This document shows positions 1 to 64,000 of a stretch of 64,000 nt of DNA, piece after piece. Each line of letters starts with the position of its first letter. Position 1 is the stretch's first letter. Both the position numbers and the translations under genes were made by a program. The notes beneath the pieces were generated by a model that saw nothing but the letters and a program-made list of their open reading frames with translations, was not told the DNA's origin and ran no database searches. The stretch is taken from positions 22,320-86,319 of the forward strand of contig CAZDSF010000001.1 of assembly GCA_964508025.1 (NCBI GenBank), in the 5' to 3' direction. The DNA is from an uncultured Anaerolineales bacterium (GTDB lineage: Bacteria > Chloroflexota > Anaerolineae > B4-G1 > SLSP01).

Positions 1-197
1 CCACGATTGTGCCGCAGCTCAGCGCGGGTGCGGAAGTGACCGTGCCTTCGCAAGACGTGGACACGGTCGTGACCGAGTTCGGCGTCGCCGAGCTGCGCGG
101 ACGCTGCCTGCGCGACCGCGTCGCCGCGCTTATCGGCATCGCCCATCCCGATTTCCGCCCGCAGCTGTGGGAAGACGTGCGGCGATTGGGGATTTAG
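1..197 (+). CDS. C-terminal fragment of acetyl-CoA hydrolase/transferase family protein (5' end outside window)
   Basis: Open frame runs from window edge to TAG at 195-197; tail ...TEFGVAELRGR...IAHPDFRPQL resembles C-terminal domain of CoA-transferase/acetyl-CoA hydrolase family. Confidence 0.5.
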   Translation, partial: TIVPQLSAGAEVTVPSQDVDTVVTEFGVAELRGRCLRDRVAALIGIAHPDFRPQLWEDVRRLGI

Positions 198-271
198 CCG
201 ATTTTGGATTTTTGATTTTAGATTTTGGAGAGGAAGCTCTACTCCTTTACTCCCTTACTCCCTACTTCCGG
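189..271. repeat. (GATTTTR)n microsatellite followed by GTAGG-type palindromic repeat (copy 1 of family)
   Basis: gatttagccgattttggatttttgattttagattttgg then ctactcctttactcccttactccctacttcc; same TACTCCCTACTTCC units recur at 1728-1757 and 2154-2187. Confidence 0.6.
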
Positions 272-289
272 TATTTGTATGGAGGAACT

Positions 290-604
290 ATGACTGACCT
301 TCTCGGCAAATGGGAACAACCTGCTGGACAGCCGTTCGCGGGGCTGTGGTTCGAGTTTAAGGCGGATGGGACATTCCAGGCGGAACTGGCCTCGATGGGC
401 ATCACCTCCAGTGGGACGTACACCGCCGCTGACGGCAAGCTCGATATGGAGCAGACCGAGCACACGCTGGGATTATTGGGGCGTTTTGAGGGGCTATACG
501 CCATCGAGGGCGACACGCTCACCATGGCGCTCAACAACCCCGGCGAAGCGCGCCCGGTGGACTTCAAGCATCCGAACACGCGGATTTACAAGCGCATTGG
601 TTGA
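290..604 (+). CDS. hypothetical small protein (possibly lipocalin-like beta-barrel)
   Basis: ATG at 290 with GGAGGA RBS 3 nt upstream; 104 aa, no recognisable catalytic motif; upstream part of track ORF 167..604 is repeat DNA. Confidence 0.4.
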   Translation: MTDLLGKWEQPAGQPFAGLWFEFKADGTFQAELASMGITSSGTYTAADGKLDMEQTEHTLGLLGRFEGLYAIEGDTLTMALNNPGEARPVDFKHPNTRIYKRIG

Positions 605-663
605 AAGTTCAAAGTTGCAAGTTGAAGGTTGCATTGTCAACTTTCAACTTGCAACCTTCAACT
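601..663. repeat. extended imperfect palindrome (hairpin) between genes
   Basis: agttgaaggttgca (620-633) pairs with tgcaaccttcaact (650-663); additional nested gttgaaagtt/aactttcaac arms; overlaps stop of upstream gene and precedes RBS of hydrolase gene. Confidence 0.6.
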
Positions 664-685
664 ATTCAAAGAAAGGAGAGCCGAT

Positions 686-1735
686 ATGGACAAACCACAA
701 CCTTTAGCGGGCATCACCACCTGCATGATCGAGACGCCGCGCCTGAGGCAGCATGTGTATTTCTTCGGGCCGGAGGATGGCGTGCCGGTTATCTTCCTCC
801 ACGGCAATTTCTCCGCCGCACTGTACTGGGAGGAGACGATGCTCGCGCTGCCGGCAGGCTTCCGTGGCATCGCGCCCGATCTGCGCGGCTACGGCTGGAC
901 GGAGGACAAGCTGATTGACGCCACACGCGGGATGCGCGACTGGACCGACGACCTGCTCGCGCTGCTGGAGGCGCTGGGCATCGAGCGCGCGCATTTCGTG
1001 GGCTGGTCCATGGGCGCGGGCATCCTCTACCGCTTCATCGCCGACCACGCTGCGCGCGTGCTCTCGGCTACGCTTATCTGCCCCGTCTCGCCCTACGGCT
1101 TCGGCGGCACGAAGGATGTGGCGGGCAATCCCTGCTACGCCGATTTCGCTGGGTCGGGCGGCGGCGTGGTGAATCCCACGTTCGTCCAGCTCATCAAGGA
1201 TGGCGACCGGGGTGTGAGCGACCCGAACTCGCCGCGCAACGTCATCAACGCCTTCTACTATAAGCCGCCGTTCCAGGCCGCCCGCGAGGAGGATTTCCTC
1301 ACCGCGTCGCTCATGGAGAAGACTGGCAGCGACCGCTATCCCGGCGATTTTGTCCCCTCGCCCAACTGGCCCAACGTCGCGCCGGGCGTGCTAGGGCCGG
1401 TAAACGCCTGGTCGCTCAAGTACATTGCGCAGGATGCGCCGGATTTCATCGCGGCGAACCCCAAGCCGCCGATCCTCTGGGTGCGCGGCGACAGCGATAT
1501 GATTGTGGCGGATATGTCTATGTTTGACTTTGGCGCGCTGGGCAAGCTCGGTTTCGTCCCTGGCTGGCCCGGCGACGAGATTTACCCGCCGCAGCCGATG
1601 ATTGCCCAAACCCGCGCGGTTTTGGAGCAGTATGGCGACTTCGAGGAGCACGTCATCGAAGGCGCGGCGCACAGTCCGCACATCGAGAAGCCGGGCGTGT
1701 TCAATGGGTTGTTTCATGCGTTCTTGCGGAAGTAG
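686..1735 (+). CDS. alpha/beta-hydrolase fold protein
   Basis: ATG 686 preceded by AAAGGAGAG; HGNFS...GWSMGAG nucleophile elbow (G-x-S-x-G) and C-terminal His region typical of alpha/beta hydrolases. Confidence 0.7.
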   Translation: MDKPQPLAGITTCMIETPRLRQHVYFFGPEDGVPVIFLHGNFSAALYWEETMLALPAGFRGIAPDLRGYGWTEDKLIDATRGMRDWTDDLLALLEALGIERAHFVGWSMGAGILYRFIADHAARVLSATLICPVSPYGFGGTKDVAGNPCYADFAGSGGGVVNPTFVQLIKDGDRGVSDPNSPRNVINAFYYKPPFQAAREEDFLTASLMEKTGSDRYPGDFVPSPNWPNVAPGVLGPVNAWSLKYIAQDAPDFIAANPKPPILWVRGDSDMIVADMSMFDFGALGKLGFVPGWPGDEIYPPQPMIAQTRAVLEQYGDFEEHVIEGAAHSPHIEKPGVFNGLFHAFLRK

Positions 1736-1757
1736 GAAGTAGGGGAGTAGGGAGTAG
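1728..1757. repeat. GGAAGTAGG-unit repeat, left inverted repeat flanking four-helix-bundle gene
   Basis: ggaagtaggaagtaggggagtagggagtag; reverse complement matches 2154-2187 and 227-271. Confidence 0.6.
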
Positions 1758-1768
1758 AATGAATACTA

Positions 1769-2149
1769 ATGAGGGGTAGTGCGCCGAAGCATTTTCAACA
1801 GTTGGAGGCGTGGCAGGAAGCGCATAAATTGGTGTTGGATGTGTATACCAGCACCAAAACCTTTCCGCGTGAGGAGCTGTTTGGACTGGTCTCGCAAATG
1901 CGCCGGGCGGCAGTTTCTATCCCCGCTAACATTGCAGAGGGTTTCAAACGTCTTGGAATTCAGGAAAAAATCCGTTTCTACAACATTTCTGAAGGCTCAT
2001 TGGAAGAAGTGAAGTATTACATCATCCTGGCGCACGACTTGGGCTACCTCTCGTCCCGTGAGCCATTGATGGCGCAAGCCGAATCCGTCGGGCGGCTGCT
2101 CAATGGCCTCATCAACAGCACCCAACAGCGCAAGACACCCGACGTGTGA
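1769..2149 (+). CDS. four-helix-bundle protein of the '23S rRNA intervening sequence protein' family
   Basis: 126 aa, ...QQLEAWQEAHKLVLDVY...FPREELFGLVSQMRRAAVSIPANIAEG... matches conserved core of this family (TIGR02436-like; distant relative of DGR Avd). Confidence 0.8.
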   Translation: MRGSAPKHFQQLEAWQEAHKLVLDVYTSTKTFPREELFGLVSQMRRAAVSIPANIAEGFKRLGIQEKIRFYNISEGSLEEVKYYIILAHDLGYLSSREPLMAQAESVGRLLNGLINSTQQRKTPDV

Positions 2150-2153
2150 GGTT

Positions 2154-2187
2154 CTATTACTCCCTTACTTCCTACTCCCTACTTCCC
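2154..2187. repeat. GTAGG-unit repeat, right inverted repeat flanking four-helix-bundle gene
   Basis: ctattactcccttacttcctactccctacttccc, inverted relative to 1728-1757. Confidence 0.6.
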
Positions 2188-2199
2188 GGAGAAAGATAG

Positions 2200-3015
2200 A
2201 TGGCTTGCATTAGTATCAACGGCGCAAATTTATACTATGAGCTGCACGGCCCCGCCGACGCTCCCGTCGTCGCGCTGGTCAATGGTGTGCTGATGAACAC
2301 GGCGGGCTGGGCTTATCAGACGCCTGTGTTGGCGCGGCGCTATCGCGTACTGCTACATGATTGCCGCGGACAGGGGCAATCGGAGCATCCCGCCGGCCCG
2401 TACTCGATGCGGCAGCACGCGGATGATCTCGCCGCGCTGCTCGACGCGCTGAACATCAAGGCGGCGCACATTGCGGGCATCTCCTATGGCGGCGAGATCG
2501 CGCAACTGATGGGCATTCACTACCCGGAGAAAGTCCGCTCGCTGTTCCTCTCCTCCACCGTGAGCGAGGTGTGTCCGCTGCTCCGCGCCAAAATCGAGGC
2601 GTGGATAGCGGCCGCCGAGCGGCGCGACGGAGCCATGCTCTACCGCGCCTCGGTCGCTGATAACTTCAGCGAACTTTGGCTCGCGGCGCATCCCACCTGG
2701 GCGGAGGCGTCCATTCCCCGCTACGAGCAGCTCAATTTCGACGCGGTGCTGGCGCTCTGCCGCGCCTTCCTGGACATTGATTGGACCGCCGAGCTACATC
2801 GCATCGCCGCGCCGACGATGGTGGTGGTGGGCGAGCTCGACGCGCTCAAACCGCTCGCGCCGTATAGTCGCCTGCTCGTGGAACACATCCCCGGCGCGCA
2901 ACTGCTGATTTTAGGCAACGCCGGCCACGCCTGCTGCATCGAAACGCCGGGGGCGTGGAATGCAGCGGTGCTGGGGTGGCTATCCTTGCAAGTCGGCAAT
3001 GCATCGCAGTCATAA
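2200..3015 (+). CDS. alpha/beta hydrolase (3-oxoadipate enol-lactonase-like)
   Basis: HGPADAPVVALVNG...GISYGGEIAQ (G-x-S-x-G), 271 aa, typical PcaD/alpha-beta hydrolase layout. Confidence 0.75.
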   Translation: MACISINGANLYYELHGPADAPVVALVNGVLMNTAGWAYQTPVLARRYRVLLHDCRGQGQSEHPAGPYSMRQHADDLAALLDALNIKAAHIAGISYGGEIAQLMGIHYPEKVRSLFLSSTVSEVCPLLRAKIEAWIAAAERRDGAMLYRASVADNFSELWLAAHPTWAEASIPRYEQLNFDAVLALCRAFLDIDWTAELHRIAAPTMVVVGELDALKPLAPYSRLLVEHIPGAQLLILGNAGHACCIETPGAWNAAVLGWLSLQVGNASQS

Positions 3016-3075
3016 TGCGTACTGCGTAACCGGAAAATTCTTACGCATTACGAAGTACGCAGTACGTTATGTACG
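3008..3075. repeat. TACGCA/TGCGTA palindromic intergenic repeat (copy 1 of 3)
   Basis: taatgcgtactgcgtaa...ttacgcattacgaagtacgcagtacgtta; related copies at 7546-7615 and 8421-8490. Confidence 0.65.
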
Positions 3076-3120
3076 AAGAAATCATCTAAACAAGCAAACG
3101 CTTTAGGAGGAGGAAATTTT

Positions 3121-4383
3121 ATGCACCAACGCAAACTTGGCCGTGGCGTCGCGGTAGTCGGCGCGGGGATGAGCAAGTTCGGCGCGTTTCCCGGCCTGGC
3201 GACCCGCGATCTGTTCGTGGAGGCGTTCCGCGAGATGTTGGCCTCGGTGGATAAGGGCTTTGACGCCCGCGACATCGAAGCGCTGTACATCGGCAACTTC
3301 AGCAGCGACCTGTTCGAGGGGCAGGCGCATGTTGCGCCGATTATGGCCGACTGGGTTGGGCTGACCCCGCGCCCGGCCACCCGCATCGAAGATGCCTGCG
3401 CCAGCAGCGGCGTCGCGCTCCGCGAGGGCATCATCGCCATTGCCTCCGGCCTGTACGACATCGTGCTGGTCGGCGGCGTCGAGAAGATGACCGATCTGCC
3501 CACCGCTCGCGTCACCGATACGCTGGCGACCGCCGCCGATGTGACCTACGAGGTCGCGGCGGGCTTCACCTTCCCCGGCCTCTACGCCTCGATGGCGACG
3601 GCGTACATGGCGGCTTACGGCGCCACCCCCGAAGCCTTCCTCAAAGTGGGCCTCAAGAACCACGAAAACGGCGCGCTCAATCCCAAAGCGCAGTTCGGCC
3701 AGCGGATTGCGGACATCATGGAGGCGCGCAAAGCCAGCGCAGCGAAGAAAGGTAAGCCCATCCCCACCTGGGCGGATGAGCTGGCCTTTCTCACCGACGA
3801 GCGCGCCAATCCCACCATCGCCTGGCCGATGCGGCTCTACGACTGCTCGCCCATCTCCGACGGCGCGGCGGCGCTGCTGCTGGTGAGCGAGGAGCTGGCG
3901 ACGCGCTTCAGCAACGCGCCGCTCTATGTGGTGGGCGCGGGTCAAGCCAGCGACGGCGCGACGCATGACCGCCCCATCCTCACGGGCATCCCGGCGGCGC
4001 AGCGGGCCGCCCAGATGGCCTACGCGATGGCGGGCATTACCCCGGCGGACATCGCCCTGGCTGAAGTTCACGACTGCTTCACCATTGCTGAGATCATGGC
4101 GACCGAAGACCTGGGCTTTTTCGCGCCGGGCGAGGGCTGGCGGGCCGCCATTGAGGGGCGCACGGCGCGCACGGGCGACCGTCCCATCAACTGCTCCGGT
4201 GGCCTCAAATCAAAGGGGCATCCGGTGGGCGCATCGGGCGCGGGCCAGGTGTTGGAAATCTGGAAGCAACTGCGCGGCGAAGCGGGCGCGCGGCAGTTAC
4301 CGGGCGAGCTCCGCTTCGGGCTGACCCACAACGTCGGCGGCACGGGCCAGACCTGCGCCGTCCACATCTTCGAGCGGAGGTAG
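3121..4383 (+). CDS. thiolase-like protein (SCP-x / DUF35-partner type acetyl-CoA C-acyltransferase)
   Basis: AGGAGGAGG RBS; VAVVGAGMSKFG start, catalytic Cys region EDACASSG, C-terminal GHPVGASGAGQ; stop overlaps next gene start. Confidence 0.8.
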   Translation: MHQRKLGRGVAVVGAGMSKFGAFPGLATRDLFVEAFREMLASVDKGFDARDIEALYIGNFSSDLFEGQAHVAPIMADWVGLTPRPATRIEDACASSGVALREGIIAIASGLYDIVLVGGVEKMTDLPTARVTDTLATAADVTYEVAAGFTFPGLYASMATAYMAAYGATPEAFLKVGLKNHENGALNPKAQFGQRIADIMEARKASAAKKGKPIPTWADELAFLTDERANPTIAWPMRLYDCSPISDGAAALLLVSEELATRFSNAPLYVVGAGQASDGATHDRPILTGIPAAQRAAQMAYAMAGITPADIALAEVHDCFTIAEIMATEDLGFFAPGEGWRAAIEGRTARTGDRPINCSGGLKSKGHPVGASGAGQVLEIWKQLRGEAGARQLPGELRFGLTHNVGGTGQTCAVHIFERR

Positions 4384-4386
4384 ACC

Positions 4387-4806
4387 ATGAGCGAGCAAGC
4401 ATTTACCGGTACAGCATTCTATGAATTCCTGAAAGAGCACAAGCTTATGGGTGTGCGCTGCCCGCAGTGCGGCGCGATCTACGCCCCGCCGCGCCCGCTC
4501 TGCCCGGCCTGCCCCGAAGCTAATCTGGAATGGGTGGAGCTCTCCGGCGCGGGCAAACTGGCGAGCTACAGCGTCATCGCCATCGCGCCGACGGCCATGC
4601 TCGAAGCGGGCTACGGGCGCGAGAACCCCTACTGCTCCGGCGTGGTGGAGCTGGCCGAAGGGCCGCGCATCAGCGCGCAGATTCTCGGCGTGGATGTGGC
4701 GCACCCGGAGGCCATCGAAATTGGCGTTCCCGTCAAAGTCGCCTTCATCGAGCGCGGCAAGGGCGAGGCGCAGAAGACGTTTTTGGCGTTTGAGGTTGTC
4801 GCGTAG
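4387..4806 (+). CDS. DUF35 family Zn-ribbon/OB-fold protein (thiolase partner)
   Basis: CPQCGAIYAPPRPLCPACP Zn ribbon followed by OB-fold region; classic thiolase-DUF35 gene pair. Confidence 0.8.
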   Translation: MSEQAFTGTAFYEFLKEHKLMGVRCPQCGAIYAPPRPLCPACPEANLEWVELSGAGKLASYSVIAIAPTAMLEAGYGRENPYCSGVVELAEGPRISAQILGVDVAHPEAIEIGVPVKVAFIERGKGEAQKTFLAFEVVA

Positions 4807-4867
4807 TTTGTAGAGAGCAGTTTGCAGTGAATGTTTTGTGGAGCGCCGTTTGTAGCGTAAAATACCA

Positions 4868-4895
4868 CTCACTGCTCACTGCTCACTAATTTCAG
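4868..4895. repeat. CACTGCTCA tandem/palindromic repeat (family also at 40130-40185 and 55838-55900)
   Basis: accactcactgctcactgctcactaa. Confidence 0.5.
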
Positions 4896-4924
4896 TTTAC
4901 CATTTTATCAGGAGGAGGAATTCC

Positions 4925-7483
4925 ATGAAACGGCTTTCGAATGTATTGATGTTGGTGGTGCTGTTGGGTGGTTTGCTCAGCGCGTGTGTACAGAAGGTGG
5001 AGCCAACCGTCACCCCTGCGCCGACGACTGCCGCTCCCACGACTGCGGCTCCGACGCAAGCGACGCTCGGCTCGGTGCTGAAGATCGGGCAGATCTCAAT
5101 GTTATCCGGGGCGATGGCGCTATATGGACAACAGCAGGTGCGCGGCTTCGAGCTGGGGTTGGAATACGCTTCCGGCGGCAAGCAGGATGCGCAAGGGCGC
5201 TGGATCATCGCCAACCGCCCGGTGGAAGTGATCACGCGCGATGACGAGGGCAACCCGGAGAAGGGTGTGGCGGCGGCGCGCGAGTTGATTGAGAAGGATG
5301 GCGTGGAGATTCTGCAAGGGCCGGTAAGTTCGGCGGTGGCAGTGGCGCTCACGACTATTGCGCAGGAGAACAAGATCATCCTGATGATTGACCCGGCGGC
5401 ATCGGCGTTCCCGACGGGGCCGAACTTCAATCCCTACGTGTTCCGCACGAGCCGCACGAACTACGATGATGTGCTGGTGATCGCCAGGTATCTGGTGGAG
5501 AACGTAGGCGAGAAGTTCGCGCACATCGGCATTGATAACGCTTTCGGGCAGGGCAGCGGCATTGCGCTCAAGTTTGCGGTGGAGAAATATGGTGGGCGTG
5601 TGGTGGATGACATCTACGCGCCGTTTGATACGACGGACTTCACGCCGTACATTCAGCGGGCGATGGATTCGGGCGCGGACTGCCTGTTCCTGACCTGGTC
5701 GGGCACGGGTTACGTGACTTTGTTCCAGCAGTTGAGCGACCTGGGCGCGCTGGATGAGATGACCGTGGCGACCGGCTACGGCGACAATGCCTCCTTCGCG
5801 GCGGTCTACGGTTCGGCGTTGGGGCAAATCGGGCTGAATGTGTACCACTACACCGTGCCCGACAATCCCATCAACGATTGGCTGGTGAAGCGCCACCTGG
5901 AGGAGTTCAAGGAGCCGCCGGATCTGTTCACGGCGGGCGGCATGGCTTCCGCGTTGGCGCTGGCGGCGGCGTTGGAGAAGACGGGCGGCGATGCTACGGG
6001 TGATGTGATGATCAAGGCACTGGAGGGGCTGAAATTCGAAGGGCCTAAGGGCACGTACTTCATCCGCCCAGAGGATCACGTTTGCGAGCAGCCGATGAAC
6101 ATCCTGCGGCTCGTGAATCTGAACCCCGACCTCGATGGCGACGGCATTCCAGAGTACAAGTTCTTCGAGACGGTGTACGTCTCCAAGTATGATGAGTTGG
6201 GTGTGCCCTGCACGCTGACCGGCGACTACGCCGCGCGCTGTGAAGGGGTGGTCGCGCGGCAGGCAGCGCGCGCTGAGGAGAAACCGCTCGGCGAGGTGTT
6301 GAAGATCGGGCAGATCTCGATGCTTTCCGGCGTGATGGCGCTGTATGGACAGCAGCAGGTACGCGGCTTCGAGCTGGGGTTGGAATACGCCTCTGGCGGC
6401 AAGCAGGATGCGCAAGGGCGCTGGATCATCGCCAACCGCCCGGTGGAAGTGATCACGCGCGATGACGAGGGCAACCCGGAGAAGGGTGTGGCGGCGGCGC
6501 GCGAGTTGATTGAGAAGGATGGCGTGGAGATTCTGCAAGGGCCGGTGAGTTCGGCAGTGGCGGTGGCGCTCACGACCATTGCGCAGGAGAACAAGATCAT
6601 CCTGATGATTGACCCGGCGGCGTCGGCGTTCCCGACGGGGCCAAACTTCAATCCCTATGTGTTCCGCACGAGCCGCACGAATTACGATGATGTGCTGGTG
6701 ATCGCCAAGTATTTGGTGGAGAACGTGGGCGACAAGTTCGCGCACATCGGCATTGATAACGCTTTCGGACAGGGCAGCGGCATCGCGCTGGCTTACGCGG
6801 TGGGGCAGTACGGCGGCGAAGTGATCGCCGACATCTACGCGCCGTTTGACACGACGGACTTCACGCCGTACATTCAGCGGGCGATGGATTCGGGCGCAGA
6901 CTGCCTGTTCCTGACCTGGTCGGGCACGGGCTACGTGACCTTGTTCCAGCAGTTGAGCGATCTGGGCGCGCTGGATGAGATGACCGTGGCGACCGGTTAC
7001 GGCGACAATGCCTCCTTCGCGGCGGTCTACGGTTCGGCGTTGGGGCAGATCGGGCTGAATGTGTACCATTACACCGTGCCCGATAACGCCATCAACGACT
7101 GGCTGGTGAAGCGGCACCTGGAGGAGTTCAAGGAGCCGCCGGATCTGTTCACGGCGGGCGGCATGGCATCGGCGTTGGCGCTGGCCGCCGCGTTGGAGAA
7201 GACGGGCGGCGATGCTACGGGCGATGTGATGATCAAGGCGCTGGAGGGGTTGAAGTTCCAGGGGCCCAAAGGCACGTACTACATTCGCCCAGAGGATCAC
7301 GTTTGCGAGCAGCCGATGAACATTCTGCGGCTCGTGAATCTGAACCCCGACCTCGATGGCGACGGCATTCCGGAGTACAAGTTCTTCGAGACGGTGTACG
7401 TCTCCAAGTATGATGAGTTGGGTGTGCCCTGCACGCTGACCGGCGACTACGCCGCGCGCTGCGGTAATCTGCGCACGCCGTAA
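4925..7483 (+). CDS. fused tandem-duplicated branched-chain amino acid ABC transporter substrate-binding lipoprotein (two LivJ-like modules)
   Basis: AGGAGGAGG RBS; signal peptide with LLSAC lipobox; module 1 (~5083-6242) and module 2 (~6293-7452) ~95% identical in DNA and protein; type-I periplasmic binding fold. Confidence 0.8.
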   Translation: MKRLSNVLMLVVLLGGLLSACVQKVEPTVTPAPTTAAPTTAAPTQATLGSVLKIGQISMLSGAMALYGQQQVRGFELGLEYASGGKQDAQGRWIIANRPVEVITRDDEGNPEKGVAAARELIEKDGVEILQGPVSSAVAVALTTIAQENKIILMIDPAASAFPTGPNFNPYVFRTSRTNYDDVLVIARYLVENVGEKFAHIGIDNAFGQGSGIALKFAVEKYGGRVVDDIYAPFDTTDFTPYIQRAMDSGADCLFLTWSGTGYVTLFQQLSDLGALDEMTVATGYGDNASFAAVYGSALGQIGLNVYHYTVPDNPINDWLVKRHLEEFKEPPDLFTAGGMASALALAAALEKTGGDATGDVMIKALEGLKFEGPKGTYFIRPEDHVCEQPMNILRLVNLNPDLDGDGIPEYKFFETVYVSKYDELGVPCTLTGDYAARCEGVVARQAARAEEKPLGEVLKIGQISMLSGVMALYGQQQVRGFELGLEYASGGKQDAQGRWIIANRPVEVITRDDEGNPEKGVAAARELIEKDGVEILQGPVSSAVAVALTTIAQENKIILMIDPAASAFPTGPNFNPYVFRTSRTNYDDVLVIAKYLVENVGDKFAHIGIDNAFGQGSGIALAYAVGQYGGEVIADIYAPFDTTDFTPYIQRAMDSGADCLFLTWSGTGYVTLFQQLSDLGALDEMTVATGYGDNASFAAVYGSALGQIGLNVYHYTVPDNAINDWLVKRHLEEFKEPPDLFTAGGMASALALAAALEKTGGDATGDVMIKALEGLKFQGPKGTYYIRPEDHVCEQPMNILRLVNLNPDLDGDGIPEYKFFETVYVSKYDELGVPCTLTGDYAARCGNLRTP

Positions 7484-7500
7484 CGGCTGTGGATTAACGG

Positions 7501-7530
7501 GGAGACGGGCATCAGCGGGTGTCCGTCTCC
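7501..7530 (+). terminator. stem-loop after SBP gene
   Basis: ggagacggg catcagcgggtgt cccgtctcc, perfect 8-9 bp stem 18 nt after stop. Confidence 0.5.
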
Positions 7531-7545
7531 CTGAATCCGTAATTC

Positions 7546-7615
7546 GTAATCCGTAATGCGTAATCTGTAAGCGCGCTCTTACGCATTACGTAGTACGTAT
7601 TACGGATCACGTTAT
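7546..7615. repeat. TACGCA/TGCGTA palindromic intergenic repeat (copy 2)
   Basis: ccgtaattcgtaatccgtaatgcgtaat...ttacgcattacgtagtacgtattacgg. Confidence 0.65.
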
Positions 7616-7634
7616 CTTGATGGAGCTCAGATAG

Positions 7635-8429
7635 ATGACCAATTCGATGTCTGAACGCGAAGTGATTCTTGAGGTGCGCAACTTGCGCAAGGAGTTTGGC
7701 GGCCTGGTGGCGGTGGATGATGTGAGCGGCAAGGTGTACGCGCGCACCTTACACTCCATCATCGGCCCGAATGGCGCGGGTAAAACCACGTTGTTCAATT
7801 TGATGAGCGGCACGATGCCGCCGACACGTGGGCAGATCTTCTTCAAGGGTAAGGACATCACCCATCAACCCCCCTATCACATGGTGCATCAGGGGTTGGG
7901 CCGCTCGTTCCAGATCACCAACATCTTCCCGAATCTCACGGTGTTGGAGAACATTCGCCTTGCGGCGCAAGCGATAGGCCATGACAATTTCAAGCTCTTT
8001 CAGCATGTGAACCGTTTCACCCGGTATGAGGAGCAGGCCCGCGAGGTTATCGTCATGGTGGGTTTGCAGGGGCTTGAGTTAATGCCGGCGCGAAACCTGG
8101 CGCATGGGCAAAAGCGCAAGTTGGAGTTGGGGATCATGCTCGCCAGCAAGCCGGAAATCCTGCTGCTTGATGAGCCGACGGCGGGCATGTCCTCGGAGCA
8201 GGTGCCGGAATTGCTCGAGGTGTTGCGCCGGATCATGGAGCAAGGCGACAAGACCATTGTGCTGGTGGAGCATCGGATGGATGTGGTAATGAGCATTTCT
8301 GATACGATCACGGTGATGCACTTGGGGAATATCCTGGCAGAGGGCACGCCCCAGGAAATTGCCGCGAACGCTTTGGTACAGAAGGCGTATCTCGGCGCGC
8401 TGTATGGGGATTTGGGATCTACTGCGTAA
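7635..8429 (+). CDS. livG: branched-chain amino acid ABC transporter ATP-binding protein (LivG-like)
   Basis: Walker A GPNGAGKTT, ABC signature and Walker B LLLDEP; 264 aa. Confidence 0.8.
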   Translation: MTNSMSEREVILEVRNLRKEFGGLVAVDDVSGKVYARTLHSIIGPNGAGKTTLFNLMSGTMPPTRGQIFFKGKDITHQPPYHMVHQGLGRSFQITNIFPNLTVLENIRLAAQAIGHDNFKLFQHVNRFTRYEEQAREVIVMVGLQGLELMPARNLAHGQKRKLELGIMLASKPEILLLDEPTAGMSSEQVPELLEVLRRIMEQGDKTIVLVEHRMDVVMSISDTITVMHLGNILAEGTPQEIAANALVQKAYLGALYGDLGSTA

Positions 8430-8490
8430 TGCGTCCTGCGTCCTGCGTACTACGTAAGTTCTCTTTACGCATGACGCAGTACGCATTATA
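8421..8490. repeat. TACGCA/TGCGTA palindromic intergenic repeat (copy 3)
   Basis: ctgcgtaatgcgtcctgcgtcctgcgtac...ttacgcatgacgcagtacgcatta. Confidence 0.65.
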
Positions 8491-8503
8491 GTGAGGAGCA
8501 GAT

Positions 8504-9256
8504 ATGACACAGCAACAAGATTATATTCTCGAAGTAGACGCCATTCACACCTTCATCGGTCAGTTCCACATTCTGGAGGGAATTTCGTTGCAGGTGCGGC
8601 GGAATAGTATTACGGTATTGCTTGGACGCAACGGCGCCGGCAAGACAACAACGCTCAAGTCCATCCTGGGATTGACGCCGCCGCGCGAGGGCAAAGTGAT
8701 TTTCAATGGGCGCGAGTTGCAGGGCAAACGCGCGTATGACATCGCCGCAATGGGCATCGGCTACGTGCCGGAACACCGCGCCATCTTCCGCAATCTCAGC
8801 GTAGCCGAAAATCTCCGCATCGCCGAACGCAAAAAGGGTGATCTGGAGCGCCGGGCTGATTTCATCTTTGGCTTGTTCCCGGATCTGCAACGGCTCTACA
8901 AATTGCCGGGCAACCACCTTTCTGGCGGTCAGCAGCAGATGTTGGCGGTGGCCCGCGCGCTGGTGGCCGATAACACGCTGCTGCTCATTGATGAGCCGAG
9001 CGAGGGTTTGGCGCCTATTCTCATCGAGCAGATGATGGAGGCCATCCGCGAGCTCAGCGCCACGACGACGGTGTTGCTGGTAGAGCAGAACTTCCTCATG
9101 GCGAGCCGCCTGGCGCAGTATTACTACATCATTGATGACGGCAAGACGGCCCATGCAGGCGCCATGAGCGATTTGGTGCAGGATGAGGCGTTGATTCATC
9201 AGTATCTCGGCGCGGCGGTGCGGGCAAAAACCGGCGGTGACGGAGGTGGTAAATGA
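8504..9256 (+). CDS. livF: branched-chain amino acid ABC transporter ATP-binding protein (LivF-like)
   Basis: Walker A GRNGAGKTT, LSGGQQQM signature, LLLIDEP; stop overlaps next start. Confidence 0.8.
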   Translation: MTQQQDYILEVDAIHTFIGQFHILEGISLQVRRNSITVLLGRNGAGKTTTLKSILGLTPPREGKVIFNGRELQGKRAYDIAAMGIGYVPEHRAIFRNLSVAENLRIAERKKGDLERRADFIFGLFPDLQRLYKLPGNHLSGGQQQMLAVARALVADNTLLLIDEPSEGLAPILIEQMMEAIRELSATTTVLLVEQNFLMASRLAQYYYIIDDGKTAHAGAMSDLVQDEALIHQYLGAAVRAKTGGDGGGK

Positions 9257-10746
9257 AGCTCAGCAAATTCTGGCGTGAAAGCGGCACGCTCGTGACGGTA
9301 CTTCTTGTTCTGGCGGCGTTGAGCGTGATCGGTTGGGCCTCCATGGGCGCCCAACCCTTTGTCCGCACAACGCTTTCGGGTCTCACCCTGAGTGCGCTCT
9401 ACTTCATGGTGGCTGCCGGTCTCACCCTGGTTTTCGGCCTCATGGACGTGCTCAACTTCTCGCAGGGTTCGATGCTGATGGTTGGGGCTTACGCTGGTTG
9501 GCAATTCTACACCAACCCCACTTTCCTGTTCGGTCTCGCGCCGTTGGTCTTCGCCCTGATGGCCGGGCTGGCGATGATGGCGGTGTTGCATCCTCTCGTT
9601 GCACACTGGCCCATTCCTGAACACTGGCTATCGCGGTTTCGGGTGCTCATCATCGTGGCAGCGGTATTGATCGGCTTGCTGGCAGTGTGGGGCTTTGATT
9701 TCCGCGATCTGGCCTCGACGGCGATGGTGGCGACGATGGTTGCTGCCAATCCGCTGGCAGAAGCCACACCGCAAGAAGCCCTGGCGCGTTTTTGGATTCG
9801 GCCTGTGCTGTTGTTCCTCTCCGGCGTGTTGATCGCGTTGGCGCAGGCGCGCCCCGGCGATCCGACGGTCGTCGTTCACAAGGATCAGACCCGCCGCAGC
9901 GGGATGATCGTGGGCGGCTTGCTGGCGCTGACCCTCATTGCCACGCTGGGACGGGAAGCCGGCCCCATCGCAGTGCTCACTATGCACGGCAATCTACGTT
10001 TTGTGCTGGCGCTGATCGTCGGCGCGCTGATCGGCGCGGGGCTGGGCGCCGTCATCGAGATGACGCTCATTAGCCCGCTTTACGTCCGTCCTTTGTATCA
10101 GATCATCATCACGATGGGCCTGGCGTTTGTGATTGCGGAGCTCATTCAAGTGCTCTGGGATCCGCTGCCCTACGCGATGAGCCGTCCGCCGGCGTTTTCA
10201 CAGCCGGGCAAGGCGGAGAATATCTGGGCCTTCTTCCGGGGCGGCAATACCACGGTGGATATTTTGGGCGTGACTTTCCCTAGTTACCGCCTGTTCATCA
10301 TCGTATTGGGCGTGTTGATGTTTGTGGCGCTCACGCTCATTCTCAAGTATACCCGCCTGGGCATGATCATCCGCGCGGGCGTGCAGGATCGGGAGATGGT
10401 GGAGGCGTTGGGCATCAACGTGAAGCGGGTCTTTACGATGGTTTTCGCCTTGGGCACCGGGCTGGCGGCGTTGGGCGGCATCGGCGCGGCGCCCTTTATC
10501 CCTGTGGAGCCGATCATGGGCGACCGATTCTCGATGCAGGGTTTCATCACCGTGGTGATTGGCGGGATGGGCAGCACCACGGGCGCGGCGGTAGGGGCGT
10601 TGCTGCTGGGACTGGCGCGTGCTTTTGGCGATTACCTGGCGCTGCGATTTGGTCTGACCCCGGCCATATCGGAGGCTTCCACGGTGATCATTATGGCGAT
10701 TGTGCTGCTGGCGCGTCCGGCGGGATTGCTGGGCAGGAGGGAATAA
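9253..10746 (+). CDS. livH: branched-chain amino acid ABC transporter permease (LivH-like) with ~200-aa internal insertion
   Basis: N-terminal LivH signature NFSQGSMLMVGAY; C-terminal half is canonical; residues ~100-330 are extra hydrophobic segments. Confidence 0.75.
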   Translation: MKLSKFWRESGTLVTVLLVLAALSVIGWASMGAQPFVRTTLSGLTLSALYFMVAAGLTLVFGLMDVLNFSQGSMLMVGAYAGWQFYTNPTFLFGLAPLVFALMAGLAMMAVLHPLVAHWPIPEHWLSRFRVLIIVAAVLIGLLAVWGFDFRDLASTAMVATMVAANPLAEATPQEALARFWIRPVLLFLSGVLIALAQARPGDPTVVVHKDQTRRSGMIVGGLLALTLIATLGREAGPIAVLTMHGNLRFVLALIVGALIGAGLGAVIEMTLISPLYVRPLYQIIITMGLAFVIAELIQVLWDPLPYAMSRPPAFSQPGKAENIWAFFRGGNTTVDILGVTFPSYRLFIIVLGVLMFVALTLILKYTRLGMIIRAGVQDREMVEALGINVKRVFTMVFALGTGLAALGGIGAAPFIPVEPIMGDRFSMQGFITVVIGGMGSTTGAAVGALLLGLARAFGDYLALRFGLTPAISEASTVIIMAIVLLARPAGLLGRRE

Positions 10747-10750
10747 GCAA

Positions 10751-11890
10751 ATGGCGAATAGCAAATCTGCAAAGCTGCAAAGCGTCAGGGGCGAGAATCC
10801 AGGCGCGAAACTTTTGGGCTTTGTCCGGCAGCAATGGGGGGGCTTGGTGGTGCTGGCAGGGCTGATCCTGTTTCCGTACATCTACAGCTTGCTGAGCGGC
10901 TTGCCCGTGGATCGCGGTGCGCCGAAGTTCTGGCAGGGTCAGCTGATCGTGATCTTCATCATGGCGGTCTACGCGATGAGCTATGACCTGCTGCTGGGTT
11001 ACACCGGGATTCTGTCTTTCGGGCACGCAGCGTTTTTTGGCGGTGGGGCTTACGCGATGGCGCTCTTCCTCACCCACGTTGCGCCTAAAGTCACGGGCAG
11101 CTATCGCATCATGATTGGCGCTGTGAATATCACGGATTTTCTGATGTTGCTGGCGGGCTTCCTGCTCGCCTTGATGGTGGCGGTGCTGTTGGGCTTGTTG
11201 TTCAGCGCAGTTTCATCGCGTGTTCGCGGCGCCTATTTCGCCATGATCACGCTGGCGATGGCGCAAGCCATCCACATCCTCTCAAAAGCGACCGATTTTG
11301 TGAAGTGGACCGGCGCAGATGAGGGGCTGCACGGCGTGCCGGTGCCGGCGTGGATCAATCCGACGCAGTTCCGCCTGCGTTTCTACTTCATCGCCCTGGG
11401 CTTTGCCGTCATCATGTACCTGGTGACGCGCCGGATTGTCAACTCGCCCACGGGCCGCATTTTCGTGGCGATCCGCGAGAACGAGAGCCGCGTGCGGATG
11501 ATTGGCTACAATCCCGCTGTCTATCGCACGATTGCCTTCACCACGGCGGCGGTGATCGCCGGGCTGGCCGGCGGGCTGTACGCACTCTGGACGATGAGCG
11601 CGACGCCCACGATGACGGGCGCGGGCCTCACCATCAACGCGCTGATCATGGGCATCCTTGGCGGCATTGGTACGCTCAGTGGGCCGATGTTGGGGGCGGC
11701 GCTGATGGAATTCCTGGGGCATTTCTTCTACCAGTGGTTCGGCGCGCGTTGGCCCCTGGTCTTTGGCGTGCTCTTTATCCTGCTGGTGCTCTTCCTGCCT
11801 TATGGCATCGTGGGCACATGGCAGTTGCGGCGGTTGGAGCTGCAACGGGGTTGGAAACGCTTGTTGCGGCTGCTCAAGCCGGAAGAATAG
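10751..11890 (+). CDS. livM: branched-chain amino acid ABC transporter permease (LivM-like)
   Basis: ATG 10751 after GGAGGG; multi-TM, ...SFGHAAFFGGGAYA... LivM-type motif. Confidence 0.75.
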   Translation: MANSKSAKLQSVRGENPGAKLLGFVRQQWGGLVVLAGLILFPYIYSLLSGLPVDRGAPKFWQGQLIVIFIMAVYAMSYDLLLGYTGILSFGHAAFFGGGAYAMALFLTHVAPKVTGSYRIMIGAVNITDFLMLLAGFLLALMVAVLLGLLFSAVSSRVRGAYFAMITLAMAQAIHILSKATDFVKWTGADEGLHGVPVPAWINPTQFRLRFYFIALGFAVIMYLVTRRIVNSPTGRIFVAIRENESRVRMIGYNPAVYRTIAFTTAAVIAGLAGGLYALWTMSATPTMTGAGLTINALIMGILGGIGTLSGPMLGAALMEFLGHFFYQWFGARWPLVFGVLFILLVLFLPYGIVGTWQLRRLELQRGWKRLLRLLKPEE

Positions 11891-11923
11891 GCGCGCAATT
11901 GCGCTAATTCTGTTTTATGTAGA

Positions 11924-11957
11924 GAACACGGCGCCCTGGCGCCGTGTTCGTTGTTTT
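11924..11957 (+). terminator. Rho-independent-type terminator between convergent livM and tail-cluster genes
   Basis: gaacacggcgcc ctg gcgccgtgttc perfect 12-bp stem followed by gttgtttt. Confidence 0.65.
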
Positions 11958-11971
11958 GGAGTAGCGCTTTC

Positions 11972-14900
11972 TTACGCGATCAGATCTCCCAGCCGCAATT
12001 GCCGGAAGGTCTCATTTTTCAGCAGCAGCCGCAAGGCCCGCAATTCGCGCAGCAGATGGGTGATTTCGCTCAGCGGCAGGCTCACTCGCGCTGCGAGCGC
12101 TTCTGGCGCTGCGAAGAGCAACGCCTCCAGCGGCGTATCGGCAAATACCGCGTAGGTTTTTGCATCCAGCTGCAACGATTCCACAAGTTCCGCCGTGGCC
12201 TTTACCTCCAGCAGCCGTTCGGCGGTGCGGCTATCCAATTCGGGCAGGCGTTCGATGTGCGCCAGCTCGGCGATGGTCTTGACGCCGGCTTCGGCAAACA
12301 AGGCGCCCATCGCAGGGCCAACGCCAGCAATGCTTTCAATGGCCTGCTCGCCCAACTTTGTAACGGGCCTCAAAGTTGTGGGCTGGGGCGCCGGCTTCAT
12401 GATCACGGGAGCGCTGATTTGGCGCGCGCGGTATGGCGCTGCCAGCAGTTCCAGTTCCGGCGTTACGATGGGGTTCGGCAACGGCGGCGGCTCGTAGGTG
12501 ACGTGGAAGCCAGACACGGTGAGCGTTCCGGGTGCTTCGGAGAGGAAATTGAGCGGGACGACGGCGACATCGTCTTGCGTGAGCGAGATCCAGCGTAGGG
12601 CGATGTTCTCCGCGTCCTGCGGTTTGATCCACCGGATCTCGACATGGGTAGCCTGGGGCGGCGCTTCGCTGCGCCACGCGCGGGTGGGGAAATCAGGCCC
12701 ATCGAGGGGGAAGAGGGCCGGCGCGTCCAACGCGCTTTCTCCGCGCAGCCAGTGCAGCTCCACCCGCGCGTGCTGCGCTTCTGGCAGCGCGCTCGTATCG
12801 CCCGGAGGGCCTGTTCTCACGGTCTGGAACCGCAGGGTGTAGCCGGCGCCCCCCTTGATCGCGGCGCGCTGGATGAAGCGCACCTGCTCTGGGGTGCGCT
12901 GTTCCGTCCACCCTACAGGCGCCTGTAACATTTCGGGAGGGAACACGCCGTTGATCAGCCGTTCGCAAGTGGGGGTAAAGGTCGCCGTCCGCACTTCCAG
13001 CGCGCCCGGCGCGGGCTGTTCCAACCGCACCTCAGCTTGTACCGCTTGGGGCGGCGCTGTTATCAGGGTGGTGAGCGCCATGCTGCGATCCTTTTCATTC
13101 TGTGGACGCAGCACGCCTTGCGCCGCTTCGAGCTGTACTTCGCCAGCATCGAACCAGATCACGCGCCAGAGCGCCGCGGTCAATGTCTCCGCCAGGCGAT
13201 GGGGTATCGCCTCCAGGCGCAGCGCGTAGGTGCAACCGCCGCTCACTGCGATGCGCTGCGCCAGGAAGGGCGTCTCGCTGGCGGGCGCGGCGGGTTTTTC
13301 TGCGGTTGCGGCGAAACAGGCCGAAAGCCATTCGGCTGCTTGCGCTGCGCCTTTCGAGCGCTCGGCGACAATTGCGGCGGGCGCTGTTGGCTCAGGGGAC
13401 GGTGCAACCACTACTCTGGAAAAGCCGCTGGGCGGCGGGGTGCTGGTGGGGGCAGGCGCCCTCGCGGCGGCGCTTGCCGCGCGGGTGGCATTTTTCCCTT
13501 CCGGTGGCGCGACTGTCGAAGGCGCGATCAACAGCGTTTGCAACTGCCCGCTTACGGGATTGCGCAGGCGGAGGACGCGATTCGGGTTGCCGTTCCAGTG
13601 TTGCGGCAGCTGGTATCTGCACCAGGTATGGAGATGCGCCGCGCTCGATGGCCCATCCGTCGGCGAGCGGATGATGAGCCGCTTGACGCCGGTCTGCCCT
13701 TCGACTTCCCCATAGCTGGCGACGGATGCCTTCATGGCGTGATTGATCGCAGCGATGACCTCATCGCGGTGGGTGCGCGCCGGTTCCAGGCCCGCGCAGT
13801 GGATGCAGATCGGCTCTCCGTCGTCAATGGCGAGGGTGATGGCGCGCTCGCGGCTCAGATCCAGCACTGCTTCCAGCGCCACTTCGCCCTCCAATTGCGC
13901 CGAGTAGGCTGTGGCATAAGGCGTGATGCTGCGCGCGCCAAAGCCGAAGAGCCGCCACGAGGCGTCATCGTGCCCCGGCAGCGCGAAATCCGCATTGGCG
14001 AGCAGGTTGCCCGCGCCGCAGGGCGAGACCATCGCAGGTGAACTGAGCACTGTATCAAGGGCGGCGCCGAAATCCACGGCAAATTCGATGCGTCCCAGCG
14101 GCGCGAAGGCGTCGAAGCGGACGGCCTGCGCTTCTGCCCCGGCGCCCACTTGCAGCTGCACCGGCACGCTGAAGCGCTGGGGGGTGTGCCGCAGGCGGAA
14201 GCTGGCCGCGCCGCCGCCGTTGACCGCGCGCCACGAGAAACCGCCATCCGTGGAGCGGTGCAGGCCCGGCGCGGCGCCAGCGTCGCTGTGGAGCGCCCAA
14301 TCTGCCTCGCCTTCGAGGCTTTGCAGAACCAGCCAGTAGCGGCGTCCCGGCAGAAAGTGATAGGTGGTGGGGAGCCTGACGTTGCGCCAGCCAGCGTCGC
14401 CGGGCGGCGCGCTTTCCAGGCGCAGCTCGGCGCGGAGCAATACCTCGCCGGAGGGTTTGCTATCGGCGTCGCTCTGGAGCGCCAGCTGCAAGGTTGCCGC
14501 AGCAGCGCAGGTCAGCGGCAGATCTATGCTGCTCGCGGGCGTTTCGTTCGCTGTCTCGAAAGGTTGCGCCAGGCTTTGAGAGGCGGTCACGGGCAGCGCG
14601 CCCACGTCCTGGCGGGCGCCGATTGCGCCCAGGACGATTCGGCTGCTCTCGAAGCTGCCGCGCACGTGACCCTCGGCGCTGACGATGCGCGCGCCGCGCG
14701 GCGCGCGGGCCTGGAGCAGCGCGGCCTGTTCGCCAGCGGCCTGCGTGCTGAGATCGTAGGTCAGCGACGCTTCGGGCAGGTGCGCCGGCAACACGGCCAT
14801 TTTGAGCGTGTACTCCAGAGTCACGGTAATGGCCAGCGCGGCGATGGTATCCGAATGAAAGGTGAACGGCAGCGCGTAGAAGCCGTTTTCGGCGGCGGCG

Positions 14901-15532
14901 GTTTGGAGGAAGGCGTTGAGCACGGCGGCGAAATCTGGCGAGACGGCAGGCCCGGTCAACGCGCCGAGGTGCGTCCAGACCGGCGACAGCGTTCCCACCC
15001 GCGCGCTGATGTTCGTGGGGACGCTGCGCAGCGTGACGCCGCCCAGGCTGATCTTTCCATTTGGGTCCACGAGGCCATTTTCGGTCACGGCGGTGAGTTT
15101 GAGCTTCTCGGCGTTGAGGGGCGGCAGGGTGATCTCGCTTATAGCCGCGTTCAGCGGCAGCAGTAGTGGCAGCTTATCCGGCGCGAACGGGGTCCCATCG
15201 GCGGCGAGGCCCATCCATACGCCGCCTACATCCATCTGGATGCTGGCAAACCCACCGGGATTGCGCGCCGCGCGCAGCGCGTTGAAGCTGCACCGCGCGT
15301 GGAAATCCGCTACCGCCCAGTGCTGGAGGCCGATAGTGGGTGGCTCGCGCGTGAGGCCCCAGTCGCCCGATCCGGCGTCATCGAATGTGACCGGATACAC
15401 GCCGCTGCCGACCGGCGCCAGCGTCGTCGTCGCCTGGGTGATGTGCGCGCCTTCGGGCAGGCTGCGCAGCCACAGGACGAGGTCGCCCTCGAAAGGGGCG
15501 TTCTGCCCCGCAAAGGATTCCTGGAGTCGCAT
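11972..15532 (-). CDS. large distal protein at tail-fibre position (1186 aa) with C-terminal helix-hairpin-helix region
   Basis: Last gene of cluster after baseplate J/I-like genes (P2 H position); internal ~45-aa ...EVIAAINHA...SPTDGP... module shared with upstream baseplate gene; C-terminus ...IESIAGVGPAMGALFAEAGVKTIAELA... fits HhH pattern. Confidence 0.5.
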   Translation of the reverse strand: MRLQESFAGQNAPFEGDLVLWLRSLPEGAHITQATTTLAPVGSGVYPVTFDDAGSGDWGLTREPPTIGLQHWAVADFHARCSFNALRAARNPGGFASIQMDVGGVWMGLAADGTPFAPDKLPLLLPLNAAISEITLPPLNAEKLKLTAVTENGLVDPNGKISLGGVTLRSVPTNISARVGTLSPVWTHLGALTGPAVSPDFAAVLNAFLQTAAAENGFYALPFTFHSDTIAALAITVTLEYTLKMAVLPAHLPEASLTYDLSTQAAGEQAALLQARAPRGARIVSAEGHVRGSFESSRIVLGAIGARQDVGALPVTASQSLAQPFETANETPASSIDLPLTCAAAATLQLALQSDADSKPSGEVLLRAELRLESAPPGDAGWRNVRLPTTYHFLPGRRYWLVLQSLEGEADWALHSDAGAAPGLHRSTDGGFSWRAVNGGGAASFRLRHTPQRFSVPVQLQVGAGAEAQAVRFDAFAPLGRIEFAVDFGAALDTVLSSPAMVSPCGAGNLLANADFALPGHDDASWRLFGFGARSITPYATAYSAQLEGEVALEAVLDLSRERAITLAIDDGEPICIHCAGLEPARTHRDEVIAAINHAMKASVASYGEVEGQTGVKRLIIRSPTDGPSSAAHLHTWCRYQLPQHWNGNPNRVLRLRNPVSGQLQTLLIAPSTVAPPEGKNATRAASAAARAPAPTSTPPPSGFSRVVVAPSPEPTAPAAIVAERSKGAAQAAEWLSACFAATAEKPAAPASETPFLAQRIAVSGGCTYALRLEAIPHRLAETLTAALWRVIWFDAGEVQLEAAQGVLRPQNEKDRSMALTTLITAPPQAVQAEVRLEQPAPGALEVRTATFTPTCERLINGVFPPEMLQAPVGWTEQRTPEQVRFIQRAAIKGGAGYTLRFQTVRTGPPGDTSALPEAQHARVELHWLRGESALDAPALFPLDGPDFPTRAWRSEAPPQATHVEIRWIKPQDAENIALRWISLTQDDVAVVPLNFLSEAPGTLTVSGFHVTYEPPPLPNPIVTPELELLAAPYRARQISAPVIMKPAPQPTTLRPVTKLGEQAIESIAGVGPAMGALFAEAGVKTIAELAHIERLPELDSRTAERLLEVKATAELVESLQLDAKTYAVFADTPLEALLFAAPEALAARVSLPLSEITHLLRELRALRLLLKNETFRQLRLGDLIA

Positions 15533-15590
15533 GGCGGCCTCCTCATAAAGGATGAAGGTGCAAGGCGGAAGGATGAAGTCGTGCTACACC
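15533..15590 (-). promoter_or_regulatory. conserved ~50-nt leader motif upstream of distal-protein gene (copy 1)
   Basis: coding-strand TTCATCCTTCCGCCTTGCACCTTCATCCTTTATGAGGAGGCCGCCATG; ~80% identical to 21161-21212. Confidence 0.5.
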
Positions 15591-15613
15591 TTCGCGTTTC
15601 AACGCTTCAACTG

Positions 15614-15656
15614 GGGGATTGACGCCGCCGCGTCTGGCGTAGCAACGTCAATCCCC
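15614..15656. repeat. perfect 11-bp inverted repeat with 21-nt loop
   Basis: gggggattgacg ... cgtcaatcccc between the orphan gene and the distal-protein gene. Confidence 0.6.
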
Positions 15657-15676
15657 TTTCCATCGGCTAGATGCGG

Positions 15677-16624
15677 CTAGATGCGTAGGAGAACCATCAA
15701 ATCCACATTTACCACCCGTGGAATGTTCTGTCGCCCGGTGAGGAGTCTTAGCGCGATGGCATCGTAGCTCAATTGCGCCACATCCAACCACCAGGGCACA
15801 TTTCCAGGAACCTCATCATCGCCCGGCAGCCGCCCATACAGCAGGCTGACGGGGCGCATGACCCAGCGGATGTCATCCCACTCATCGTTGACTTTGAGTT
15901 CGGCGACCTTCATCCGCCGCCGCTCATTGATCCAGGGAGAGACGGCGTATTCCATCGGATCCACCCACGGCGGTTTGAAGAAGGCTTGCAGGAAGTCGTT
16001 GTAGACGTCGCCCAGGGTGTCATCGTCCTCCCATTCGACGTGATACTCGTCCAGCATCGCTTCGAAGGGGATGCCCCACGGCGCGCGCACCATGCCGCGA
16101 TCTTCAGTGAAGAGCCGGTCCCGCTCACGTTCCTCGTGGTGGTAGTAGAGATAGAACTTCGTCGGCGGCGCTCCGCCTCCCGTCGCCACCAGCTCCTTGC
16201 GGATTTGTTCCATCTTCTCGCGCTCCTCTTTTTCCAGGAGGTTGAGCGGCGTCCACGGCTGGGTGTTCAGCACCTCCAGCAGTTCGTAGACATCCACCAA
16301 CGGAAAGCGCCCCAACTGGTGATTGAGGACGACGGTTTGCCCCGGACGGATGCGCTTGAAATAGCGCCGGTAGACGGCGCGCCCTTCGTGATTATGGGCC
16401 CTGGGCGCGTAGCGCTCATCGAGCCGCTCGACCCACTCCTTGGGCGTGCGCTTGTCGAATTGATCGGCGTTGTCGGCGCGCGAGACGCCCTCCTGAGTGA
16501 TGCGCGTGCGCAGCGCCTCGCCTTGGGTTTCCATATCCTCCTGGATGCGCTCTTGCATCGTGTTCCAATCCTCAGCGGTGATCAGGTCCCCCGGCTCACG
16601 GCGAATATACGGTTGCCTGGACAT
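15677..16624 (-). CDS. hypothetical acidic, Trp-rich protein inserted between baseplate-I-like and fibre-position genes
   Basis: 315 aa, GGAGAAATAAG RBS; no recognisable domain; ...DLITAEDWNTMQERIQ... N-terminus. Confidence 0.45.
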   Translation of the reverse strand: MSRQPYIRREPGDLITAEDWNTMQERIQEDMETQGEALRTRITQEGVSRADNADQFDKRTPKEWVERLDERYAPRAHNHEGRAVYRRYFKRIRPGQTVVLNHQLGRFPLVDVYELLEVLNTQPWTPLNLLEKEEREKMEQIRKELVATGGGAPPTKFYLYYHHEERERDRLFTEDRGMVRAPWGIPFEAMLDEYHVEWEDDDTLGDVYNDFLQAFFKPPWVDPMEYAVSPWINERRRMKVAELKVNDEWDDIRWVMRPVSLLYGRLPGDDEVPGNVPWWLDVAQLSYDAIALRLLTGRQNIPRVVNVDLMVLLRI

Positions 16625-16740
16625 CTTATTTCTCCTTTCGTTAGTGAAATGCGTAACAAACTCTGGTGCTGGGTGAAGCGTCAGGGGTAACGAGGCAGGA
16701 AAGGGCCGGGTCGCAAATATCGCCCAATCACTTCATTGCC

Positions 16741-16800
16741 CAATCCCCCTCTCTCCCCATCTCCCCGTCTCCCCGTCTCCCTATCATCCCATCTCCCCAT
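16741..16800. repeat. CTCCCCATCTCCCC tract (G-runs on coding/minus strand), copy 1
   Basis: ctctccccatctccccgtctccccgtctccctatcatcccatctcccc in 160-nt intergenic gap. Confidence 0.6.
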
Positions 16801-19105
16801 CGTCTTCCGCTGGCGCGCGCACCGTTTCACGGGTAACGGCGACGCGGACACCGGCAGCTTTGGCTTGCAGCACGCCGACCGGTCCCGGCTTGAGCAATGC
16901 CGCAGCTTGCAACGGCAGCGTCTCGGCGCCGCCAAGGACGACGCGCCGCGCGTTCTCGAAGCGCCCGCCCATGAAAGCGATGGTCAGCTCGAAGCGGGCC
17001 GGCCCGGCATAGCGCGCGGCGACGGTGATGGCGTTGCCCCACGCGCCGGGCCTCACCGCGCGCAGTTCCACGTAGCCCTCGACGCCTTCCTCGGCGAGAT
17101 AGAGCCGCGCCGCCGAGGTCTCGCTGCCCAGCGTGAGCGCGCGCGGCTTGCGGAAGGGCATGACGACCGGCGCCCACCCCAGCGGCGCGCTCGCTACTTT
17201 CTCCGCGACAACGAGCGCCGAGCGGGCGTTGATCCGCGTCGCCAGATAATCGGCGTCGCTCTCCGGCTCGGCGACGACATCCGGGTAGATTTCGGGCGCA
17301 TCTGCCGGTTTGCTGAAGCGTGCGCTATCGAAGCGCCCGCCAAAACGCGGCGGCAGGTCGGCGGGCAGATGGACGACGAAGGCGCCCCGTTCGTGGGATG
17401 CCCAGCGCACGGTAACGTTGACCAACGCGCCCACCGCTTCACGCGCGGCGAAGACGGTCTGCCCGGCGAAGGCGGGGTCGTCTTCAAGGCGGCTGATATC
17501 GAAAAGCCCCGCCATGCGGCAGACGCCGCCGGTGAAGGCGGTTGCCGGCGCATCGAAGCGCGCCTGATCGAAGCGGCTGCCGCCGCAATCGGCGTAGCGC
17601 CAGCGAGAAACGCCGCGCGGCAGGAACAGTGCGGCGTTGCCGGTCTCGATCTCAGCAGCGAGCGGGAGCGCGTGCAGGTTTTCGGTTGCTACCGGACGCG
17701 CTGCGCCATCGGCGGCGTGAATTTCGGCGCGCAATCCCCCTTCTGCAGCGCGCCACAGGCGCACGCGCTCGCCCGGCTCGAGCACTTCGTTCACGCGCAC
17801 GGCCCAGCCGGTGGCAAAGTTGGCGATCAAGGGGCCGTAAACCCCGCGCGGCGCGGCGATGTCCACTTCTGCAAAAACGCCCGCCGCGCCCTGATTGGCG
17901 AGGCGCAGGCTATCGCCATGGCGCAGGCTGTGCGGCCCGAAGCGCGCCGGTCTGGCGGGATATTCGATGAGCTCGAGATACCGCAGGGGCAGCACCGCGA
18001 TGCGGCTTTCTGGCCCGGCGGTGGGCGATTGCAGCCGCAGCCGGTGATCGGGGGTTTCGGAGGCGACGCCCGGCAGCGCGGCGTTGATGGCCGCGATGAC
18101 TTCATCCAGAAAGGGGCGGTCGGGCGCGGCGCCTGCGACCGTGAGGTCCACGGGCGGCGCGCCGTCAATGGCAAGCCGCAGCAACGCCCGCTGTGAGAGA
18201 TCCACCGGCCCGCGCAGCGATACCGCGCCTTCCAGCGTAGCCCGGCCTGGCAGCGCGCCTTTGGTGATGGTGGGGACCTGTCCCAGCAGGCGTGTGCGGG
18301 CGTCCGCGCCGCTGATGGGCAACCCGATGGCGATGCGCGCGTTCTCCCCCGCCGTGGGCGACGTGAGCGCCAGGAAGCGCCTCTCGTGGATGCTGGCGAT
18401 TTCGGCGCCCGCCTGCGCGTTGATCGCCGCCGTGATCTCGGCGAGCGTTGTGGCGCGCGGACGGGCGCCCGCGCAATCTATTTCCACGGCGGGGCCGGCG
18501 TCTATGGTGAGGCGCAGATAGCGCGCTGTGCTCAGATCCACACTGCGGCTCAGGTCTACGGCGCCGATCACTTGCGCGGGCATTGCCGGCTCGCCGCGCG
18601 CTTCGCGGCAGATGAAGCCGCAGAGCGCCAGCGCCGCCTCATCGGTGATCGCCGCGCGGGTGACGAAACGCCGGGCGTTCTCCTCCGCCGATGCGGTGAG
18701 GGGATCGCTTTTCCGTGTCCACCACGTGTCCATATCGGCGTAGGCGTCGGCAATGTGCAGGTTCAGGGCCTCTGCCGTGACCCGGAGAATGCCTTGGACG
18801 GCGACGGTCCCTTGCAGGAAAGTGCGCACGTACCGCTTGAGATGCTCGCGGAACTCCTCGACGCTTTCATCGGGGCGGGGCGCCAGGCCGTAGAGCGCGG
18901 CGAGCAGCGCCAGGTCGTGGATCTCTTCCTCCTGCCAATCCGCGAGATCCACCCAATGCGCCTGCATCACTGCGGCAAGGCTGTTTTCGGCAGCCTGCAG
19001 CTCGCGCCCAAAAGCAGCGGCGACGGCGTGAAGTGCGGAGGCGACCGGCGCCTGGCGGAAGGTTCCGGGCAGCAGGCTCAGAATGCGCTCGGTTTTGGTG
19101 GGCAT
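16784..19105 (-). CDS. baseplate protein, phage P2 gpI-like N-terminus with repeat-domain C-terminal extension
   Basis: Start at internal Met (MPTKTERILSLLPGTFRQ...) overlapping upstream stop; LLPG..R motif characteristic of tail protein I family; two ~45-aa IAAINA...SPTAG modules. Confidence 0.6.
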   Translation of the reverse strand: MPTKTERILSLLPGTFRQAPVASALHAVAAAFGRELQAAENSLAAVMQAHWVDLADWQEEEIHDLALLAALYGLAPRPDESVEEFREHLKRYVRTFLQGTVAVQGILRVTAEALNLHIADAYADMDTWWTRKSDPLTASAEENARRFVTRAAITDEAALALCGFICREARGEPAMPAQVIGAVDLSRSVDLSTARYLRLTIDAGPAVEIDCAGARPRATTLAEITAAINAQAGAEIASIHERRFLALTSPTAGENARIAIGLPISGADARTRLLGQVPTITKGALPGRATLEGAVSLRGPVDLSQRALLRLAIDGAPPVDLTVAGAAPDRPFLDEVIAAINAALPGVASETPDHRLRLQSPTAGPESRIAVLPLRYLELIEYPARPARFGPHSLRHGDSLRLANQGAAGVFAEVDIAAPRGVYGPLIANFATGWAVRVNEVLEPGERVRLWRAAEGGLRAEIHAADGAARPVATENLHALPLAAEIETGNAALFLPRGVSRWRYADCGGSRFDQARFDAPATAFTGGVCRMAGLFDISRLEDDPAFAGQTVFAAREAVGALVNVTVRWASHERGAFVVHLPADLPPRFGGRFDSARFSKPADAPEIYPDVVAEPESDADYLATRINARSALVVAEKVASAPLGWAPVVMPFRKPRALTLGSETSAARLYLAEEGVEGYVELRAVRPGAWGNAITVAARYAGPARFELTIAFMGGRFENARRVVLGGAETLPLQAAALLKPGPVGVLQAKAAGVRVAVTRETVRAPAEDDGEMG

Positions 19106-19106
19106 T

Positions 19107-20693
19107 TCAGCTCGCCTCCTCTTCCAGGGCGATGTCGGCGGCATCCATGTCGAGGACGATCCACCACGGTTGCCCCTGGATCGCGGCGATGACGGTGAAG
19201 TCGCCGCTTTCGATGTCTGCATCGGCAGCGCGCTGCCCGGATGCGCCGACCACCAGACCCCGATCGGGGATGCGGCTGCCGGTCGGGGCCGGCGCCATCG
19301 CGGTCTCCGTCAGCCGTTGGGCGAGGGCGGCGCGCAGGGCTGCTTCATCGCCGGAGGGGGCGGCGCGCACGGCTGCGAGCACGGCATCTACCAGGGCCGT
19401 CGGCCCCGGCGCATCGAGGTCGGAGCGCCAGGTCATCACGTCGGCGAAGCGCACCGCTTTCACATCGGGCGTTTTCTTCAGTTCAGCGAGCAGCGCCTGC
19501 CCTTTGACCTCCTCACCGCTGCTCAGGTTGTCTATATAATCCTGTATGGCGGCGATGATGGCCTGTTGCACTTTGGACTTGCCGGCAGGGGGCAGCGCGC
19601 TCTTGAGTTGCACGCTCAGCCGGGGCTTGAAGAAGATGTAACGGGCGACGAGGGTGGTCTGTACGCCAGCAGCGCGCGTCTGCTCGATGGCGGCGCGCAG
19701 GCTGGGGAAACGCTCTGGTTCGCAGCCGACCAGCAGCGTGAGGCTGCCTGGCGGCGTCTGTTGCGCGGGGACGCTGTTGGGATCCCACACTTCGACCAGC
19801 TCGCAGCGCGCTTCGGCGATGACGCGGGCCAGGGCGGCAAGCGTGCCCTTGCCCAGGGCGCGCAGTGCGGCTTTGGCGCGCAGCCGCAGCTCGGCGTCGC
19901 TTTCATCCTCGGCGCCTAGGAACGTCGCCTCCAGGTTGGCGACGCGGCTGATACCGGCGATGGGTTGCACCAGTTGGTTGATGGCGCCGGCATCCACTTT
20001 GCCGGCAGCGCCTTTGAAAGCTTCAGCGGCGCGAATCGGCGCCTCTACGCGAACCTGGCCCCGTTGCAGCGTGCGCGGTTGGGTGGTCTGAAAGCGCACG
20101 TCTTTGGCGGTACGCACGGCGGTACCCTCGGCGATGATGAGGTTGCCTTCGACGGCGGGGTCCCGGAAGAAAGTGACCTGCCCGATGGCGTAGTCTTTCG
20201 TCTGCCGCGTCAGCCCCAGAATGGCGACGACCAAATCAAGGGATTTGCCCGCGGCCGTCTCCACAAAGCCCGCCAGGTAGGCCTGGTTGATCTGCTCGTA
20301 AACCACGGCGATCTCCCGCGCGATAGCCTCGCCGAGCGTGCGGGTGACGCTGCCGATGTTGATGTCGCTGAGCGGCGAGCGGCTGTCGCGCTGGAAATAA
20401 TCCACATAGAAAAGCGTCTCATCGTCGGGCCAGTTCCCGCCCACCTGCCACACCACGGCGTTGTCACCCTCGCTGAACAGGAAATCGCTGCCCTTCTGGA
20501 AGGTGTGCGGCGCTTTCTTGTGCACGCCGGTGATGCCGCGCACGTCGCGCGCCTGTTGGGCGAGCGGATAGAGATCCTGTTTGAGATCGAAGCGCAGGGG
20601 TTCGTTGACCACACCGCCGACGATGGCGGTGAGAATGTCATCCACGATGTCTTGATAGGGGCGATGGATCAGCGTTACAGTTTCCTCATTCAT
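19107..20693 (-). CDS. baseplate J-like protein (T4 gp6 / P2 gpJ homolog)
   Basis: 528 aa, N-terminus MNEETVTLIHRPYQDIVDDILTAIVGG typical of Baseplate_J family; start overlaps upstream stop (ATGA). Confidence 0.7.
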   Translation of the reverse strand: MNEETVTLIHRPYQDIVDDILTAIVGGVVNEPLRFDLKQDLYPLAQQARDVRGITGVHKKAPHTFQKGSDFLFSEGDNAVVWQVGGNWPDDETLFYVDYFQRDSRSPLSDINIGSVTRTLGEAIAREIAVVYEQINQAYLAGFVETAAGKSLDLVVAILGLTRQTKDYAIGQVTFFRDPAVEGNLIIAEGTAVRTAKDVRFQTTQPRTLQRGQVRVEAPIRAAEAFKGAAGKVDAGAINQLVQPIAGISRVANLEATFLGAEDESDAELRLRAKAALRALGKGTLAALARVIAEARCELVEVWDPNSVPAQQTPPGSLTLLVGCEPERFPSLRAAIEQTRAAGVQTTLVARYIFFKPRLSVQLKSALPPAGKSKVQQAIIAAIQDYIDNLSSGEEVKGQALLAELKKTPDVKAVRFADVMTWRSDLDAPGPTALVDAVLAAVRAAPSGDEAALRAALAQRLTETAMAPAPTGSRIPDRGLVVGASGQRAADADIESGDFTVIAAIQGQPWWIVLDMDAADIALEEEAS

Positions 20694-21160
20694 GGCGTTG
20701 CGCCTCCTTCCAGAAAGAAGGGAAAGACAAGGTTCAGCGGCTCGTCGCTGTCAATGGGCGTCAGGTGGATGTCAATATCTATGCAGGTGGGGTCGGTGCG
20801 ATTGGGGGTCACATTGACGGCGAGGACCTTTTTGACGCGGGGTTCCTGCGCCAGGGCTTGCAGGACGAAGAGTTTGGCGCGGTTGCGGTTGCGTTGGGTG
20901 TTGCGTTCGCCGATCAGTTCTGTGAGGCGGCAGCCGTAGGTGGGATGTCCCAGCGCGGCGAGTTCGCCCACGGGGGTGAGAAAGCGCAGCAGCAGGGCTT
21001 GCTTCAAGTTATCCGCGCCGCTGACGGTATCCAAATCCACCAGTCCAGCGCCAGAAGACGTGCGCGTGGCGAGATCGGCGCCCCGGTCGCGGCTCTTTTG
21101 CCGCGTCAGATCGCCCAGCAGGCGTAAATCGGTACCCCAACGTGCTTGTGTGTCGGCCAT
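20690..21160 (-). CDS. gp25/GPW-like baseplate wedge protein
   Basis: 156 aa; C-terminal ...VNVTPNRTDPTCIDIDIHLTPIDSDEPLNLVF matches gp25-like lysozyme-fold family; position after PAAR and before J. Confidence 0.65.
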   Translation of the reverse strand: MADTQARWGTDLRLLGDLTRQKSRDRGADLATRTSSGAGLVDLDTVSGADNLKQALLLRFLTPVGELAALGHPTYGCRLTELIGERNTQRNRNRAKLFVLQALAQEPRVKKVLAVNVTPNRTDPTCIDIDIHLTPIDSDEPLNLVFPFFLEGGATP

Positions 21161-21212
21161 GGCGGCTCCTGTAAAAATTATGAAGGATCAAGGCGGAAGG
21201 ATGAAAAAGACC
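21161..21212 (-). promoter_or_regulatory. conserved ~50-nt leader motif upstream of gp25-like gene (copy 2)
   Basis: coding-strand TTCATCCTTCCGCCTTGATCCTTCATAATTTTTACAGGAGCCGCCATG. Confidence 0.5.
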
Positions 21213-21300
21213 TTGCATCCCAGCGTTTGTGCGCTTCTACGCTTATAATTTTCATTATCTGGACTGTGCCAAATACCCCTTTGAAATTGGGAAATAGTGG

Positions 21301-21350
21301 ATGAGGTCTTTTCTCCCCATCTCCCCATCTCCCCCATCTCGCCATCCCTC
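21301..21350. repeat. CTCCCCATCTCCCC tract, copy 2 (G-runs on coding strand)
   Basis: tctccccatctccccatctcccccatctcgccatccctccc in 197-nt gap between PAAR and gp25-like genes. Confidence 0.6.
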
Positions 21351-21357
21351 CCGCTGC

Positions 21358-21690
21358 TCACGGCGGCCACTGGTCGGTGATGAAGGGCGCCGCCGGCGGG
21401 CCGAGGATCACGAGGATTCCTGGCGGGCTGGGAATGCGATCGCCCATCCGCACCAGGCCCTTCCCGGAGACGGTGACGCCCGCGCTTCCCAATGGGCCGA
21501 TCACCAGCAGGTAAGGAACGCCTGATACGGAATTGATCATCTGGCACAGGGAGCCGGTGGTCGCCAGCGGCATTCCGTTGGTCGTGATGAAGGGCGGAAA
21601 GATGGCGACCAGGATGCCCATATCCGGCGGCCCCGCTGCGCCGGGCGTCACCATCACTGTTGCTCCAATCGTGACCGGCATTCCTGGCAT
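21358..21690 (-). CDS. PAAR-domain spike-tip protein
   Basis: 110 aa Gly/Pro-rich with PAAR-type motifs (...GPPAAPF..., ...PSPPG...), immediately downstream of gpV-like spike. Confidence 0.7.
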   Translation of the reverse strand: MPGMPVTIGATVMVTPGAAGPPDMGILVAIFPPFITTNGMPLATTGSLCQMINSVSGVPYLLVIGPLGSAGVTVSGKGLVRMGDRIPSPPGILVILGPPAAPFITDQWPP

Positions 21691-21714
21691 GGCGCTCCTT
21701 TCATCCCGCTCCTT

Positions 21715-22521
21715 TTATCCCGGCGCGAACGAGGTCAGCCCCTTGATGCTGACATTGACGCCCTGGACGGCGACCGAAAGTCCGCCTTCGACTTTGGCGC
21801 CCAGGCTGCCTTTGACCGTGGTTTCCATGCCGCCTTCCAGCGTAGCGTTCATCTGCGCTTTGATGTTGATGTTCATGCCCTCTAGCGTGAGATCGCGGGT
21901 CGCCTTGAGCGTCATCGCGCCCGAAGCTTCGATCGTCACATCGCCGTCCTGGTTCATCGTGATTTTGGTGCTGCCGGCGACAACGGCCACGCGCCCGCCG
22001 CTGCCATCTGGTTGATCCAGCAACATCTCCGTTTGCCCGGCGGTAGCGCGGACTGCGCCATCGGTGATGCGCACGGTGATTTTAGGCGCCATCTCGATGA
22101 GGATTTCGCGGGGCGGGAAGGCGTCAGGGTGGTTGCGAATGGCGGCCTGGATGCTCTTGTCATCCGCTGCGGCGAGGGGCAGCCGGAAGATGACCTCATC
22201 GGGCCGGTTGAGCGGCGGACGATCCGCGTCGTTGTAGAGCCGCCCGATGATGAGCGGCTGGTTGACATCGCCGTGCTGGAAAGCCAGCAATACCAGGTCG
22301 CCGATGTTGGGGATGGCGGCTGTGCCGATGTGCCCCGTAGCGACCGGCGCGCGCTTGAGCAGCAGGTCGCTGGCCGGTAGACGCACATCGCAGGCGTAAT
22401 TGTCGTCATCGCTGGCGTCGCTGTGCGGGTAGAGGGCCTCGACGATGCCGAGTTCCGCGATCCGCAGGTTGCGCAGCTCGTGACGCACGATCTCTTGAAT
22501 AGCGCTGATAATGGTGGACAT
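21715..22521 (-). CDS. baseplate spike protein (phage gpV / gp5-like)
   Basis: 268 aa; N-terminal OB-like region then beta-helical repeats (..VKGSLGAKVEGGLSVAVQGVNVSIKG..). Confidence 0.7.
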   Translation of the reverse strand: MSTIISAIQEIVRHELRNLRIAELGIVEALYPHSDASDDDNYACDVRLPASDLLLKRAPVATGHIGTAAIPNIGDLVLLAFQHGDVNQPLIIGRLYNDADRPPLNRPDEVIFRLPLAAADDKSIQAAIRNHPDAFPPREILIEMAPKITVRITDGAVRATAGQTEMLLDQPDGSGGRVAVVAGSTKITMNQDGDVTIEASGAMTLKATRDLTLEGMNINIKAQMNATLEGGMETTVKGSLGAKVEGGLSVAVQGVNVSIKGLTSFAPG

Positions 22522-22570
22522 GGCTGGTTGCTCGTTACTCGTTACCCTTTGCTAATTGCGTTCACTCACC

Positions 22571-22612
22571 TATGACTCATGACTTTTTGACTTATGACTC
22601 CTGACTCATCGC
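22571..22612. repeat. TGACTCATGAC-unit repeat (family also at 56640-56700)
   Basis: tatgactcatgactttttgacttatgactcctgactcatc. Confidence 0.5.
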
Positions 22613-23593
22613 TTTCTCAAATCCAATCTCCGTGATGAAGCCGCCTGCTTTGGTGAGCCGGTGGGTGACGCTGCGCACCTGGTAGGCGGCGTTATGGGCG
22701 GCGGTAGGCAGGGCTTCGAGGCGGATGGCATCGCCCAATTGCACCTGCGGCGCGCCGGGAACGCGCATTTGCCCGCGCAGCGCGCGTCGCTGGAGCCGGC
22801 GCTGGAGGGCCTCGGCGGCGGTCTGTGCGGCTTCGACGGTGCGCAGGGCCGGGCGTTCCAACAAATGGCGAGGCGTTCCAGAACCGGCGCTGCCTTTCAA
22901 AGCGCCGAAGTCCTTGGCGAGCCAGGCCCAGGCGTCGCCGCTGCGTCCTGGCCCCTGACCCCAGGCTTCGACGCTGGCGGCAGCCGGCGGGCCTTCCCAG
23001 ATCCGCAGGGCGAGGATCTGCTCGCTGTAGGTGAAGGTGTGGACGGCGCGCCCATTTGCAAACTGTTTGAATACCAGCTCGCCTGCCGGGTTGGTGTAGA
23101 GATCGCAGCCGCAGAGCGCCGCCAGCTCGCGCAGATGGCTGTAGAAATTGCGTCGCCCGTCAATCACGTAGGCGGGAAACGCGATGCCCTCCTCGGCTTC
23201 GGCGACGGCGACGCCGGCCCGATCGGCCAGCGCGCGCACAATTTCGCCCGCGCGTTGGTTCTCGAAGGTCTCATTCGCGAAATGGCGCAGCAGCCGATAC
23301 GCCGGGCTGAGTCCCATGGCCCGCAAGGTGAGCAATCCCGGCTCCACCGCGACGAGCGCGCCGCTGAACACCTGCGTCAGCGCGTCGGCGCCGGCGTAGC
23401 CCAGGGCCACGGTGAGAGCATCCTCCAGCGCCGGGCGAAAGCGGCCCACCTGCCCCAGCTCCAGGGTGACGCTGTCGGCGGGGGTGTCCATAGCGCGCTG
23501 AACGACCAGCTCCACCACCGTGCTGGCTTGCGGTTCGGAAGCGGCGTCAATGACCCGTTGCTCGAATGTGATTCTGTAGGTGGGCGTCAGCAT
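22592..23593 (-). CDS. phage late control gene D-like baseplate hub protein (gpD/gp27-like)
   Basis: Start at internal Met (MLTPTYRITFEQ...) overlapping upstream stop; ~333 aa; typical gpD N-terminus and size. Confidence 0.7.
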   Translation of the reverse strand: MLTPTYRITFEQRVIDAASEPQASTVVELVVQRAMDTPADSVTLELGQVGRFRPALEDALTVALGYAGADALTQVFSGALVAVEPGLLTLRAMGLSPAYRLLRHFANETFENQRAGEIVRALADRAGVAVAEAEEGIAFPAYVIDGRRNFYSHLRELAALCGCDLYTNPAGELVFKQFANGRAVHTFTYSEQILALRIWEGPPAAASVEAWGQGPGRSGDAWAWLAKDFGALKGSAGSGTPRHLLERPALRTVEAAQTAAEALQRRLQRRALRGQMRVPGAPQVQLGDAIRLEALPTAAHNAAYQVRSVTHRLTKAGGFITEIGFEKAMSQES

Positions 23594-23598
23594 AGCCT

Positions 23599-25440
23599 TT
23601 ACGTGGACAACGCCTCCACGATGAGGTTGAACTCCGATTGCACCTCGGAAAGGCAACGGCAGACGCACGGCCCTTTGGCAGCGGTCGCTGGCTCGTCGGC
23701 AGCGCGGGCTACATAAGGGCCGAGGATCTCCAGCGTCCACACGCCTGCGCCCTTGGGTTTGTGCGTGTAGTCGAAGCGGCCCTCCGCATCCGTCTGACCG
23801 GGGATGGGGCGACCGCGCCCACTGCCGCTGGGGCGTTCGCCGTCCATCATTTCGCCATCGGGCGCGGTGAGGACGATGGCGGCGTTTCTGAGCGGCGTCC
23901 CATCCTCAAAGGTGATGCGCCCCTGCACGGCAACCGACCCCGGTTCGGCGGGCTGAATCAGCCAGCGCTCGCGGCTCGCAGCCTCGCGTGCGATGAAGCA
24001 GCAGCGCGCGCTCGTTTGTCCCGGCCCCAGGCACCATCCGCTGCCCGGCGGATCGCCGACCGGCAGATGGAAGGTGTCGGGTTGGGGAACGCGGCACGGC
24101 GGGGTATCGGCGCGCACGAACAGGAATTCCGTGCGCCGGTTGGCCCTCCAGGCATCTTGGGTGTTTCTAACCGGATCCTTTTCGCCGCAGCCCAGCCATT
24201 TGAGCGGCTCGCCGCCGCAGTTGGCAAAGAACTGGCTCTCTGGAATGGCGAGCGGTTCCTGATCGAGGTAGGCTTCGATGAGCGCGGCCCAGGTGAGGGG
24301 GCCGACGATGCCATCAGCGCTCAGCCCGTGATCCCCCTGAAAGGCGCGCACGGCGCGGTCGGTAGCGGCGTCGTGCGTTTCGTTGATCGGCCCCTGATAA
24401 TAGCCGAGATCCTGGAGGATGTGCTGATACTGGCGCACGCTCCAGGAATCCTTGATGCTGGGCGTCTCGCCGGCGGGACGGGTCTCGCGCAGGCGCAGCC
24501 ATTCGTTCAGCGCAGCGGCGCGGTCTCGCCCGTAGGTGAGACCGGCGTAGGCGCTGCGCCCGCGTCGCTCCGAGAGGGATTGGTTGTAGGCGTCAGACCC
24601 GACCAGATCGGTGTGCCCGACAATCAGCAGTTTTTCATTGGGGTGGGCGGCGGCGTAGTCGGCGACGAGCCGCAGCACGCGCCTCATGCACGGTTCGATG
24701 AAGGCTTTGTCGAACCAGAAGTGGACGACGAAGCTGTGGGCGATGCCCTCGGCGGGGCGCAGGATGATGGTGACTTCGGTGGTCTGGCCCCGGCGGACGA
24801 CGGCGGCTGCGGACCCCGTCATGGCTTCGGGCGATTCGACGGCGGCCTGCGCGGTGTAGCGGCCTGGCGGGAACTCCTCCTCAGTCCACGTGTTTTCGGT
24901 CCGCGCGGCGAGGGTGCGTTCGAGATCGGCGCCGTCTTCCTGCGTCCCATTGACGGTGACGAGCACCGTGCTGTAATCGAAGTCGGGACGGCCCTCGACG
25001 ATGACGTGGACGATGAGGCGCCCGGTCTCTGTTTCGATTCTCGGCGGGCGTTCTCGCGGCGGCTGTCTCTGACCCGGCGGTTCTAGCGGGGTGTATTCTC
25101 GCAGGGTGATGGCGTACTCAAAGCGTTCGGGTTTTCCCGCCAGCTCTCGCACGGCGAATTCCTCGATGAGGACCTGCCCCACGCGCGTGGTGGTGGTGAT
25201 GTCGGCGACGAAACTCACCGGCTCGGCGGCGCGGAATTTCTCGCGCAGCGTTTGCAGCGCGGCGCCGGCTTCCGGTCCGGTGAGCACGCCGGTGAGCGCG
25301 ATGCGGCTGGCGCGCCGTCCCAGGCCCTGGAGGAAATCGCCTTCCAGGGCCGGGATGGCGTGTTGCGTCCACACCTGATCGCCCTCCACTTCGAGCTGCT
25401 GCACTTGTTGCAGCTCGAAGTCATCCAGCATGGGTCTCAT
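23599..25440 (-). CDS. multidomain tail protein: N-terminal domain paralogous to 25908-26450, OmpA-like, peptidoglycan-binding and carboxypeptidase-regulatory-like domains
   Basis: 613 aa; N-term MRPMLDDFELQQVQ... (paralog of gene at 25908-26450); OmpA/MotB motif ...LLIVGHTDLVGSDAYNQSLSERRG...; PG_binding_1-like ...LGYYQGPINETHDAATDRAVRAFQGDHGLSADGIVGPLTWAALI...; CarbopepD_reg-like ...GRITFEDGTPLRNAAIVLTAPDGEM...TDAEGRFDY. Confidence 0.6.
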   Translation of the reverse strand: MRPMLDDFELQQVQQLEVEGDQVWTQHAIPALEGDFLQGLGRRASRIALTGVLTGPEAGAALQTLREKFRAAEPVSFVADITTTTRVGQVLIEEFAVRELAGKPERFEYAITLREYTPLEPPGQRQPPRERPPRIETETGRLIVHVIVEGRPDFDYSTVLVTVNGTQEDGADLERTLAARTENTWTEEEFPPGRYTAQAAVESPEAMTGSAAAVVRRGQTTEVTIILRPAEGIAHSFVVHFWFDKAFIEPCMRRVLRLVADYAAAHPNEKLLIVGHTDLVGSDAYNQSLSERRGRSAYAGLTYGRDRAAALNEWLRLRETRPAGETPSIKDSWSVRQYQHILQDLGYYQGPINETHDAATDRAVRAFQGDHGLSADGIVGPLTWAALIEAYLDQEPLAIPESQFFANCGGEPLKWLGCGEKDPVRNTQDAWRANRRTEFLFVRADTPPCRVPQPDTFHLPVGDPPGSGWCLGPGQTSARCCFIAREAASRERWLIQPAEPGSVAVQGRITFEDGTPLRNAAIVLTAPDGEMMDGERPSGSGRGRPIPGQTDAEGRFDYTHKPKGAGVWTLEILGPYVARAADEPATAAKGPCVCRCLSEVQSEFNLIVEALST

Positions 25441-25446
25441 GGTCGG

Positions 25447-25863
25447 TTATGACTTGAGCGTGTTCAGTTGGCCCACGATGTCGTCAATCAGGCTCAGAAT
25501 GTCGGCTTTGACGGTATCCAGCGACGGCAGCCCGGTGACGACATCCGCTGCGCCGAGCACTTCGTCAATCGTGGCGGCCTCGTCGGGGAGCAGGGCTTTG
25601 GCCGCTTCGAGGAAGGCTTTCACCTTTTGCGTGAACTGCGTCACCTCGGTTAGTCCGGGTACCGCGCCGACGTTGATGTTCTGAATTTCCGTCTTGAGTT
25701 TGTTCAGCAGGTCAATCAGTTTGTCAATCAGGGTGATGATCTGCGGCACCATCGCCGACAGCGCCTGTACTGCGGGCTTGATCGTGGGCACATTGGCGGT
25801 CAGGAAATCCTTGAATTCCTGAAGGACATCTTTCAATTGTTGGTAGACATTCGTTCCTGCCAT
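25447..25863 (-). CDS. small alpha-helical protein, lower GC than neighbours
   Basis: 138 aa from ATG 25863 (GAGGTGA RBS); K/I/L-rich, predicted coiled/helical; no match to known tail component. Confidence 0.4.
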   Translation of the reverse strand: MAGTNVYQQLKDVLQEFKDFLTANVPTIKPAVQALSAMVPQIITLIDKLIDLLNKLKTEIQNINVGAVPGLTEVTQFTQKVKAFLEAAKALLPDEAATIDEVLGAADVVTGLPSLDTVKADILSLIDDIVGQLNTLKS

Positions 25864-25907
25864 GGTTTCACCTCGGTTATAAGTCAAAAGCAAGTCTCCC
25901 CATCTCC

Positions 25908-26450
25908 CTACTGCCCCAATCCTTGACGGATGGCCTGGAGTTGCGGCAGAATGGCGCTGAGCGCGGCGACGAAGCGTTCCAGCCCCGTCGCAAAGGTGGT
26001 GAGCGCCTCCAGCCCGTTGACGAGATTGTCCATGAGCGCCGCGGCGTCGCCGAGGATGTCCGCGTCGAGCAGGGAGGGATCCTCCGGCTCGACCGGCTCG
26101 ATGTATTCGCGCAGGGTGCAGACGTAGGCATACCGCTCCGGTTTGCCGGCGAGCTCCTGCCAGCGCAGGTCATCAATGACCAGTTGCTCCAGTCCGGCAT
26201 CGGCGACGATGTCGGCGATGAAGCTGACCGGTTTTCCGGCGCGAAACTTTTGCTCCAATGCTTCGACGAACGCGAGCGCCTCAGTCCCGGCAGCGACGCC
26301 CCACAGGCTGAGGCGCGCGGGGCGGCGTCCCAGGTTTTGAAGTACGCTGCCATCTTTACCCGGCGGTTTGTGCTCGGCGAGCACCCGCCGTTCGAGCAGG
26401 CTGATTTCCTGTACCTGCGGCAGTTCGAGATCGTCTAACATGGGCCGCAT
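25908..26450 (-). CDS. tail protein paralogous to N-terminal domain of the 613-aa OmpA/PGB protein (tube-initiator-like candidate)
   Basis: MRPMLDDLELPQVQEI...GKPERYAYVCTLREY aligns over ~130 aa with MRPMLDDFELQQVQQL...GKPERFEYAITLREY. Confidence 0.5.
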   Translation of the reverse strand: MRPMLDDLELPQVQEISLLERRVLAEHKPPGKDGSVLQNLGRRPARLSLWGVAAGTEALAFVEALEQKFRAGKPVSFIADIVADAGLEQLVIDDLRWQELAGKPERYAYVCTLREYIEPVEPEDPSLLDADILGDAAALMDNLVNGLEALTTFATGLERFVAALSAILPQLQAIRQGLGQ

Positions 26451-26460
26451 GGGTAAATCC

Positions 26461-27729
26461 TCACACGTCTATGCCGTGGCGGCGGGCTTCCTCTTCGAGG
26501 ATGCGCCGAATTTTTTCAGCCAGCGCTCCCAGGTCTTCCGGCTCGGTGAGCGCGTTTTCTTGCCGGGCGCCTTGCAGCATGGTGATCGCGCCAGCGGGAA
26601 AGGCGAGCGCTTCCCGCTGTTGTGCGGGTGCGAGCGGCGGCAACGAAGGCGGCGCGGGCGCGAGCGGCTGCAGCGCAGTCGGCGTCGGCATGGTTTTGGG
26701 GATGGCGACCGTTTCGAGCCAGCGCGATGACGGCGCGGAGCCTGCACCCATTTGCGGCGGCGCGCTTGCCGGCGCCTTTGCGGCGGTGATTTCCGCTTCG
26801 ATAGGAATCTCGCTTCCCCGGCCAGCGGGCGGCGATGCCATGACGCCGCTGTCTGACGAAGGGGCGATCTCGCGTTCTGCCAGCTGCCAGAGCAGCGCTT
26901 CGGAAATGCCGTCGTCCAGGAAGGGCAGCGCCCACGGCGCGAGATGCCTTTCCGGCGGCGTGAGATTTGCTATGGGGGGCGGGGCGGCTGCGCCGCTTGG
27001 AATGGCTCCCTGGGCGTGCAGGGCGCGCTTCAGACGTTGTTCGAGCGCGGCAAGCCAGGCGCGCTGCGCTGTGTTGGGCGGGGGCGGCGGCGGCATGATG
27101 ACGTCGCCAGGGCGCGGCGACGCGCGCGAAGGCAGTTCTGGCAGGGAGTGTGCAGCCGCTCCGGCGAGCCGTTGCAGCAGCGGCGTCAGCGTCTCGGCGG
27201 GGATGTGGGTGGGCGGCAGCGATGGCAGCCGGGGAGCGGCTGCTGCTCCGCGTTCCGTCCCCGGCGAAGGGCGAGTATCTTTGACATCAGCGGGACGGAA
27301 GGTGGGCGGCGCGCTTCTCTGCCGCGCCCACGCAGCCGCCCACGCTCGCCGCATTGCTGAGGGAGGCGGCTGCTGCCTTTCTGGCGCGCGCGCGGCTGGT
27401 TGCGGTTGCAACGCTGGCAGCAGGTCGCCGGGTTGTTGGCGCGGCGTTTTCGGCGCGAGATCGAGGCGGCGCGGGGACGGCGCCGCGGGCGAGGCTTCCG
27501 TCTGGCGCGCCGCCATCGCGGTGAGCGGGCCGATCTGCGCGCCTTCGAGCGGCCCTTTCCGCAAGGCGAAGGGCGGCGTTAGAAGCGCGGCGAAACTGCT
27601 TTCGGCATTTCGCAGCGGCGCCCAGCGCGACACGCGCCGGGTAAGTTGACGCTGCCAGTGTCTCGGCGCGCGCCCACCGGCCAGCGCGCCGCGGCCTGCA
27701 CTACGCCAGTTGCGCCATCGTGCTCTCAT
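26461..27729 (-). CDS. proline/alanine-rich low-complexity protein in tape-measure position
   Basis: 422 aa, >25% Pro+Ala, predicted disordered except C-terminal ~40 aa helix; located between chaperone-like gene and tube-initiator-like genes; start overlaps upstream stop. Confidence 0.35.
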   Translation of the reverse strand: MRARWRNWRSAGRGALAGGRAPRHWQRQLTRRVSRWAPLRNAESSFAALLTPPFALRKGPLEGAQIGPLTAMAARQTEASPAAPSPRRLDLAPKTPRQQPGDLLPALQPQPAARAPERQQPPPSAMRRAWAAAWARQRSAPPTFRPADVKDTRPSPGTERGAAAAPRLPSLPPTHIPAETLTPLLQRLAGAAAHSLPELPSRASPRPGDVIMPPPPPPNTAQRAWLAALEQRLKRALHAQGAIPSGAAAPPPIANLTPPERHLAPWALPFLDDGISEALLWQLAEREIAPSSDSGVMASPPAGRGSEIPIEAEITAAKAPASAPPQMGAGSAPSSRWLETVAIPKTMPTPTALQPLAPAPPSLPPLAPAQQREALAFPAGAITMLQGARQENALTEPEDLGALAEKIRRILEEEARRHGIDV

Positions 27730-28196
27730 GCGCCATCCTCGTTGCGGCGGCTCATCTCCAGATACAGCAGGATTTGCCCGATGGTCATGCCGCTGACTTG
27801 TTCGGGCGTCCAGCCGAATTCGCGCGCCAGCACGAAGCAGGCCCGCGCGAGCGGCGTTTGCACCAGTTCTTCCAACTCGTCGCGGGGGGTGCTGATGCCG
27901 CTGATCGCATTGATGCGTTCGACGAGGAATTGCGCCACGCCCGCCGGCAACTGCGCGACCTGTTCGGCCTGCAATTTCGGCTCGACGAGGGCTTGCTGGA
28001 TCATCAATGCGGCGGAGAGGTTGTCATCGTCGCGCGCAGCTTTGCCGATGCGCTGAATATCGCGCACGGTGAGCGGGCGCAGCACCACCCGCCGATCTTC
28101 CATCTCGCGGCCAGCGGCGCGCAGCAACGCGGCAGGGATCTCCACCTCATGGGTGAGCGCCCCACCTGCCAGTAATTCTTCGGCGGTGAGTGTCAT
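27726..28196 (-). CDS. tail assembly chaperone-like protein
   Basis: 156 aa, AGGAGG RBS; position immediately after tube gene and before ruler candidate as in P2 (E) / Mu; helical. Confidence 0.4.
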   Translation of the reverse strand: MTLTAEELLAGGALTHEVEIPAALLRAAGREMEDRRVVLRPLTVRDIQRIGKAARDDDNLSAALMIQQALVEPKLQAEQVAQLPAGVAQFLVERINAISGISTPRDELEELVQTPLARACFVLAREFGWTPEQVSGMTIGQILLYLEMSRRNEDGA

Positions 28197-28212
28197 GGGG
28201 GGGCCTCCTGGT

Positions 28213-28770
28213 TCAGGCGTTAGCGGATTCGCTGAATTCGGGCGCCTTAGCGGTTGGCTCGCCGCCGTTGGCTGCGCTCCGATCTAGCACGCGGATGGTC
28301 AACGCCTTGAAGGTGAGGTTCTCCATGACGAAATCGTCTTCGGGCAGCGAGAAACCCCAATCCTGGAATTTGACGCCCTTGAGCTCCAACGCCACGGTGT
28401 TGCCGGGCGCGGCGGGATCGTTGAGGCTCACGCTCATGTTGAAGGTGGGCTGCACGTAGGGTTCGGCGATGTTGCTGGGCGATGATCCGCGCCCCTGGAG
28501 CAGGAACAGCAGCGCGCCGTTGATATAGGCCCGTCCCACCTTGCCGCTGATGTGAATGTTGCCTGGATGCAGCGAGGTGGCGTGGCGGCGTCCGATCTCG
28601 TGAAATTCTTCCAGATCGGTATGCACGTAGAGTTCGACGTTGGTGACACGCCCCACCGTGAGCAGGTCGTAGGTATCGAGCACGGCTTTGGCGTCGTTCC
28701 CTTCCGGGGTGTCCTCAATCGCCAGGGTCAACGTGCCATTGGCACCGGTATAGATATTGGTCAACGCCAT
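28213..28770 (-). CDS. contractile tail tube protein (T4 gp19 / Hcp-like fold)
   Basis: 185 aa from ATG 28770 (GAGGAGGGG RBS); directly follows sheath with 12-nt gap; size and beta-rich composition typical of tube proteins. Confidence 0.7.
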   Translation of the reverse strand: MALTNIYTGANGTLTLAIEDTPEGNDAKAVLDTYDLLTVGRVTNVELYVHTDLEEFHEIGRRHATSLHPGNIHISGKVGRAYINGALLFLLQGRGSSPSNIAEPYVQPTFNMSVSLNDPAAPGNTVALELKGVKFQDWGFSLPEDDFVMENLTFKALTIRVLDRSAANGGEPTAKAPEFSESANA

Positions 28771-28781
28771 GGTTCCCCTCC

Positions 28782-30446
28782 TCACTCCAGGAACATTGTC
28801 ACTTTGATGTAGTCAATGCTGAACACGGGCCGCAGGACGAGCGTGACGCGCGCGATGCCCTTGATCTCTTCTTCGCGGGTGGCGCTCACGTTGAGTTCGT
28901 AGCCCACCAGCATCTCGTCTTCCACCATCTCGGCCAGGAAGCTGTTGATGGTGGCGCGCATCGCGCTGCGCACCCGCTCGTTGTTGAGCAGGCCGATGTA
29001 CGGATTGGCGGCGGAACGCACGCCGTAGCGGGCGTAATCCACGATGCGCCGTGTGGTGATCTGTTGCCAGGCGGTGTTGGTCGCGGTGGTGATGCCCTTG
29101 ACGACGCGGAATCCCTGCCGCATTTCGAGCGCCAGGACACGCGCCTGCACCAGCTGGCTCAGCTCGGCGGCGGAGAAGCGCCGTTCCAGCCCTCCGACGC
29201 GCACGGGCTTGTTGGTGAGGCTGATGTGCGGGGCCAGCCCGCCCAGCAAACCGGCGACGGCGGCTGCGGCGTAAGCGCCCGGCAAGGTCAATTCTTTGCC
29301 GCTGGCGCTATCGGTGGCGAGGATGCCCGGCGCGACGAAGATCAGCCGATCGCTGGCGAGGGTGTGTCCGCGCAGATCGTCGCTGCTAGCGCCGAGCTTG
29401 CTGCCCACAACCGCGATGCGCTCGTGGCGGATGGCGTCGGTGGAGGCGTTCTGGCAATGGGCGTCCAGCTTCGCGCCGAAGCGGTCATCCTGCCCGGCGG
29501 CCACGAGGATGTGCGCATCCTCGTAGAGCAGCGCTTCCAATCCCGCCTCGTATTCGGCAGCAGAGGCGGCTTCGCCGTTGGCCCCGCCTTTGAAGGCTGC
29601 GAAAGCATCCGCTGCCAGGCTTCTGAGGGGCAGCTCGGCGGCGTGGGCGGCGGCGGTCGCCGTGACCCAGGCCGATTGCGCGGCGATGTCGGCGATCAGG
29701 TCGGCGCCGCTGACGACGATGTAGCTCTCCTTTGCCTCGCCCAGTTTGAGGGTGACTTTGCGAGCGCTGGCCTTATCCACCACGTAACTCGCGGTGATTT
29801 TGTCGGCGGCAGCGATGGCGTCGCCGAAGGTGAGGGCGCCGGTAGCGCGGTTGATTTTCACCTCGCCGGTTGCGGGCGGGGCGGCATCGTCATCGTAGAG
29901 CAGCTTGAGCGAGCGGGTGAGGCCATCGGCGTCGGTGGCGAGGTGAATGCGGTTGCGGGCGCTTTTGACCACGGGGGTGTATTTGAGGGTGATCGGCGGC
30001 GCTGCATTGCCGAGATGCGCTTCATTTTCGATGAAGGCGTTGTCGTCGGCGTCCCAAACATTGACGAGCAGGGCGTTGCCCCAGTTGCCCTCCGTCTTCG
30101 CTTGAAGGGTGACGCAATCGCCGGTGGTGGATTTGAGCGTGGTCGTGGCTTTGGCGGCGCTGGCAGCCGCCACGCGCACCGCGAAGACGGTGGTGGCGCC
30201 GTGTCCGTAAGCCAGTTCCAGGGCGCGGACGAGGGTGAGCTCGTTGCTGAAGCCGTTGATCCAGGCGTCGGTCTCGCCGAAGATGGCGCGCGCTTCGGAG
30301 AGGCTGCCCAGCGTGACGGGCTTGTTGAGCGGCCCTTTGCTCGCCGTGCCTATGACGCCGAGGTTGCCTACTGTGACCCGCCCCGGCACGATCAGTCCCT
30401 CGGCGCGTACTTCGATATAGACTCCAGGTAAAATCATCTCAGCCAT
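28782..30446 (-). CDS. contractile tail sheath protein
   Basis: ATG 30446 after AAAGGAGG; N-term MAEMILPGVYIEV and C-term ...VTLVLRPVFSIDYIKVTMFLE are hallmark sheath-family termini; 554 aa. Confidence 0.85.
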   Translation of the reverse strand: MAEMILPGVYIEVRAEGLIVPGRVTVGNLGVIGTASKGPLNKPVTLGSLSEARAIFGETDAWINGFSNELTLVRALELAYGHGATTVFAVRVAAASAAKATTTLKSTTGDCVTLQAKTEGNWGNALLVNVWDADDNAFIENEAHLGNAAPPITLKYTPVVKSARNRIHLATDADGLTRSLKLLYDDDAAPPATGEVKINRATGALTFGDAIAAADKITASYVVDKASARKVTLKLGEAKESYIVVSGADLIADIAAQSAWVTATAAAHAAELPLRSLAADAFAAFKGGANGEAASAAEYEAGLEALLYEDAHILVAAGQDDRFGAKLDAHCQNASTDAIRHERIAVVGSKLGASSDDLRGHTLASDRLIFVAPGILATDSASGKELTLPGAYAAAAVAGLLGGLAPHISLTNKPVRVGGLERRFSAAELSQLVQARVLALEMRQGFRVVKGITTATNTAWQQITTRRIVDYARYGVRSAANPYIGLLNNERVRSAMRATINSFLAEMVEDEMLVGYELNVSATREEEIKGIARVTLVLRPVFSIDYIKVTMFLE

Positions 30447-30474
30447 TAGTGGTCCTCCTTTCATGGCTTGAATT

Positions 30475-30526
30475 GGCGAAAAAAGCGAATGGCGAATGGC
30501 GAAAAGTGAATGGCGAATTGTGAATG
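30475..30526. repeat. heptanucleotide tandem repeat (GCGAATG-like x7) upstream of sheath gene
   Basis: gcgaaaaaa gcgaatg gcgaatg gcgaaaa gtgaatg gcgaatt gtgaatg; ends 20 nt before sheath RBS. Confidence 0.7.
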
Positions 30527-30536
30527 TTGTCCTTCC

Positions 30537-31589
30537 TCAACGGCGGGATGCCTGGATGTAGACGACGGCTATTGCATCGAGCCGGTCGCCCTGGATGGCG
30601 AGTTCCAGGCGCTCGGTTGGGCCATCCAGCTGAATTGGGGCCGCGAAATGCCGGGTATAGGGGGTGTAGGGATCGGGGATGGCGTTTTCATCCCAATCTC
30701 CCAGGGTGAGGGCGGCAGGCCCGGCGGTGAAAAGCGCGAGAAAATCGGTGAAGGTGGGCAGGGTCGCTTGGGCGTGGCGCGTTGTCGGTTCGGGGCCGGA
30801 GATGGCGGCGAGAAAGGCGTCGAAGGTGGGGAAGTTCAGCGGCGCGCCTGCGGCGCCATCGAAGGTGCGGGTGAGAACAACGGCGGAGGTGGGCGTTGCG
30901 GCGGGAATGAAGGCGAGCGCCCACAGTCCGTGGATCGTGCGCTGTCCGCGCAGGGTGAGCGGGGGCGCGGTCTCGTTGTCCCAGCGGACCAGGTCGGCGG
31001 TGACGAGCAGCCGTTCGTTGTGGGCGCTGTTCACCGCCACGGGGATCTGCGTGATGAGGCTGCGCGCGTCGTCGGCGTCCGCGTACTGGAATTCGTAGAG
31101 CAGGCGGTAGTCGGCGGTCTTGCGCCAGGCGTTCACCGGCGGCAGATGTTCCGGCAGCGAGCTTTCCGTCAGCGCGAAGCGCAACACGCCAGCGGCCCAC
31201 AGCGCGTCGCGGTCTGCTAGCAGGCGCGCGTGAAGCGCATCGGCGGCTGCATCTACGGCGGCGACATCGGCGCCCCACAGTTGGAAACGCGCGCGCACGT
31301 CGAGGCGACCGCCCTTGAGGCTTGCAGGCGCGGGGGTGTCGCGCAGGGCATCGCCCCGGAAATTACCGATTCCCACGGGGCGTTCTTCGATGGCTGCGAG
31401 GGAGACGCCTGGCGGCGGCAACCCGGCGGTCGGTGGGGACAGGTAGCTGCGCAGCAGGGCCAGCAACGCGGCGCTGGCTTGATCGGGGCTGGCGGCGTCG
31501 CCGGCGGCGAAAGCCTGAATCAGACTCGCTGCTTCCAATACCGGTTCTGCTTCAGGTGTGCGGCGGCGGAAAAATGAAAAGAGCGACAC
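30537..31589 (-). CDS. hypothetical first gene of tail cluster (possible tail terminator/cap)
   Basis: 350 aa, GTG start at 31589 per ORF track; no confidently recognisable domain; position upstream of sheath. Confidence 0.35.
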   Translation of the reverse strand: MSLFSFFRRRTPEAEPVLEAASLIQAFAAGDAASPDQASAALLALLRSYLSPPTAGLPPPGVSLAAIEERPVGIGNFRGDALRDTPAPASLKGGRLDVRARFQLWGADVAAVDAAADALHARLLADRDALWAAGVLRFALTESSLPEHLPPVNAWRKTADYRLLYEFQYADADDARSLITQIPVAVNSAHNERLLVTADLVRWDNETAPPLTLRGQRTIHGLWALAFIPAATPTSAVVLTRTFDGAAGAPLNFPTFDAFLAAISGPEPTTRHAQATLPTFTDFLALFTAGPAALTLGDWDENAIPDPYTPYTRHFAAPIQLDGPTERLELAIQGDRLDAIAVVYIQASRR

Positions 31590-31888
31590 GTTCGTTGTTC
31601 CTTGTGTGAATGCGTCCTGCGGCTAGAGGAGAACGCGGCTGGAGTCTGGATACAGGAACAAGCGATTGTAGCCAACAGGGTGACAGCGCAATCGAAACTA
31701 TAATTTCAGTCTAACATAAATTGGTAAAGATAGAGTCAAGAATGGGTTAAAACGATCCTGAAACATGACACAATTCTTAATGCTCCGGGGTTGTGTCACA
31801 GGTTGCGTGGTTTTCGGTGGTAATAGCAGATTGCTCAGGTTTTTTTATGATTAGGATGCTGGAATTTTTCCGAAAATCACAATTACTG

Positions 31889-31896
31889 CTATAATA
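31889..31896 (+). promoter_or_regulatory. extended -10 (TGcTATAAT) candidate promoter for hybrid HK operon
   Basis: ttactgctataat ~40 nt upstream of ATG 31936 within 346-bp AT-rich divergent intergenic region. Confidence 0.4.
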
Positions 31897-31935
31897 GGGC
31901 TGTATTGTTATGTTTGTGATGGTTTATGGAGGTTT

Positions 31936-33096
31936 ATGTCTGGCGCGGCGCATGTGCTTTTTGCTAATATTTTGATTGCCTCTACCGAGATCGAGTTTGC
32001 GCGCCAATTGCGCATTGTGTTGCAAAATGCAGGGTACGTGGTGCGTGTCGTGAGGAGCAGCGAGGCATTGCTGAATACCTTGACGCTTGCTCCGCCGGAT
32101 TTGCTGTTGCTCGATGCTGCGTTGGTTGATACAGATAGGGCGGCGCTGGTGCGGCGCATCAAGGCGCATGTTGGGCAAACCTTCATGCCGGTTATCATGC
32201 TGGCTGAGCCTACGAATGAGGTGGATTTTGCAGCCGCTATCAATGCTGGGGCTGATGAGCTGCTTGATAAGCCGTTCTCTAACGCAGAGCTCCTGGTCAG
32301 AGTGCGGTCCATGTTGCGCCTTAAGGTCAGCACCGATGAGCTCCGCACGCTAAACGCCACGCTCGAGCAGAAGGTTATCGAGCGCACGCAAGCCCTGGAA
32401 GCTGCTCATGCTGCCCTCCGCCACACTGAGAAGCTTTCCGCACTGGGGCGGTTGGCGGCTTCGGTAGCGCATGAAATCAACAACCCGCTTTCGGGTATTT
32501 TGACGTACATTTATCTGATCAAGAAATATGAGACGCTGCCAGAGCTCCAAATAAGCGAGGATCTTGCGCTTATCGAACGGCACGTCAATGCTATTGCTGG
32601 GCTGGTCAAGCAGCTGCAAAACTTTTCTAAACCGCCGCAGCAGGTGCGGAAGCCGGTATCGCTAGCTGTAATTTGGAATGATGTGTTGGCGCTGGTGCGC
32701 AAAGACCTGGAACGCCGCAAGATTCAGGTCATATTCAATCCGCCTGCCGATTTGCCCCTGGTTATGGCGTCTGCCGATCAGCTGAGTGAGGTTTTTATGA
32801 ACCTGACGCTCAACGCGCGGGATGCCATGCCTGAAGGTGGACAGCTCACGATCCAGATTACAGCGGAGGGTGAAAGCCTGATGGTTGGGGTGGGCGATAC
32901 CGGCATCGGTATTCCACCGGATGTGCAGGAACATCTCTTTGAGCCGTTCTTCACTACCAAAGGCGAGCAGGGAACGGGATTGGGATTGGCAATCTGTTAT
33001 CGCATCATCGAAGAGCACGCGGGTGAAATTTGTGTGGATAGCGCGCCCGGTGCAGGGACGACGTTTACTATCCGCCTGCCGCTGGCGGTTGTGTAA
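31936..33096 (+). CDS. hybrid sensor histidine kinase (N-terminal REC, HisKA, HATPase)
   Basis: REC-like N-terminus (LLLDAAL..D...), H-box SVAHEINNPL, G-box GTGLGLAI. Confidence 0.8.
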   Translation: MSGAAHVLFANILIASTEIEFARQLRIVLQNAGYVVRVVRSSEALLNTLTLAPPDLLLLDAALVDTDRAALVRRIKAHVGQTFMPVIMLAEPTNEVDFAAAINAGADELLDKPFSNAELLVRVRSMLRLKVSTDELRTLNATLEQKVIERTQALEAAHAALRHTEKLSALGRLAASVAHEINNPLSGILTYIYLIKKYETLPELQISEDLALIERHVNAIAGLVKQLQNFSKPPQQVRKPVSLAVIWNDVLALVRKDLERRKIQVIFNPPADLPLVMASADQLSEVFMNLTLNARDAMPEGGQLTIQITAEGESLMVGVGDTGIGIPPDVQEHLFEPFFTTKGEQGTGLGLAICYRIIEEHAGEICVDSAPGAGTTFTIRLPLAVV

Positions 33097-33152
33097 ATGA
33101 TTGGCAGCTTCTAAGGGCAAAAGCCTGGTGTTCGACTTGGTCCTGATCTGGA

Positions 33153-33779
33153 GTGCAATCCATGTTCATCAATTGGAAAACTCGTGAACTCAATCTCAAC
33201 CTCGTCTACTATGGGCCGGCGTTGAGCGGGAAGACCACCAACCTGGAGCAAATCCACGCGCGGCTCAAGCCGACTTCCCGCAGCGACCTCTTCACACTCA
33301 ATACGCACGAAGATCGCACCATCTTCTTCGATTTTCTGCAGCTGGAGATTGGAGAAATCGCGGGCCTCAAGCCCAAGTTTGGGCTGTACACGGTGCCGGG
33401 ACAGGTCTATTACGCCGCCACCCGTGAGGCGGTGTTGCGGCGCGCAGACGCGGTGGTGTTCGTGGTGGATTCGCAGGCGGAACGGCTGGAAGACAATCGG
33501 GCCGCCTGGCGCGACATGGAAGGGCAGCTAGAGCGGATGCATCGCTCCCTGGCAACCACGCCTGTGGTTGTGCAGCTCAACAAGCGCGATCTGCCCTCGG
33601 CCCTGCCCGTCGCGGAGCTGCGCGCGGCGCTGGATATCGGTGCGCGGCCCTGCCTCGAGGCGATTGCCGCGCAAAACCAGGGCGTTCCAGAGACGCTGCA
33701 TGCGGCTATGCGCATGTTGTTCATAGATGTCCAGCGCAAACTTGCAGCTGCCCAAACTACACCAGGAGGCTCCGCATGA
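33153..33779 (+). CDS. MglA-like Ras-superfamily small GTPase
   Basis: INWKTRELNLNLVYYGPALSGKTTNLEQI (P-loop), ...VVQLNKRDL (NKxD); stop overlaps next start. Confidence 0.7.
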   Translation: MQSMFINWKTRELNLNLVYYGPALSGKTTNLEQIHARLKPTSRSDLFTLNTHEDRTIFFDFLQLEIGEIAGLKPKFGLYTVPGQVYYAATREAVLRRADAVVFVVDSQAERLEDNRAAWRDMEGQLERMHRSLATTPVVVQLNKRDLPSALPVAELRAALDIGARPCLEAIAAQNQGVPETLHAAMRMLFIDVQRKLAAAQTTPGGSA

Positions 33780-34138
33780 AAGAAGTGCAACGGCTCATCC
33801 GCGAGCTGGGGCAATCTGAGGGATTCAGCACCGTCGTCTTGACCGATGCTTCTGGTTTGCCGATGGCGACTTCAGAGGATTTCGAGGCGGCGCAAGCCTT
33901 GGCTGCCATCGTCGCCGAGGTGTTGCGTGTGGCGCAACGCGCCGGCGAGCGGCTAAGCATGACCGACCTGACGGAGATCATGTTGCTCTCGCAGGACGCA
34001 CAACGAGGGGTGCTTTACCGGCAGTTTGAGGCTGGCGGACGGCGATTGGTGTTGGCGATGGTCATCCAACCTAACCACGCTTATTGGCCCACCACTACCC
34101 GTGTCATCCGTGAGATACAGCAGTTAATGCAAAAGTAA
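33776..34138 (+). CDS. Roadblock/LC7 domain protein (MglB-like)
   Basis: 120 aa, ...GFSTVVLTDASGLPMA... pattern typical of Roadblock/LC7; translationally coupled to GTPase. Confidence 0.65.
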   Translation: MKEVQRLIRELGQSEGFSTVVLTDASGLPMATSEDFEAAQALAAIVAEVLRVAQRAGERLSMTDLTEIMLLSQDAQRGVLYRQFEAGGRRLVLAMVIQPNHAYWPTTTRVIREIQQLMQK

Positions 34139-34153
34139 GAAAGTGAGGGAGCT

Positions 34154-34879
34154 ATGGCGCTTCAAGGTACATTGGGCGATTTGAGCATCCCGGATTTGAT
34201 CCAGCTGCACTGTCAGTCTGGCAGCGTGGCGCGGTTGCTGGTGCGTGGGTTGCAAGGGGAACAAAGCGACCTGTATTTCGCGGGCGGCGAGATCGTCCAC
34301 GCTGCCTGCGGTGATCTGCAAGGCGCTGAGGCGGTTTACGAATTGCTCACCTGGGAAGAGGGCAGCTTCGAGGTGGAGCAAAATGCAGCCGCACCTGCGC
34401 GCACGGTGCAAATTCCCTGGTCAGCCCTGTTAATGGAGGGTCTGCGTCGTGCGGATGAGCGACGGCAGGCCAAAGTTATCTCAGCAGAAAAGGAGCATAA
34501 GATGTCAGGAGAGACCCGTCGTGAACGTTTGGCTAATATCCTCAGCCAGCTGGTAGAAACCTCTGGTGATGTCCGAGGCGCGGCCATTGTGGGCCGCGAC
34601 GGTTTGATTATCGCCGCGCATCTCCCGGCCAAGATGGAGCAGACCCGCGTGGGTGCGGTGGCGGCTGCGCTGCTCAGCCTTTCGGGGCGCTCGGTGGGGC
34701 AGCTGGAGCGCGGCGACTTCCAGCAGACGCTCATCCAGGGTACGGATGGTAACATCGTTATCACCGATGCCGGCAAGAACGCTGTCTTTGTCGCCCTCAC
34801 CGGCAAGGATGTGAATCTGGGCATGGTCTTCCTGGAAGTGCGCGAATCAGCCGCTGCCATTGCCGAAATCCTGGGTTGA
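34154..34879 (+). CDS. DUF4388-like N-terminal domain fused to Roadblock/LC7 domain
   Basis: GDLSIPDLIQLHCQSGSVARLLV...GEIVHA...AVYELLTWEEGSFE (DUF4388-type) then ...AAIVGRDGLIIAAHLP... Roadblock-like. Confidence 0.55.
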   Translation: MALQGTLGDLSIPDLIQLHCQSGSVARLLVRGLQGEQSDLYFAGGEIVHAACGDLQGAEAVYELLTWEEGSFEVEQNAAAPARTVQIPWSALLMEGLRRADERRQAKVISAEKEHKMSGETRRERLANILSQLVETSGDVRGAAIVGRDGLIIAAHLPAKMEQTRVGAVAAALLSLSGRSVGQLERGDFQQTLIQGTDGNIVITDAGKNAVFVALTGKDVNLGMVFLEVRESAAAIAEILG

Positions 34880-34892
34880 AAGGGGACGCCTC

Positions 34893-35435
34893 ATGGCAAA
34901 GGTTATGGATGAAATCAAACGGGTAAGTGAGCTCAGCGACGCAGACCGCGCGCTTCTGGCTGAGATGCGCACCGTGGTCGAAAACCAATCGCCAAAAATT
35001 GTGGCGCTGTTTTATGAGCATTTGCAGCGTTTCGACCACCTCAGCGTATTGCTCAACGCCGAACCGGGCCGGGTCGAACGGCTCAAGGGGCATTTGCAGC
35101 AGTGGCTCATCACATTGACCGAGGGCGATTATGGTGATGTCTACTACGAGCGCCGCTATCGGATCGGCAAACGGCACGTTGAGGTGGGGTTGGAACCGCG
35201 CTATGTGATGGCGGCGATGGCCTTCTGTCGCGCCCATGCTGCCCGGCTCATCGTCGAGGAAGCGTATGCCGCCGACCCACACAAAGACGCCCGCGCGCGC
35301 GCTCTCAACCGGGTGATGGATATTGATCTCAACATCATGCTGCAATCCTACGACGACCACCGCATCGCCCAATTCCTGGAAGTCACCGGCTTCAGCCGCG
35401 AGTTGTTCGATAATTTGATGTCAGGACTAGGGTAG
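34893..35435 (+). CDS. sensor globin (protoglobin / globin-coupled-sensor type globin domain, stand-alone)
   Basis: ...RIGKRHVEVGLEPRYVMAAMAF... matches proximal-His region of GCS globins; 180 aa. Confidence 0.55.
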   Translation: MAKVMDEIKRVSELSDADRALLAEMRTVVENQSPKIVALFYEHLQRFDHLSVLLNAEPGRVERLKGHLQQWLITLTEGDYGDVYYERRYRIGKRHVEVGLEPRYVMAAMAFCRAHAARLIVEEAYAADPHKDARARALNRVMDIDLNIMLQSYDDHRIAQFLEVTGFSRELFDNLMSGLG

Positions 35436-35521
35436 TGTTGCTGGCTGCTGGATTGCAATCATTGCAATTTTCTGCATGGGTTTTGCGGTGAGATTTGCTG
35501 ATTTGCAGTTTTTACGGGAGT

Positions 35522-36283
35522 ATGAATATGCCAACACAAGTTTTGTTCGAGAATGCCGAACACAAAAATATCCTATTGGAAGATTTCACGTCCGGGCAGA
35601 TGGTGCAGGCGAATCAGCACATCATCATCCACAAGGGCAAGGGGATGTTGCTCGATCCGGGCGGGCACAAGGTCTACTCCGAAGCGCTGGACGAGCTCTC
35701 CACCGTGTTGCCGTTGGGCGCGCTACAATATATTCTCTTCTCGCACCAAGACCCGGACATCATCGCGGCAGCCAATGGCTGGTTGATGGTGACGAATGCG
35801 ATGGGGTTCTTGCCGCAACTGTGGATCCGCTTCATCACCCATTTTGGGGTGGATGAGCTGGTAATGGACAACATTACGCCCATCCCTGACGCTGGGCTGG
35901 TCATCAACCTGGAAGGTGCGAAGTTGCCCCTGCTGCCCGCGCACTTCATGCACTCGGCGGGCAACTTTCAGCTCTACGATCCCATCGCCAAAATCCTCTA
36001 CACCGGCGACCTGGGCGCTTCGCTGGGGCAGACTTATATCACCGTGACCAATTTCGATGACCACATTCAGTACATGGAAGGCTTCCATCGCCGCTACATT
36101 GCCTCCAACCGGGTGCTCAAACTCTGGGCGCAGATGGTGGCCCCGCTGGATATCGAAATCATTGCCCCGCAACACGGCGCGATGATTGTGGGCAAAGAGA
36201 ACGTCCAGCGCTTCATCCAGTGGGTGCAAGGGTTGGAGTGCGGCATGGATTTGCTGCAAAGTGCTTACAAACTGCCCAAGTAA
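35522..36283 (+). CDS. MBL-fold protein related to flavodiiron N-domain / oxygen-binding di-iron protein (ODP-like)
   Basis: ...ILFSHQDPDII... metal-binding motif, additional His (HFMHSAG); ~55% GC vs ~64% flanks. Confidence 0.5.
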   Translation: MNMPTQVLFENAEHKNILLEDFTSGQMVQANQHIIIHKGKGMLLDPGGHKVYSEALDELSTVLPLGALQYILFSHQDPDIIAAANGWLMVTNAMGFLPQLWIRFITHFGVDELVMDNITPIPDAGLVINLEGAKLPLLPAHFMHSAGNFQLYDPIAKILYTGDLGASLGQTYITVTNFDDHIQYMEGFHRRYIASNRVLKLWAQMVAPLDIEIIAPQHGAMIVGKENVQRFIQWVQGLECGMDLLQSAYKLPK

Positions 36284-36296
36284 ATATCGTCGTGAG

Positions 36297-36333
36297 ACCT
36301 GACAGGTTTTCTGAAACCTGTCAGGTCTGAGAT
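36297..36333 (+). terminator. perfect hairpin after ODP-like gene
   Basis: agacctgacaggtttt ctg aaacctgtcaggtct. Confidence 0.5.
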
Positions 36334-36346
36334 AAAGTAGGAGACT

Positions 36347-37345
36347 ATGACAGAGCAGGCGCGTATTCTGGTGGTAGATGATGATGACCTCGCGCGGATG
36401 GGGGTGCAACGTGTTCTGAGCCGCGAGGGGTATGCTGTGATGGAAGCTGCAAGCGCCGAGCAAGCATTGGAGTGCTTGCGCCAGCAGCGCTTCGAGCTGG
36501 TGATCACGGATTTGCAGATGCCGGGCATGGATGGCTTCGAGCTGTTGCAGGCGCTCAAGCAGCGCGGTTCGCAGCTGCCGGTGCTGATGTTGACCGGGCA
36601 CGGCTCGATGGAGACAGTCCTGCAAGCGTTGCGGCACGGCGTCAATGATTTCCTTACCAAACCGTATCAGCCGGAGGAGTTGCTCACAATTGTGGCGCGC
36701 GAGGTGGCGCGTTACCGGCAGAGTCTTCCCCCTGGTGTGGAGACGACGTTGGGCTTGCATCTACCCGCCGCCGATCTGGAGCGCCTCGATCAGCTGTTGG
36801 CTGAGCTGCGCGCCGAGATCAGCGCCCGGTGCGTGCTGCTGGTTGAGGGCAATGGCTCGGTCATCGCCAGCAAGGGCGCGCTGCAAGAGATCAACGTGGG
36901 CGCGCTGGCGGCGCTGGTCGCCGGTGATTTTGCCGCCACCGCCGGGATCGCCTCCCTCATCGGCGAGAGCGATGCTTTCAAGCTGAACTATCACGAAGGC
37001 GAGACTTACAGCGTCTACTCCGCTCAGATCATCCCCAGCGTGTTTATGCTCATCATCTTCAGTCAGGATATCAAACTGGGGGCGGTGATGTACTATGCCC
37101 GGCACGTCTTGGAGAATGCGCAAGCCATCCTCAAGCGCGTTGCCATAGCCATGCCTGCGCGCCCCGCAAACGTTGCGCCAGCCTCCGCGCCGCCGGAGGA
37201 AGCTCCCGCCGCCGCATCGTCCGCGCCGGAGTCGGAGGATTCAGAGCTGTTTTCGCTGGATCAAATGCTCTCCAGCGGGCTGCTCGATCCCGATCTGCTC
37301 GACAACCTGGATGCGCAATTCAAGAAACTGTGGGGGAATGGCTAA
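36347..37345 (+). CDS. response regulator receiver fused to Roadblock/LC7-like domain
   Basis: ILVVDDDDLARMG...ITDLQMPGMDG...LTKPY (REC, phospho-Asp region) then ...VLLVEGNGSVIASKG... Roadblock-like; Pro/Ala-rich tail. Confidence 0.65.
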   Translation: MTEQARILVVDDDDLARMGVQRVLSREGYAVMEAASAEQALECLRQQRFELVITDLQMPGMDGFELLQALKQRGSQLPVLMLTGHGSMETVLQALRHGVNDFLTKPYQPEELLTIVAREVARYRQSLPPGVETTLGLHLPAADLERLDQLLAELRAEISARCVLLVEGNGSVIASKGALQEINVGALAALVAGDFAATAGIASLIGESDAFKLNYHEGETYSVYSAQIIPSVFMLIIFSQDIKLGAVMYYARHVLENAQAILKRVAIAMPARPANVAPASAPPEEAPAAASSAPESEDSELFSLDQMLSSGLLDPDLLDNLDAQFKKLWGNG

Positions 37346-37515
37346 CAGCGCTGGTTTGGCAGCATCAAGCGCGCGCACTTTCTCACAAGTGCGCGCGTTG
37401 TGTTTTGTCCACCGTTTCCTTGTACTCAAGTACAAGCCATAATTCGTTCATCCGCCTGATGACACAAATCGAAACCTCGATTACAATCAAGGTATTCCAG
37501 AACAGGGAGCGCATC

Positions 37516-39150
37516 ATGCCGAATTTGAACCGTCCTATCAGAATGCGGGTGCAATACAAGCTGACGCTGACTTATGTGTTGTTGGGGTTGGCAACGTTGC
37601 TGATTGCGCTGTGGCGCCCCTGGGTCGCGGTGGTCGGTCTGCTGGCGTTAAGCGCGCTACTTGGCTGGATGGGTGCGCGGCGCTTGCGGCGGGTGCTGGA
37701 GATCACCCAGGCCTGGTTGCGGGGCCATCTGGCGCTGCGCATTGCCGATCCCGTGACCGATGATTTTGGGATGCTGACGGCGCAGTTGGATGTGCTGGCA
37801 GCGCATCTCAAAGAGGATGAAGAGGATCTGGAAGCGTTGCGCGAGCACAATGCCCGGCTCACGGATCAGGTGCGCGCGCTGGCGGTGGTCGAGGAGCGTA
37901 ATCGCCTGGCGCGGGAGCTGCACGATAGCGTGAAGCAGCATCTCTTCAGCCTGACGATGACGGCAAGCGCTATTCGGGCGCGGTGCTCGGCGCAGGTGTT
38001 GCCAGAGGATGTCCGGGAGATGCTGGAAGAAGTTGAACGGGCAGCCCAGGCGGCGCAGCGCGAGACGACGCGCTTGATCGAGGATCTGCGTCCCGGTTCG
38101 TTGAAGGAAATGGGCTTGATTCGCGCGGTGAATGACTACAGCTTGCTGTTGGGCGCGCAGGAGCATCTACTGATCTATGTGGATGTGGGTGGTTCGGATC
38201 AGCACATCCCGCTGCCGGTGACGGAGGCGCTCTATCGTGTGGTGCAGGAGGCGTTGCACAATGTCGTGCGGCACGCGCACGCTACGCGGGTGGATATTAT
38301 GCTGCACTGTCTGCCTGCTTCGGTGACGTTGCGCATCAGCGATAATGGCGTGGGCTTCGATACGAGCGCACCGCATAGCGGGTTGGGTTTCACGAATATG
38401 ACCGAGCGCCTGATGGGGGTGGGGGGCAAACTGACGGTTGAAAGCCGGCTGGGTCGCGGCACAACTGTAAATGCCGAGGTCAATTTGCCGGGGCGGCGGA
38501 GTGTGCTCCTGGCCGGCGCGGACGCGCAGCCCTATCGGCCTGATGTGAGCGTGGAGAACTGGGCCTGGTTGGGGCAGCGGTTGGTCATTCCGGTGGGGCA
38601 GACCTGGCCCTGGTTGCCGACTGAGCAGCGCAATCTGCGGCGTCCGTTGGCTGATCCCATTGATGGGCCTTTCATCATTCGCAAAAGCCGCAGTGTGTTG
38701 GGTTTACGGATGGCTTGTCAGTTGCGGGCAGCCGGATCTGGCGTGGCGTTGGTGGAGATTCACACCACGGCTAACGGCTATAGTTGGGACATTGAGGGGG
38801 CATCCTGGGAATTGCGGCGAGTGCGCGGGCAGCGGGGACGCATGTTGCTGCTGCGCAAGCGCCAACCGTTGGCGGCATTGCAGTATCAGGGCCGTCAAAT
38901 CCGCAGCTGGACCGAGATTAATTTCGACGATCATGGCTATAGCCTGGCGCCGGGACGCGAAGGCGCCGGGACGTGGACTGTGCTTGATGAAAGCGGCGCG
39001 GCGCTGATGATGTTATCCTGGTCAGGCGATACGTTGTCCATTGCGTTGCAACATGCGGCGCCGCTGCCGTTGCTGACGCTGATTGCAGCGCGGGTGTTGG
39101 ATGAGCAATTGTTGTTCGTGGCTTTGGAATCTGCCGGCAAGGACGGTTGA
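37516..39150 (+). CDS. NarX/LiaS-type sensor histidine kinase (HisKA_3 + HATPase) with ~220-aa uncharacterised C-terminal extension
   Basis: two N-terminal TM segments, H-box RNRLARELHDSVKQHL, ...SDNGVGFD..GLGFTNMTERL; extra domain after HATPase. Confidence 0.7.
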   Translation: MPNLNRPIRMRVQYKLTLTYVLLGLATLLIALWRPWVAVVGLLALSALLGWMGARRLRRVLEITQAWLRGHLALRIADPVTDDFGMLTAQLDVLAAHLKEDEEDLEALREHNARLTDQVRALAVVEERNRLARELHDSVKQHLFSLTMTASAIRARCSAQVLPEDVREMLEEVERAAQAAQRETTRLIEDLRPGSLKEMGLIRAVNDYSLLLGAQEHLLIYVDVGGSDQHIPLPVTEALYRVVQEALHNVVRHAHATRVDIMLHCLPASVTLRISDNGVGFDTSAPHSGLGFTNMTERLMGVGGKLTVESRLGRGTTVNAEVNLPGRRSVLLAGADAQPYRPDVSVENWAWLGQRLVIPVGQTWPWLPTEQRNLRRPLADPIDGPFIIRKSRSVLGLRMACQLRAAGSGVALVEIHTTANGYSWDIEGASWELRRVRGQRGRMLLLRKRQPLAALQYQGRQIRSWTEINFDDHGYSLAPGREGAGTWTVLDESGAALMMLSWSGDTLSIALQHAAPLPLLTLIAARVLDEQLLFVALESAGKDG

Positions 39151-39201
39151 TCGGTTGCTGTTCATTGTTTGCATGTAGAAAGCATCAGAAAGGAGTGCGC
39201 T

Positions 39202-40062
39202 ATGAGACACATTATCGGGTTTTTGTACACGCTGAAGCCTTATGAGCGAGGTATTCAGGAGACCTTCGGCAAGTACGCGCGTTTTGTCTTGCCGGGATTG
39301 GGCTTTCAGATTCCCATGCTCCAGGTCATTCGGGTGCGGGATATTCGGGAGCACACGATGGATATTCCGCCCCAGCCAGTGATTACCAAGGACAATGTCG
39401 AAATTCGGGTGGATGGCGTGATGTGGGTGCGGCCCAAGGCAGATGAGGAGTCCATCAAGCGCACTTTCTACAACATTGACAATTGGAAGCGCGCGGTTGT
39501 GCAGCTGGCAATGACGAATTTGCGTCAGGAATTTGGCGATTTGACGCTCGATGAGAGCCTGGTCGCGCGGGAGAAGATTGCCAATAATCTGCAAGCAGTG
39601 CTCAACAAGTTCGCCGATGATTGGGGCCTGATCGTCAGCAAGGTTGAGATTATGCTGATTGACCCGCCTGAAGACATCAAGCGCGCCATGCATAAGCAGA
39701 AGACCGCAGAACAGGAGCGGCGTGCGATGCGCCTGTTAGCGACGGGCGAGTTCGAGGCGGCAGAGCAGCAGAAGCTGGCGACCATCCAGCGCGCGGAAGG
39801 CGAGCGCGAGGCGGCGATTCGCAAGGCCGAAGGTGAGCGTGAAGCGTCCATCAAGGTGGCGGAGGGGCGCGCCGAGGCGATTCGGCTGGTGAACGAGGCC
39901 GCGGAGAAGTATTTCCAGGGTAACGCGCAATTGCTGCGCCAGCTGGAAATGACGGAGACTGCGCTACGCGACAACGCGAAAGTGGTCGTCACGCAAGATG
40001 GCATCAGCCCCACACTGTTGTTGGGCGAGCTGCCGCTCAGCATGAAGCGACGGGAGTCGTAG
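39202..40062 (+). CDS. SPFH/band-7 (stomatin/prohibitin-like) protein
   Basis: ...QETFGKYARFVLPGLGFQIPMLQ...ITKDNVEIRVDGV...EAAIRKAEGEREA... typical of SPFH family. Confidence 0.8.
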   Translation: MRHIIGFLYTLKPYERGIQETFGKYARFVLPGLGFQIPMLQVIRVRDIREHTMDIPPQPVITKDNVEIRVDGVMWVRPKADEESIKRTFYNIDNWKRAVVQLAMTNLRQEFGDLTLDESLVAREKIANNLQAVLNKFADDWGLIVSKVEIMLIDPPEDIKRAMHKQKTAEQERRAMRLLATGEFEAAEQQKLATIQRAEGEREAAIRKAEGEREASIKVAEGRAEAIRLVNEAAEKYFQGNAQLLRQLEMTETALRDNAKVVVTQDGISPTLLLGELPLSMKRRES

Positions 40063-40129
40063 TCGAACCGGTCAGCGGGCGGCGTGATAGCGCAGCATTA
40101 TGCTGGTGGGTGCCTTTATGGGCGGGGGT

Positions 40130-40185
40130 GAGTAGTTCGTAGTGAGCAGTGGCTTTTGATAACGGCTCTCTACTCACTACGAACT
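40130..40185. repeat. GTGAGCAG-family inverted repeat
   Basis: gagtagttcgtagtgagcag...ctctctactcactacgaact. Confidence 0.5.
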
Positions 40186-40213
40186 GATTTGTGTTTTTTA
40201 TATGGAGCTAGCC

Positions 40214-40561
40214 ATGACAGATATGGAGCGTCCGTCTTACTATTATGACGAGGAAGAACAGCCGCGCCGGAGATCGGGCGGGGGCGCCGGGGGCTTTTTC
40301 TTGGGGCTGGTGCTGGGCCTGGGACTCGGTTTTTGGGGCGGGCGCAGCCTGCCAACCGATTTCTTTGGTCCAGGCTTCGAGTGGGCTTTGGCCGCCATTG
40401 TGCCGTTGGTGATGTTGATCGCGATTATGGGACGTTTCCGCCAGCGCGTCGAGTTTCGATCGTTGCCGGAAGAGCGGGCGCGGGGGTTGCTGCTCGTCAT
40501 GTTGGGGTTGATCCTGGCGACCGGGATCGCCGTGGCGATGTTGGCGACGCTGAGCCGGTGA
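40214..40561 (+). CDS. small membrane protein, Gly-rich
   Basis: 115 aa, GGAG RBS, three predicted TM helices. Confidence 0.4.
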   Translation: MTDMERPSYYYDEEEQPRRRSGGGAGGFFLGLVLGLGLGFWGGRSLPTDFFGPGFEWALAAIVPLVMLIAIMGRFRQRVEFRSLPEERARGLLLVMLGLILATGIAVAMLATLSR

Positions 40562-40568
40562 GGTGGAG

Positions 40569-41264
40569 ATGACGGAAAGAGCCGCCGATGTTGACAGCAT
40601 CACCGTCTTCATTGTGGATGATCACGATGTGGTGCGCAAGGGATTGCGCTTCTATCTGAGCGCCCAACCGGATGTGGTCATTGTGGGTGAGGCGGGCGAT
40701 GTGCTGAATGCGGTCAATGGCGCGGCGCAACAGATTCCTGATGTGGTGCTCATGGATCTGGTGTTGCCGTTACAACCGGGGCGCGAGCCTTCGGATCAAG
40801 GCGGCGTCCAGGCGACGCGCCGCATCCGTGAGATCAGCCCGCACACGCAAGTGGTGGTGCTCACCAGCTACGTGCAAGATGAGTTGATCTTCTCGGCGAT
40901 CAAGGCGGGGGCGCTTTCGTATTTGCTCAAGGATGCCGATGCCGAAACGGTGCTGCGCGCCATCCGCGCGGCAGCGCAGGGCGAAGCCACGCTCCATCCG
41001 CGCATTGCTCGCCGCTTGATGGCTGAGGTCTCCGCGCCAGCGCAGGCGCGCAATCCTGCTGCCGGACTCACCCCCCGCGAGCTGGAAGTGTTGCAGCTCA
41101 TCGCGCAGGGGCAGTCTAATCTCGAAATTGCCGAGACATTGGTGGTGACGGAGCGCACCGTCAAGGCGCACGTCAGCAATTTGCTGAACAAGTTGCACCT
41201 TTCGGATCGCACGCAGGCAGCGATCTATGCCTGGCGCGAGGGGTTGATCGAAGAAAAACCGTGA
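40569..41264 (+). CDS. NarL/LuxR-family response regulator
   Basis: REC (VFIVDDHDVVRKG...MDLVLP) + LuxR HTH (LTPRELEVLQLIAQGQSNLEIAETLVVTERTVKAHVSNLL). Confidence 0.85.
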   Translation: MTERAADVDSITVFIVDDHDVVRKGLRFYLSAQPDVVIVGEAGDVLNAVNGAAQQIPDVVLMDLVLPLQPGREPSDQGGVQATRRIREISPHTQVVVLTSYVQDELIFSAIKAGALSYLLKDADAETVLRAIRAAAQGEATLHPRIARRLMAEVSAPAQARNPAAGLTPRELEVLQLIAQGQSNLEIAETLVVTERTVKAHVSNLLNKLHLSDRTQAAIYAWREGLIEEKP

Positions 41265-41317
41265 CGGCGTAGCTTTCTAGCCCCCGCCGGGATTGGTTTT
41301 GGGATAGCTGCGAAGTC

Positions 41318-44300
41318 TTAAGGTTGTTGCAGCGTATGCAGCAGCGGTAGGAAAAGGGTAAACGTTGAGCCTTCCTTGACTGTGCTTTCGATTTCTATCC
41401 ATCCGCCGTGCATTTCCACAATCTCTTTGACGATAGCCAGCCCCAAGCCGGTCCCCGATTTCTGCATCAGTTGCGGTACCTTGCCACGGAAAAAGCGTTC
41501 GAAGATGTGCGGTAGTTCGTCTTCGGGGATGCCGATGCCGTTGTCCTGGATGGTCACAGCGGCCCAGCGGCGTTGCGCTACTTCGACCTGGTTGATGGCA
41601 ACGGCGACTTCTCCATCTGTTAGCGTGTACAGAAGTCCATTTTCCACCAGATTGTTGAGCACTACCACCAATTGTTTGGGGTCGGCCAGGATTTGCATGT
41701 CTTGGGCCGGGGGCGAATATCGCAGCTGCACCCCAATTGCACGTCCGATGGCTTGATGATTACCAATTACCAGCTCTACCAGTTCATCCAGGCGTGTAGG
41801 CTCAAGGCGCAATTCCACTCGTCCGGCGTCAATATGCGCGAGTTGGAGAATCTTCTCTACCAGTTGCGCCAAATGCTCCACGGCCTGCATCAGCATCTCG
41901 GCATAGCGGGGCGCTTTATCAGGCTGCTTGAGCATCAGTTCGGTGTAGAGTTTCATTGTGGTAACGGGTGTGCGCAGCTCTTGAGAGACGTTGGCGACAA
42001 AGCCGGATTTCATACGCTCCAGGGCTTTGATCTGGCTGATATCGTGGATTGTCACCACGGTTGAGGGTTGCTGCGCTTTGGCCCCCGAAATGGGCGCCGC
42101 GTTGAGTTGGAGATCTATTCCGGCAAGGCTCAACACGATATGCGGGGCGGCCTCTGTGGAGGTGACAAGCCGCTGGATGGCGGTATGCAAGTGGGCCGCA
42201 TCTTCGGGCGATAGCGTGCGCGTGAGCAGGTCTTGCGCTACGGGATTGGCCTGGAGAATCTGTCCGTGCGCGTCGGCGACGATGATGCCATCGGAAGCGC
42301 CATTCAGAATGGCATCAAGGCGGGCGAGCTGCGCCTGAATCTGCGCCGTGCGTTTCTGCACCCGGCGTTCCAGCTCGCTCGCGTAGTCTTGCAATTCGCG
42401 GTACAGCCGGGCGTTTTCGATGGCGCTGGCGGCGTAAGGCGCGAAAAGCGCCAGCCGGCGCGCATCATCCGCGCTGAAGCGGTTGGGGGTTATGGCATCT
42501 ACATTGAGAAAACCTAGCATTCTTTCTCCCATCCGCACAGGCGCGCCTACGTAGGAACGCAGCCACACGGTATTAGGGTCTTCTGGAGGAATCCAGTTGG
42601 CTTCTATCAGCGTGTCGGCGATGATGACAGGTGCACCGGTCTCAACCATTCGCCGCAGGGTGAAAGTCCGCTCGATGGACATTGGGCTTTGTTTTGGGGC
42701 GCGGGAGGCTGGAATCTGCTCGTAGCCCCGGTGGCGCACGGGACGCGCATAGTCCCTTTCGATCAGCATGATGTTACATGCATCCCCATTCATAATACGC
42801 TGAATCTGTTCCAGGATCCGATCCAGGACTTCGTTGTGATCCAACGTGCCTGTGACCGCCGCCGCAGCCTGCGCCAGAGCTTCCGCTAACTCTCGCTGTT
42901 CGCGCTCGGCCTCGAAGAGCTGGCTGTTGGCGACAGCGATAGCGGCCTGGGCGGCGAAGGCTTCTGCCAGGCGCGCATGTTCCTGGGTGTAGAACCCAGT
43001 TTCGTGCTTATCGAGTGCGATCATCCCGATAGGTTCATTCCCGATGAGCAGCGGCGCGCCTAGCCAGGAGTGGATGTTGGCGGGAGCATGAGGCTCTTCC
43101 TGGAAATTGTCGTACACCGTCGGCGCATCCTCGACAATGAAAGTAGCTCGCGTGCGCATCACCTCGCAGTTGGGATTATCGTTGGCGTTCAGGTCGAAGG
43201 TCAGCCCCAGCAGTTCCTCCAGATTGGGAAAGCCATGCCCGCCGATGATCTCCAGGTGATGCCCTTTCAGCAGTTGCACCGATGCGCTATCGTAGGGTAC
43301 CACTTTGCGAAGTTCCGTGAGGATTTGTTTGATGACCTGGTCGCGATCTACGGTGGTGATCATCGAAAGGGCCGCGGTGCGCAGCGTTTCTGCTTCCTGG
43401 CGGCGTTGTTGTTCTGCTTCCAGTAGCCGTGCATTTTCCACTGTGACGCCGATCTGATCGGCGAGCACTTCCAGGATGAACAGGTCGTCCTCATTGAAGG
43501 CATTCAATTCGGCGCTTTGCACATCCAATACCCCGATGATCTGCCCCTTGATTTTGATGGGGACCGCGAGCTCGGAGCGGGTGGCAGTCAATTCCTCCAG
43601 TTGCCAGTAACGCGCTTCCTGGGTCACATCATTCACCAGCAGGGGTTGCCCATGCGCCGCGACCCAACCGCAAATCCCCTGGGTTCCTACTTGCAACTCG
43701 ATGGTGCGCGTGGATTCCACTGCAAAACCGGATTTGGCTCTGAGGCTGAGTTTTGTCTGAGTGGCATCCATGAGCAGGATCACTACATAGGCGTATTTGA
43801 ACGTCATGCGAATCAGATCAGCAATCCGTTCCAGCAATGGTTCTGGTTCGAGCAAGGAGCTGACCTGTTGGCTTACTTGCCACACCAGCAGCAGTTGTTT
43901 GGCGCGTCGTTCCAACGCCTCCTGTACGCGGCGGCGTTCGACGAGCTCCATTTGCGCTTTTTGGTAAAGCCGGGCGTTCTGGATGGCGATGGCGGCTTGA
44001 TCGGCCAAGGCTTTGAGGTGTTCGAGATCGGCATTCTGGAAAGCTCCCACTTCAGGGCTTTGCAAATCCAGATTCCCCAGCACGTGGGATTCATGGATGA
44101 TGGGCAAAACCAGCTCGGCCCGCGTATTGGGCACAAATTCCCAGTATCGCGGATCCTCGCGCACATCATCCACGACGACGATGCATTGGTGTTCATAGGC
44201 GTAGCCGTTGAGTCCCTTGCCGAGGACGACGTTGTTGTTTAACGCGAAAGCGGTTTCTTCCGGACTGAATCCCAGGAGCGTGTTGATCTGCAGACAGTTT

Positions 44301-44764
44301 TCGGCTTTGTTGACCAGGAGTAACGCAGCATGGGTGGCGTCGGTCACGAGCATGGCTTCTTTTGCCAGCAGTTCAAAGATGGTGTCAATCTCGAAAGTGG
44401 CATTGATGGAGCGTCCCAGGCGGTACAGAGAGCCAAGACGGATGTGTTGCACTTCGAGCGTCTTTTGTACTTGTTGGAAAGCTGCACTCGAGGGTGATTG
44501 GGGCAGAGCGGCATGGTATCCCCTGAGCAGCTCGCCCAACAACGCAGACAACGCTGGCGCGCTATCGCGCAGCAGGCAGTCAGGGGATTCTGCCAGCAGC
44601 GCTGCCATCGCAGCGGTGTGCAGCGCGGCGATGTTTTCTGGTGGATCGCCGGCGGCGGCAATGCGCTGGCCCAGCTCGGCGGCTGTTTGGGGTGCATCGT
44701 TCCCTCCCGCACTGCTATAAGGCTGTGCGATGCTGCGTAGCAAGTGTTGTAGCATTTGCGTCAT
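41318..44764 (-). CDS. large multi-sensor histidine kinase (multiple GAF/PAS, HisKA, HATPase)
   Basis: ~1148 aa from Met at MTQMLQ; repeated GAF-like blocks, H-box SQELRTPVTT, HATPase ...GTGLGLAIVKEIVEMHGG... Confidence 0.75.
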   Translation of the reverse strand: MTQMLQHLLRSIAQPYSSAGGNDAPQTAAELGQRIAAAGDPPENIAALHTAAMAALLAESPDCLLRDSAPALSALLGELLRGYHAALPQSPSSAAFQQVQKTLEVQHIRLGSLYRLGRSINATFEIDTIFELLAKEAMLVTDATHAALLLVNKAENCLQINTLLGFSPEETAFALNNNVVLGKGLNGYAYEHQCIVVVDDVREDPRYWEFVPNTRAELVLPIIHESHVLGNLDLQSPEVGAFQNADLEHLKALADQAAIAIQNARLYQKAQMELVERRRVQEALERRAKQLLLVWQVSQQVSSLLEPEPLLERIADLIRMTFKYAYVVILLMDATQTKLSLRAKSGFAVESTRTIELQVGTQGICGWVAAHGQPLLVNDVTQEARYWQLEELTATRSELAVPIKIKGQIIGVLDVQSAELNAFNEDDLFILEVLADQIGVTVENARLLEAEQQRRQEAETLRTAALSMITTVDRDQVIKQILTELRKVVPYDSASVQLLKGHHLEIIGGHGFPNLEELLGLTFDLNANDNPNCEVMRTRATFIVEDAPTVYDNFQEEPHAPANIHSWLGAPLLIGNEPIGMIALDKHETGFYTQEHARLAEAFAAQAAIAVANSQLFEAEREQRELAEALAQAAAAVTGTLDHNEVLDRILEQIQRIMNGDACNIMLIERDYARPVRHRGYEQIPASRAPKQSPMSIERTFTLRRMVETGAPVIIADTLIEANWIPPEDPNTVWLRSYVGAPVRMGERMLGFLNVDAITPNRFSADDARRLALFAPYAASAIENARLYRELQDYASELERRVQKRTAQIQAQLARLDAILNGASDGIIVADAHGQILQANPVAQDLLTRTLSPEDAAHLHTAIQRLVTSTEAAPHIVLSLAGIDLQLNAAPISGAKAQQPSTVVTIHDISQIKALERMKSGFVANVSQELRTPVTTMKLYTELMLKQPDKAPRYAEMLMQAVEHLAQLVEKILQLAHIDAGRVELRLEPTRLDELVELVIGNHQAIGRAIGVQLRYSPPAQDMQILADPKQLVVVLNNLVENGLLYTLTDGEVAVAINQVEVAQRRWAAVTIQDNGIGIPEDELPHIFERFFRGKVPQLMQKSGTGLGLAIVKEIVEMHGGWIEIESTVKEGSTFTLFLPLLHTLQQP

Positions 44765-44873
44765 GTCCGTTCCCCTGAAATTGTGAAGGATGAAAGCAGA
44801 AGGAGGAAGCATTTCTGCGCTGCGATTTTCCTCTCCTGTAGCTGCACCGCAGATTCAGTAAACACGTGAGATA

Positions 44874-44934
44874 ATTATAGCGGAACTGTGATAAATCAAA
44901 AGCCAGGTTTTCTGCCGCAGCAGTCCACCTGGCT
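44874..44934 (-). terminator. terminator hairpin downstream of htrA followed by candidate -10 (TATAAT) of multi-GAF HK promoter
   Basis: agccaggt...acctggct stem (44901-44934) followed on minus strand by TTTTGATTTAT; TATAAT at ~44874-44879 (minus). Confidence 0.5.
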
Positions 44935-45128
44935 TCTGGCTTATGTGGGGTCTGGAAATGGCGTGCGCCTAGGGTTTTCGTAGCAGGTCGCTGACCGAAA
45001 TCGCGCCACGCCTTGCACAAGACCTCTAAAGCGCGAGCAAGGCATTCGCCCGGGGTTGCCGAAGCAAGCGCTTTGCACCACGAGCCTTATAGGGGGCGCA
45101 GAAGCCCGCCGAATTACTACGAATGCCC

Positions 45129-46340
45129 CTATTGCGCGGGACGCTCGCCGAGGGTGAGTGGGATTTCGGTTCTGTTGCCGTCGCGCAAAACGGTGAGCCG
45201 TACCCGCTGCCCTGGACGAGTTTGTCGGCTCAGCGTCGCCACGAGATCGTCGAAGCTGCGGATGGGCGTGTCATCGAGTGCAATGATCACGTCCCCGCCT
45301 ATGGCTGCCGTCTGCCCATCAAGGGTGATCCGGCGATTGCTGCCCCTGAGGCCGGCTCTCTCTGCCGGCCCGCCCGCGATGACCTCGATGATCAATGCAC
45401 CGCGCTGGTCGGCGGGCAGCTGCATGGCTTCCGCCAGGTCGGGAGAGAGCGACGTGCCGCTGACGCCAATCCACGGGTGGGTGTAGGCGCCCTCTTCGAT
45501 GAGCACCGGCACAACGCGCTGCACGATGGCCGTGGGGATGGCGAAGCCAATGCCGACCGAGGCTTGCACCGGCGAGATGATCGCGGTGGTCACACCGATG
45601 ACCTGGCCCTGTTCATTGACCAGCACCCCGCCGGAGTTGCCCGGATTGATGGGCGCATCGGTTTGGATGATATCGGGGATGCTGTAGCGGCTGCCCAGCG
45701 TTGCGCCTACCGGCAGCGAGCGTCCCAGGGCGCTGATGAAGCCTACGGTCATGGTGTTTTGTAAGCCGAAGGGATTCCCAATTGCCACGGAAAGCTGCCC
45801 CACGCGCACCTCTTGCTGCGCCAGTTGTACCGGCTGCAACTGGCTGGCGGGCAGCTCCACGCGCAGAACGGCGAGGTCGCTGTACGGATCTGTGCCCACC
45901 ACCGTCGCCGCAGCGATTGTACCATCGGCGAAGCCCACGTTTATTTTGGTTGCCCCTTCAATGACGTGATAGTTGGTGACGATATGTCCCTCGGTGTCCC
46001 ATACAAACCCCGATCCAGAGCCGCGCGCGAAGGGTTGCAGCGGGTCCTCTGGGAAAGGCGTGGATGAACTGCCCCGTTGTTGGATGACCTGAATGCTCAC
46101 TACAGAGGGGTTGACTGCGGTATAGAGGTCTGCCAGGGCGCTCTGTAGCGCGCTGAGAACGTTATCCTGATCCAATACCGAAGGCGCAACAGCCGTGGGA
46201 GGCGCCAGCGGCGCACTCTCCGTTCCCCATGGCGCAGTTTCGGGCCGCTGCGCTGTCATCAACGATATGAAGCTACAACCCGTGAGCGTAAACATCGCTA
46301 TCATAGCAATGACAATCATCCAGATGCGTTTTTGAAACAT
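45129..46340 (-). CDS. htrA: HtrA/DegP-family trypsin-like serine protease with PDZ domain
   Basis: GGAGGTGA RBS; signal/TM anchor; catalytic GNSGGVLV; C-terminal PDZ. Confidence 0.85.
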   Translation of the reverse strand: MFQKRIWMIVIAMIAMFTLTGCSFISLMTAQRPETAPWGTESAPLAPPTAVAPSVLDQDNVLSALQSALADLYTAVNPSVVSIQVIQQRGSSSTPFPEDPLQPFARGSGSGFVWDTEGHIVTNYHVIEGATKINVGFADGTIAAATVVGTDPYSDLAVLRVELPASQLQPVQLAQQEVRVGQLSVAIGNPFGLQNTMTVGFISALGRSLPVGATLGSRYSIPDIIQTDAPINPGNSGGVLVNEQGQVIGVTTAIISPVQASVGIGFAIPTAIVQRVVPVLIEEGAYTHPWIGVSGTSLSPDLAEAMQLPADQRGALIIEVIAGGPAERAGLRGSNRRITLDGQTAAIGGDVIIALDDTPIRSFDDLVATLSRQTRPGQRVRLTVLRDGNRTEIPLTLGERPAQ

Positions 46341-46472
46341 GTTCTCACCTCCTGGCGGCGCGCTTTGCGCCGGCAACATGCAATTACCGCCTCCTGGTCG
46401 GCGCACCTTTGAGCATAGCGCAAATTCCCGACGGGGTCTTTAAGGGGACTTACGGATTGACTTAAGAGAAGT

Positions 46473-47891
46473 TTAAGAAGCAGGCTCCTGCAGGGGCAAG
46501 TGGATGGTGAAGCAACTGCCGCTGCCGGGGGCGCTGACGACCTCGATATGCCCGCCGTGCGCCGTGACCAGGTCGCGGGCGATTGTCAATCCCAGACCCA
46601 TGCCTTGCGGAAAGCGGCGACTTGTCGGCCCGCGATAGAAGGCTTCGAAGATCCGGCTCTGTTCTTCTGGCGGGATGCCCGGCCCGGAATCGCAGACAGA
46701 TAGCCGCAAGGCATCGGCAACGACCTCGGCGGCGGTGGCGATTTCGCCGCCTGGGGGGGTGTACTTGATGGCGTTGCTCAAAATGTTGCCGAGCGCCTGC
46801 GCCATACGATCGGCATCTATCGTCAGCGTTGGCAGCGTAGGCGCGAGCGCCGTCTGCCAGCGTAAATCTTTGCCCAGCGCCGCCTCGCGCCAGGGAATGA
46901 GCGTCTGCCGCAACCACGGGCCGATCTCTGTGGGGCTGCGATCCAGCTCCAGCGGGCCGAGCGTCTGTCCGTAGAGCTGTGTGAGATCATCCAGCAGGCG
47001 CCGCATACGGGTAACCTCGGCATCCATGCCGCTGAGCAGCTCCTCGCGCAACGCCGCATCCTCGCTGGCGCCCGCAGCGAGCGCCTGAATCGCGGAACGC
47101 AGCGCACCCAGGGGCCGCCCGATCTCGTGAACGAGGTTGGCGAGGAGCCGCTGTCGGGCTTTCTCCAGGCTTTGCAGCTGAATGGTGAGCGCGTTGAAGG
47201 CGCGGACGAGCAGCCGGTATTCGCGGGGGCCTTGTTCGGGCAACTGTTCCAGCTGATGCCCCTGCGCCATTCGGAGGATCGCTTCGGTGCTGCGGGTCAG
47301 GGGGCGTTCCAGATCAAAGGCAAGAAACAGGCCCACGCCCAACCCTCCCAGCAAACCTACTGCCAGCACCGAGAAGATGAAGGTGCGGGCGCGGGGAAAG
47401 CGCGCGTAGACGTTGGAGAGCGGATCGGTGAGGCGGATCACGCCCAGCACCCGGTTGCGGGCGATGATGGGTACCAGCACATCGGCGGCGCCGGCGCCGC
47501 GTTGCTGTCCGTAATCAATGCGCAGGATGGCGCCGGTGCGGAGCACTTCGGCGAAACCGGGAACCGTCGCCTGGCGTCCAATGCGGCTTTGTTCTTCTGG
47601 ATCGGTGGAAGCCAGGATTATGCCGTCGGCGGTGATCAGCGTCATCTGCGCCGAGACGTAAGGATCCACACGCGCGGTAAAGATCTGCGCCTGGAACGGA
47701 TCAAACCAGATCTGGGGGTAGTTATCGGCCAGTTCCGCGACCAGGAGCGCCTGCCGTTCCAATTCGTTGGAGAGGCCCGCCAGCAGCACTTGTGTCTCTA
47801 GCAGGTACGTCAACACCACGCCAATGATGGGCAACACCACCAGCAGCGGCAGAATATGGCTGAGAATCAACCGGGTTCGTAATTTGCGCAT
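46473..47891 (-). CDS. two-component sensor histidine kinase (HAMP-HisKA-HATPase)
   Basis: two TM segments, H-box LVHEIGRPL, ...GMGLGLTIARDLVTAHGG... Confidence 0.8.
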   Translation of the reverse strand: MRKLRTRLILSHILPLLVVLPIIGVVLTYLLETQVLLAGLSNELERQALLVAELADNYPQIWFDPFQAQIFTARVDPYVSAQMTLITADGIILASTDPEEQSRIGRQATVPGFAEVLRTGAILRIDYGQQRGAGAADVLVPIIARNRVLGVIRLTDPLSNVYARFPRARTFIFSVLAVGLLGGLGVGLFLAFDLERPLTRSTEAILRMAQGHQLEQLPEQGPREYRLLVRAFNALTIQLQSLEKARQRLLANLVHEIGRPLGALRSAIQALAAGASEDAALREELLSGMDAEVTRMRRLLDDLTQLYGQTLGPLELDRSPTEIGPWLRQTLIPWREAALGKDLRWQTALAPTLPTLTIDADRMAQALGNILSNAIKYTPPGGEIATAAEVVADALRLSVCDSGPGIPPEEQSRIFEAFYRGPTSRRFPQGMGLGLTIARDLVTAHGGHIEVVSAPGSGSCFTIHLPLQEPAS

Positions 47892-47924
47892 TAGTCAAAA
47901 GTCAGGCATCATCAGTCAGGGTGA

Positions 47925-48085
47925 GGGGTAATGGGAATGGGTAACGGGTGATGGGTAACGGGTAACGGGTGATGGGTCGCAAGCCACAAGCCGCGCGCCG
48001 CACCTTCCAATTTCCCCACCTCCCCACCTCCCTATCTCCCCAGCTCCTCTGCCCCTCTGCTCCGCCGCTCCGCCGCTCCCCAGCA
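47925..48085. repeat. tandem GGGTAACGGGTGATG repeats plus CCCCACCTCCCC tract inside the RR-HK intergenic spacer
   Basis: ggtaatgggaatgggtaacgggtgatgggtaacgggtaacgggtgatgggtcgc then ccccacctccccacctccctatctcccc...ccgctccgccgctcccc. Confidence 0.65.
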
Positions 48086-48090
48086 GCCTC

Positions 48091-48777
48091 TCACGCTACC
48101 AGCTTATACCCCACGCCGCGCACGGTGATGATGCGTTGGGGATGCTGAGGGTCCTCTTCCAGTTTCTCGCGCAGCCAGCGGATGTGGACGTAGACGACTT
48201 GCGGCTCGCCCACGTATTCCGCGCCCCACACGCGCGCCAGCAGCTCATCCACGGAGAGGACGCGCCCGGCTTCTTGCGCCAACGCCGCAAGCAAATCGAA
48301 TTCGCGCGGGGCCAGCTCCACAGGCTGCCCGCGCAGCGTCACGCTATGGGCGGCGGTATCAATGACCAGCTCGCCAACGACGAGAGGGGGCGGCGGCGTT
48401 GTGGGCGCGGGCGAGACGCTGCGCCGCAAGACCACTTTGATGCGCGCCAGGAGCACGTCAATGTCGAAGGGCTTGGTGATGTAGTCATCCGCGCCTAGTT
48501 CCAGGCCGAGCACCTCATCGAGCTGGCGGCGGCGCGCGGTGAGGAAGATCACGGGGACATCGGCCTGCGCCCGCAAATTGCGGAGCGCGTCTAGCCCATC
48601 CATGCCCGGCAAGCCGATGTCGAGGAGCACCAGGTCCGGCGGCTCCAACCGCGCCACAGCGAGCGCATCCTCGGCGGCGGCGGCGGTAGAGACCGTGTAC
48701 CCTGCGCGTTCCAGGTTGAAGGCCAGACTGCGTCGCAACAGCGCGTCATCATCTACGATCAGGATGCGTTTGGACAT
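48091..48777 (-). CDS. OmpR-family response regulator
   Basis: REC (ILIVDDDALLRR...LLDIGLPGMDG) + winged-helix C-terminal domain (...YVHIRWLREKL...). Confidence 0.85.
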   Translation of the reverse strand: MSKRILIVDDDALLRRSLAFNLERAGYTVSTAAAAEDALAVARLEPPDLVLLDIGLPGMDGLDALRNLRAQADVPVIFLTARRRQLDEVLGLELGADDYITKPFDIDVLLARIKVVLRRSVSPAPTTPPPPLVVGELVIDTAAHSVTLRGQPVELAPREFDLLAALAQEAGRVLSVDELLARVWGAEYVGEPQVVYVHIRWLREKLEEDPQHPQRIITVRGVGYKLVA

Positions 48778-48854
48778 GGCAACAAGGTTCTGGTAAGTTT
48801 CTTCGCAGAGGGCGCGGCGTCAGCCTGCCACTGCGCCCTCTGCGGGAGAGGATT

Positions 48855-49730
48855 CTAGCGCAATCTGGCGAGCAGGCTCTCGACCTGCGCCGCGTCGAGC
48901 TTTTCCAGCGGGCGTTTCACCAGCGGTGCGCCCTCTTTGAGCACTGGATCCAACATCTCGAAGGTGGGACCGGGTGTAGCGCGATAGAAGATGCCGATGG
49001 GAATGCGGTCGCCCCATTCCTGCGCGCGCTCCCACGCGACGGTGCGATTGCTGGGATCGTAGCCGGCTTCGTCTTCCAGCTTGTAGACGCGATCCCCATA
49101 GTAATCGTAGGTGCGTGGTTTGTTGAACGAAACGCATGGTTGGAGAATATCCACCAGCGCGTAGCCGGGATGCTCCAGCGCTTCGCCGATGAGCCAGATG
49201 AGGTGCTTGAGGTCGCCTGGATAACCGCGTCCCACGAAGGTCGCGCCGTGGGTGATTGCCAGCGCCAACGGCTGCGCCGGATCCTCGGCAGAGCCTTGCG
49301 GCGAGGTCGAGGTCTTCCAACCCTTCTCGCTGGTGGGAGAAAACTGCCCTTTGGTCAAGCCGTAGATCTTGTTATTCTGCACAATCTCGGTGATGCCGGG
49401 ATTGCGGCGGATGGCGTGGACGAAGTGCCCCAACCCCTCGCCGTAGCCGTCGCCGTCGCCATGGACGACGACGACGCGCATGCCGTGATTGGCGAGCTTC
49501 GCGCCCTGCGCGACGGGCATAGGTCGCCCGTGGAGGGTGTGCATGCCATTGACGCGCATGTACTGGGGCAGCTTGCTGCCGCAACCGATGCCCGTTACGA
49601 TCATCAGCTCGTGCGGCGCGATGGCGTGCTCCACCAGCGCGCGGGTGAGGGCGTTGAGGATGCCGTAGTCTCCGCAGCCGGGGCACCAGGTGGGTTTTTC
49701 ATCAATCTTGTAGTCGTCGCGCGTGACCAT
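48855..49730 (-). CDS. korB: 2-oxoacid:ferredoxin oxidoreductase beta subunit (TPP-binding)
   Basis: MVTRDDYKIDEKPTWCPGCGDYG... ; upstream 160 aa of track ORF 48855..50216 is out-of-frame overlap with korA. Confidence 0.8.
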   Translation of the reverse strand: MVTRDDYKIDEKPTWCPGCGDYGILNALTRALVEHAIAPHELMIVTGIGCGSKLPQYMRVNGMHTLHGRPMPVAQGAKLANHGMRVVVVHGDGDGYGEGLGHFVHAIRRNPGITEIVQNNKIYGLTKGQFSPTSEKGWKTSTSPQGSAEDPAQPLALAITHGATFVGRGYPGDLKHLIWLIGEALEHPGYALVDILQPCVSFNKPRTYDYYGDRVYKLEDEAGYDPSNRTVAWERAQEWGDRIPIGIFYRATPGPTFEMLDPVLKEGAPLVKRPLEKLDAAQVESLLARLR

Positions 49731-49731
49731 G

Positions 49732-51471
49732 TTACGCCTCCTGCAATCTCGCGAGGATGAATTCGGGCCGGAAGGGACGCCCGTCGAAACGGTGAATGTG
49801 TCCATCCACCGATAGCCCGGTCCGAGCGCGGATGAGGATCTCCAGCTGCCCGGTGTAGTTGCCTTCCACCACGATTGTCTGGCGAGCCTTGCGCAGTTCG
49901 GCTTCCGCCGTGGGCGGGAAGGGTTCCAATCCGCTGAAGTGCAGCATGTTTGCCGCGCCGGCTTCCTGCGCGTTGAGGCGATCCACAGCCTCGCGCACCG
50001 GCCCATAGGTGGAGCCCCAGCAGACCAGCGTGAGCGCCGCATCCTCCGGCCCGTACCAGGTGGGGGCGGGAACGTCCTCCGCCATCGGCATCGCCTTGCG
50101 CATCCGCTTGCTCTGCTGCGCGATGCGGTTCTGCGCGTCCTCCTCGATGCGGGGATATTCGTCGTGCTCGTTGCTCTCTGTGACCCAGATGGCGTTGGGA
50201 TGGCCCGGCAGCGCACGCGGGGAGATGCCGCTTGCGGTGATTTGGTAGCGCTTGTAGCGTTCGGTTAGCGCATCGAGATCGGCGTCGCTGAGCAGCGCGC
50301 CGCGATCAATCTCGACCGCGTCGAAGTCGAGCGCCTTGGCCTCCAGCGAGCGGAAGGCATCCGCCAGGAATTGGTCGCTCAGCACCATCACCGGCGTCTG
50401 GTATTTCTCGGCGACGTTGAAGGCGACCCATCCCAGATGGAAGGCTTCTTCCAGTGTGCCGGGCGCCAGCACCATGCGCGGGAACTCATCCTGCGAAGCG
50501 TGGAGCATGAAGAGCAGGTCGGCTTGCTCCGTGCGGGTAGGCAGACCCGTGGCGGGGCCGGGACGCTGCGCGTTGTAGATGACAAGCGGCGTCTCGCTGA
50601 TGCCGGCGAAGCCCGTCGCCTCTACCATCAGCGCGTAGCCGCCGCCGGACGTGGGCACCAGGGCGCGCGCGCCCATGATCGCCGCGCCAATCGCCATATT
50701 GATGGCGGAGATCTCATCCTCGACGTGCTTGGCGACGGCGCCGTACTTCGCGCCGTTCTGCGCAAACCAGACCAGCACCGGCGAGCCGGGCGTCATCGGA
50801 TAGCCGGAGACGAAGCGGCAGCCGCCCGCCAATGCGCCCATCGAGAACGCCTGCGTGCCGTTGAGCAGGATGCGCTGCGGCGCATCGGGGATGGCGTGCA
50901 GGCGGAAGGGGAAATCGGCTTTGTAATCCGCCGCGATCTCGGCGCCTTTGCGAATGACGTTGAGATTGCTCGTCACCACATCCTCGCCCTTCTTGGCGAA
51001 GTTGTCGCGCACGATGCTTTCGACGTAGGCGAGGTCGAATTCCAGCAGTCCGGCGGCGATGCCGAGCGCCAGCGTGTTGCGCATCAGCTCCAGCCCGCCG
51101 ATCTCGCGGGCGAGCTGCGTGAGCGCCGTGGGGATGAAGCACACATCCTCGCGCTTGAGCGCGTCGGGCAGCGGGTCCTTGCTATCGTAGACCACTGCGC
51201 CGCCGGGAACGACATCGGCGATGTGGCGACGCACCGTCTCTATGTCCAACGCTAAGAGAATATGGACGGGGTCTGCAATCGAGAAGAGCGGATCGCGGGC
51301 GGCGCGCAACGTGAAGAAGTTGTGTCCGCCGCGAATGCGCGAGTAGAAATCCGGTACGCCGAAGACGTGCAATCCCCCGCGCACCAGCGCCCTGGCAAAG
51401 CCTGCACCGCTGGATTCCAGGCCCATGCCGGCTTCTCCACCGATACGAATCGTAATATCATTTTCGACCAT
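49732..51471 (-). CDS. korA: 2-oxoacid:ferredoxin oxidoreductase alpha subunit
   Basis: MVENDITIRIGGEAGMGLESSG... typical KorA/PorA N-terminus; GGAG RBS. Confidence 0.8.
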   Translation of the reverse strand: MVENDITIRIGGEAGMGLESSGAGFARALVRGGLHVFGVPDFYSRIRGGHNFFTLRAARDPLFSIADPVHILLALDIETVRRHIADVVPGGAVVYDSKDPLPDALKREDVCFIPTALTQLAREIGGLELMRNTLALGIAAGLLEFDLAYVESIVRDNFAKKGEDVVTSNLNVIRKGAEIAADYKADFPFRLHAIPDAPQRILLNGTQAFSMGALAGGCRFVSGYPMTPGSPVLVWFAQNGAKYGAVAKHVEDEISAINMAIGAAIMGARALVPTSGGGYALMVEATGFAGISETPLVIYNAQRPGPATGLPTRTEQADLLFMLHASQDEFPRMVLAPGTLEEAFHLGWVAFNVAEKYQTPVMVLSDQFLADAFRSLEAKALDFDAVEIDRGALLSDADLDALTERYKRYQITASGISPRALPGHPNAIWVTESNEHDEYPRIEEDAQNRIAQQSKRMRKAMPMAEDVPAPTWYGPEDAALTLVCWGSTYGPVREAVDRLNAQEAGAANMLHFSGLEPFPPTAEAELRKARQTIVVEGNYTGQLEILIRARTGLSVDGHIHRFDGRPFRPEFILARLQEA

Positions 51472-51522
51472 AGGGAGCTCCTTTCGATAGGCTAAAACAG
51501 GTAAGCGAGAAAACAAGGCGGC

Positions 51523-52869
51523 TTATGTAAGGGCATTCCAGGCTTGAGCGCCACCCAAGACGACGTGTAGGTTGTTCCATCCCTGGCGCTGTAGCCAGCT
51601 GGCGGCAATCATCGCGCGCGCGCCGGTACCGCAGAAGATGTAAACGGGGAGATTGCGCGGGACTTCGGCCTCGCGCCCCGCGAGCTGGCGCAAGGGCAAC
51701 GGCTGCGCGCCGGCAAGCGGGCTGGAGGCGACCTCCTCGGCGCTGCGCACATCGAGGAGCTGGGCCGGTTCTCCGGCAGCGATGCGCTGGCGCAGGACGC
51801 TGGCATCAACCAGCGGGAGCGCTTCGCTGCCGCGTCCCGATATCGCCCAGCTGGACATGCCGCCTGCCAGCACGCCGCAGACGTTATCGTAGCCCAGGCG
51901 CACGAACTGCTGCATGACTTCTAAGGGCGTATCCTCCTCGGCGACGAGCAACAGCGGCTGATCGGTGGGGAGAAACCAGCCGCCGAAAACGGCCAGCCGT
52001 TGGGCGGTGAGAAACTGCGCGCCGGGCACGTGACCCGCGCTGAAGGCGTATTCGGAGCGCACATCCACCACCAGCGCAGAAGTCGCCTGCGCGGCAAGCG
52101 CTGCCGCCGAAAGGAGCGGCGGCATGGGAACGCCGCCCAGCAATGGCGGCCCTTCGAGATTGAGGCGCTCGATGTGCGTGAAATACGGCGGTTTGGGCAA
52201 CTTACGAACCACGGCCTCGATAAAGGCGGCGCGGTCTGTGTGTTGCAGGCGGGGATTGCGCGCGCGTTCCAGCCCCAGCGAACTCCAGGCGCGATCAGCG
52301 ATGGCGGAGCCGCAGGGCGAACCCGCGCCATGTCCCGGCCCGATGAGCACGCCATCGCCCAGCGGCAGCAGCTTGCCGAAGATACTGTCGTACAGGCGCC
52401 CCGCCATTTCGGGCGCGCGTTCCATGCCCAGGAAGTCTACGCGGCCCACTTCACCCGCGAAGAGCACATCGCCCGTGAAGACGATCCACGGCGCGCCATC
52501 GGCATCGCGCAGCAGATAACTCAGGCTGCCTTCGGTGTGGCCCGGCGTGAGCAGCGCTTCGAGGGATAGGCGCCCCATTTGCCAGCGCTGCCCCTCCACG
52601 GCGGGCTGGCCGTACTGATAGGGCAATTGTGCATCGGCGTGCCAGATGTCCGCGCCGGTGCGCGCAGCCAGCTCCACCGAGCCGACGGCGAAATCCTCGT
52701 GGCGGTGGGTCTCCAGAATGGCGATGATGCGCATCCCGGCGGTGTGCGCCCGTTCGAGGTAGATTTCGATATCCCGGCGGGGATCAATCACGATGGCAGC
52801 CGCCCCGTCGCCAATGATATAGGAATATTGGGCCAGGCCAGCAGATTCGACACGCTCTAAAAGCATCAC
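51523..52869 (-). CDS. MBL-fold hydrolase fused to two rhodanese domains (persulfide dioxygenase-sulfurtransferase-like)
   Basis: ...AILETHRHEDF... (HxHxDH-like) then rhodanese Cys loops (...IFCGTGAR...). Confidence 0.65.
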   Translation of the reverse strand: MMLLERVESAGLAQYSYIIGDGAAAIVIDPRRDIEIYLERAHTAGMRIIAILETHRHEDFAVGSVELAARTGADIWHADAQLPYQYGQPAVEGQRWQMGRLSLEALLTPGHTEGSLSYLLRDADGAPWIVFTGDVLFAGEVGRVDFLGMERAPEMAGRLYDSIFGKLLPLGDGVLIGPGHGAGSPCGSAIADRAWSSLGLERARNPRLQHTDRAAFIEAVVRKLPKPPYFTHIERLNLEGPPLLGGVPMPPLLSAAALAAQATSALVVDVRSEYAFSAGHVPGAQFLTAQRLAVFGGWFLPTDQPLLLVAEEDTPLEVMQQFVRLGYDNVCGVLAGGMSSWAISGRGSEALPLVDASVLRQRIAAGEPAQLLDVRSAEEVASSPLAGAQPLPLRQLAGREAEVPRNLPVYIFCGTGARAMIAASWLQRQGWNNLHVVLGGAQAWNALT

Positions 52870-53847
52870 TCACCCCTCGTAACCGTGAGGGTGGGTCTTG
52901 TGCCAGTCCCAGGCGGTCTCGACGATTCGCCGAATGTCGGGGTATTGCGGCTCCCAGCTCAGCTCCGCGCGGATGGTATCGCTCGCGGCGATGAGCGTCG
53001 CCGGATCGCCGGCGCGTCGCCCCACGATCTCGGCGGGAATGGGATGTCCTGTCACCTCGCGGCAGGCTTCGATCACCTCCATCACCGAAAAACCCAGGCC
53101 GTTGCCCAGGTTGTAGCGGCGGCTGCCTTTATCCAGCGCGCGCAGCGCCAGGATGTGCGCCTGCGCCAGGTCAATCACGTGGATGTAGTCGCGGATACAG
53201 GTGCCGTCGGGGGTGGGGTAGTCATCGCCGAAGACTTTGATGCTCTCGCGCTGCCCCAGAGCCACTTGCAGCACCAGCGGGATGAGATGGGTTTCGGGGC
53301 TGTGATCTTCGCCGCGCTCCGGGGTGGCGCCGGCGGCGTTGAAATAGCGCAGCGCGGCGTAGCGTAGGTCGTAGATGCGATCCATCCAGTGCAGGTAGCG
53401 CTCCAGGATGTGCTTCGACTCGCCGTAGGGGCTGCCCGGCACGATGCGCTCTGTTTCGGCGATGGGGATACGCGTGGGGGCGTCGAAGAGGTTGGCGGTC
53501 GAAGAGAGGATGAAGCGCCGGACGCCGTAAGTGACGGCATTTTGCAGCAGGTTGAGCGCGTTGGTGACGTTGTCACCCAGATACTTGAAGGGCAGGGCCA
53601 TGGATTCGCCGACCAGGGTATTGGAAGCGAAGTGCATGATGGCATCGGGGTGGTGGGTTTGGAACACGGCCTCGACAGCGGCGAAGTCCGCCAGATCGCC
53701 CTGGATGAAAATGGCTTGTGGCGGGACGGCGGCGCGATGCCCCTGAGAGAGATTGTCGAAAACGATAACATCCTCACCTGCTGCAATTAACTGCTCTGCG
53801 ACGACACTGCCGATATAGCCGGCGCCGCCTGTGACGAGAATTTTCAT
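52870..53847 (-). CDS. galE: UDP-glucose 4-epimerase
   Basis: [14 protein letters not shown] (NAD-binding), ...YGESKHILE... YxxxK; 325 aa. Confidence 0.85.
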
Positions 53848-53888
53848 GTGTGTTCACCTCTCTGGAAAATGTGGGCTGCTTGCGCATT

Positions 53889-53952
53889 ATGATACACGGA
53901 GTGCGGCAAAGCGTCAAATGGCCCCGGCGCGAAATTGCTTCAAGCCGGGGCC
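53889..53952 (-). promoter_or_regulatory. terminator hairpin then sigma70-like promoter (TTGACG-17-TATCAT) for galE
   Basis: ggccccggc...gccggggcc stem (53920-53952); minus-strand TTGACG (53917-53912) 17 nt TATCAT (53894-53889). Confidence 0.5.
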
Positions 53953-54010
53953 AGGGGGCATTGGGCTTCTGCCCGTGTGCCGATTTCAGGGTTGCGGATC
54001 TGGATGTAAA

Positions 54011-54232
54011 CTAATACTCCATCTGGTTATTTGCCGGGATTCTGTGTGGTTCATCGGCGGTTTGCTGCCTGAGATAAGCCAGGAGCGCTTCGATGTCGGC
54101 GAAACCGTGGCGCTCTCCGGTGCCGGGGCATTCCAGTGAGGCGCGCCAGATAGCGTGTTCTCCGTCGGAAGTTTCCCAGAGCCGCAGCAGATAAGACACG
54201 TAGCGTGTTTTTGGTTTTTCCTGGCGCATCAT
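54011..54232 (-). CDS. small conserved hypothetical protein
   Basis: 73 aa, ...YLLRLWETSDGEHAIWRASLECPGTGERHGFADIEALLAYL... Confidence 0.4.
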   Translation of the reverse strand: MMRQEKPKTRYVSYLLRLWETSDGEHAIWRASLECPGTGERHGFADIEALLAYLRQQTADEPHRIPANNQMEY

Positions 54233-54251
54233 ACTTCATCCATAGGTTTGA

Positions 54252-55805
54252 TTACTGCCCGGCTTCCAAGGTGAGTGCAAAGATGGTGAACCAATCGCCA
54301 AGATCGGCGACAAAGAGCCGTGTGCCATCGGGCGGCACAGCCAGCGCGCCGGGCCAGCTCAGCGTCTCGTCCGTGAGGCGCGGGTCGCGGACGCCGAGAT
54401 CCGGCCCGAAGCGCCCCGTAGCGAAGCCATCGGGGTCGAGCCGCAGAATGTGCGGCTCTGGCGAGACGCAGGCGACGTAGAAGTTGCCCGCTGCATCGAG
54501 TGCCAGGCGTTGGGGCCAGGCATCCCACAGCTCCTCCTCGCCGATGGCGTAGCCTACTTGCTTGCCTTCGCGGTCGTAAGCCTCGATGTATCCGCCGACC
54601 GCACCCAGCACGTAGAGGTTGCCATCCGGCCCGAAGCTCAGGTCTCTGGCGTCGAAATCATCGCCGGGCAGGGCAAAACTGCGCTGGAACACGCCCTCGC
54701 CGCTGAAGACCAATATCCGCGCGCCGTTGTTGTGATCCAGCACGTAGAGATTGCCATCCGGGCCGGCGGCCAAAATGTACGGGCTGGAGGTCCCGAATTC
54801 GCCGCGCCCCGTTCCCTGACGCCCGAAGCGGCCCAGCGGTGCGCCGTTGGCGGCGAACCTGAAGATGGCATGGGCGCTGGGATCGGCCACGTAGAGCGTC
54901 CCATCCGGCGCGAGCGTCACATCGGCGGCCCAGAGCAGCGCGTCGTCGCTGATGCGGGCGATGCCGCCGCCGGTCTCCGCATCGAAGACGTAGACGCCGC
55001 GGTCTCCATCGGCGACGTAGAGCAGGCCATTCGCTCCCAACGCGATGCCGCCCAGGGAGATGAACGCATCGTCATCGAAATCTTCGGGGGTGCGAATGCG
55101 CCAGAGCCGCCGGTTGACAATATCAACATCGCCCACGGAGGGCGGAAAATCGCCGGCGATGCCCACCAATTCCACGGCATCTATCTCGTTCCAGTTGCCG
55201 CCCGCGCGCTGATCCACGATGATGAGGACGCGATCCACCGGACTCTCGATGCCGCTGGCTTTGACGTTGAGCACCTGCGGGCAGCGGACATCGGGCGTAT
55301 GCACGCCGCCCTCGACAATGACGAATTCTTCGCCGGTTGTGCCCTTGAGCACGACCTTGAAGATGAAGCCGGGCGAATGGGTCTCGTGAATGTTAATCTC
55401 GATGGGGATGACGGGTTGGGCGTAGTGCAGCTCCAGCCAGTCGTAGCCGTCGGGTTCGGCGGAGGCCCAGGCGGTGGGGAAATCGCCGCATTCGGGCGTA
55501 TCCGGCGCGCCAGTGGCTTGCATCGCCGACCAGGCGGGATTCCCGTACTCGGAGCTGGCGGCGGCGTAGACGGCCCACTGGCGAATGACCGCGCCGGGTT
55601 CTGCTGTTGGTTCGGTTGTAGGGGGGCTGGTTGGGGCAGAACGCGTTGGCGTGGGCGATCTCGGCGTTGCCGTTGGACTGCGCGCTTCTTCGGTGGGAAC
55701 TGCGCCTTCGATGCGCGCGGCATTCTCGCCGCGCCCCTGGAACAGGCTGCATCCCAGGCTCAGCGCCAGCAGTAATGCCAGGAGCGGGTAGATGCGTTTT
55801 TGCAT
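54252..55805 (-). CDS. NHL-repeat beta-propeller lipoprotein
   Basis: lipobox LSLGC; Pro/Thr-rich linker; repeated ...DGTLYVAD / DGNLYVLD / AGNFYVA NHL-like blades. Confidence 0.6.
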   Translation of the reverse strand: MQKRIYPLLALLLALSLGCSLFQGRGENAARIEGAVPTEEARSPTATPRSPTPTRSAPTSPPTTEPTAEPGAVIRQWAVYAAASSEYGNPAWSAMQATGAPDTPECGDFPTAWASAEPDGYDWLELHYAQPVIPIEINIHETHSPGFIFKVVLKGTTGEEFVIVEGGVHTPDVRCPQVLNVKASGIESPVDRVLIIVDQRAGGNWNEIDAVELVGIAGDFPPSVGDVDIVNRRLWRIRTPEDFDDDAFISLGGIALGANGLLYVADGDRGVYVFDAETGGGIARISDDALLWAADVTLAPDGTLYVADPSAHAIFRFAANGAPLGRFGRQGTGRGEFGTSSPYILAAGPDGNLYVLDHNNGARILVFSGEGVFQRSFALPGDDFDARDLSFGPDGNLYVLGAVGGYIEAYDREGKQVGYAIGEEELWDAWPQRLALDAAGNFYVACVSPEPHILRLDPDGFATGRFGPDLGVRDPRLTDETLSWPGALAVPPDGTRLFVADLGDWFTIFALTLEAGQ

Positions 55806-55837
55806 TGTGGGCCCTCCTGTGAAACGGTTATGGGTAA

Positions 55838-55900
55838 GCAGTGAGCAGAGAGCAGTGAGCAGTTTGGATACGGCATCCTGCTCACTGCTCTCTACGAACT
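55838..55900. repeat. GTGAGCAG-family inverted repeat
   Basis: gcagtgagcagagagcagtgagcag...ctgctcactgctctctacg. Confidence 0.5.
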
Positions 55901-55907
55901 ATTTTCA

Positions 55908-56627
55908 TCATACCTGCCATGCTGAGACCAGCCGAACGCCCAGTTCGACGAGCCGTTCCAGCCTCGGCGCATCGAGGAGCTGCGCGCCTTGCGCCTCGAG
56001 GTGCAGGCCGCGCGGGTTGAGCTTCACCACCAGCGGGATCTTCGCGGGCCAGTCGGTGAGCGCGCGCTCCACATCGAAGCTGAGGAACCGTCGCGCGGCG
56101 CGCTCGTCTTGCGCCCAGATCATGTAACGCTCGCGTAACGCTCCGCTGCCCAGCGGCACTTCTTGCAGGCCCGCCAGGCGCTCCGCATCCTCGCCGAGCA
56201 TCCATTCCAACGCCTTGCGCACCACCATGCCCGCCAGCCCGCCGAGGGCGGAGGGATCTACAGTGGGGATGGTTCCGCCGGCGCCGCTCCGGGGGCCGAT
56301 GAGCACCAGTCCATCGGCGAGCGCGGCGCTCGCGCTATGCCAGCGCGTGCGCTGTGAGGGGGTGGAAGGCGTGGCCGTGCCTGAGCGTCCCGCCGCCGAG
56401 GTAACGCTGCTTTCCAGCGACCAGGCGACGCCGCGCGTGGTTCCGCGCAGGCGATAGCCGGAGACGCGCCCCTCTTTGAAAGGGACGCACTCCCAACCGC
56501 GCGCGGCGGCTTCGGCGAGCAGCCGCGCCGTGCGGCGCTTCTCGTGTTGCCGCGCCAGCAGGAAGATCCCCGCAAAAAACGCGAGCGAGCCAACGGATGC
56601 AATGGCTACCAGGAGAAGATCATCCAT
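55908..56627 (-). CDS. hypothetical membrane-anchored protein
   Basis: N-terminal TM helix, no recognisable domain. Confidence 0.35.
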   Translation of the reverse strand: MDDLLLVAIASVGSLAFFAGIFLLARQHEKRRTARLLAEAAARGWECVPFKEGRVSGYRLRGTTRGVAWSLESSVTSAAGRSGTATPSTPSQRTRWHSASAALADGLVLIGPRSGAGGTIPTVDPSALGGLAGMVVRKALEWMLGEDAERLAGLQEVPLGSGALRERYMIWAQDERAARRFLSFDVERALTDWPAKIPLVVKLNPRGLHLEAQGAQLLDAPRLERLVELGVRLVSAWQV

Positions 56628-56639
56628 GTGTACCTCCGG

Positions 56640-56700
56640 TAAGTTATCAGTCAGGAGTCATTATTCTTTGAATCGTGACTCCTGACTCGTGACTCTATGG
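56640..56700. repeat. TGACTCCTGACTC inverted repeat
   Basis: cagtcaggagtcat...gtgactcctgactcgtgactc. Confidence 0.5.
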
Positions 56701-59130
56701 TACGATATGCAGCAGCCCGCCGCCGGAGAAGTTGGAGCCGCCGCCGACCCACACCGCGCCGAACTGATCCACGTGTAGTGCGGTGATGAAGTTGCTGAGC
56801 AACCCATCCTCGGTGGTCAGCTGATCCCACGTCCCGTCGCTTTTATCGAAGTAGAAGACCCCGTTCTGGGTGCCGGCCCAGATGGTTCCATCGGGCGCGA
56901 CCGCCAGCATATTGAGCCAGTTCAGGAAGCCTTCTTTCTGGAAATTGAAGATGACCTCAAGTTGCGCGCCATCGTAGCGCACGATGCTCAGGGTCGCGCC
57001 AATGAGCAGCGCGCCATCGGCGTCAAGCGCCAGGTCGCGCACGTAGCTGTGAGGCAGGGTCTCCTTCTCGATCACCATCTCCACTTGCCCGTTGCGGTAA
57101 CGGGCGATGCCGTTGTTGGTACCGATCCACACTGCGTCGCCATCGGTCAGCAACGCCAGCACGCTATTCGAGGGCAGCCCGTTGTCTTCGGTGAGTTCCA
57201 GGGTCTTGGAGCCATCCGCGTTGAGGACCACAATCCCCTTGCCATCATCGCCGAACCAGGCGCGCCCCTGCGCATCCACCGCGACGCTGTCGTAGGAGCG
57301 CAGCCCCTCGAAGGCAGTCCACTTGCCGTCGCGGTAACGACTGGCGTCGCCGTTGGTGATGGCCGCCCAGACCGTCCCATCGGGAGCCACGGTCAGGGCG
57401 GTGGCCCAGCTGCTAGAGCCGCCGACGCCGTCCGCGCGGGTGAAGGTGTCCCAGGGTTGGTCGGGATCAGCCGGATCAAGGCGTTGGATCCCGCCATCGG
57501 TGCCTATCCAGAGCATTCCATCCGGCGCGGAGGCAAAAGCATCCACGAAGTTTGTCGCCGGCAGGTTGCCCTCCACGCGGAAGGTGGATTTCTCCCCCGC
57601 GATCAGGGCGTGCAGGCCCGTGTTGTTGACGAAGAGCGGTGTGCCGTCGTGATACAGCGCCATCCCAAACACGCCCTCGGTATCGCGGAAGAGCTCCGCG
57701 CAGGCGCCGGCGGCGGGATCGAAGCGGCACAGGTTGCCCCCGCCAATGGACGATGTGCCGATCCAGAGCGCGCCATCGTCGGCGAAGGCCATCTTGCGGA
57801 TGTCGGCCAGGCCGGAGACCTCGCGGCTGGCGTAGAATTTCCACTGGTTGTTCCTGAACTGCGCCAGTCCGCCAGAAGTGCCCACCCAGAGGCTGCCATC
57901 GGCGCCCACAGCAAGCGCGTTGGCCCGCTGATTCGGCAGGCCGTTGGCTTCATTATACACCGTCACCTGGGTCCCGCTGATTTTGGAGATGCCGTTGTAG
58001 CCGGAGGCGACCCAGATGTCTTTCCCGATGACGGCAATATCGCTGATGCCGTTCCAGGAGAGGCCCTCCTTGTCGGTATAGCGCGTCCACGCGCCGGTTT
58101 GCAGATCGAGCACGCCCAGCCCGGAGTAGCCGATGAGCAGGCGGTTGTTTGCCGCGTCACAGTAGAGGCGATCTATCTTGCTCACTCCCAGGCGCACTTC
58201 TTCCGGCGTGATGGGCGTCGTGTCCCAGTTGCCGGTCATGGGATCGTAGAAGCTGAGGCCCAGCTGCGTGCCCACGACGATGCGCGTCTCCCGTCCACCG
58301 CCGGGGACCGGCACGTCGCAGACCGTCAGCGCGTGGGCGCTCACGTGGCTCACGCCATCGAGCGGGGTGTACACTTCGGGGAATCCCTCCTCCAGGGTGG
58401 GGGAGACTTCCCAGAGCACGACGCCGCCCAATGTGGCTGCGTAGACCACGCTATCATAGACCACTACATCCCGCGCGGCGTTGGGATTGGTGTAGGGATA
58501 CCAGCCAGGATCGAGCCACGAGACCGGCTCCGGAGGTAGCGGGGCAAAGAATTCCACCGAAGCGAGCACCGCCTCGAAAAGCGGCTCGATCTCCGCCCAG
58601 CGCTCGGCGGGTGCGCGGCCCAACATCAGGAAGCCCTGTGTGGGGGAGGGCATCAGCACCGCGATGCGCCCCTGCGTCCCTGCGCCGCTCTGTTCGGCGC
58701 GCACGCCGGAGACGTTGCCCACGTTCAGTTTCGTCGTGGCGCCGGTCTCGATGTCATCTTCATCCGCGAACATCTCCAGGAGCTCTTCGGCAGTGATGCC
58801 CTCCCAGAACTCGCCACCCAACAGCACGATGCCTGGCCCGCGCACATCGGCGTCGGGCGCGAGCATCACCGACATGTCTTCATCGTGTTCCAGATCGTAG
58901 CCGGGTAGGGCGCGGAAGCTGAAGCCGCCGTATTCGTTGCGTTCGATGGCGCCGAGTTCTATCTTTGGCGCCGGCGCGGTTGTGGGAGCTGCTTGCGTTG
59001 GGGCCTCTGTCGGCGCGACGGCGGGCGTCTCTGGCGCGGCCGTTTCTTTGGCGCCTCCGCCTAGACTACAAGCCAGTGTTGTCAGCAACAACAACCCGAT
59101 AACAAGTACGCATAGTTTTTTGGATCGCAT
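56695..59130 (-). CDS. secreted lipoprotein with two-component-regulator-propeller (Reg_prop) beta-propeller repeats
   Basis: lipobox LTTLAC; recurring ...LW(V/I)GT..G(L/I)..(F/Y)... blades (LWVGTSGGLAQF, MLWIGTDGGIQRLD, AVWIGTNNGIARY, IWAGTQNGVFYFD). Confidence 0.6.
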   Translation of the reverse strand: MRSKKLCVLVIGLLLLTTLACSLGGGAKETAAPETPAVAPTEAPTQAAPTTAPAPKIELGAIERNEYGGFSFRALPGYDLEHDEDMSVMLAPDADVRGPGIVLLGGEFWEGITAEELLEMFADEDDIETGATTKLNVGNVSGVRAEQSGAGTQGRIAVLMPSPTQGFLMLGRAPAERWAEIEPLFEAVLASVEFFAPLPPEPVSWLDPGWYPYTNPNAARDVVVYDSVVYAATLGGVVLWEVSPTLEEGFPEVYTPLDGVSHVSAHALTVCDVPVPGGGRETRIVVGTQLGLSFYDPMTGNWDTTPITPEEVRLGVSKIDRLYCDAANNRLLIGYSGLGVLDLQTGAWTRYTDKEGLSWNGISDIAVIGKDIWVASGYNGISKISGTQVTVYNEANGLPNQRANALAVGADGSLWVGTSGGLAQFRNNQWKFYASREVSGLADIRKMAFADDGALWIGTSSIGGGNLCRFDPAAGACAELFRDTEGVFGMALYHDGTPLFVNNTGLHALIAGEKSTFRVEGNLPATNFVDAFASAPDGMLWIGTDGGIQRLDPADPDQPWDTFTRADGVGGSSSWATALTVAPDGTVWAAITNGDASRYRDGKWTAFEGLRSYDSVAVDAQGRAWFGDDGKGIVVLNADGSKTLELTEDNGLPSNSVLALLTDGDAVWIGTNNGIARYRNGQVEMVIEKETLPHSYVRDLALDADGALLIGATLSIVRYDGAQLEVIFNFQKEGFLNWLNMLAVAPDGTIWAGTQNGVFYFDKSDGTWDQLTTEDGLLSNFITALHVDQFGAVWVGGGSNFSGGGLLHIVP

Positions 59131-59290
59131 GGTTTCCTCCTTCAGTGAAAGTGCTATTCAAGGCATGCAAGGCTAACTGTGAACAGCGAACCGGCAATGA
59201 TTGGCTTGGGATTGGCGTTTTGTGCGGTTCCTGATCTCCGCTCTCCTCAAAAGTATAACCGCGCTGCGTCAAAAAAACGTCAAAACCGGT

Positions 59291-59298
59291 GTATAATC
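59291..59298 (+). promoter_or_regulatory. extended -10 (TGTATAAT) candidate promoter for SARP-family regulator
   Basis: ggtgtataatctg ~36 nt upstream of ATG 59334. Confidence 0.4.
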
Positions 59299-59333
59299 TG
59301 GCTGAAGGCTACCCGCTCTATGCCCGTGAGTTG

Positions 59334-62300
59334 ATGACAATCATGCCGCGACTTTCGATTACGTTACTCGGTTCGTTCCAGGTTGTGCTGGATGGCAAGC
59401 CCCTCACCGCCTTTGCCACCGATAAGGCGCGCGCATTATTGGCTTATCTGGCAGTGGAAGCCTCCCAACCGCATCGCCGTGAAGCGCTAGCTGCTTTGCT
59501 CTGGCCCGACCAACCCGAACAACGCGCCCGCCACAATCTGCGGCAGGCGCTTTCGTACTTGCGGCAGACGCTTGGCGATGCGGATGCATCGGCGCTCCCG
59601 TTCCTGTTGGTGGAGCGCGATACGGTGCAATTCAATCCCGAAGCGGATGTCTTTCTGGATGTGGCCGAATTTGCGGCGTTGACTGAGACAACGCGCCAGC
59701 ATCGCCATCTGCGCCCGGAACGCTGCTGGCCTTGTTTGCAGCGGCAGCAACGGCTGGCGGCGCTCTATCGGGGGGATTTTCTGGGGCAATTCTTCGTGCC
59801 TGATAGTGCGCTGTATGAGGAATGGGCGTTGCTCAAGCGGGAATGGTTGCGTCATCTGGCGATGGAGGCTTTTGCTGTTTTGAGCGACTATCATGAGCGG
59901 CGCGGGGAATTCCGGCTGGCTCATGCTTATGCGCAACGCCAGGTTGAATTGGAACCCTGGCGCGAGGAGGCGCATTGCCAGCTGATGCGGCTGCTCGCGC
60001 GTGAGGGGCAGCGCAGCGCGGCGCTAGCGCAGTATGAGACGTGTCGGCGCGTGTTACAGGCTGAGTTCGCTGCCGCGCCCGCGACGGAAACAACGCGCCT
60101 TTTCGAGCAGATCAGGGCCGAAGCGCAAGGGTGCAGTAAAGAGCATTTTCTCTCGGTTTCCCCGCCGTTACCTGTTCCCGCGCTCTTCGTGGGCCGCGAA
60201 ACGGAGCTTGCTGAGCTTGCTGAGTTGCTCGCGGATCCGGCGTGTCGGCTCATCACCTTGACTGGCCCCGGCGGGATTGGCAAGAGCTGTCTGGCGCAAC
60301 GCCTCGCGGATCTGCATCGCGGCTTGTTTGCGGATGGCGTCTTCTTCGTCAGTTTGAGCGCCGCCGCCGATATGGATGCGGTTGCCGTGGCGCTGGCTGA
60401 CGCCCTCGCGCTGCCTTCGCCGCTTCACGGGGCCTCGCGGTGGCTGTTTCAGCAGCTGCGCCACAAGGAGTTGCTGCTGGTGCTGGATAATTTCGAGCAT
60501 CTGGTGGATTGTTGCGAGCTGCTGAGCGCGTTGCTGCGCGCGGCGCCCCATCTCATGTTGGTGGTCACTTCACGTGAAAAGCTGCATTTGCAGGAAGAAT
60601 GGGTCTATGCTTTGGAGGGGTTGCGCTACCCGGCGGCCCTACCAGCGCGCCTCGAGGAAGCGCAGACCTTTAGCGCGTTGGCGCTCTTTCGGCGGCGCGC
60701 CATGCAGATACACCGTCACTTCGAGCTCACAGAAGAGACGCTGCCCGATGTCATCCGTATCTGCCAGCTTGTGGAGGGCTTGCCTCTGGGTGTGGCGTTG
60801 GCTGCTGCGGCGACCGCCGAGCAATCTTGCGCGGAAATTGCCGCAGCACTCGCGCGCACACTGGACGCTTTGCACACCACGCTGCGCAACATGCCCGCGC
60901 GGCATCACAGTCTACGCGCCGCTTTCGAACACTCGTGGGCATTGTTGACGCCTGCCGAACAGGCATCTTTCACGGCTTTGGCGGTGTTTGTCACGGGTTT
61001 CGATGCTGAAGCGGCGCGCGAAGTTGCCGGCGCGCCTGATACGGTGTTAGCGGCGTTGACGGCTAAGTCGTTGTTGAGTTTCGATGGCGGGCGCTACCTC
61101 TGGCACGAGGCCACGCACCAATACGCAGCCGAGCATCTGGCAGCAGACCCGGCTCGCGCGCAGCAGTTGGGGGATCGCCACTGCGCTGCCTTCGCTGCTC
61201 GCGCCCAACGCGCCGGCGCGCAGGGTGATGGGGCGGCGGATGATCTGGCGGCCCTGGAACGCGACCGGGGCAACTTCAAGGCGGCCTGGAATTGGGCCCT
61301 CGCGTATGGCAAACTGGACTGTCTTGAAGCGATGAGTCGGGGTATGGGATTGTTCTATCAGCAACGCGGCCCGGCGCAGGAGGGGGCGGCGCTATTCGCG
61401 GCGGCCCTGGAGCACCTCGCGTCAGAGATCGAGAGCGCGCCATCGCTGGCGGCGCATCTATGTGTGGAGCAGGCGCGGTTGTTGGCCCTTCAGGCGCGTT
61501 ATGCGCAGGCGGTGGAGAGTGCGGCGCGGCTCGCGGCGCTGGGACGCCGGTTGGGCTCTGCTGTGTTTGAGGCAACCGGGTATTTTCTTCAGGGGCAGAC
61601 TTTCCAACAACAAGGCAAAAACGAGGAGGCGCAGCAGGCGCTTGAAGCGGCGTTGGCGCATTCCGTCGCCGCGCCGCAAGCCGTTTGCCTGAAAGCGGAT
61701 GTGTTGCGCGAGCTCGGCAATGTTGCCGCGCGGCGCGGAGAACGGGGCGCGGCGCGGCGATACTACGAAGACGCGCTGAATCTCTACCGGGAGCTGGGAA
61801 ATCAGCGCGGAGAAAGCGCCGTGCTCAACAACCTCGGTTCGCTTGCCTGTGACTGTGGGGATTACGCCGGCGCGCAAGCATACCTCACATCCGCGTTGGC
61901 GCTGTATCGCGCATGGGGCAATTTGCCGGGCGAAGCCAAGGCGCTGAACAATCTCGCCAACGTGGCTGCCGATCAGCGGGATTATAGCACGGCGCTGCAA
62001 CACTACCGGGCTGCCCTTCGGATCCATCAGGTTATGGAGAATTCCCCAGCGCAGGGCGCGGCGTTGAACAACCTGGGCGCGCTATACTGGGAATTGGGCC
62101 TGTACACCGAAGCGCGGGCTGCTTATCGGCAGGCGCTTGCCATTTACCGAGAAAGCGACAATCTCCAGGCAGAAGGCGAGAGCCTGGCGAACCTCAGTCT
62201 GGTCGAACTGCGCACCGGCGACCTGCGCGCGGCTTCACAGCTGGCGCAGCAGGCTGCTGCGGCTGCGCTCCGCAGCGATGATGCGCTCAATCTTGCCAAT

Positions 62301-62750
62301 GCCTACACCTATCTGGGCAAGATTCACACGGCTTTGGCGCAATGGGATGAGGCCGAACGCTGGTATCGCCAGGCGCTCGCTATCCGTGAAACCATTCCGC
62401 ATCCCGGACGGCTGCTGGAGCTCCAGACGGAGCTGGCTTATCTGACCTGGCAACGCGGCGATCCTATCCAGGCGTTGGCGGATATTGCGCCGGTCCTGGC
62501 GGCATTGCAGGATGAAAGCGCTTTGGAAGGTGCAGAAGAACCGTATCAGGTGTATTGGATCTGCTGCGAAATTCTGCGAGCCAACGCGGATGCCAGAGCC
62601 GCGCCGTTGCTGGCATTGGCTCAGCAGCAATTGCTCGCGCAGGCTGCGCGCATCTCTGATCTGGAGCTGCGTCGCGCATTTTTGCGGAACGTCCCCGCGC
62701 ATCGCCGAATCAGCGAGTCTTGTGGCAGTTCTCCGACTCCCGGCGCTTGA
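59334..62750 (+). CDS. SARP/AfsR-like regulator: BTAD + NB-ARC (STAND ATPase) + C-terminal TPR array
   Basis: N-term LSITLLGSFQVVLDGKPL...RALLAYLA (wHTH/BTAD), Walker A GPGGIGKS, long TPR region (...ALNNLG...). Confidence 0.75.
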   Translation: MTIMPRLSITLLGSFQVVLDGKPLTAFATDKARALLAYLAVEASQPHRREALAALLWPDQPEQRARHNLRQALSYLRQTLGDADASALPFLLVERDTVQFNPEADVFLDVAEFAALTETTRQHRHLRPERCWPCLQRQQRLAALYRGDFLGQFFVPDSALYEEWALLKREWLRHLAMEAFAVLSDYHERRGEFRLAHAYAQRQVELEPWREEAHCQLMRLLAREGQRSAALAQYETCRRVLQAEFAAAPATETTRLFEQIRAEAQGCSKEHFLSVSPPLPVPALFVGRETELAELAELLADPACRLITLTGPGGIGKSCLAQRLADLHRGLFADGVFFVSLSAAADMDAVAVALADALALPSPLHGASRWLFQQLRHKELLLVLDNFEHLVDCCELLSALLRAAPHLMLVVTSREKLHLQEEWVYALEGLRYPAALPARLEEAQTFSALALFRRRAMQIHRHFELTEETLPDVIRICQLVEGLPLGVALAAAATAEQSCAEIAAALARTLDALHTTLRNMPARHHSLRAAFEHSWALLTPAEQASFTALAVFVTGFDAEAAREVAGAPDTVLAALTAKSLLSFDGGRYLWHEATHQYAAEHLAADPARAQQLGDRHCAAFAARAQRAGAQGDGAADDLAALERDRGNFKAAWNWALAYGKLDCLEAMSRGMGLFYQQRGPAQEGAALFAAALEHLASEIESAPSLAAHLCVEQARLLALQARYAQAVESAARLAALGRRLGSAVFEATGYFLQGQTFQQQGKNEEAQQALEAALAHSVAAPQAVCLKADVLRELGNVAARRGERGAARRYYEDALNLYRELGNQRGESAVLNNLGSLACDCGDYAGAQAYLTSALALYRAWGNLPGEAKALNNLANVAADQRDYSTALQHYRAALRIHQVMENSPAQGAALNNLGALYWELGLYTEARAAYRQALAIYRESDNLQAEGESLANLSLVELRTGDLRAASQLAQQAAAAALRSDDALNLANAYTYLGKIHTALAQWDEAERWYRQALAIRETIPHPGRLLELQTELAYLTWQRGDPIQALADIAPVLAALQDESALEGAEEPYQVYWICCEILRANADARAAPLLALAQQQLLAQAARISDLELRRAFLRNVPAHRRISESCGSSPTPGA

Positions 62751-62760
62751 CTATCCCCGC

Positions 62761-63831
62761 CTACCCTTGCACCGCCGCAATGAACGTTTCGGCCTCTTCC
62801 AGCGTGAGTTCCTCGGAGATGCAGAACAGGAAGCCCTTGCCGCCCAGTTCGCGGATGATTTTCAGCGCGCCTTCGCGGGTGACGAAGAGCTGGCAGAGCT
62901 TGCCCCCATCGCGGATGCGCTTGAGCAGGGGCAGCCATTCCTCCGGCGGCGGCGCGCCATCGCCCGGAATCCACTGAATGCCCCGTAACCGCTGGAGCGA
63001 AAGCAGCATATCCAGGTGGCGAATCTGCCCCTTGCCGTCGAGGTGGTAGAAGCAGTATTCCAGGTGCGCGCAGCAGGCTTCCAGATCGGGCAGCACAAAG
63101 CGCTCGAACATCTTTGGCGAGATCATGTAGGCGAAATCGCTTTGCAGCATGTAGCATGGTTCTGGCGCCCAGATCGGCGCCCAGCAGCCATAGCCCCGCT
63201 TGTTCTCCGGCAGCAGCGCCGCGAGCGCATCATAGTAGCGCAGCCACAAGGTCGTGATTTCCCCCGCCAGGCGCGCGACCTCATCCGGCGCGTCGTAGAG
63301 GTCGGTGAGCAGCAATTGCGTATCGCGCAGGCTTGCCAGGATATCGAGGTTGCCGCCCAGATCGGTGTGCCCGATGATGTAGCCATCCAGGCGGCGGGCG
63401 GCGGCGCGGAAGAATTCCTGGGTGCGCAGCCACCAGACGTTATGGGGATCATAGGCCGGATGGAGCTCCGCCAACGAGGCGGCGCCTATCGGCCCGAACC
63501 AGGTCGTATCGGTGCGATACTCCACGGTCGAGCCGAGAAAACCGGCGACAATCCCCGCGCCGAGATTGGGCCAAACTTTGGGTACCGCATCGCCCAGATA
63601 GCGGACTTGGGTGATCGCGGGCAACAACTCGTCGAGGATCGCATCGGCGGGTACGTCCAACGGGTAGCGTGTGAGGAACGGCGACAGCACGCGGTAGTCC
63701 ACGTCTGGAAGTTGCGGGAAGACTTCGAGCCACAACAAGGGGCGTTCCAGTTCGCCCTCCCACCAGGCCAGCCAGTCGGGGGTGACGCGGGCCCAATCCT
63801 CTGCGGTGAAATGCGGGTTTGATTCCATCAT
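62761..63831 (-). CDS. uroporphyrinogen decarboxylase (URO-D) family / methyltransferase-activating-type protein
   Basis: Start at MMESNPHF (AGGAG RBS); 356 aa with URO-D/MtaA-like TIM-barrel family features. Confidence 0.55.
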   Translation of the reverse strand: MMESNPHFTAEDWARVTPDWLAWWEGELERPLLWLEVFPQLPDVDYRVLSPFLTRYPLDVPADAILDELLPAITQVRYLGDAVPKVWPNLGAGIVAGFLGSTVEYRTDTTWFGPIGAASLAELHPAYDPHNVWWLRTQEFFRAAARRLDGYIIGHTDLGGNLDILASLRDTQLLLTDLYDAPDEVARLAGEITTLWLRYYDALAALLPENKRGYGCWAPIWAPEPCYMLQSDFAYMISPKMFERFVLPDLEACCAHLEYCFYHLDGKGQIRHLDMLLSLQRLRGIQWIPGDGAPPPEEWLPLLKRIRDGGKLCQLFVTREGALKIIRELGGKGFLFCISEELTLEEAETFIAAVQG

Positions 63832-64000
63832 TGGCTCCTGATGCTGATTTCTGTGATTTTCGCTGTTGAGTGTAGGCGCGAACGGCAAAATTGCAAGTAT
63901 TCGAGCGCGCGCTGCCTCGCTGCTCGAAAACCTATTTCTGTGGCTTTGGTTTGCAATTTTATAAACAAACACTTGAAGCGATTACAATTTCGTTGTATAA

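Follow-up and report, generated by a model that had tools for sequence, protein, structure and literature searches.

A probable tube initiator with a predicted peptidoglycan-binding cassette in a capsid-less contractile tail cluster of Chloroflexota

A 613-aa protein encoded in the 64-kb stretch of DNA analysed here (the window) combines an N-terminal domain, modelled as a phage-tail tube initiator, with a long C-terminal cassette of predicted peptidoglycan-binding folds. On balance, we lean towards the view that the protein is an 'evolved tube initiator', which would tether the tube tip, together with its payload, to the peptidoglycan of a target. It would be a core component of the baseplate, and its gene belongs to a cluster best explained as a contractile, phage-tail-like injection system that is encoded on the chromosome, without a capsid, by a Chloroflexota bacterium resembling the Anaerolineae.

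Results

A conserved cluster of contractile tail genes

All genes described here lie on the minus strand. The cluster is headed by a conserved protein of ~320–350 aa (30537–31589), which shows 36–46% identity in synteny and has no family matches. It is followed by the contractile sheath (28782–30464; phrog_279, 8e-55; Phage_sheath_1C, 1.9e-13) and by a putative tube protein (28213–28785; synteny 48–72%), assigned from its size and its position after the sheath gene, and lacking a Pfam or NCBIfam match. Next come a tail assembly chaperone-like protein (27726–28196; synteny 62–81%), with a sub-threshold match to Phage_TAC_7, and a 422-aa Pro/Ala-rich ORF at the tape-measure position (26461–27729). 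The latter has no family matches, and its conservation across loci is limited to the last 30–80 residues.

Downstream of the 613-aa gene, the baseplate hub of the gpD/Mu gp44 class (22592–23593) matched PHROG tail/baseplate-hub (2.2e-11) and VgrG_rel (1.9e-10); its length of 333 aa is that of the gene call on identical metagenome contigs. The central spike, of gpV type (21715–22521), and the sheath initiator gp25/gpW (20690–21160) exceeded the Pfam cutoffs for Phage_base_V (29.0 bits, cutoff 23.8) and GPW_gp25 (28.1 bits, cutoff 27.2) respectively. Between them lies a conserved 110-aa protein (21358–21690; synteny 63–77%) without a family match, placed at the usual PAAR position by location and size only. 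Baseplate wedge protein J (19107–20693; Pfam Baseplate_J, 1e-17; phrog_6, 1.6e-39) is followed by an 812-aa wedge partner at the gpI/gp7 position (16784–19222), identified by synteny and a weak baseplate PHROG match. The sheath and J proteins are only distant relatives of those of any solved system.

The order sheath–tube–chaperone–(tape measure)–paralogue–small helical protein–613-aa gene–hub–spike–gp25–J was identical in 15 loci spanning Rhizobiales, Cyanobacteria, Acidobacteriota, Actinomycetota, Gemmatimonadota, Chloroflexia and others. Each recognisable gene has a phage-tail counterpart, and PG_binding_1, one of the domains of the 613-aa protein, is common in endolysins. A decaying prophage tail module, whose initiator happens to bear endolysin-type wall-binding domains and which has no autonomous function, would explain these features. 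We nevertheless regard this as highly improbable. The gene order is retained across at least 10 phyla at 45–80% protein identity, and the genes of the cluster are closely spaced, without terminator-like sites on the minus strand. Furthermore, no capsid, portal, terminase or integrase gene was found within the 64-kb window, and searches of 50,697 phage genomes and of IMG/VR revealed no relatives.

Assignment to established classes was also considered. A functional tailed prophage was rejected, as no head, portal or terminase gene was linked to the tail genes, either in the window or in the flanks of loci L001 and L002. An Afp/PVC-type eCIS was rejected because its class markers were missing: an Afp15-type ATPase (AAA+), a DUF4255 cap and a gp19-type tube found no match in any cluster ORF in Pfam, NCBIfam or PHROG. 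A type VI secretion system (T6SS) was rejected in the absence from the cluster of TssJ/L/M, ClpV and any clear transmembrane segment. The order sheath–tube–chaperone–(tape measure)–U-like–…–D-like hub is P2/pyocin-like, as in R-type tailocins, but no lysis or release gene (holin/endolysin) was recognised in or beside the cluster.

Two paralogous genes for probable tube initiators precede the hub gene

The 613-aa protein (23599–25440) is separated by one gene from a 180-aa protein (25908–26450), and both ORFs were confirmed at these positions. The first-pass annotation had proposed that their N-domains are paralogous. BLASTP bore this out, aligning the two with 61/122 identities (50%; E 3e-35), far beyond chance, over the first ~120 residues of the 613-aa protein. 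The two families are maintained as separate genes at every related locus, and N-domain identity is 62% among members of the 613-aa family, 79% among those of the 180-aa family and 45% from one family to the other. The 180-aa protein is an old paralogue of the ring domain of the 613-aa protein. Full-length homologues of the latter number more than 200, with 50–65% identity and the same Pfam architecture.

AlphaFold2 predicted the 613-aa protein with a pLDDT of 86.9 and a pTM of 0.70. In these models, which are of monomers and are of moderate confidence for the N-domains (pLDDT 45–85), residues 1–117 (25090–25440) adopt the tube-like fold of solved tube initiators: P2 gpU, Mu gp43, pyocin R2 PA0626 and Pvc7/Afp7. 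The tube-like, beta-barrel-forming character of the shared N-domain, on which the earlier reading depended, is upheld at the level of predicted structure. The 180-aa protein combines this domain with a long C-terminal helix (residues 130–179). Pfam scores for the window 613-aa protein fell short of the cutoffs for DNA_circ_N (PF07157; 19.6 bits, cutoff 21) and GpU (PF06995; 19.1 bits, cutoff 27.5), while orthologues exceeded that for DNA_circ_N (24.8, 22.7, 22.1 and 22.8 bits; best E 4.3e-6). The 180-aa paralogue gave only a weak match to DUF6046. The 613-aa gene lies downstream of the chaperone gene and of the gene at the tape-measure position, and upstream of the hub gene, a location consistent with the gpU/DNA_circ_N/Afp7 class.

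The hub gene starts 5 nt past the stop codon of the 613-aa gene, so that the earlier description of the protein as hub-adjacent is accurate for the genes; physical adjacency of the protein to the hub seems likely. The ORF between the paralogues (148 aa, 25447–25893) is probably 138 aa in length (25447–25863), as it is called on identical contigs. It is helical, is conserved in synteny and has only weak coiled-coil and tape-measure-like matches; we infer that it acts as an adaptor or glue.

A conserved cassette follows a proline-rich spacer

The N-domain is followed by a proline-rich spacer (residues 118–139; 25024–25089; pLDDT <50), which the first-pass annotation had missed. Across 54 homologues, this spacer has a median length of 23 residues and is 50% proline, although its sequence is not conserved; in the window protein it comprises ~22 residues and is likewise 50% proline.

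The cassette (residues 140–613) begins with a first beta-sandwich (residues 140–229; 24754–25023; AlphaFold2 strands, pLDDT ~90), also previously overlooked. It continues with the first part of an OmpA-like domain, containing the GHTD…SERR motif (residues 230–305; 24526–24753), recognised by Pfam and by matches to structures in the PDB. A helical PG_binding_1 domain follows (residues 306–400; 24241–24525; AlphaFold2 helices 307–393), and then the last strands of the OmpA-like domain, with the motif WRANRRTEF (residues 401–445; 24106–24240; AlphaFold2 strands 406–408 and 436–442). The protein ends with a connector and a second, Cys-containing beta-sandwich (residues 446–613; 23599–24105 including the stop codon; AlphaFold2 strands 492–610), in which Cys470 and Cys594 are conserved.

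The OmpA and PG_binding_1 domains proposed earlier were both significant in Pfam: OmpA (PF00691) matched residues 241–299 (E 1.6e-7, 32.0 bits, cutoff 27.2) and PG_binding_1 (PF01471) residues 335–387 (E 1e-16, 61.3 bits, cutoff 23). The third proposed domain, CarboxypepD_reg (PF13620), was below threshold (18.9 bits, cutoff 32.3; E 0.002), as it was in the best homologue (27.7 bits), but a beta-sandwich is indeed predicted with confidence at residues 492–610. In a Longimicrobium orthologue, CarboxypepD_reg matched at the position of the first beta-sandwich (E 1.5e-4).

The first-pass annotation had also failed to detect that PG_binding_1 is nested inside the OmpA fold, with the last strands and their NRRTEF motif at residues 406–442. 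In the AlphaFold2 model the fold is complete, with a beta-alpha-beta-alpha core and terminal strands, split by an insertion of ~100 residues. In agreement with this, Foldseek aligned OmpA domains of 108–123 aa across ~210 query columns. The family profile matched solved OmpA-like domains at 5.5e-14, and the OmpA/MotB-type motif quoted earlier, GHTDLVGSDAYNQSLSERR, aligned nearly residue-for-residue with OprF and Pal. Asp278 and Arg293, invariant in 55 homologues, correspond to the diaminopimelate-binding pair D271/R286 of Acinetobacter baumannii OmpA (PMC5974059), with the same 15-residue spacing in GHTD…LSERR. R432, R435 and R436 are also invariant among homologues. The OmpA halves are conserved at 65–71% identity, the last strands (401–445; 71%) being the most conserved segment, and the ring domain at 66%; the cassette is conserved to the same degree as the ring domain. 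Profile matches and models together identify the cassette as a canonical OmpA-like, predicted peptidoglycan-binding domain with a nested PG_binding_1 domain, between two beta-sandwiches.

The C-terminus is polymorphic in relatives

Relatives formed 473 representative clusters, in which the N-domain was always at residues 1–135; most of the top ones were 1200–2040 aa in length. Among 31 long relatives tested, OmpA was found in all 31 and PG_binding_1 in 28. Enzyme domains in this set comprised PAD (three proteins; E 1.5e-100), PETase-like (three), GH5, PLD and Metallophos (one each). The C-terminal enzymes of relatives, as predicted from these domains, are thus variable, including protein-arginine deiminase, phospholipase D, PETase-like hydrolase and GH5 glycosidase. 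Among shorter homologues, the additions are PA14, SH3_3 or a further OmpA/PG_binding_1 module. By blastp (1e-30 to 1e-114), the fused extensions have homologues encoded by independent genes that occupy the slot between the 613-aa family gene and the hub gene. For the majority of these modules, fused or separate, no family is recognisable, and some could therefore be fibres or adhesins rather than toxins. The 613-aa protein of the window has no payload and no payload gene after it: this copy is the unarmed minimal form.

The LysM domain at the equivalent place in solved baseplates is a glue without a demonstrated ligand, and the cassette could likewise be structural glue, a bulkier substitute for LysM or a helix-rich module that fills the space between hub and wedge and never meets peptidoglycan. 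The LysM domains of P2 gpX, Mu gp43 and the eCIS initiators are indeed described as glue or as wedge-stabilising, and the cassette has a constant length across homologues and is predicted as one rigid unit (pTM 0.70). We consider a purely structural role unlikely. The ligand-binding Asp/Arg pair and the whole GHTD…SERR and NRRTE motifs are invariant across phyla, and the disordered spacer sets the cassette apart from the ring. Moreover, the appended wall- or carbohydrate-binding modules and enzymes, together with the spacer, are more in keeping with an arm that is exposed than with a filler that is buried.

No export route is apparent in the cluster

The 613-aa protein has no signal peptide and no hydrophobic segment (maximum 19-residue Kyte–Doolittle mean 1.12). 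Similarly, no signal peptide or clear transmembrane helix was found among the 16 cluster proteins, the highest 19-residue mean being a borderline 1.63 in a 1186-aa ORF. Membrane-complex genes (TssJ/L/M-like) and ClpV-like genes were sought in Pfam, NCBIfam and PHROG and were not found in the cluster. In the wall-anchored contractile machines of the T6SS, by comparison, the OmpA domain of TagL or evolved TssL is periplasmic, behind transmembrane helices (PMC13584744). In the 613-aa protein, no export signal was found that would place the OmpA domain in the periplasm or otherwise outside the cytoplasmic membrane of the producer.

These data bear on the conclusion of the first-pass annotation, which had correctly identified the OmpA and PG_binding_1 domains and the paralogy. 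It proposed a baseplate pre-anchored to the producer's own wall, forming a fixed, T6SS-like apparatus that fires outward. Wall anchoring is a typical function of OmpA-like and PG_binding_1 domains, which the T6SS uses in this way, and no release genes were recognised. Anchoring to the producer wall is nevertheless very unlikely. As neither a signal peptide nor a clear transmembrane segment is present, synthesis leaves the cassette across the membrane from the wall to which it would have to be pre-anchored. In addition, it is carried not by a static part but by one that should leave with the tube tip, as the P2 tube initiator does (P2 preprint). The same architecture occurs in Actinomycetota and in Gram-negative phyla such as Pseudomonadota, Acidobacteriota and Cyanobacteria, and the arm bears enzymes in relatives. 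Since the arm of these relatives ends in enzymes, which suggest that it acts on a target and is not a static anchor, the cassette is more likely to engage the target wall than to fix the machine to the producing cell. The cluster encodes nothing that could export the cassette, so that the producer's own wall should not be its ligand while the cell is intact.

Another reading is a cytoplasmic system, like the Streptomyces CIS, whose particles stay inside the producer; under stress they would fire from within through its membrane, the tip cassette would engage its own peptidoglycan, and controlled death or lysis would result. In Streptomyces, cytoplasmic CIS are reported to bring about cell death (PMC10020575, PMC12237407). 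The cluster lacks signal peptides, a membrane complex and a lysis cassette, and on this reading a particle in the cytoplasm could reach no peptidoglycan other than that of the producer, beyond the membrane. We judge such self-directed firing to be improbable, however, as the cluster showed no membrane adaptor of the CisA type, and the payload repertoire (PLD, PAD, esterases, GH5) and the variable pre-hub slot are hallmarks of conflict between organisms rather than of self-lysis.

Discussion

We return to the evolved tube initiator acting on a target wall. The two paralogues may link the trimeric hub with the tube, either through one mixed 3+3 ring, like that formed by gp38/gp39 of phage Pa193, or through a stack of two rings like that of Afp5/Afp7. 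Thanks to the spacer, the cassette could lie outside the ring, at the place taken by the LysM 'glue' module in other systems. On firing, the initiator would depart with the tube tip; the cassette would reach the wall layer of the target, bind peptidoglycan and hold the tip there, and in armed relatives the attached payload would be held at the target wall together with the tip. The mechanism requires that six (or three) arms of 480 residues fit in or below the baseplate and pass through the opening wedge ring.

A bolder proposal, which we advance only tentatively, is that this represents an undescribed mode of arming. In the initiator, a proline-rich tether would connect the ring to a peptidoglycan 'harpoon' common to all members (OmpA and the PG_binding_1 domain nested in it), beyond which the enzymes could be exchanged, and firing would fix the tip in the target wall and place there up to six copies of the payload. 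If this is true, LysM has been swapped for two unrelated peptidoglycan-binding folds with intact binding residues, and selection at this position of contractile tails generally would be for wall binding itself, beyond space-filling. No report of effector fusions to a tube initiator was found in the literature searched.

Several features distinguish the 613-aa protein from known initiators. With P2 gpU (whose LysM glue is gpX), the pyocin R2 'ripcord' PA0626 (with PA0627) and Mu gp43, it shares only sub-threshold sequence similarity. Two paralogous initiators are present here, compared with one in those systems; LysM is replaced by a cassette of ~470 residues with unrelated wall-binding folds and a proline-rich spacer; and the C-terminus is polymorphic and often enzymatic, with no surrounding phage. 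The first-pass annotation's statement that an initiator carries at most a small LysM was nonetheless too strong: Mu gp43 (446 aa), a hexameric initiator whose C-terminal domain contains LysM, and Milano gp25 (394 aa) bear larger C-terminal domains. The Pa193 proteins ('ripcord-1/-2') are small (171–188 residues) and without a wall-binding cassette, and the mixed ring is putative in our case. In Afp5/Afp7 (Pvc5/Pvc7, Cis5/Cis7), one paralogue is of the tube class and one of the initiator class, whereas both are initiator-class here, and the wall-binding part is LysM rather than OmpA/PG_binding_1.

Other tails and secretion systems offer partial parallels. Some non-contractile tails carry modules as insertions within the Dit galectin domain, not as additions behind a spacer; these modules bind wall polysaccharides, not peptidoglycan through OmpA/PG_binding_1, and include no enzymatic payloads. 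In the T6SS, 'evolved' (specialised) VgrG, PAAR and Hcp carry variable C-terminal toxin domains on expelled tip or tube components. In both cases, an expelled structural part bears variable domains that also occur as separate neighbouring genes, but here the carrier is the tube initiator, and a constant, predicted peptidoglycan-binding cassette lies between carrier and payload. TagL and evolved TssL likewise associate an OmpA/Pal/MotB-family domain (PF00691) with a contractile machine. They are, however, inner-membrane proteins of a static membrane complex (PMC13584744), while the 613-aa protein is soluble, lacks export signals and would belong to the expelled core.

At the core of their baseplates, contractile tails, tailocins and eCIS nearly always retain a LysM fold, which continues to be regarded as a structural element. 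Here, in a widespread and unstudied lineage, OmpA-like and PG_binding_1 domains of canonical type stand in place of LysM, and their ligand-binding residues are invariant across phyla, so that pocket mutants offer a direct test of peptidoglycan binding by a baseplate core. Through this cluster, a contractile system can be recognised in Chloroflexota, Cyanobacteria, Acidobacteriota, Actinomycetota and others; as it is without the Afp-type ATPase, cap and tube markers, surveys keyed to those markers may overlook such systems. The tube initiator would join VgrG, PAAR and Hcp as an effector-bearing part, and the 613-aa family would offer a defined fusion point for engineering payloads onto tail-like particles.

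Architecture of the 613-aa protein

Three ORFs follow one another in tight succession on the minus strand of 23599–26450, encoding a 180-aa protein (25908–26450), a helical 148-aa protein (25447–25893) and a 613-aa protein (23599–25440). Over their N-terminal 122 residues the 613-aa and 180-aa proteins share 50% identity (BLASTP E 3e-35), bearing out the N-domain paralogy proposed in the first-pass annotation. The 613-aa protein also scored above the Pfam cutoffs for PG_binding_1 (residues 335–387; E 1e-16, 61.3 bits against a cutoff of 23) and for OmpA (residues 241–299; 32.0 bits against 27.2), and a profile of 55 homologues matched solved structures of OmpA-like domains (5.5e-14) and others that contain PG_binding_1 (about 1e-5 to 1e-7). 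Given the paralogy and the passing OmpA and PG_binding_1 scores, the original observation is therefore real, and the assignment of peptidoglycan-binding domains to this protein is supported. Phage_P2_GpU and DNA_circ_N fell under their Pfam cutoffs in the same protein.

An AlphaFold2 model built from the 55-homologue alignment was confident (mean pLDDT 86.9, pTM 0.70). It predicts a mixed alpha/beta N-domain with a long hairpin of low confidence (residues 1–117), a disordered segment (118–139), a first beta-sandwich (140–229), an OmpA-type beta-alpha-beta-alpha unit (233–302, with closing strands at 406–442) and, inside that unit, four helices that make up the PG_binding_1 domain (307–393). 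The nesting was confirmed with Foldseek, in which OmpA domains of 108–123 residues (OprF, Pal) span about 210 query columns. Comparison of the full model with the PDB gave usable local matches alone; whole-chain matches to pilins and adhesins were rejected as meaningless alignments (TM about 0.12). For the CarboxypepD_reg domain claimed for the C-terminus, a second beta-sandwich is predicted at residues 492–610, and the family label is not established, scoring 18.9 bits at residues 505–571 against a cutoff of 32.3.

The segment at 118–139 is a spacer with a median length of 23 residues and 50% proline across homologues, which have kept its character and not its sequence. Beyond it, the OmpA motif GHTDLVGSDAYNQSLSERR is near-identical to the OprF and Pal versions. 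D278 and R293 match in position and spacing D271 and R286 of Acinetobacter baumannii OmpA, the diaminopimelate-binding pair (PMC5974059), and are invariant in the 55 homologues, as are G275, N286, R292, R295, R432, R435 and R436. The two OmpA halves are the best-conserved parts (65% and 71% identity to the window copy), and the N-domain is level with them at 66%. A proline-rich tether carries the C-terminal arm, a wall-binding cassette that is both conserved and canonical.

Seven cysteines (251, 408, 418, 449, 470, 481 and 594) are conserved in 43–54 of the 55 homologues, and occur in a protein without an export signal. It is possible that they form disulfides after release, or metal sites.

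The N-domain is of the tube-initiator class

The structure matches listed (figures in brackets) were diffocin CD1367 (9.9), the Pam3 tube initiator gp17 (9.7), the phiCD508 LysM protein (9.7), Pa193 ripcord-1 (9.3) and ripcord-2 (8.1), XM1 gp11 (9.1), the pyocin R2 ripcord PA0626 (9.1), Mu gp43 (9.0), and the PVC (8.4) and Streptomyces CIS (8.3) initiators. The 180-aa family was recognised by fold comparison only, its profile giving no match to PDB sequences even at E 10. Among the viral structures of BFVD the N-domain alone was matched, in proteins of 130–260 aa annotated as LysM, Dit-like, DUF6046 or DNA circularisation proteins. The assignment of the N-domain to the tube initiators is supported, and the 613-aa protein belongs to that class of baseplate core proteins.

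Gene content and distribution of the cluster

The cluster lies on the minus strand and runs from 31589 down to 11972. It opens with a conserved protein of about 320–350 aa (30537–31589), followed by the sheath (phrog_279, 8e-55), a putative tube protein and a chaperone-like protein. A Pro/Ala-rich ORF of 422 aa (26461–27729) occupies the tape-measure position; it has no family match and is conserved between loci solely in its last 30–80 residues. The 180-aa paralogue, the 148-aa helical protein, which has weak tape-measure-like PHROG matches, the 613-aa protein and the hub come next. After the hub are a gpV-type spike, a 110-aa protein at the PAAR position, gp25/gpW, Baseplate_J, an 812-aa wedge partner and finally two ORFs of 315 and 1186 aa. 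Similarity of the sheath and J proteins to any solved system is remote. The first protein of the cluster, present in every locus at 36–46% identity, had no match in Pfam, NCBIfam or PHROG, and elimination alone makes it a candidate for the tail terminator or cap.

The mechanical ORF of the hub (22592–23740, minus strand) has a GTG start, encodes 382 aa and shares 142 nt with the 613-aa gene. On identical metagenome contigs the hub gene is called as 333 aa from MLTPTYRI (23593), which leaves a gap of 5 nt after the 613-aa gene. No terminator-like sites were found on the minus strand in 21000–32000. Neither a capsid, portal, terminase, integrase or lysis gene nor an AAA+ ATPase, DUF4255 cap, gp19-type tube or T6SS membrane complex was found with the cluster. 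On either side lie ordinary chromosomal genes, coding for histidine kinases, an ABC transporter and a 2-oxoacid:ferredoxin oxidoreductase; every named relative of this oxidoreductase comes from Anaerolineae or Anaerolineales.

Other loci have a giant baseplate protein of about 1600 aa. The 812-aa ORF (16784–19222, minus) and a segment of about 190 residues in the 1186-aa ORF (11972–15532, minus) align to the same part of it; in the window the wedge partner seems to be shorter and to be accompanied by separate distal proteins of 315 and 1186 aa. Immediately upstream of the cluster, the plus strand encodes a hybrid response-regulator/histidine kinase (31936–33096) and a small Ras/Arf-like GTPase (33153–33779), which could be its regulators. 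An 1153-aa STAND-type regulator with BTAD, NACHT/NB-ARC and TPR parts (59289–62750, plus) and an 1164-aa histidine kinase with four GAF domains (41318–44812, minus) appear unrelated.

Gene order was the same in all 15 loci compared by tblastn with the full set of 16 window proteins. Full-length homologues number more than 200 for the 613-aa protein, at 50–65% identity and with unchanged architecture, and more than 1000 for the 180-aa protein, at 65–70%. Full-length copies of the former occur in Cyanobacteria, Chloroflexota (including Chloroflexia), Acidobacteriota, Gammaproteobacteria, Chromatiales, Rhizobiales, Desulfuromonadales, Vulcanimicrobiota, Thermoanaerobaculia, Longimicrobium, and Blastococcus and other Actinomycetota. 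Cultured carriers include Oscillatoria sp. CS-180 and Phormidesmis priestleyi ULC007. A genome scan was run with OmpA-motif patterns and for that reason returned mostly unrelated OmpA proteins, with true full-length relatives in just 13 of 80 loci. Against 50,697 phage genomes (tblastn), matches of the 613-aa protein were confined to endolysins, in generic PG_binding_1 and OmpA segments, and the paralogue matched nothing. The paralogue profile found no relative in IMG/VR, a search with two short peptide patterns that distant relatives may escape. Literature searches found no published description of the family or cluster type.

The end of the arm is a payload site in relatives

In the window the slot between the 613-aa gene and the hub gene (23593–23599) is empty. 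In other genomes 1.9–7.4 kb of variable genes separate the two, for example in the related loci L009 (11857–18827), L010 (11833–19210), L012 (11863–16142), L001 (12306–13769) and L002 (12657–13817). These genes encode DUF6345, tyrosinase, small HEAT-repeat proteins and large repeat-containing ORFs of 900–1260 aa without family matches; Pfam searches of the free-standing slot genes gave nothing beyond the HEAT-repeat proteins and DUF6345. In some genomes the 613-aa homologue itself reaches 1300–2100 aa, with a C-terminal extension homologous to free-standing slot genes (blastp 1e-30 to 1e-114).

When 1.84 billion representatives were scanned in full with the N-domain (HMMER), 473 clusters were recovered, 82 of them with E below 1e-30. 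The top representatives were mostly 1200–2040 aa long, and the N-domain was invariably at the extreme N-terminus. Among 31 such long proteins, OmpA was present in every one and PG_binding_1 in 28. Beyond this core they carried protein-arginine deiminase (n = 3; E 1.5e-100), PETase-like hydrolase (n = 3), GH5 cellulase, phospholipase D and metallophosphoesterase (one each), and TIG domains. Shorter relatives had extra PA14, SH3_3, HEAT repeats or a second OmpA/PG_binding_1 module. The end of the arm is a payload site in these relatives. None of the slot or extension modules is present in the window, whose 613-aa protein is the minimal, unarmed form.

One locus, from a Longimicrobium MAG (L015), has tandem long copies of 1658 and 2089 aa (4427–9403 and 9992–16261). 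Both have the complete N-domain/OmpA/PG_binding_1 core and their C-terminal ends differ, with HEATH and HELGH motifs and a PETase-like hydrolase with a GHSRG motif. Small HEAT-repeat proteins of 167–192 aa lie directly before the hub gene, past the variable large genes, at L009:18328–18831 and L018:11203–11781 (HEAT_2 E 2e-21 and 9e-10), and could be immunity or adaptor proteins.

Role of the wall-binding cassette

The first-pass annotation had the baseplate anchored to the producer's own wall and firing outward. This reading is weak and is not supported. The N-terminus of the 613-aa protein (MRPMLDDFEL...) is not a signal peptide, its maximum 19-residue hydropathy mean is 1.12, and none of the proteins in the cluster shows a convincing transmembrane segment. 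T6SS wall anchors reach the periplasm via transmembrane helices (three in TagL) within a static membrane complex (PMC13584744), whereas this cassette would be cytoplasmic as long as the producer is intact, and its place is on the mobile core. Actinomycetota share the architecture with Gram-negative phyla, and in relatives the arm bears enzymes characteristic of conflict systems. Export of the cassette without a signal peptide was considered, and no support for it was found in the cluster.

We lean, by a little, towards a mechanism in which the cassette acts on the target. The two paralogues would form a hub-to-tube adaptor, either as a mixed 3+3 ring, like gp38/gp39 of phage Pa193 (PMC11456595), or as two stacked rings, like Afp5/Afp7. 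The tether would put the cassette outside the ring, where other systems carry LysM or helix-rich 'glue'. Post-contraction attachment in P2 runs via the tube–tube initiator complex (P2 preprint); if the initiator departs with the tube tip, as in P2, the cassette would thus get to the wall layer of the target, where it would bind peptidoglycan and retain the tip and any fused enzymes. Because of the LysM precedent, a purely structural role keeps some weight, though we consider it unlikely. More improbable still is a cytoplasmic system of the Streptomyces type, firing through the membrane of the producer, after which the tip would meet the producer's own wall.

The proposed arrangement resembles the evolved Dit of siphophages, hub-adjacent ring proteins bearing wall-binding modules, and the evolved VgrG/PAAR/Hcp effectors of T6SS. 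What is new is the replacement of LysM by an OmpA/PG_binding_1 cassette in a tube initiator. The system around it is widespread, capsid-less, contractile and apparently undescribed, and its initiator is a polymorphic effector carrier.

Follow-up and report, generated by a model that had tools for sequence, protein, structure and literature searches.

The 64-kb window analyzed here, a stretch of DNA from the metagenome-assembled genome of an uncultured Anaerolineales bacterium, contains seven co-directional open reading frames on the + strand between positions 31936 and 37345 (Table 1). These are predicted to constitute one transcription unit in which an MglA/MglB-type small-GTPase switch is combined with a two-component phosphorelay and two gas- or metal-binding sensor proteins. 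Domain calls were made with Pfam and accepted above the gathering scores, and the domains named in an initial annotation of this DNA were found at significant scores in all seven genes.

Table 1. Genes of the predicted operon and features at its boundaries
Feature	Coordinates	Strand	Length	Description
Presumed promoter region	31590..31935	+	346 nt	AT-rich divergent intergenic gap; minus-strand gene ends at 31589
Gene 1, histidine kinase	31936..33096	+		Cytoplasmic; predicted N-terminal pseudo-receiver, HisKA, HATPase_c (Pfam)
Gene 2, MglA	33162..33779	+	205 aa	Group-1 small Ras-like GTPase; alternative GTG start 33153
Gene 3, Robl1	33776..34138	+	120 aa	Small divergent Roadblock/LC7 protein (Pfam Robl_LC7 9e-7)
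Gene 4, PATAN-Robl	34154..34879	+	241 aa	PATAN (DUF4388)-Roadblock fusion (Pfam DUF4388 4e-22, Robl_LC7 3e-17)
Gene 5, globin	34893..35435	+	180 aa	Stand-alone sensor globin, protoglobin/globin-coupled-sensor type (Pfam Protoglobin 4e-32)
Gene 6, ODP	35528..36283	+	251 aa	Metallo-beta-lactamase (MBL)-fold protein of the ODP (oxygen-binding di-iron) family; alternative starts 35522, 35495
Gene 7, REC-MglB	36347..37345	+	332 aa	Canonical receiver, MglB Roadblock domain, Pro/Ala-rich linker, conserved C-terminal helix
Terminator-like hairpin, operon 3′ end	37368..37399	+		13-bp stem, 8 G-C pairs, T-rich tail

Operon boundaries and translation starts

The single-unit assignment draws on one start–stop overlap, on the Shine-Dalgarno motif found upstream of each gene, and on the terminal hairpin. 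Of the overlapping stops described in the initial annotation, only that between mglA and robl1 was retained (ATGA, 33776-33779), and through it Robl1 is predicted to be translationally coupled to mglA; the other overlaps need unlikely TTG or GTG starts. With ATG starts preceded by Shine-Dalgarno motifs, the intergenic gaps measure 13–65 nt and reach about 90 nt before odp. The divergent region upstream contains TATAAT at 31890-31895, and GGAGG lies right ahead of the ATG at 31936. The promoter scan as a whole performed no better than on shuffled sequences, and the upstream promoter stays presumed. An open reading frame at 37330 was considered as an additional member and rejected: the hairpin with its T-run is followed by a promoter-like site (10/12 matches, 37459-37487), and the neighbor at this end varies in orthologous loci.

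The GTPase switch and its predicted phosphorelay

The MglA-type GTPase recognized earlier proved to be a genuine Group-1 MglA. Its best PDB matches in phmmer were MglA of Thermus thermophilus (3t12, 2.6e-53) and of Myxococcus xanthus (5ymx/6h17, 4e-50), and it is 50–55% identical to the solved MglAs. Among 30 orthologues, conservation of at least 95% was found for the P-loop YYGPALSGKTT, the DRT motif (Arg finger and G2 Thr), TVPGQ, and NKRD, and homologues begin at MFINWK. The Myxococcus and Thermus proteins likewise have the intrinsic Arg finger, TVPGQ, and NKRD, but unlike them, this MglA has Ala at the position of Ras Gly12, and its GTPase cycle may therefore differ from that of the models. 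The role of Group-1 MglA/MglB in polarity is established (PMC4316618, PMC3199381).

All three proteins initially listed as MglB-type have the Roadblock fold, but they are not equivalent, and only the receiver-fused one is MglB. The true MglB orthologue is thus the C-terminal half of a response-regulator gene (Response_reg 2.5e-35, Robl_LC7 4.5e-5), which matched MglB of M. xanthus (2.6e-14) and T. thermophilus (2e-12) and the NCBIfam MglB model (1.5e-16). For the AF2 model of REC-MglB (pLDDT 85), the top Foldseek matches were MglB 6hjm (TMt 0.89, rmsd 1.7 Å) and 1j3w. The interface Ala and Gly, equivalent to A64 and G68 of M. xanthus MglB, are kept, as is the C-terminal helix, and the receiver residues D11, D12, D55, T83, and K105 show complete or at least 90% conservation. 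Robl1 occurs in roughly 24 of 30 loci among those also covering mglA; its family profile matched an Asgard Roadblock protein in the PDB (7f8f, 1.4e-7), and profile comparison gave no specific MglB or NCBIfam match.

The Roadblock domain of the PATAN-Robl model (AF2, pLDDT 92.7) also aligned with an Asgard Roadblock protein (9jue, TMt 0.96, rmsd 0.8 Å), with MglB at just 15–22% identity. Such PATAN-Robl fusions form about 100 clusters, the named ones all from Chloroflexota, and a triple REC-PATAN-Robl fusion (P0345) was found as well. Cyanobacterial PatA-type (PATAN-REC) regulators of type IV pili likewise place PATAN/DUF4388 within a phosphorelay, there governing the direction of surface movement, and mglA and mglB have previously been noted as neighbors of PATAN genes. 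In the present operon PATAN is fused to Roadblock rather than to a receiver, and an interaction with the pilus motor is putative; in Synechocystis, PATAN serves as the output domain, and its binding partners are PilB1 and PilC (bioRxiv 10.1101/2021.06.11.447907).

Gene 1 encodes a kinase (Response_reg 8e-15, HisKA 1e-9, HATPase_c 2e-28) in which neither a transmembrane segment nor a sensor domain of its own was seen. Across 29 orthologues, conservation is at least 95% for His179 of the H-box and for the N, G1, and G2 boxes. The phospho-Asp position of its REC domain (D60 here) is Asp in 7/29 and Ala in 13/29, and conservation is also lacking for the acidic pair. The earlier designation as a hybrid histidine kinase is misleading, since the REC domain sits N-terminally and is a pseudo-receiver in most orthologues.

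As in the Myxococcus/Thermus switch (Frz, FrzX, RomR-RomX, MglC), extra Roadblock paralogues are present and phosphorylated receivers would feed in. The two differ in that MglB here has a covalently attached receiver and the operon includes a dedicated ODP and globin as well as a PATAN-Roadblock protein. The kinase is of a simple HisKA type within the operon, in contrast to the CheA-type Frz system of Myxococcus, and the operon contains no homologues of RomR or RomX.

The combination of a histidine kinase, Roadblock proteins, and an MglA-family GTPase is also the hallmark of the Streptomyces conservon (CvnA kinase, CvnB Roadblock, CvnC DUF742, CvnD GTPase; PMC4316618), and some conservons have an adjoining haem protein gene (P450), a likeness to the globin here. 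By analogy with the proposal for CvnA-D, the GTPase and Roadblock proteins would assemble into a nucleotide-dependent complex controlling the kinase, rather than being controlled by it; gene expression or development would be governed via a response regulator that is not linked to the operon, and REC-MglB would serve either as a phosphate sink or as a feedback element. The kinase pseudo-receiver could indeed dock MglA or a Roadblock protein, and paralogous MglA modules of Chloroflexota too have kinases and several REC proteins. We consider this alternative unlikely: the GTPase belongs to Group 1, with its Arg finger and TVPGQ, whereas conservon GTPases are of Group 2 and lack the Arg finger, and the operon has neither a DUF742/CvnC protein nor a membrane HAMP kinase like CvnA. 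Conservons also lack a receiver domain, ODP, globin, and PATAN, whereas here the sole canonical receiver is fused to the GTPase-activating protein (GAP) and co-conserved in all loci. No conserved DNA-binding regulator adjoins the block.

Probable sensor proteins and conservation of the block

The suggested ODP-like di-iron protein was confirmed by its match to the Pfam ODP family (PF19583, 1.4e-66) and to two ODPs of known structure, 6qrq from T. maritima (1.4e-66) and 6qnm from T. denticola (2e-59). It has HQDPD, PAHFxHSxGN, GDxGA, and APQHGA in common with both, and in a set of 22 orthologues these motifs are conserved to at least 95%. The ODP of Treponema denticola (TDE2498), an O2 sensor for chemotaxis (PMC7666581), is likewise a stand-alone di-iron MBL-fold protein, about 50% identical, and a separate sensor subunit for a kinase pathway that controls movement. 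A corresponding role is predicted here with different partners: a soluble chemoreceptor (TDE2496) and CheA in T. denticola, Roadblock/PATAN, a HisKA kinase, and the MglA/MglB switch in this operon.

The assignment of gene 5 as a stand-alone sensor globin also held. Its PDB matches were Tlr1989 (8h17, 3.8e-21) and the sensor domains of AfGcHK (5ohe, 3e-19), GsGCS (2w31, 2e-16), and HemAT (6e-9), and the Tyr and His aligned with AfGcHK Tyr45 and His99 are at least 95% conserved. A proximal His and a distal Tyr are shared with globin-coupled sensors such as the aerotaxis transducer HemAT and the kinase AfGcHK; unlike those, the globin here is a separate protein without a transmitter domain and is optional within the module. 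In the previously described HGbRL of Methylacidiphilum, a globin is coupled directly to a Roadblock domain (PMC4476040), but that globin is of a flavohaemoglobin-like lineage rather than the protoglobin/globin-coupled-sensor lineage found here.

Profiling across Chloroflexota, as had been proposed, showed that about 34 genomes or metagenome contigs have the seven genes in this order between differing flanks, far beyond chance. The block is conserved over Anaerolineae, Chloroflexia, and Thermoflexus (L046, Thermoflexus sp.), and the catalytic and presumed ligand residues of its proteins are conserved in 22–33 orthologues. PATAN-Robl is present in 34/34 loci; in L043, however, ODP seems to be immediately preceded by a Roadblock domain standing on its own. 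The globin occurs in 24/34 loci and is missing from 10/34, and is therefore not essential; ODP is a core member of the operon and the globin an accessory one. Such conservation of gene order speaks for a functional assignment of both O2-type sensors to the GTPase module. Outside Chloroflexota, 37/46 loci have a PATAN-Robl-type Roadblock gene as the one immediately preceding odp; MglA is absent from these loci, which makes Roadblock-ODP look like a conserved pair. It is often followed by a histidine kinase, REC-PATAN, and a ParA-like ATPase, and the Roadblock protein ahead of ODP in Desulfobacterota is 37% identical to PATAN-Robl (E 4e-25).

ODP and globin might instead be O2- or NO-scavenging, detoxifying proteins merely co-expressed with the MglA module of an organism sensitive to oxygen. 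Flavodiiron O2/NO reductases, for which ODP gave a weak NCBIfam match (0.01), share the MBL di-iron fold, and a pyruvate:ferredoxin oxidoreductase encoded in the window suggests anaerobic metabolism. We regard this explanation as highly improbable, since Pfam detected no flavodoxin domain in ODP, which turnover needs, and ODP is closely related to sensor ODPs. In addition, 34 loci keep ODP in the same place between PATAN-Robl and REC-MglB, the Roadblock-ODP pair recurs in other phyla within signalling cassettes, and the globin is of a sensor lineage.

Predicted signal flow and output

Several parts of the operon are joined to one another in fusions, namely PATAN-Robl, P0345, and HGbRL. The arrangement of the operon suggests direct control of the MglA/MglB switch by oxygen or iron. 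Taking the direction of information flow from domain logic alone, we infer a pathway to which we give roughly an even chance, in which ODP and the globin sense, the kinase phosphorylates REC-MglB, GAP activity toward MglA shifts, and the polarity of a surface apparatus follows. Oxygen or redox conditions would alter the state of ODP (di-iron; O2, Fe(II)) and, where present, of the haem globin (O2, NO, or CO). The sensors would then signal by protein contacts, most probably those of ODP with the Roadblock domain of PATAN-Robl, and/or those of ODP and globin with the kinase pseudo-receiver. These contacts would set autophosphorylation of the kinase, which would phosphorylate Asp55 of REC-MglB. 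Phosphorylation may alter MglB GAP activity or location, in a fused counterpart to the action of FrzX~P on Myxococcus MglB, and thereby set the amount and position of MglA-GTP. MglA-GTP, possibly with the PATAN domain, would determine how a surface apparatus such as pili or a gliding motor is polarized or how active it is, and the outcome would be an oxygen- or iron-tactic response, or an aggregation response.

No description of this wiring was found in the searchable literature, consistent with the initial annotation; individual pieces, such as REC-MglB fusions and PATAN neighbors of mglA, had already been noted (PMC4316618). The literature searched also contained no experiments tying MglA to motility in Chloroflexota. 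There are no pilus, gliding, or flagellar genes in the window, and no che genes in the operon or the window. The aerotactic reversal of a gliding filament originally suggested is a motility output that we infer for this uncultured host. The same signalling could serve another output in a non-motile filament, for example adhesive Tad or type IV pili in aggregation, events at the septum or cell pole, or O2-responsive filament fragmentation. Cultured Anaerolineae and Thermoflexus have been described as non-motile, yet they carry the module. The only pili of Chloroflexales are Tad pili near the septa (PMC7332563), and in other lineages MglA is reported to govern the formation of pili and predation, not gliding (PMC3983030). 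All characterized Group-1 MglAs, on the other hand, act on motility or pilus polarity, PATAN domains target the pilus extension motor, and taxis is the sole known role of ODP. Adhesion or aggregation would be compatible with all of these points. On balance, an output other than motility reversal appears improbable to us.

Layout and boundaries of the operon

The interval 31936-37345 contained seven ORFs, all on the plus strand: a kinase (gene 1), MglA (gene 2), a small Roadblock/LC7 protein named Robl1 (gene 3), a PATAN (DUF4388)-Roadblock fusion named PATAN-Robl (gene 4), a globin (gene 5), the oxygen-binding di-iron protein ODP (gene 6, odp), and a receiver-MglB fusion named REC-MglB (gene 7). 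The domain assignments of the initial annotation were upheld by HMM searches, all matches exceeding the Pfam gathering thresholds (see table). A 346-nt AT-rich divergent intergenic region lies 5′ of gene 1, and a Shine-Dalgarno-like motif precedes the ATG of each of the seven genes. Overlapping stops had been described for the operon; this was correct for mglA and the Robl1 gene, which are joined by an ATGA overlap, but probably not for the other junctions, where overlaps would need TTG or GTG starts that are unlikely because homologues support ATG starts. With those ATG starts, the remaining gaps are 13-65 nt, reaching about 90 nt before odp.

We placed the end of the unit at gene 7 because a hairpin follows its stop codon, a promoter-like site (10 of 12 matches) lies 3′ of that hairpin, and the next gene differs among orthologous loci. 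On the same grounds, the HisKA_3 kinase ORF (nominal start 37330) was ruled out as an eighth gene. A scan for sigma-70 promoters gave 4 sites compared with 4.1 in shuffled sequence, that is, no excess. We also observed a perfect 15-bp inverted repeat (AGACCTGACAGGTTT-TCTG-AAACCTGTCAGGTCT) within the 63-nt odp/REC-mglB spacer, which has a folded free energy of -28 kcal/mol and no T-run after the repeat. Since the repeat was retained only in the closest relative (locus L012, with one mismatch), while other orthologues had short spacers or unrelated hairpins, it was rejected as a feature of the family. Its role may lie in mRNA processing or stability, or in protein binding as a palindrome.

Features of the operon and its surroundings in the window
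Feature	Position	Strand	Pfam match or remark
Phage-tail-like / contractile injection system cluster	11972-31589	minus	directly upstream, divergent
Very large protein (1186 aa)	11972-15532	minus	no Pfam match; one of several
Very large protein (812 aa)	16784-19222	minus	no Pfam match; one of several
Spike OB-fold protein	21715-22521	minus	Phage_base_V 1.4e-6
PG_binding_1+OmpA protein	23599-25440	minus	
Tube-like ORF	28213-28785	minus	
Sheath	28782-30464	minus	Phage_sheath_1C 1.9e-13
Operon, genes 1-7	31936-37345	plus	
Gene 1, kinase		plus	Response_reg, HisKA, HATPase_c
Gene 2, MglA		plus	small GTPase
Ala20 codon of MglA	33219-33221	plus	
Gene 3, Robl1		plus	Robl_LC7
mglA/Robl1 gene overlap	33776-33779	plus	ATGA
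Gene 4, PATAN-Robl		plus	DUF4388/PATAN, Robl_LC7
Gene 5, globin		plus	Protoglobin
Gene 6, ODP		plus	ODP (PF19583, 224 bits)
15-bp inverted repeat	36295-36328		
Gene 7, REC-MglB		plus	Response_reg, Robl_LC7
Hairpin	37368-37399		13-bp stem and T-rich tail, 23 nt past gene 7 stop
Separate downstream unit	37513-39150, 39169-40062, 40202-40561, 40563-41264		
Four-GAF-PAS histidine kinase (1164 aa)	41318-44812		
BTAD-NACHT/NB-ARC-TPR STAND-type regulator (1153 aa)	59289-62750		

Identity of the GTPase, Roadblock proteins, sensors and kinase

In a phmmer search against the PDB, two MglA proteins were the nearest solved relatives of the GTPase (T. thermophilus, 2.6e-53; M. xanthus, 4e-50), with the Arf-like family coming next at just 8e-9. 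Its 205 aa lie within the 190-210 aa of single-domain MglA. The hallmarks of Group-1 MglA have been defined as an Arg beside the G2 Thr, TVPGQ, and NKxD (PMC4316618). In the window protein, the DRT motif (Arg finger and G2 Thr) aligned with M. xanthus R53-T54, and DRT, TVPGQ (G3), and NKRD (G4) were at least 95% conserved in 30 orthologues; its genetic coupling to an MglB homologue is a further Group-1 property. On these scores and motifs, the earlier reading as an MglA-type GTPase holds, and the protein, judged by its sequence, is a true MglA of Group 1 in the scheme of Wuichet & Sogaard-Andersen (2014). Ala20 in its P-loop (YYGPALSGKTT) occupies the position of Ras Gly12 and M. xanthus MglA Gly21, and Ala was found there in every Chloroflexota MglA homologue inspected, including paralogues. 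Substitutions at the Gly12-equivalent position slow GTP hydrolysis in both Ras and MglA, kcat being seven-fold lower in M. xanthus MglA G21V (PMC3000849).

The three Roadblock proteins of the operon are of three different kinds. All had been assigned the MglB-type fold and all are Robl_LC7 proteins by Pfam, but only the C-terminal half of gene 7 is an MglB orthologue. By phmmer, this half matched MglB of M. xanthus (2.6e-14) and T. thermophilus (2e-12), and it matched the NCBIfam MglB model at 1.5e-16, under the equivalog cut-off. When the Roadblock domain of an AlphaFold model of REC-MglB (mean pLDDT 85, from 53 homologues) was compared with the PDB by Foldseek, the best matches were 6hjm and 1j3w (TMt 0.84-0.90), with M. 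xanthus MglB (6hjm) at the top (TM 0.89, rmsd 1.7 Å). The equivalents of M. xanthus MglB A64 and G68, which we take to be residues of the MglA interface, are retained in gene 7 (LTAGNVAAMGG versus LVAGDFAATAG) and conserved in the 33- and 53-homologue sets. A conserved C-terminal helix follows beyond a disordered Pro/Ala-rich linker. With 332 aa and an N-terminal receiver, REC-MglB lies outside the definition of MglB as a single-domain protein of 129-179 aa. Receiver residues D11, D12, D55, T83, and K105 were invariant or nearly so, and this receiver is the sole canonical phospho-acceptor of the operon.

The Roadblock domain of PATAN-Robl was only 15-22% identical to MglB and nearest to Asgard Roadblock proteins (9jue: TM 0.96, rmsd 0.8 Å) and CvnB. 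For the fold of its PATAN domain, no PDB neighbour appeared among the best 50 Foldseek matches. Gene 4 is not a PatA-type response regulator, in which PATAN is followed by a receiver, whereas here it is followed by a Roadblock domain. Robl1 was rejected as an MglC or MglB orthologue, its family profile matching only generic or Asgard Roadblock proteins (best 7f8f at 1.4e-7) with no NCBIfam match, and it is classed as a probable divergent Roadblock protein.

Gene 6 scored 224.5 bits against the ODP family PF19583 (cut-off 27.2) and matched two solved ODPs, 6qrq (1.4e-66) and 6qnm (2e-59), over residues 14-260 at apparently about 50% identity, in agreement with its earlier description as ODP-like. 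The putative metal-site motifs HQDPD, PAHFxHSxGN, GDxGA, and APQHGA are common to all three proteins, and orthologues conserve them to at least 95%. The reading as a flavodiiron enzyme was rejected because gene 6 has no flavodoxin domain, its flavodiiron NCBIfam match being only 0.01. In T. denticola, ODP serves a kinase pathway as its own O2-sensing subunit (PMC7666581). That protein works in a chemoreceptor/CheA pathway, whereas the partners of the window ODP are Roadblock, PATAN, histidine kinase, and MglA proteins, and Pfam detected no MCP or Che domain in the operon or the window.

Gene 5 matched Protoglobin (Pfam, 4e-32) as well as the individual proteins Tlr1989 (3.8e-21), AfGcHK (3e-19), GsGCS (2e-16), and HemAT (6e-9); we found no literature on Tlr1989 (8h17). 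The residues aligning with AfGcHK Tyr45 and His99, presumably the distal Tyr (B10) and the proximal His (F8), were at least 95% conserved. These sequence matches assign gene 5 to the sensor-globin (protoglobin / globin-coupled sensor) lineage. Globin-coupled sensors in the strict sense carry an attached transmitter domain, whereas gene 5 is a single-domain protein of 180 aa and therefore a stand-alone sensor-type globin, as had been proposed.

Gene 1 has an intact kinase core, HisKA and HATPase_c, with conserved H, N, G1, and G2 boxes, so that its earlier description as a histidine kinase was correct. The description as a hybrid kinase requires revision: its receiver is N-terminal, and of 29 orthologues just 7 have Asp at the phospho-acceptor site, while 13 have Ala. 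Conservation is also lacking at the acidic pair, for which the window protein reads S-T-E. We therefore regard this domain as a pseudo-receiver. Apart from it, the kinase has no input domain and is cytoplasmic.

Distribution in Chloroflexota and a Roadblock-ODP pair in other phyla

When the ODP protein was scanned against one genome per species, 80 loci were obtained, the closest in an uncultured Anaerolineales MAG (98% identity), to which we take the organism of the window to be closely related. A tblastn search with the seven window proteins covered 34 loci in Chloroflexota (Anaerolineae, Chloroflexia, Thermoflexus). Wherever the contig was long enough, the order was pseudoREC-HK, MglA, (Robl1), PATAN-Robl, (globin), ODP, REC-MglB, with flanks unrelated to one another. 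The kinase, MglA, REC-MglB, ODP, and a Roadblock protein of the PATAN-Robl type were constant; 24 of the 34 loci had the globin. An additional stand-alone Roadblock gene, whose product shares about 60% identity with the Roadblock domain of PATAN-Robl and is of the same subtype, directly preceded ODP in L008/L009 (9743-10123), L030, L031, L032, L043, and L048. In L008/L009, L030, and L032, where the globin is missing, it filled that position, and in L031 it stood alongside the globin.

Full-length homologues formed about 92 clusters for REC-MglB and about 100 for PATAN-Robl, from Chloroflexota only where the source was named. Their public annotations were uninformative or wrong ('DUF4388 domain-containing protein', 'response regulator'); some REC-MglB homologues (P0131, P0146) were recorded as 'sigma-54-dependent Fis family transcriptional regulator', with which their domain content disagrees. 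Some Chloroflexota genomes also carried paralogous MglA modules without ODP (L010/L011 3073-6804; L025; L033; L092 2816-9819), and some of these lay directly upstream of the ODP module. Besides MglA (53% identical), their members were a kinase with a receiver (HK-REC), a protein resembling REC-MglB (32% identical), a Roadblock protein of MglB-like type with 167-179 aa, a small uncharacterised protein, a PATAN protein, and an RdxA_C protein.

The other 46 of the 80 ODP loci were distributed among Desulfobacterota, Myxococcota, Nitrospirota, Calditrichia, Gammaproteobacteria, Acidobacteriota, and Aquificota, and included one divergent Chloroflexota locus. Their ODPs were 56-63% identical to the window ODP, and neither MglA nor a globin was found near ODP in any of the 46. 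In 37 loci, ODP was directly preceded by a co-directional Roadblock gene (about 122-150 aa). REC-PATAN, a ParA/MinD-like ATPase, and a protein of 200 aa without a Pfam match followed in 24-26 loci, and 17 also had a large HD/HDOD-PAS histidine kinase no more than 7 kb away, in most cases between ODP and REC-PATAN. Examples of this cassette, in which ODP is sometimes present in two copies, are L085 (8713-13138), L049 (9560-15350), and L088 (9604-14944), among loci L047-L091, of which L049 belongs to Desulfatibacillum alkenivorans and L089 to Geomonas. Compared with the Roadblock domain of the window PATAN-Robl, the upstream Roadblock protein showed 37% identity (E 4e-25). These results indicate that PATAN, a receiver, and a kinase recur in different phyla with ODP and one specific Roadblock subtype, fused in varying combinations. 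One 391-aa protein on a 2-kb contig (P0345) carries Response_reg, PATAN, and Robl_LC7 in a single chain, joining domains that Chloroflexota and Desulfobacterota split differently.

This co-occurrence across phyla is the main reason why we think that ODP signals through a Roadblock domain. Tentatively, and conceding that the reading may well prove wrong, we suggest that ODP and its dedicated Roadblock protein could form a widespread, previously unrecognised O2/Fe(II) sensor-transducer pair serving different NTPase polarity modules. If so, the module served would be an MglA switch with phosphorylation-controlled REC-MglB as its GAP in Chloroflexota, and the REC-PATAN / ParA-like ATPase cassette in Desulfobacterota, Myxococcota, Nitrospirota, Gammaproteobacteria, and others. 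Cell polarity would then be under direct oxygen and iron control that bypasses chemoreceptors, and REC-MglB would be the first bacterial small-GTPase GAP switched by two-component phosphorylation. The role of ODP would widen from spirochaete chemotaxis to a Roadblock-coupled signalling pair in several phyla.

Proposed signal path and genomic setting

MglA/MglB is the paradigm of Ras-like polarity control in bacteria, and to our knowledge the only known route by which an environmental signal reaches it is the Frz chemosensory pathway of Myxococcus, where phosphorylated FrzX acts on MglB. The analysis established that the operon has components with conserved active sites, tight co-inheritance, a single canonical receiver on the predicted GAP, and a sensor-less kinase. 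For its signal path we propose the following, in which we place roughly even confidence. ODP, and the globin where present, would report O2, Fe(II), or NO and would act by protein contacts with PATAN-Robl, Robl1, and/or the pseudo-receiver of the kinase. The kinase would phosphorylate REC-MglB, which would alter its GAP activity or location and hence the level of MglA-GTP, and the output would be the polarity of a surface apparatus. In Synechocystis, PATAN is an output domain that binds PilB1 and PilC (bioRxiv 10.1101/2021.06.11.447907), and a natural globin-Roadblock fusion exists (PMC4476040).

It is possible that the signal runs in a conservon-like direction, with the GTPase complex regulating the kinase. 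Actinobacterial conservons combine a Group-2 GTPase, the DUF742 protein CvnC, and a HAMP kinase that sits in the membrane and has an LPxR tail, whereas the window operon has none of these; membership in the conservons (CvnA-D) was rejected on its Group-1 GTPase, the absence of a DUF742 protein, and its soluble kinase. The output of the switch may be motility. Among 20 flanking window proteins Pfam identified no motility genes, and cultured Anaerolineae have been described as non-motile, the present host being uncultured. Chloroflexales appear to have Tad pili only (PMC7332563). The gene content observed in the initial annotation was confirmed, and its interpretation as an O2-responsive polarity switch is partly supported.

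The earlier claim that this wiring is undescribed agreed with our searches: in the literature searched, no paper combined ODP with Roadblock, and a 2014 survey, which listed five fusions of REC to MglB and some occasional neighbours with PATAN, recorded no kinase, ODP, or globin linkage (PMC4316618). For MglA, Roadblock, and globin together, the literature searched held only the HGbRL fusion paper, and the only substantive sources found on Chloroflexota and MglA were PMC3000849, with a table of homologues, the 2014 survey, and a review of gliding from 2026 that links neither. What appears to be new is that an MglA/MglB switch has its own two-component input built in, together with dedicated putative gas/metal sensors; the cross-phylum Roadblock-ODP pair is a further and possibly more general observation. 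The operon offers a much simpler signal route that can be rebuilt in vitro: one soluble kinase, a receiver fused to the predicted GAP, and two small putative sensors, whose haem and di-iron would serve as spectroscopic handles, make a direct test from sensor through phosphorylation and GAP to GTPase feasible. It also supplies the first candidate regulators of surface behaviour in Chloroflexota, a phylum for which we know of no identified motility machinery.

What Pfam did detect among the 20 flanking proteins was the phage-tail-like cluster, along with genes of metabolism and of further two-component systems. The separate unit downstream of the operon encodes a membrane HisKA_3 kinase, an SPFH/Band-7 protein, a small membrane protein, and a LuxR-type response regulator; the C-terminal 220 or so residues of the kinase had no family match.
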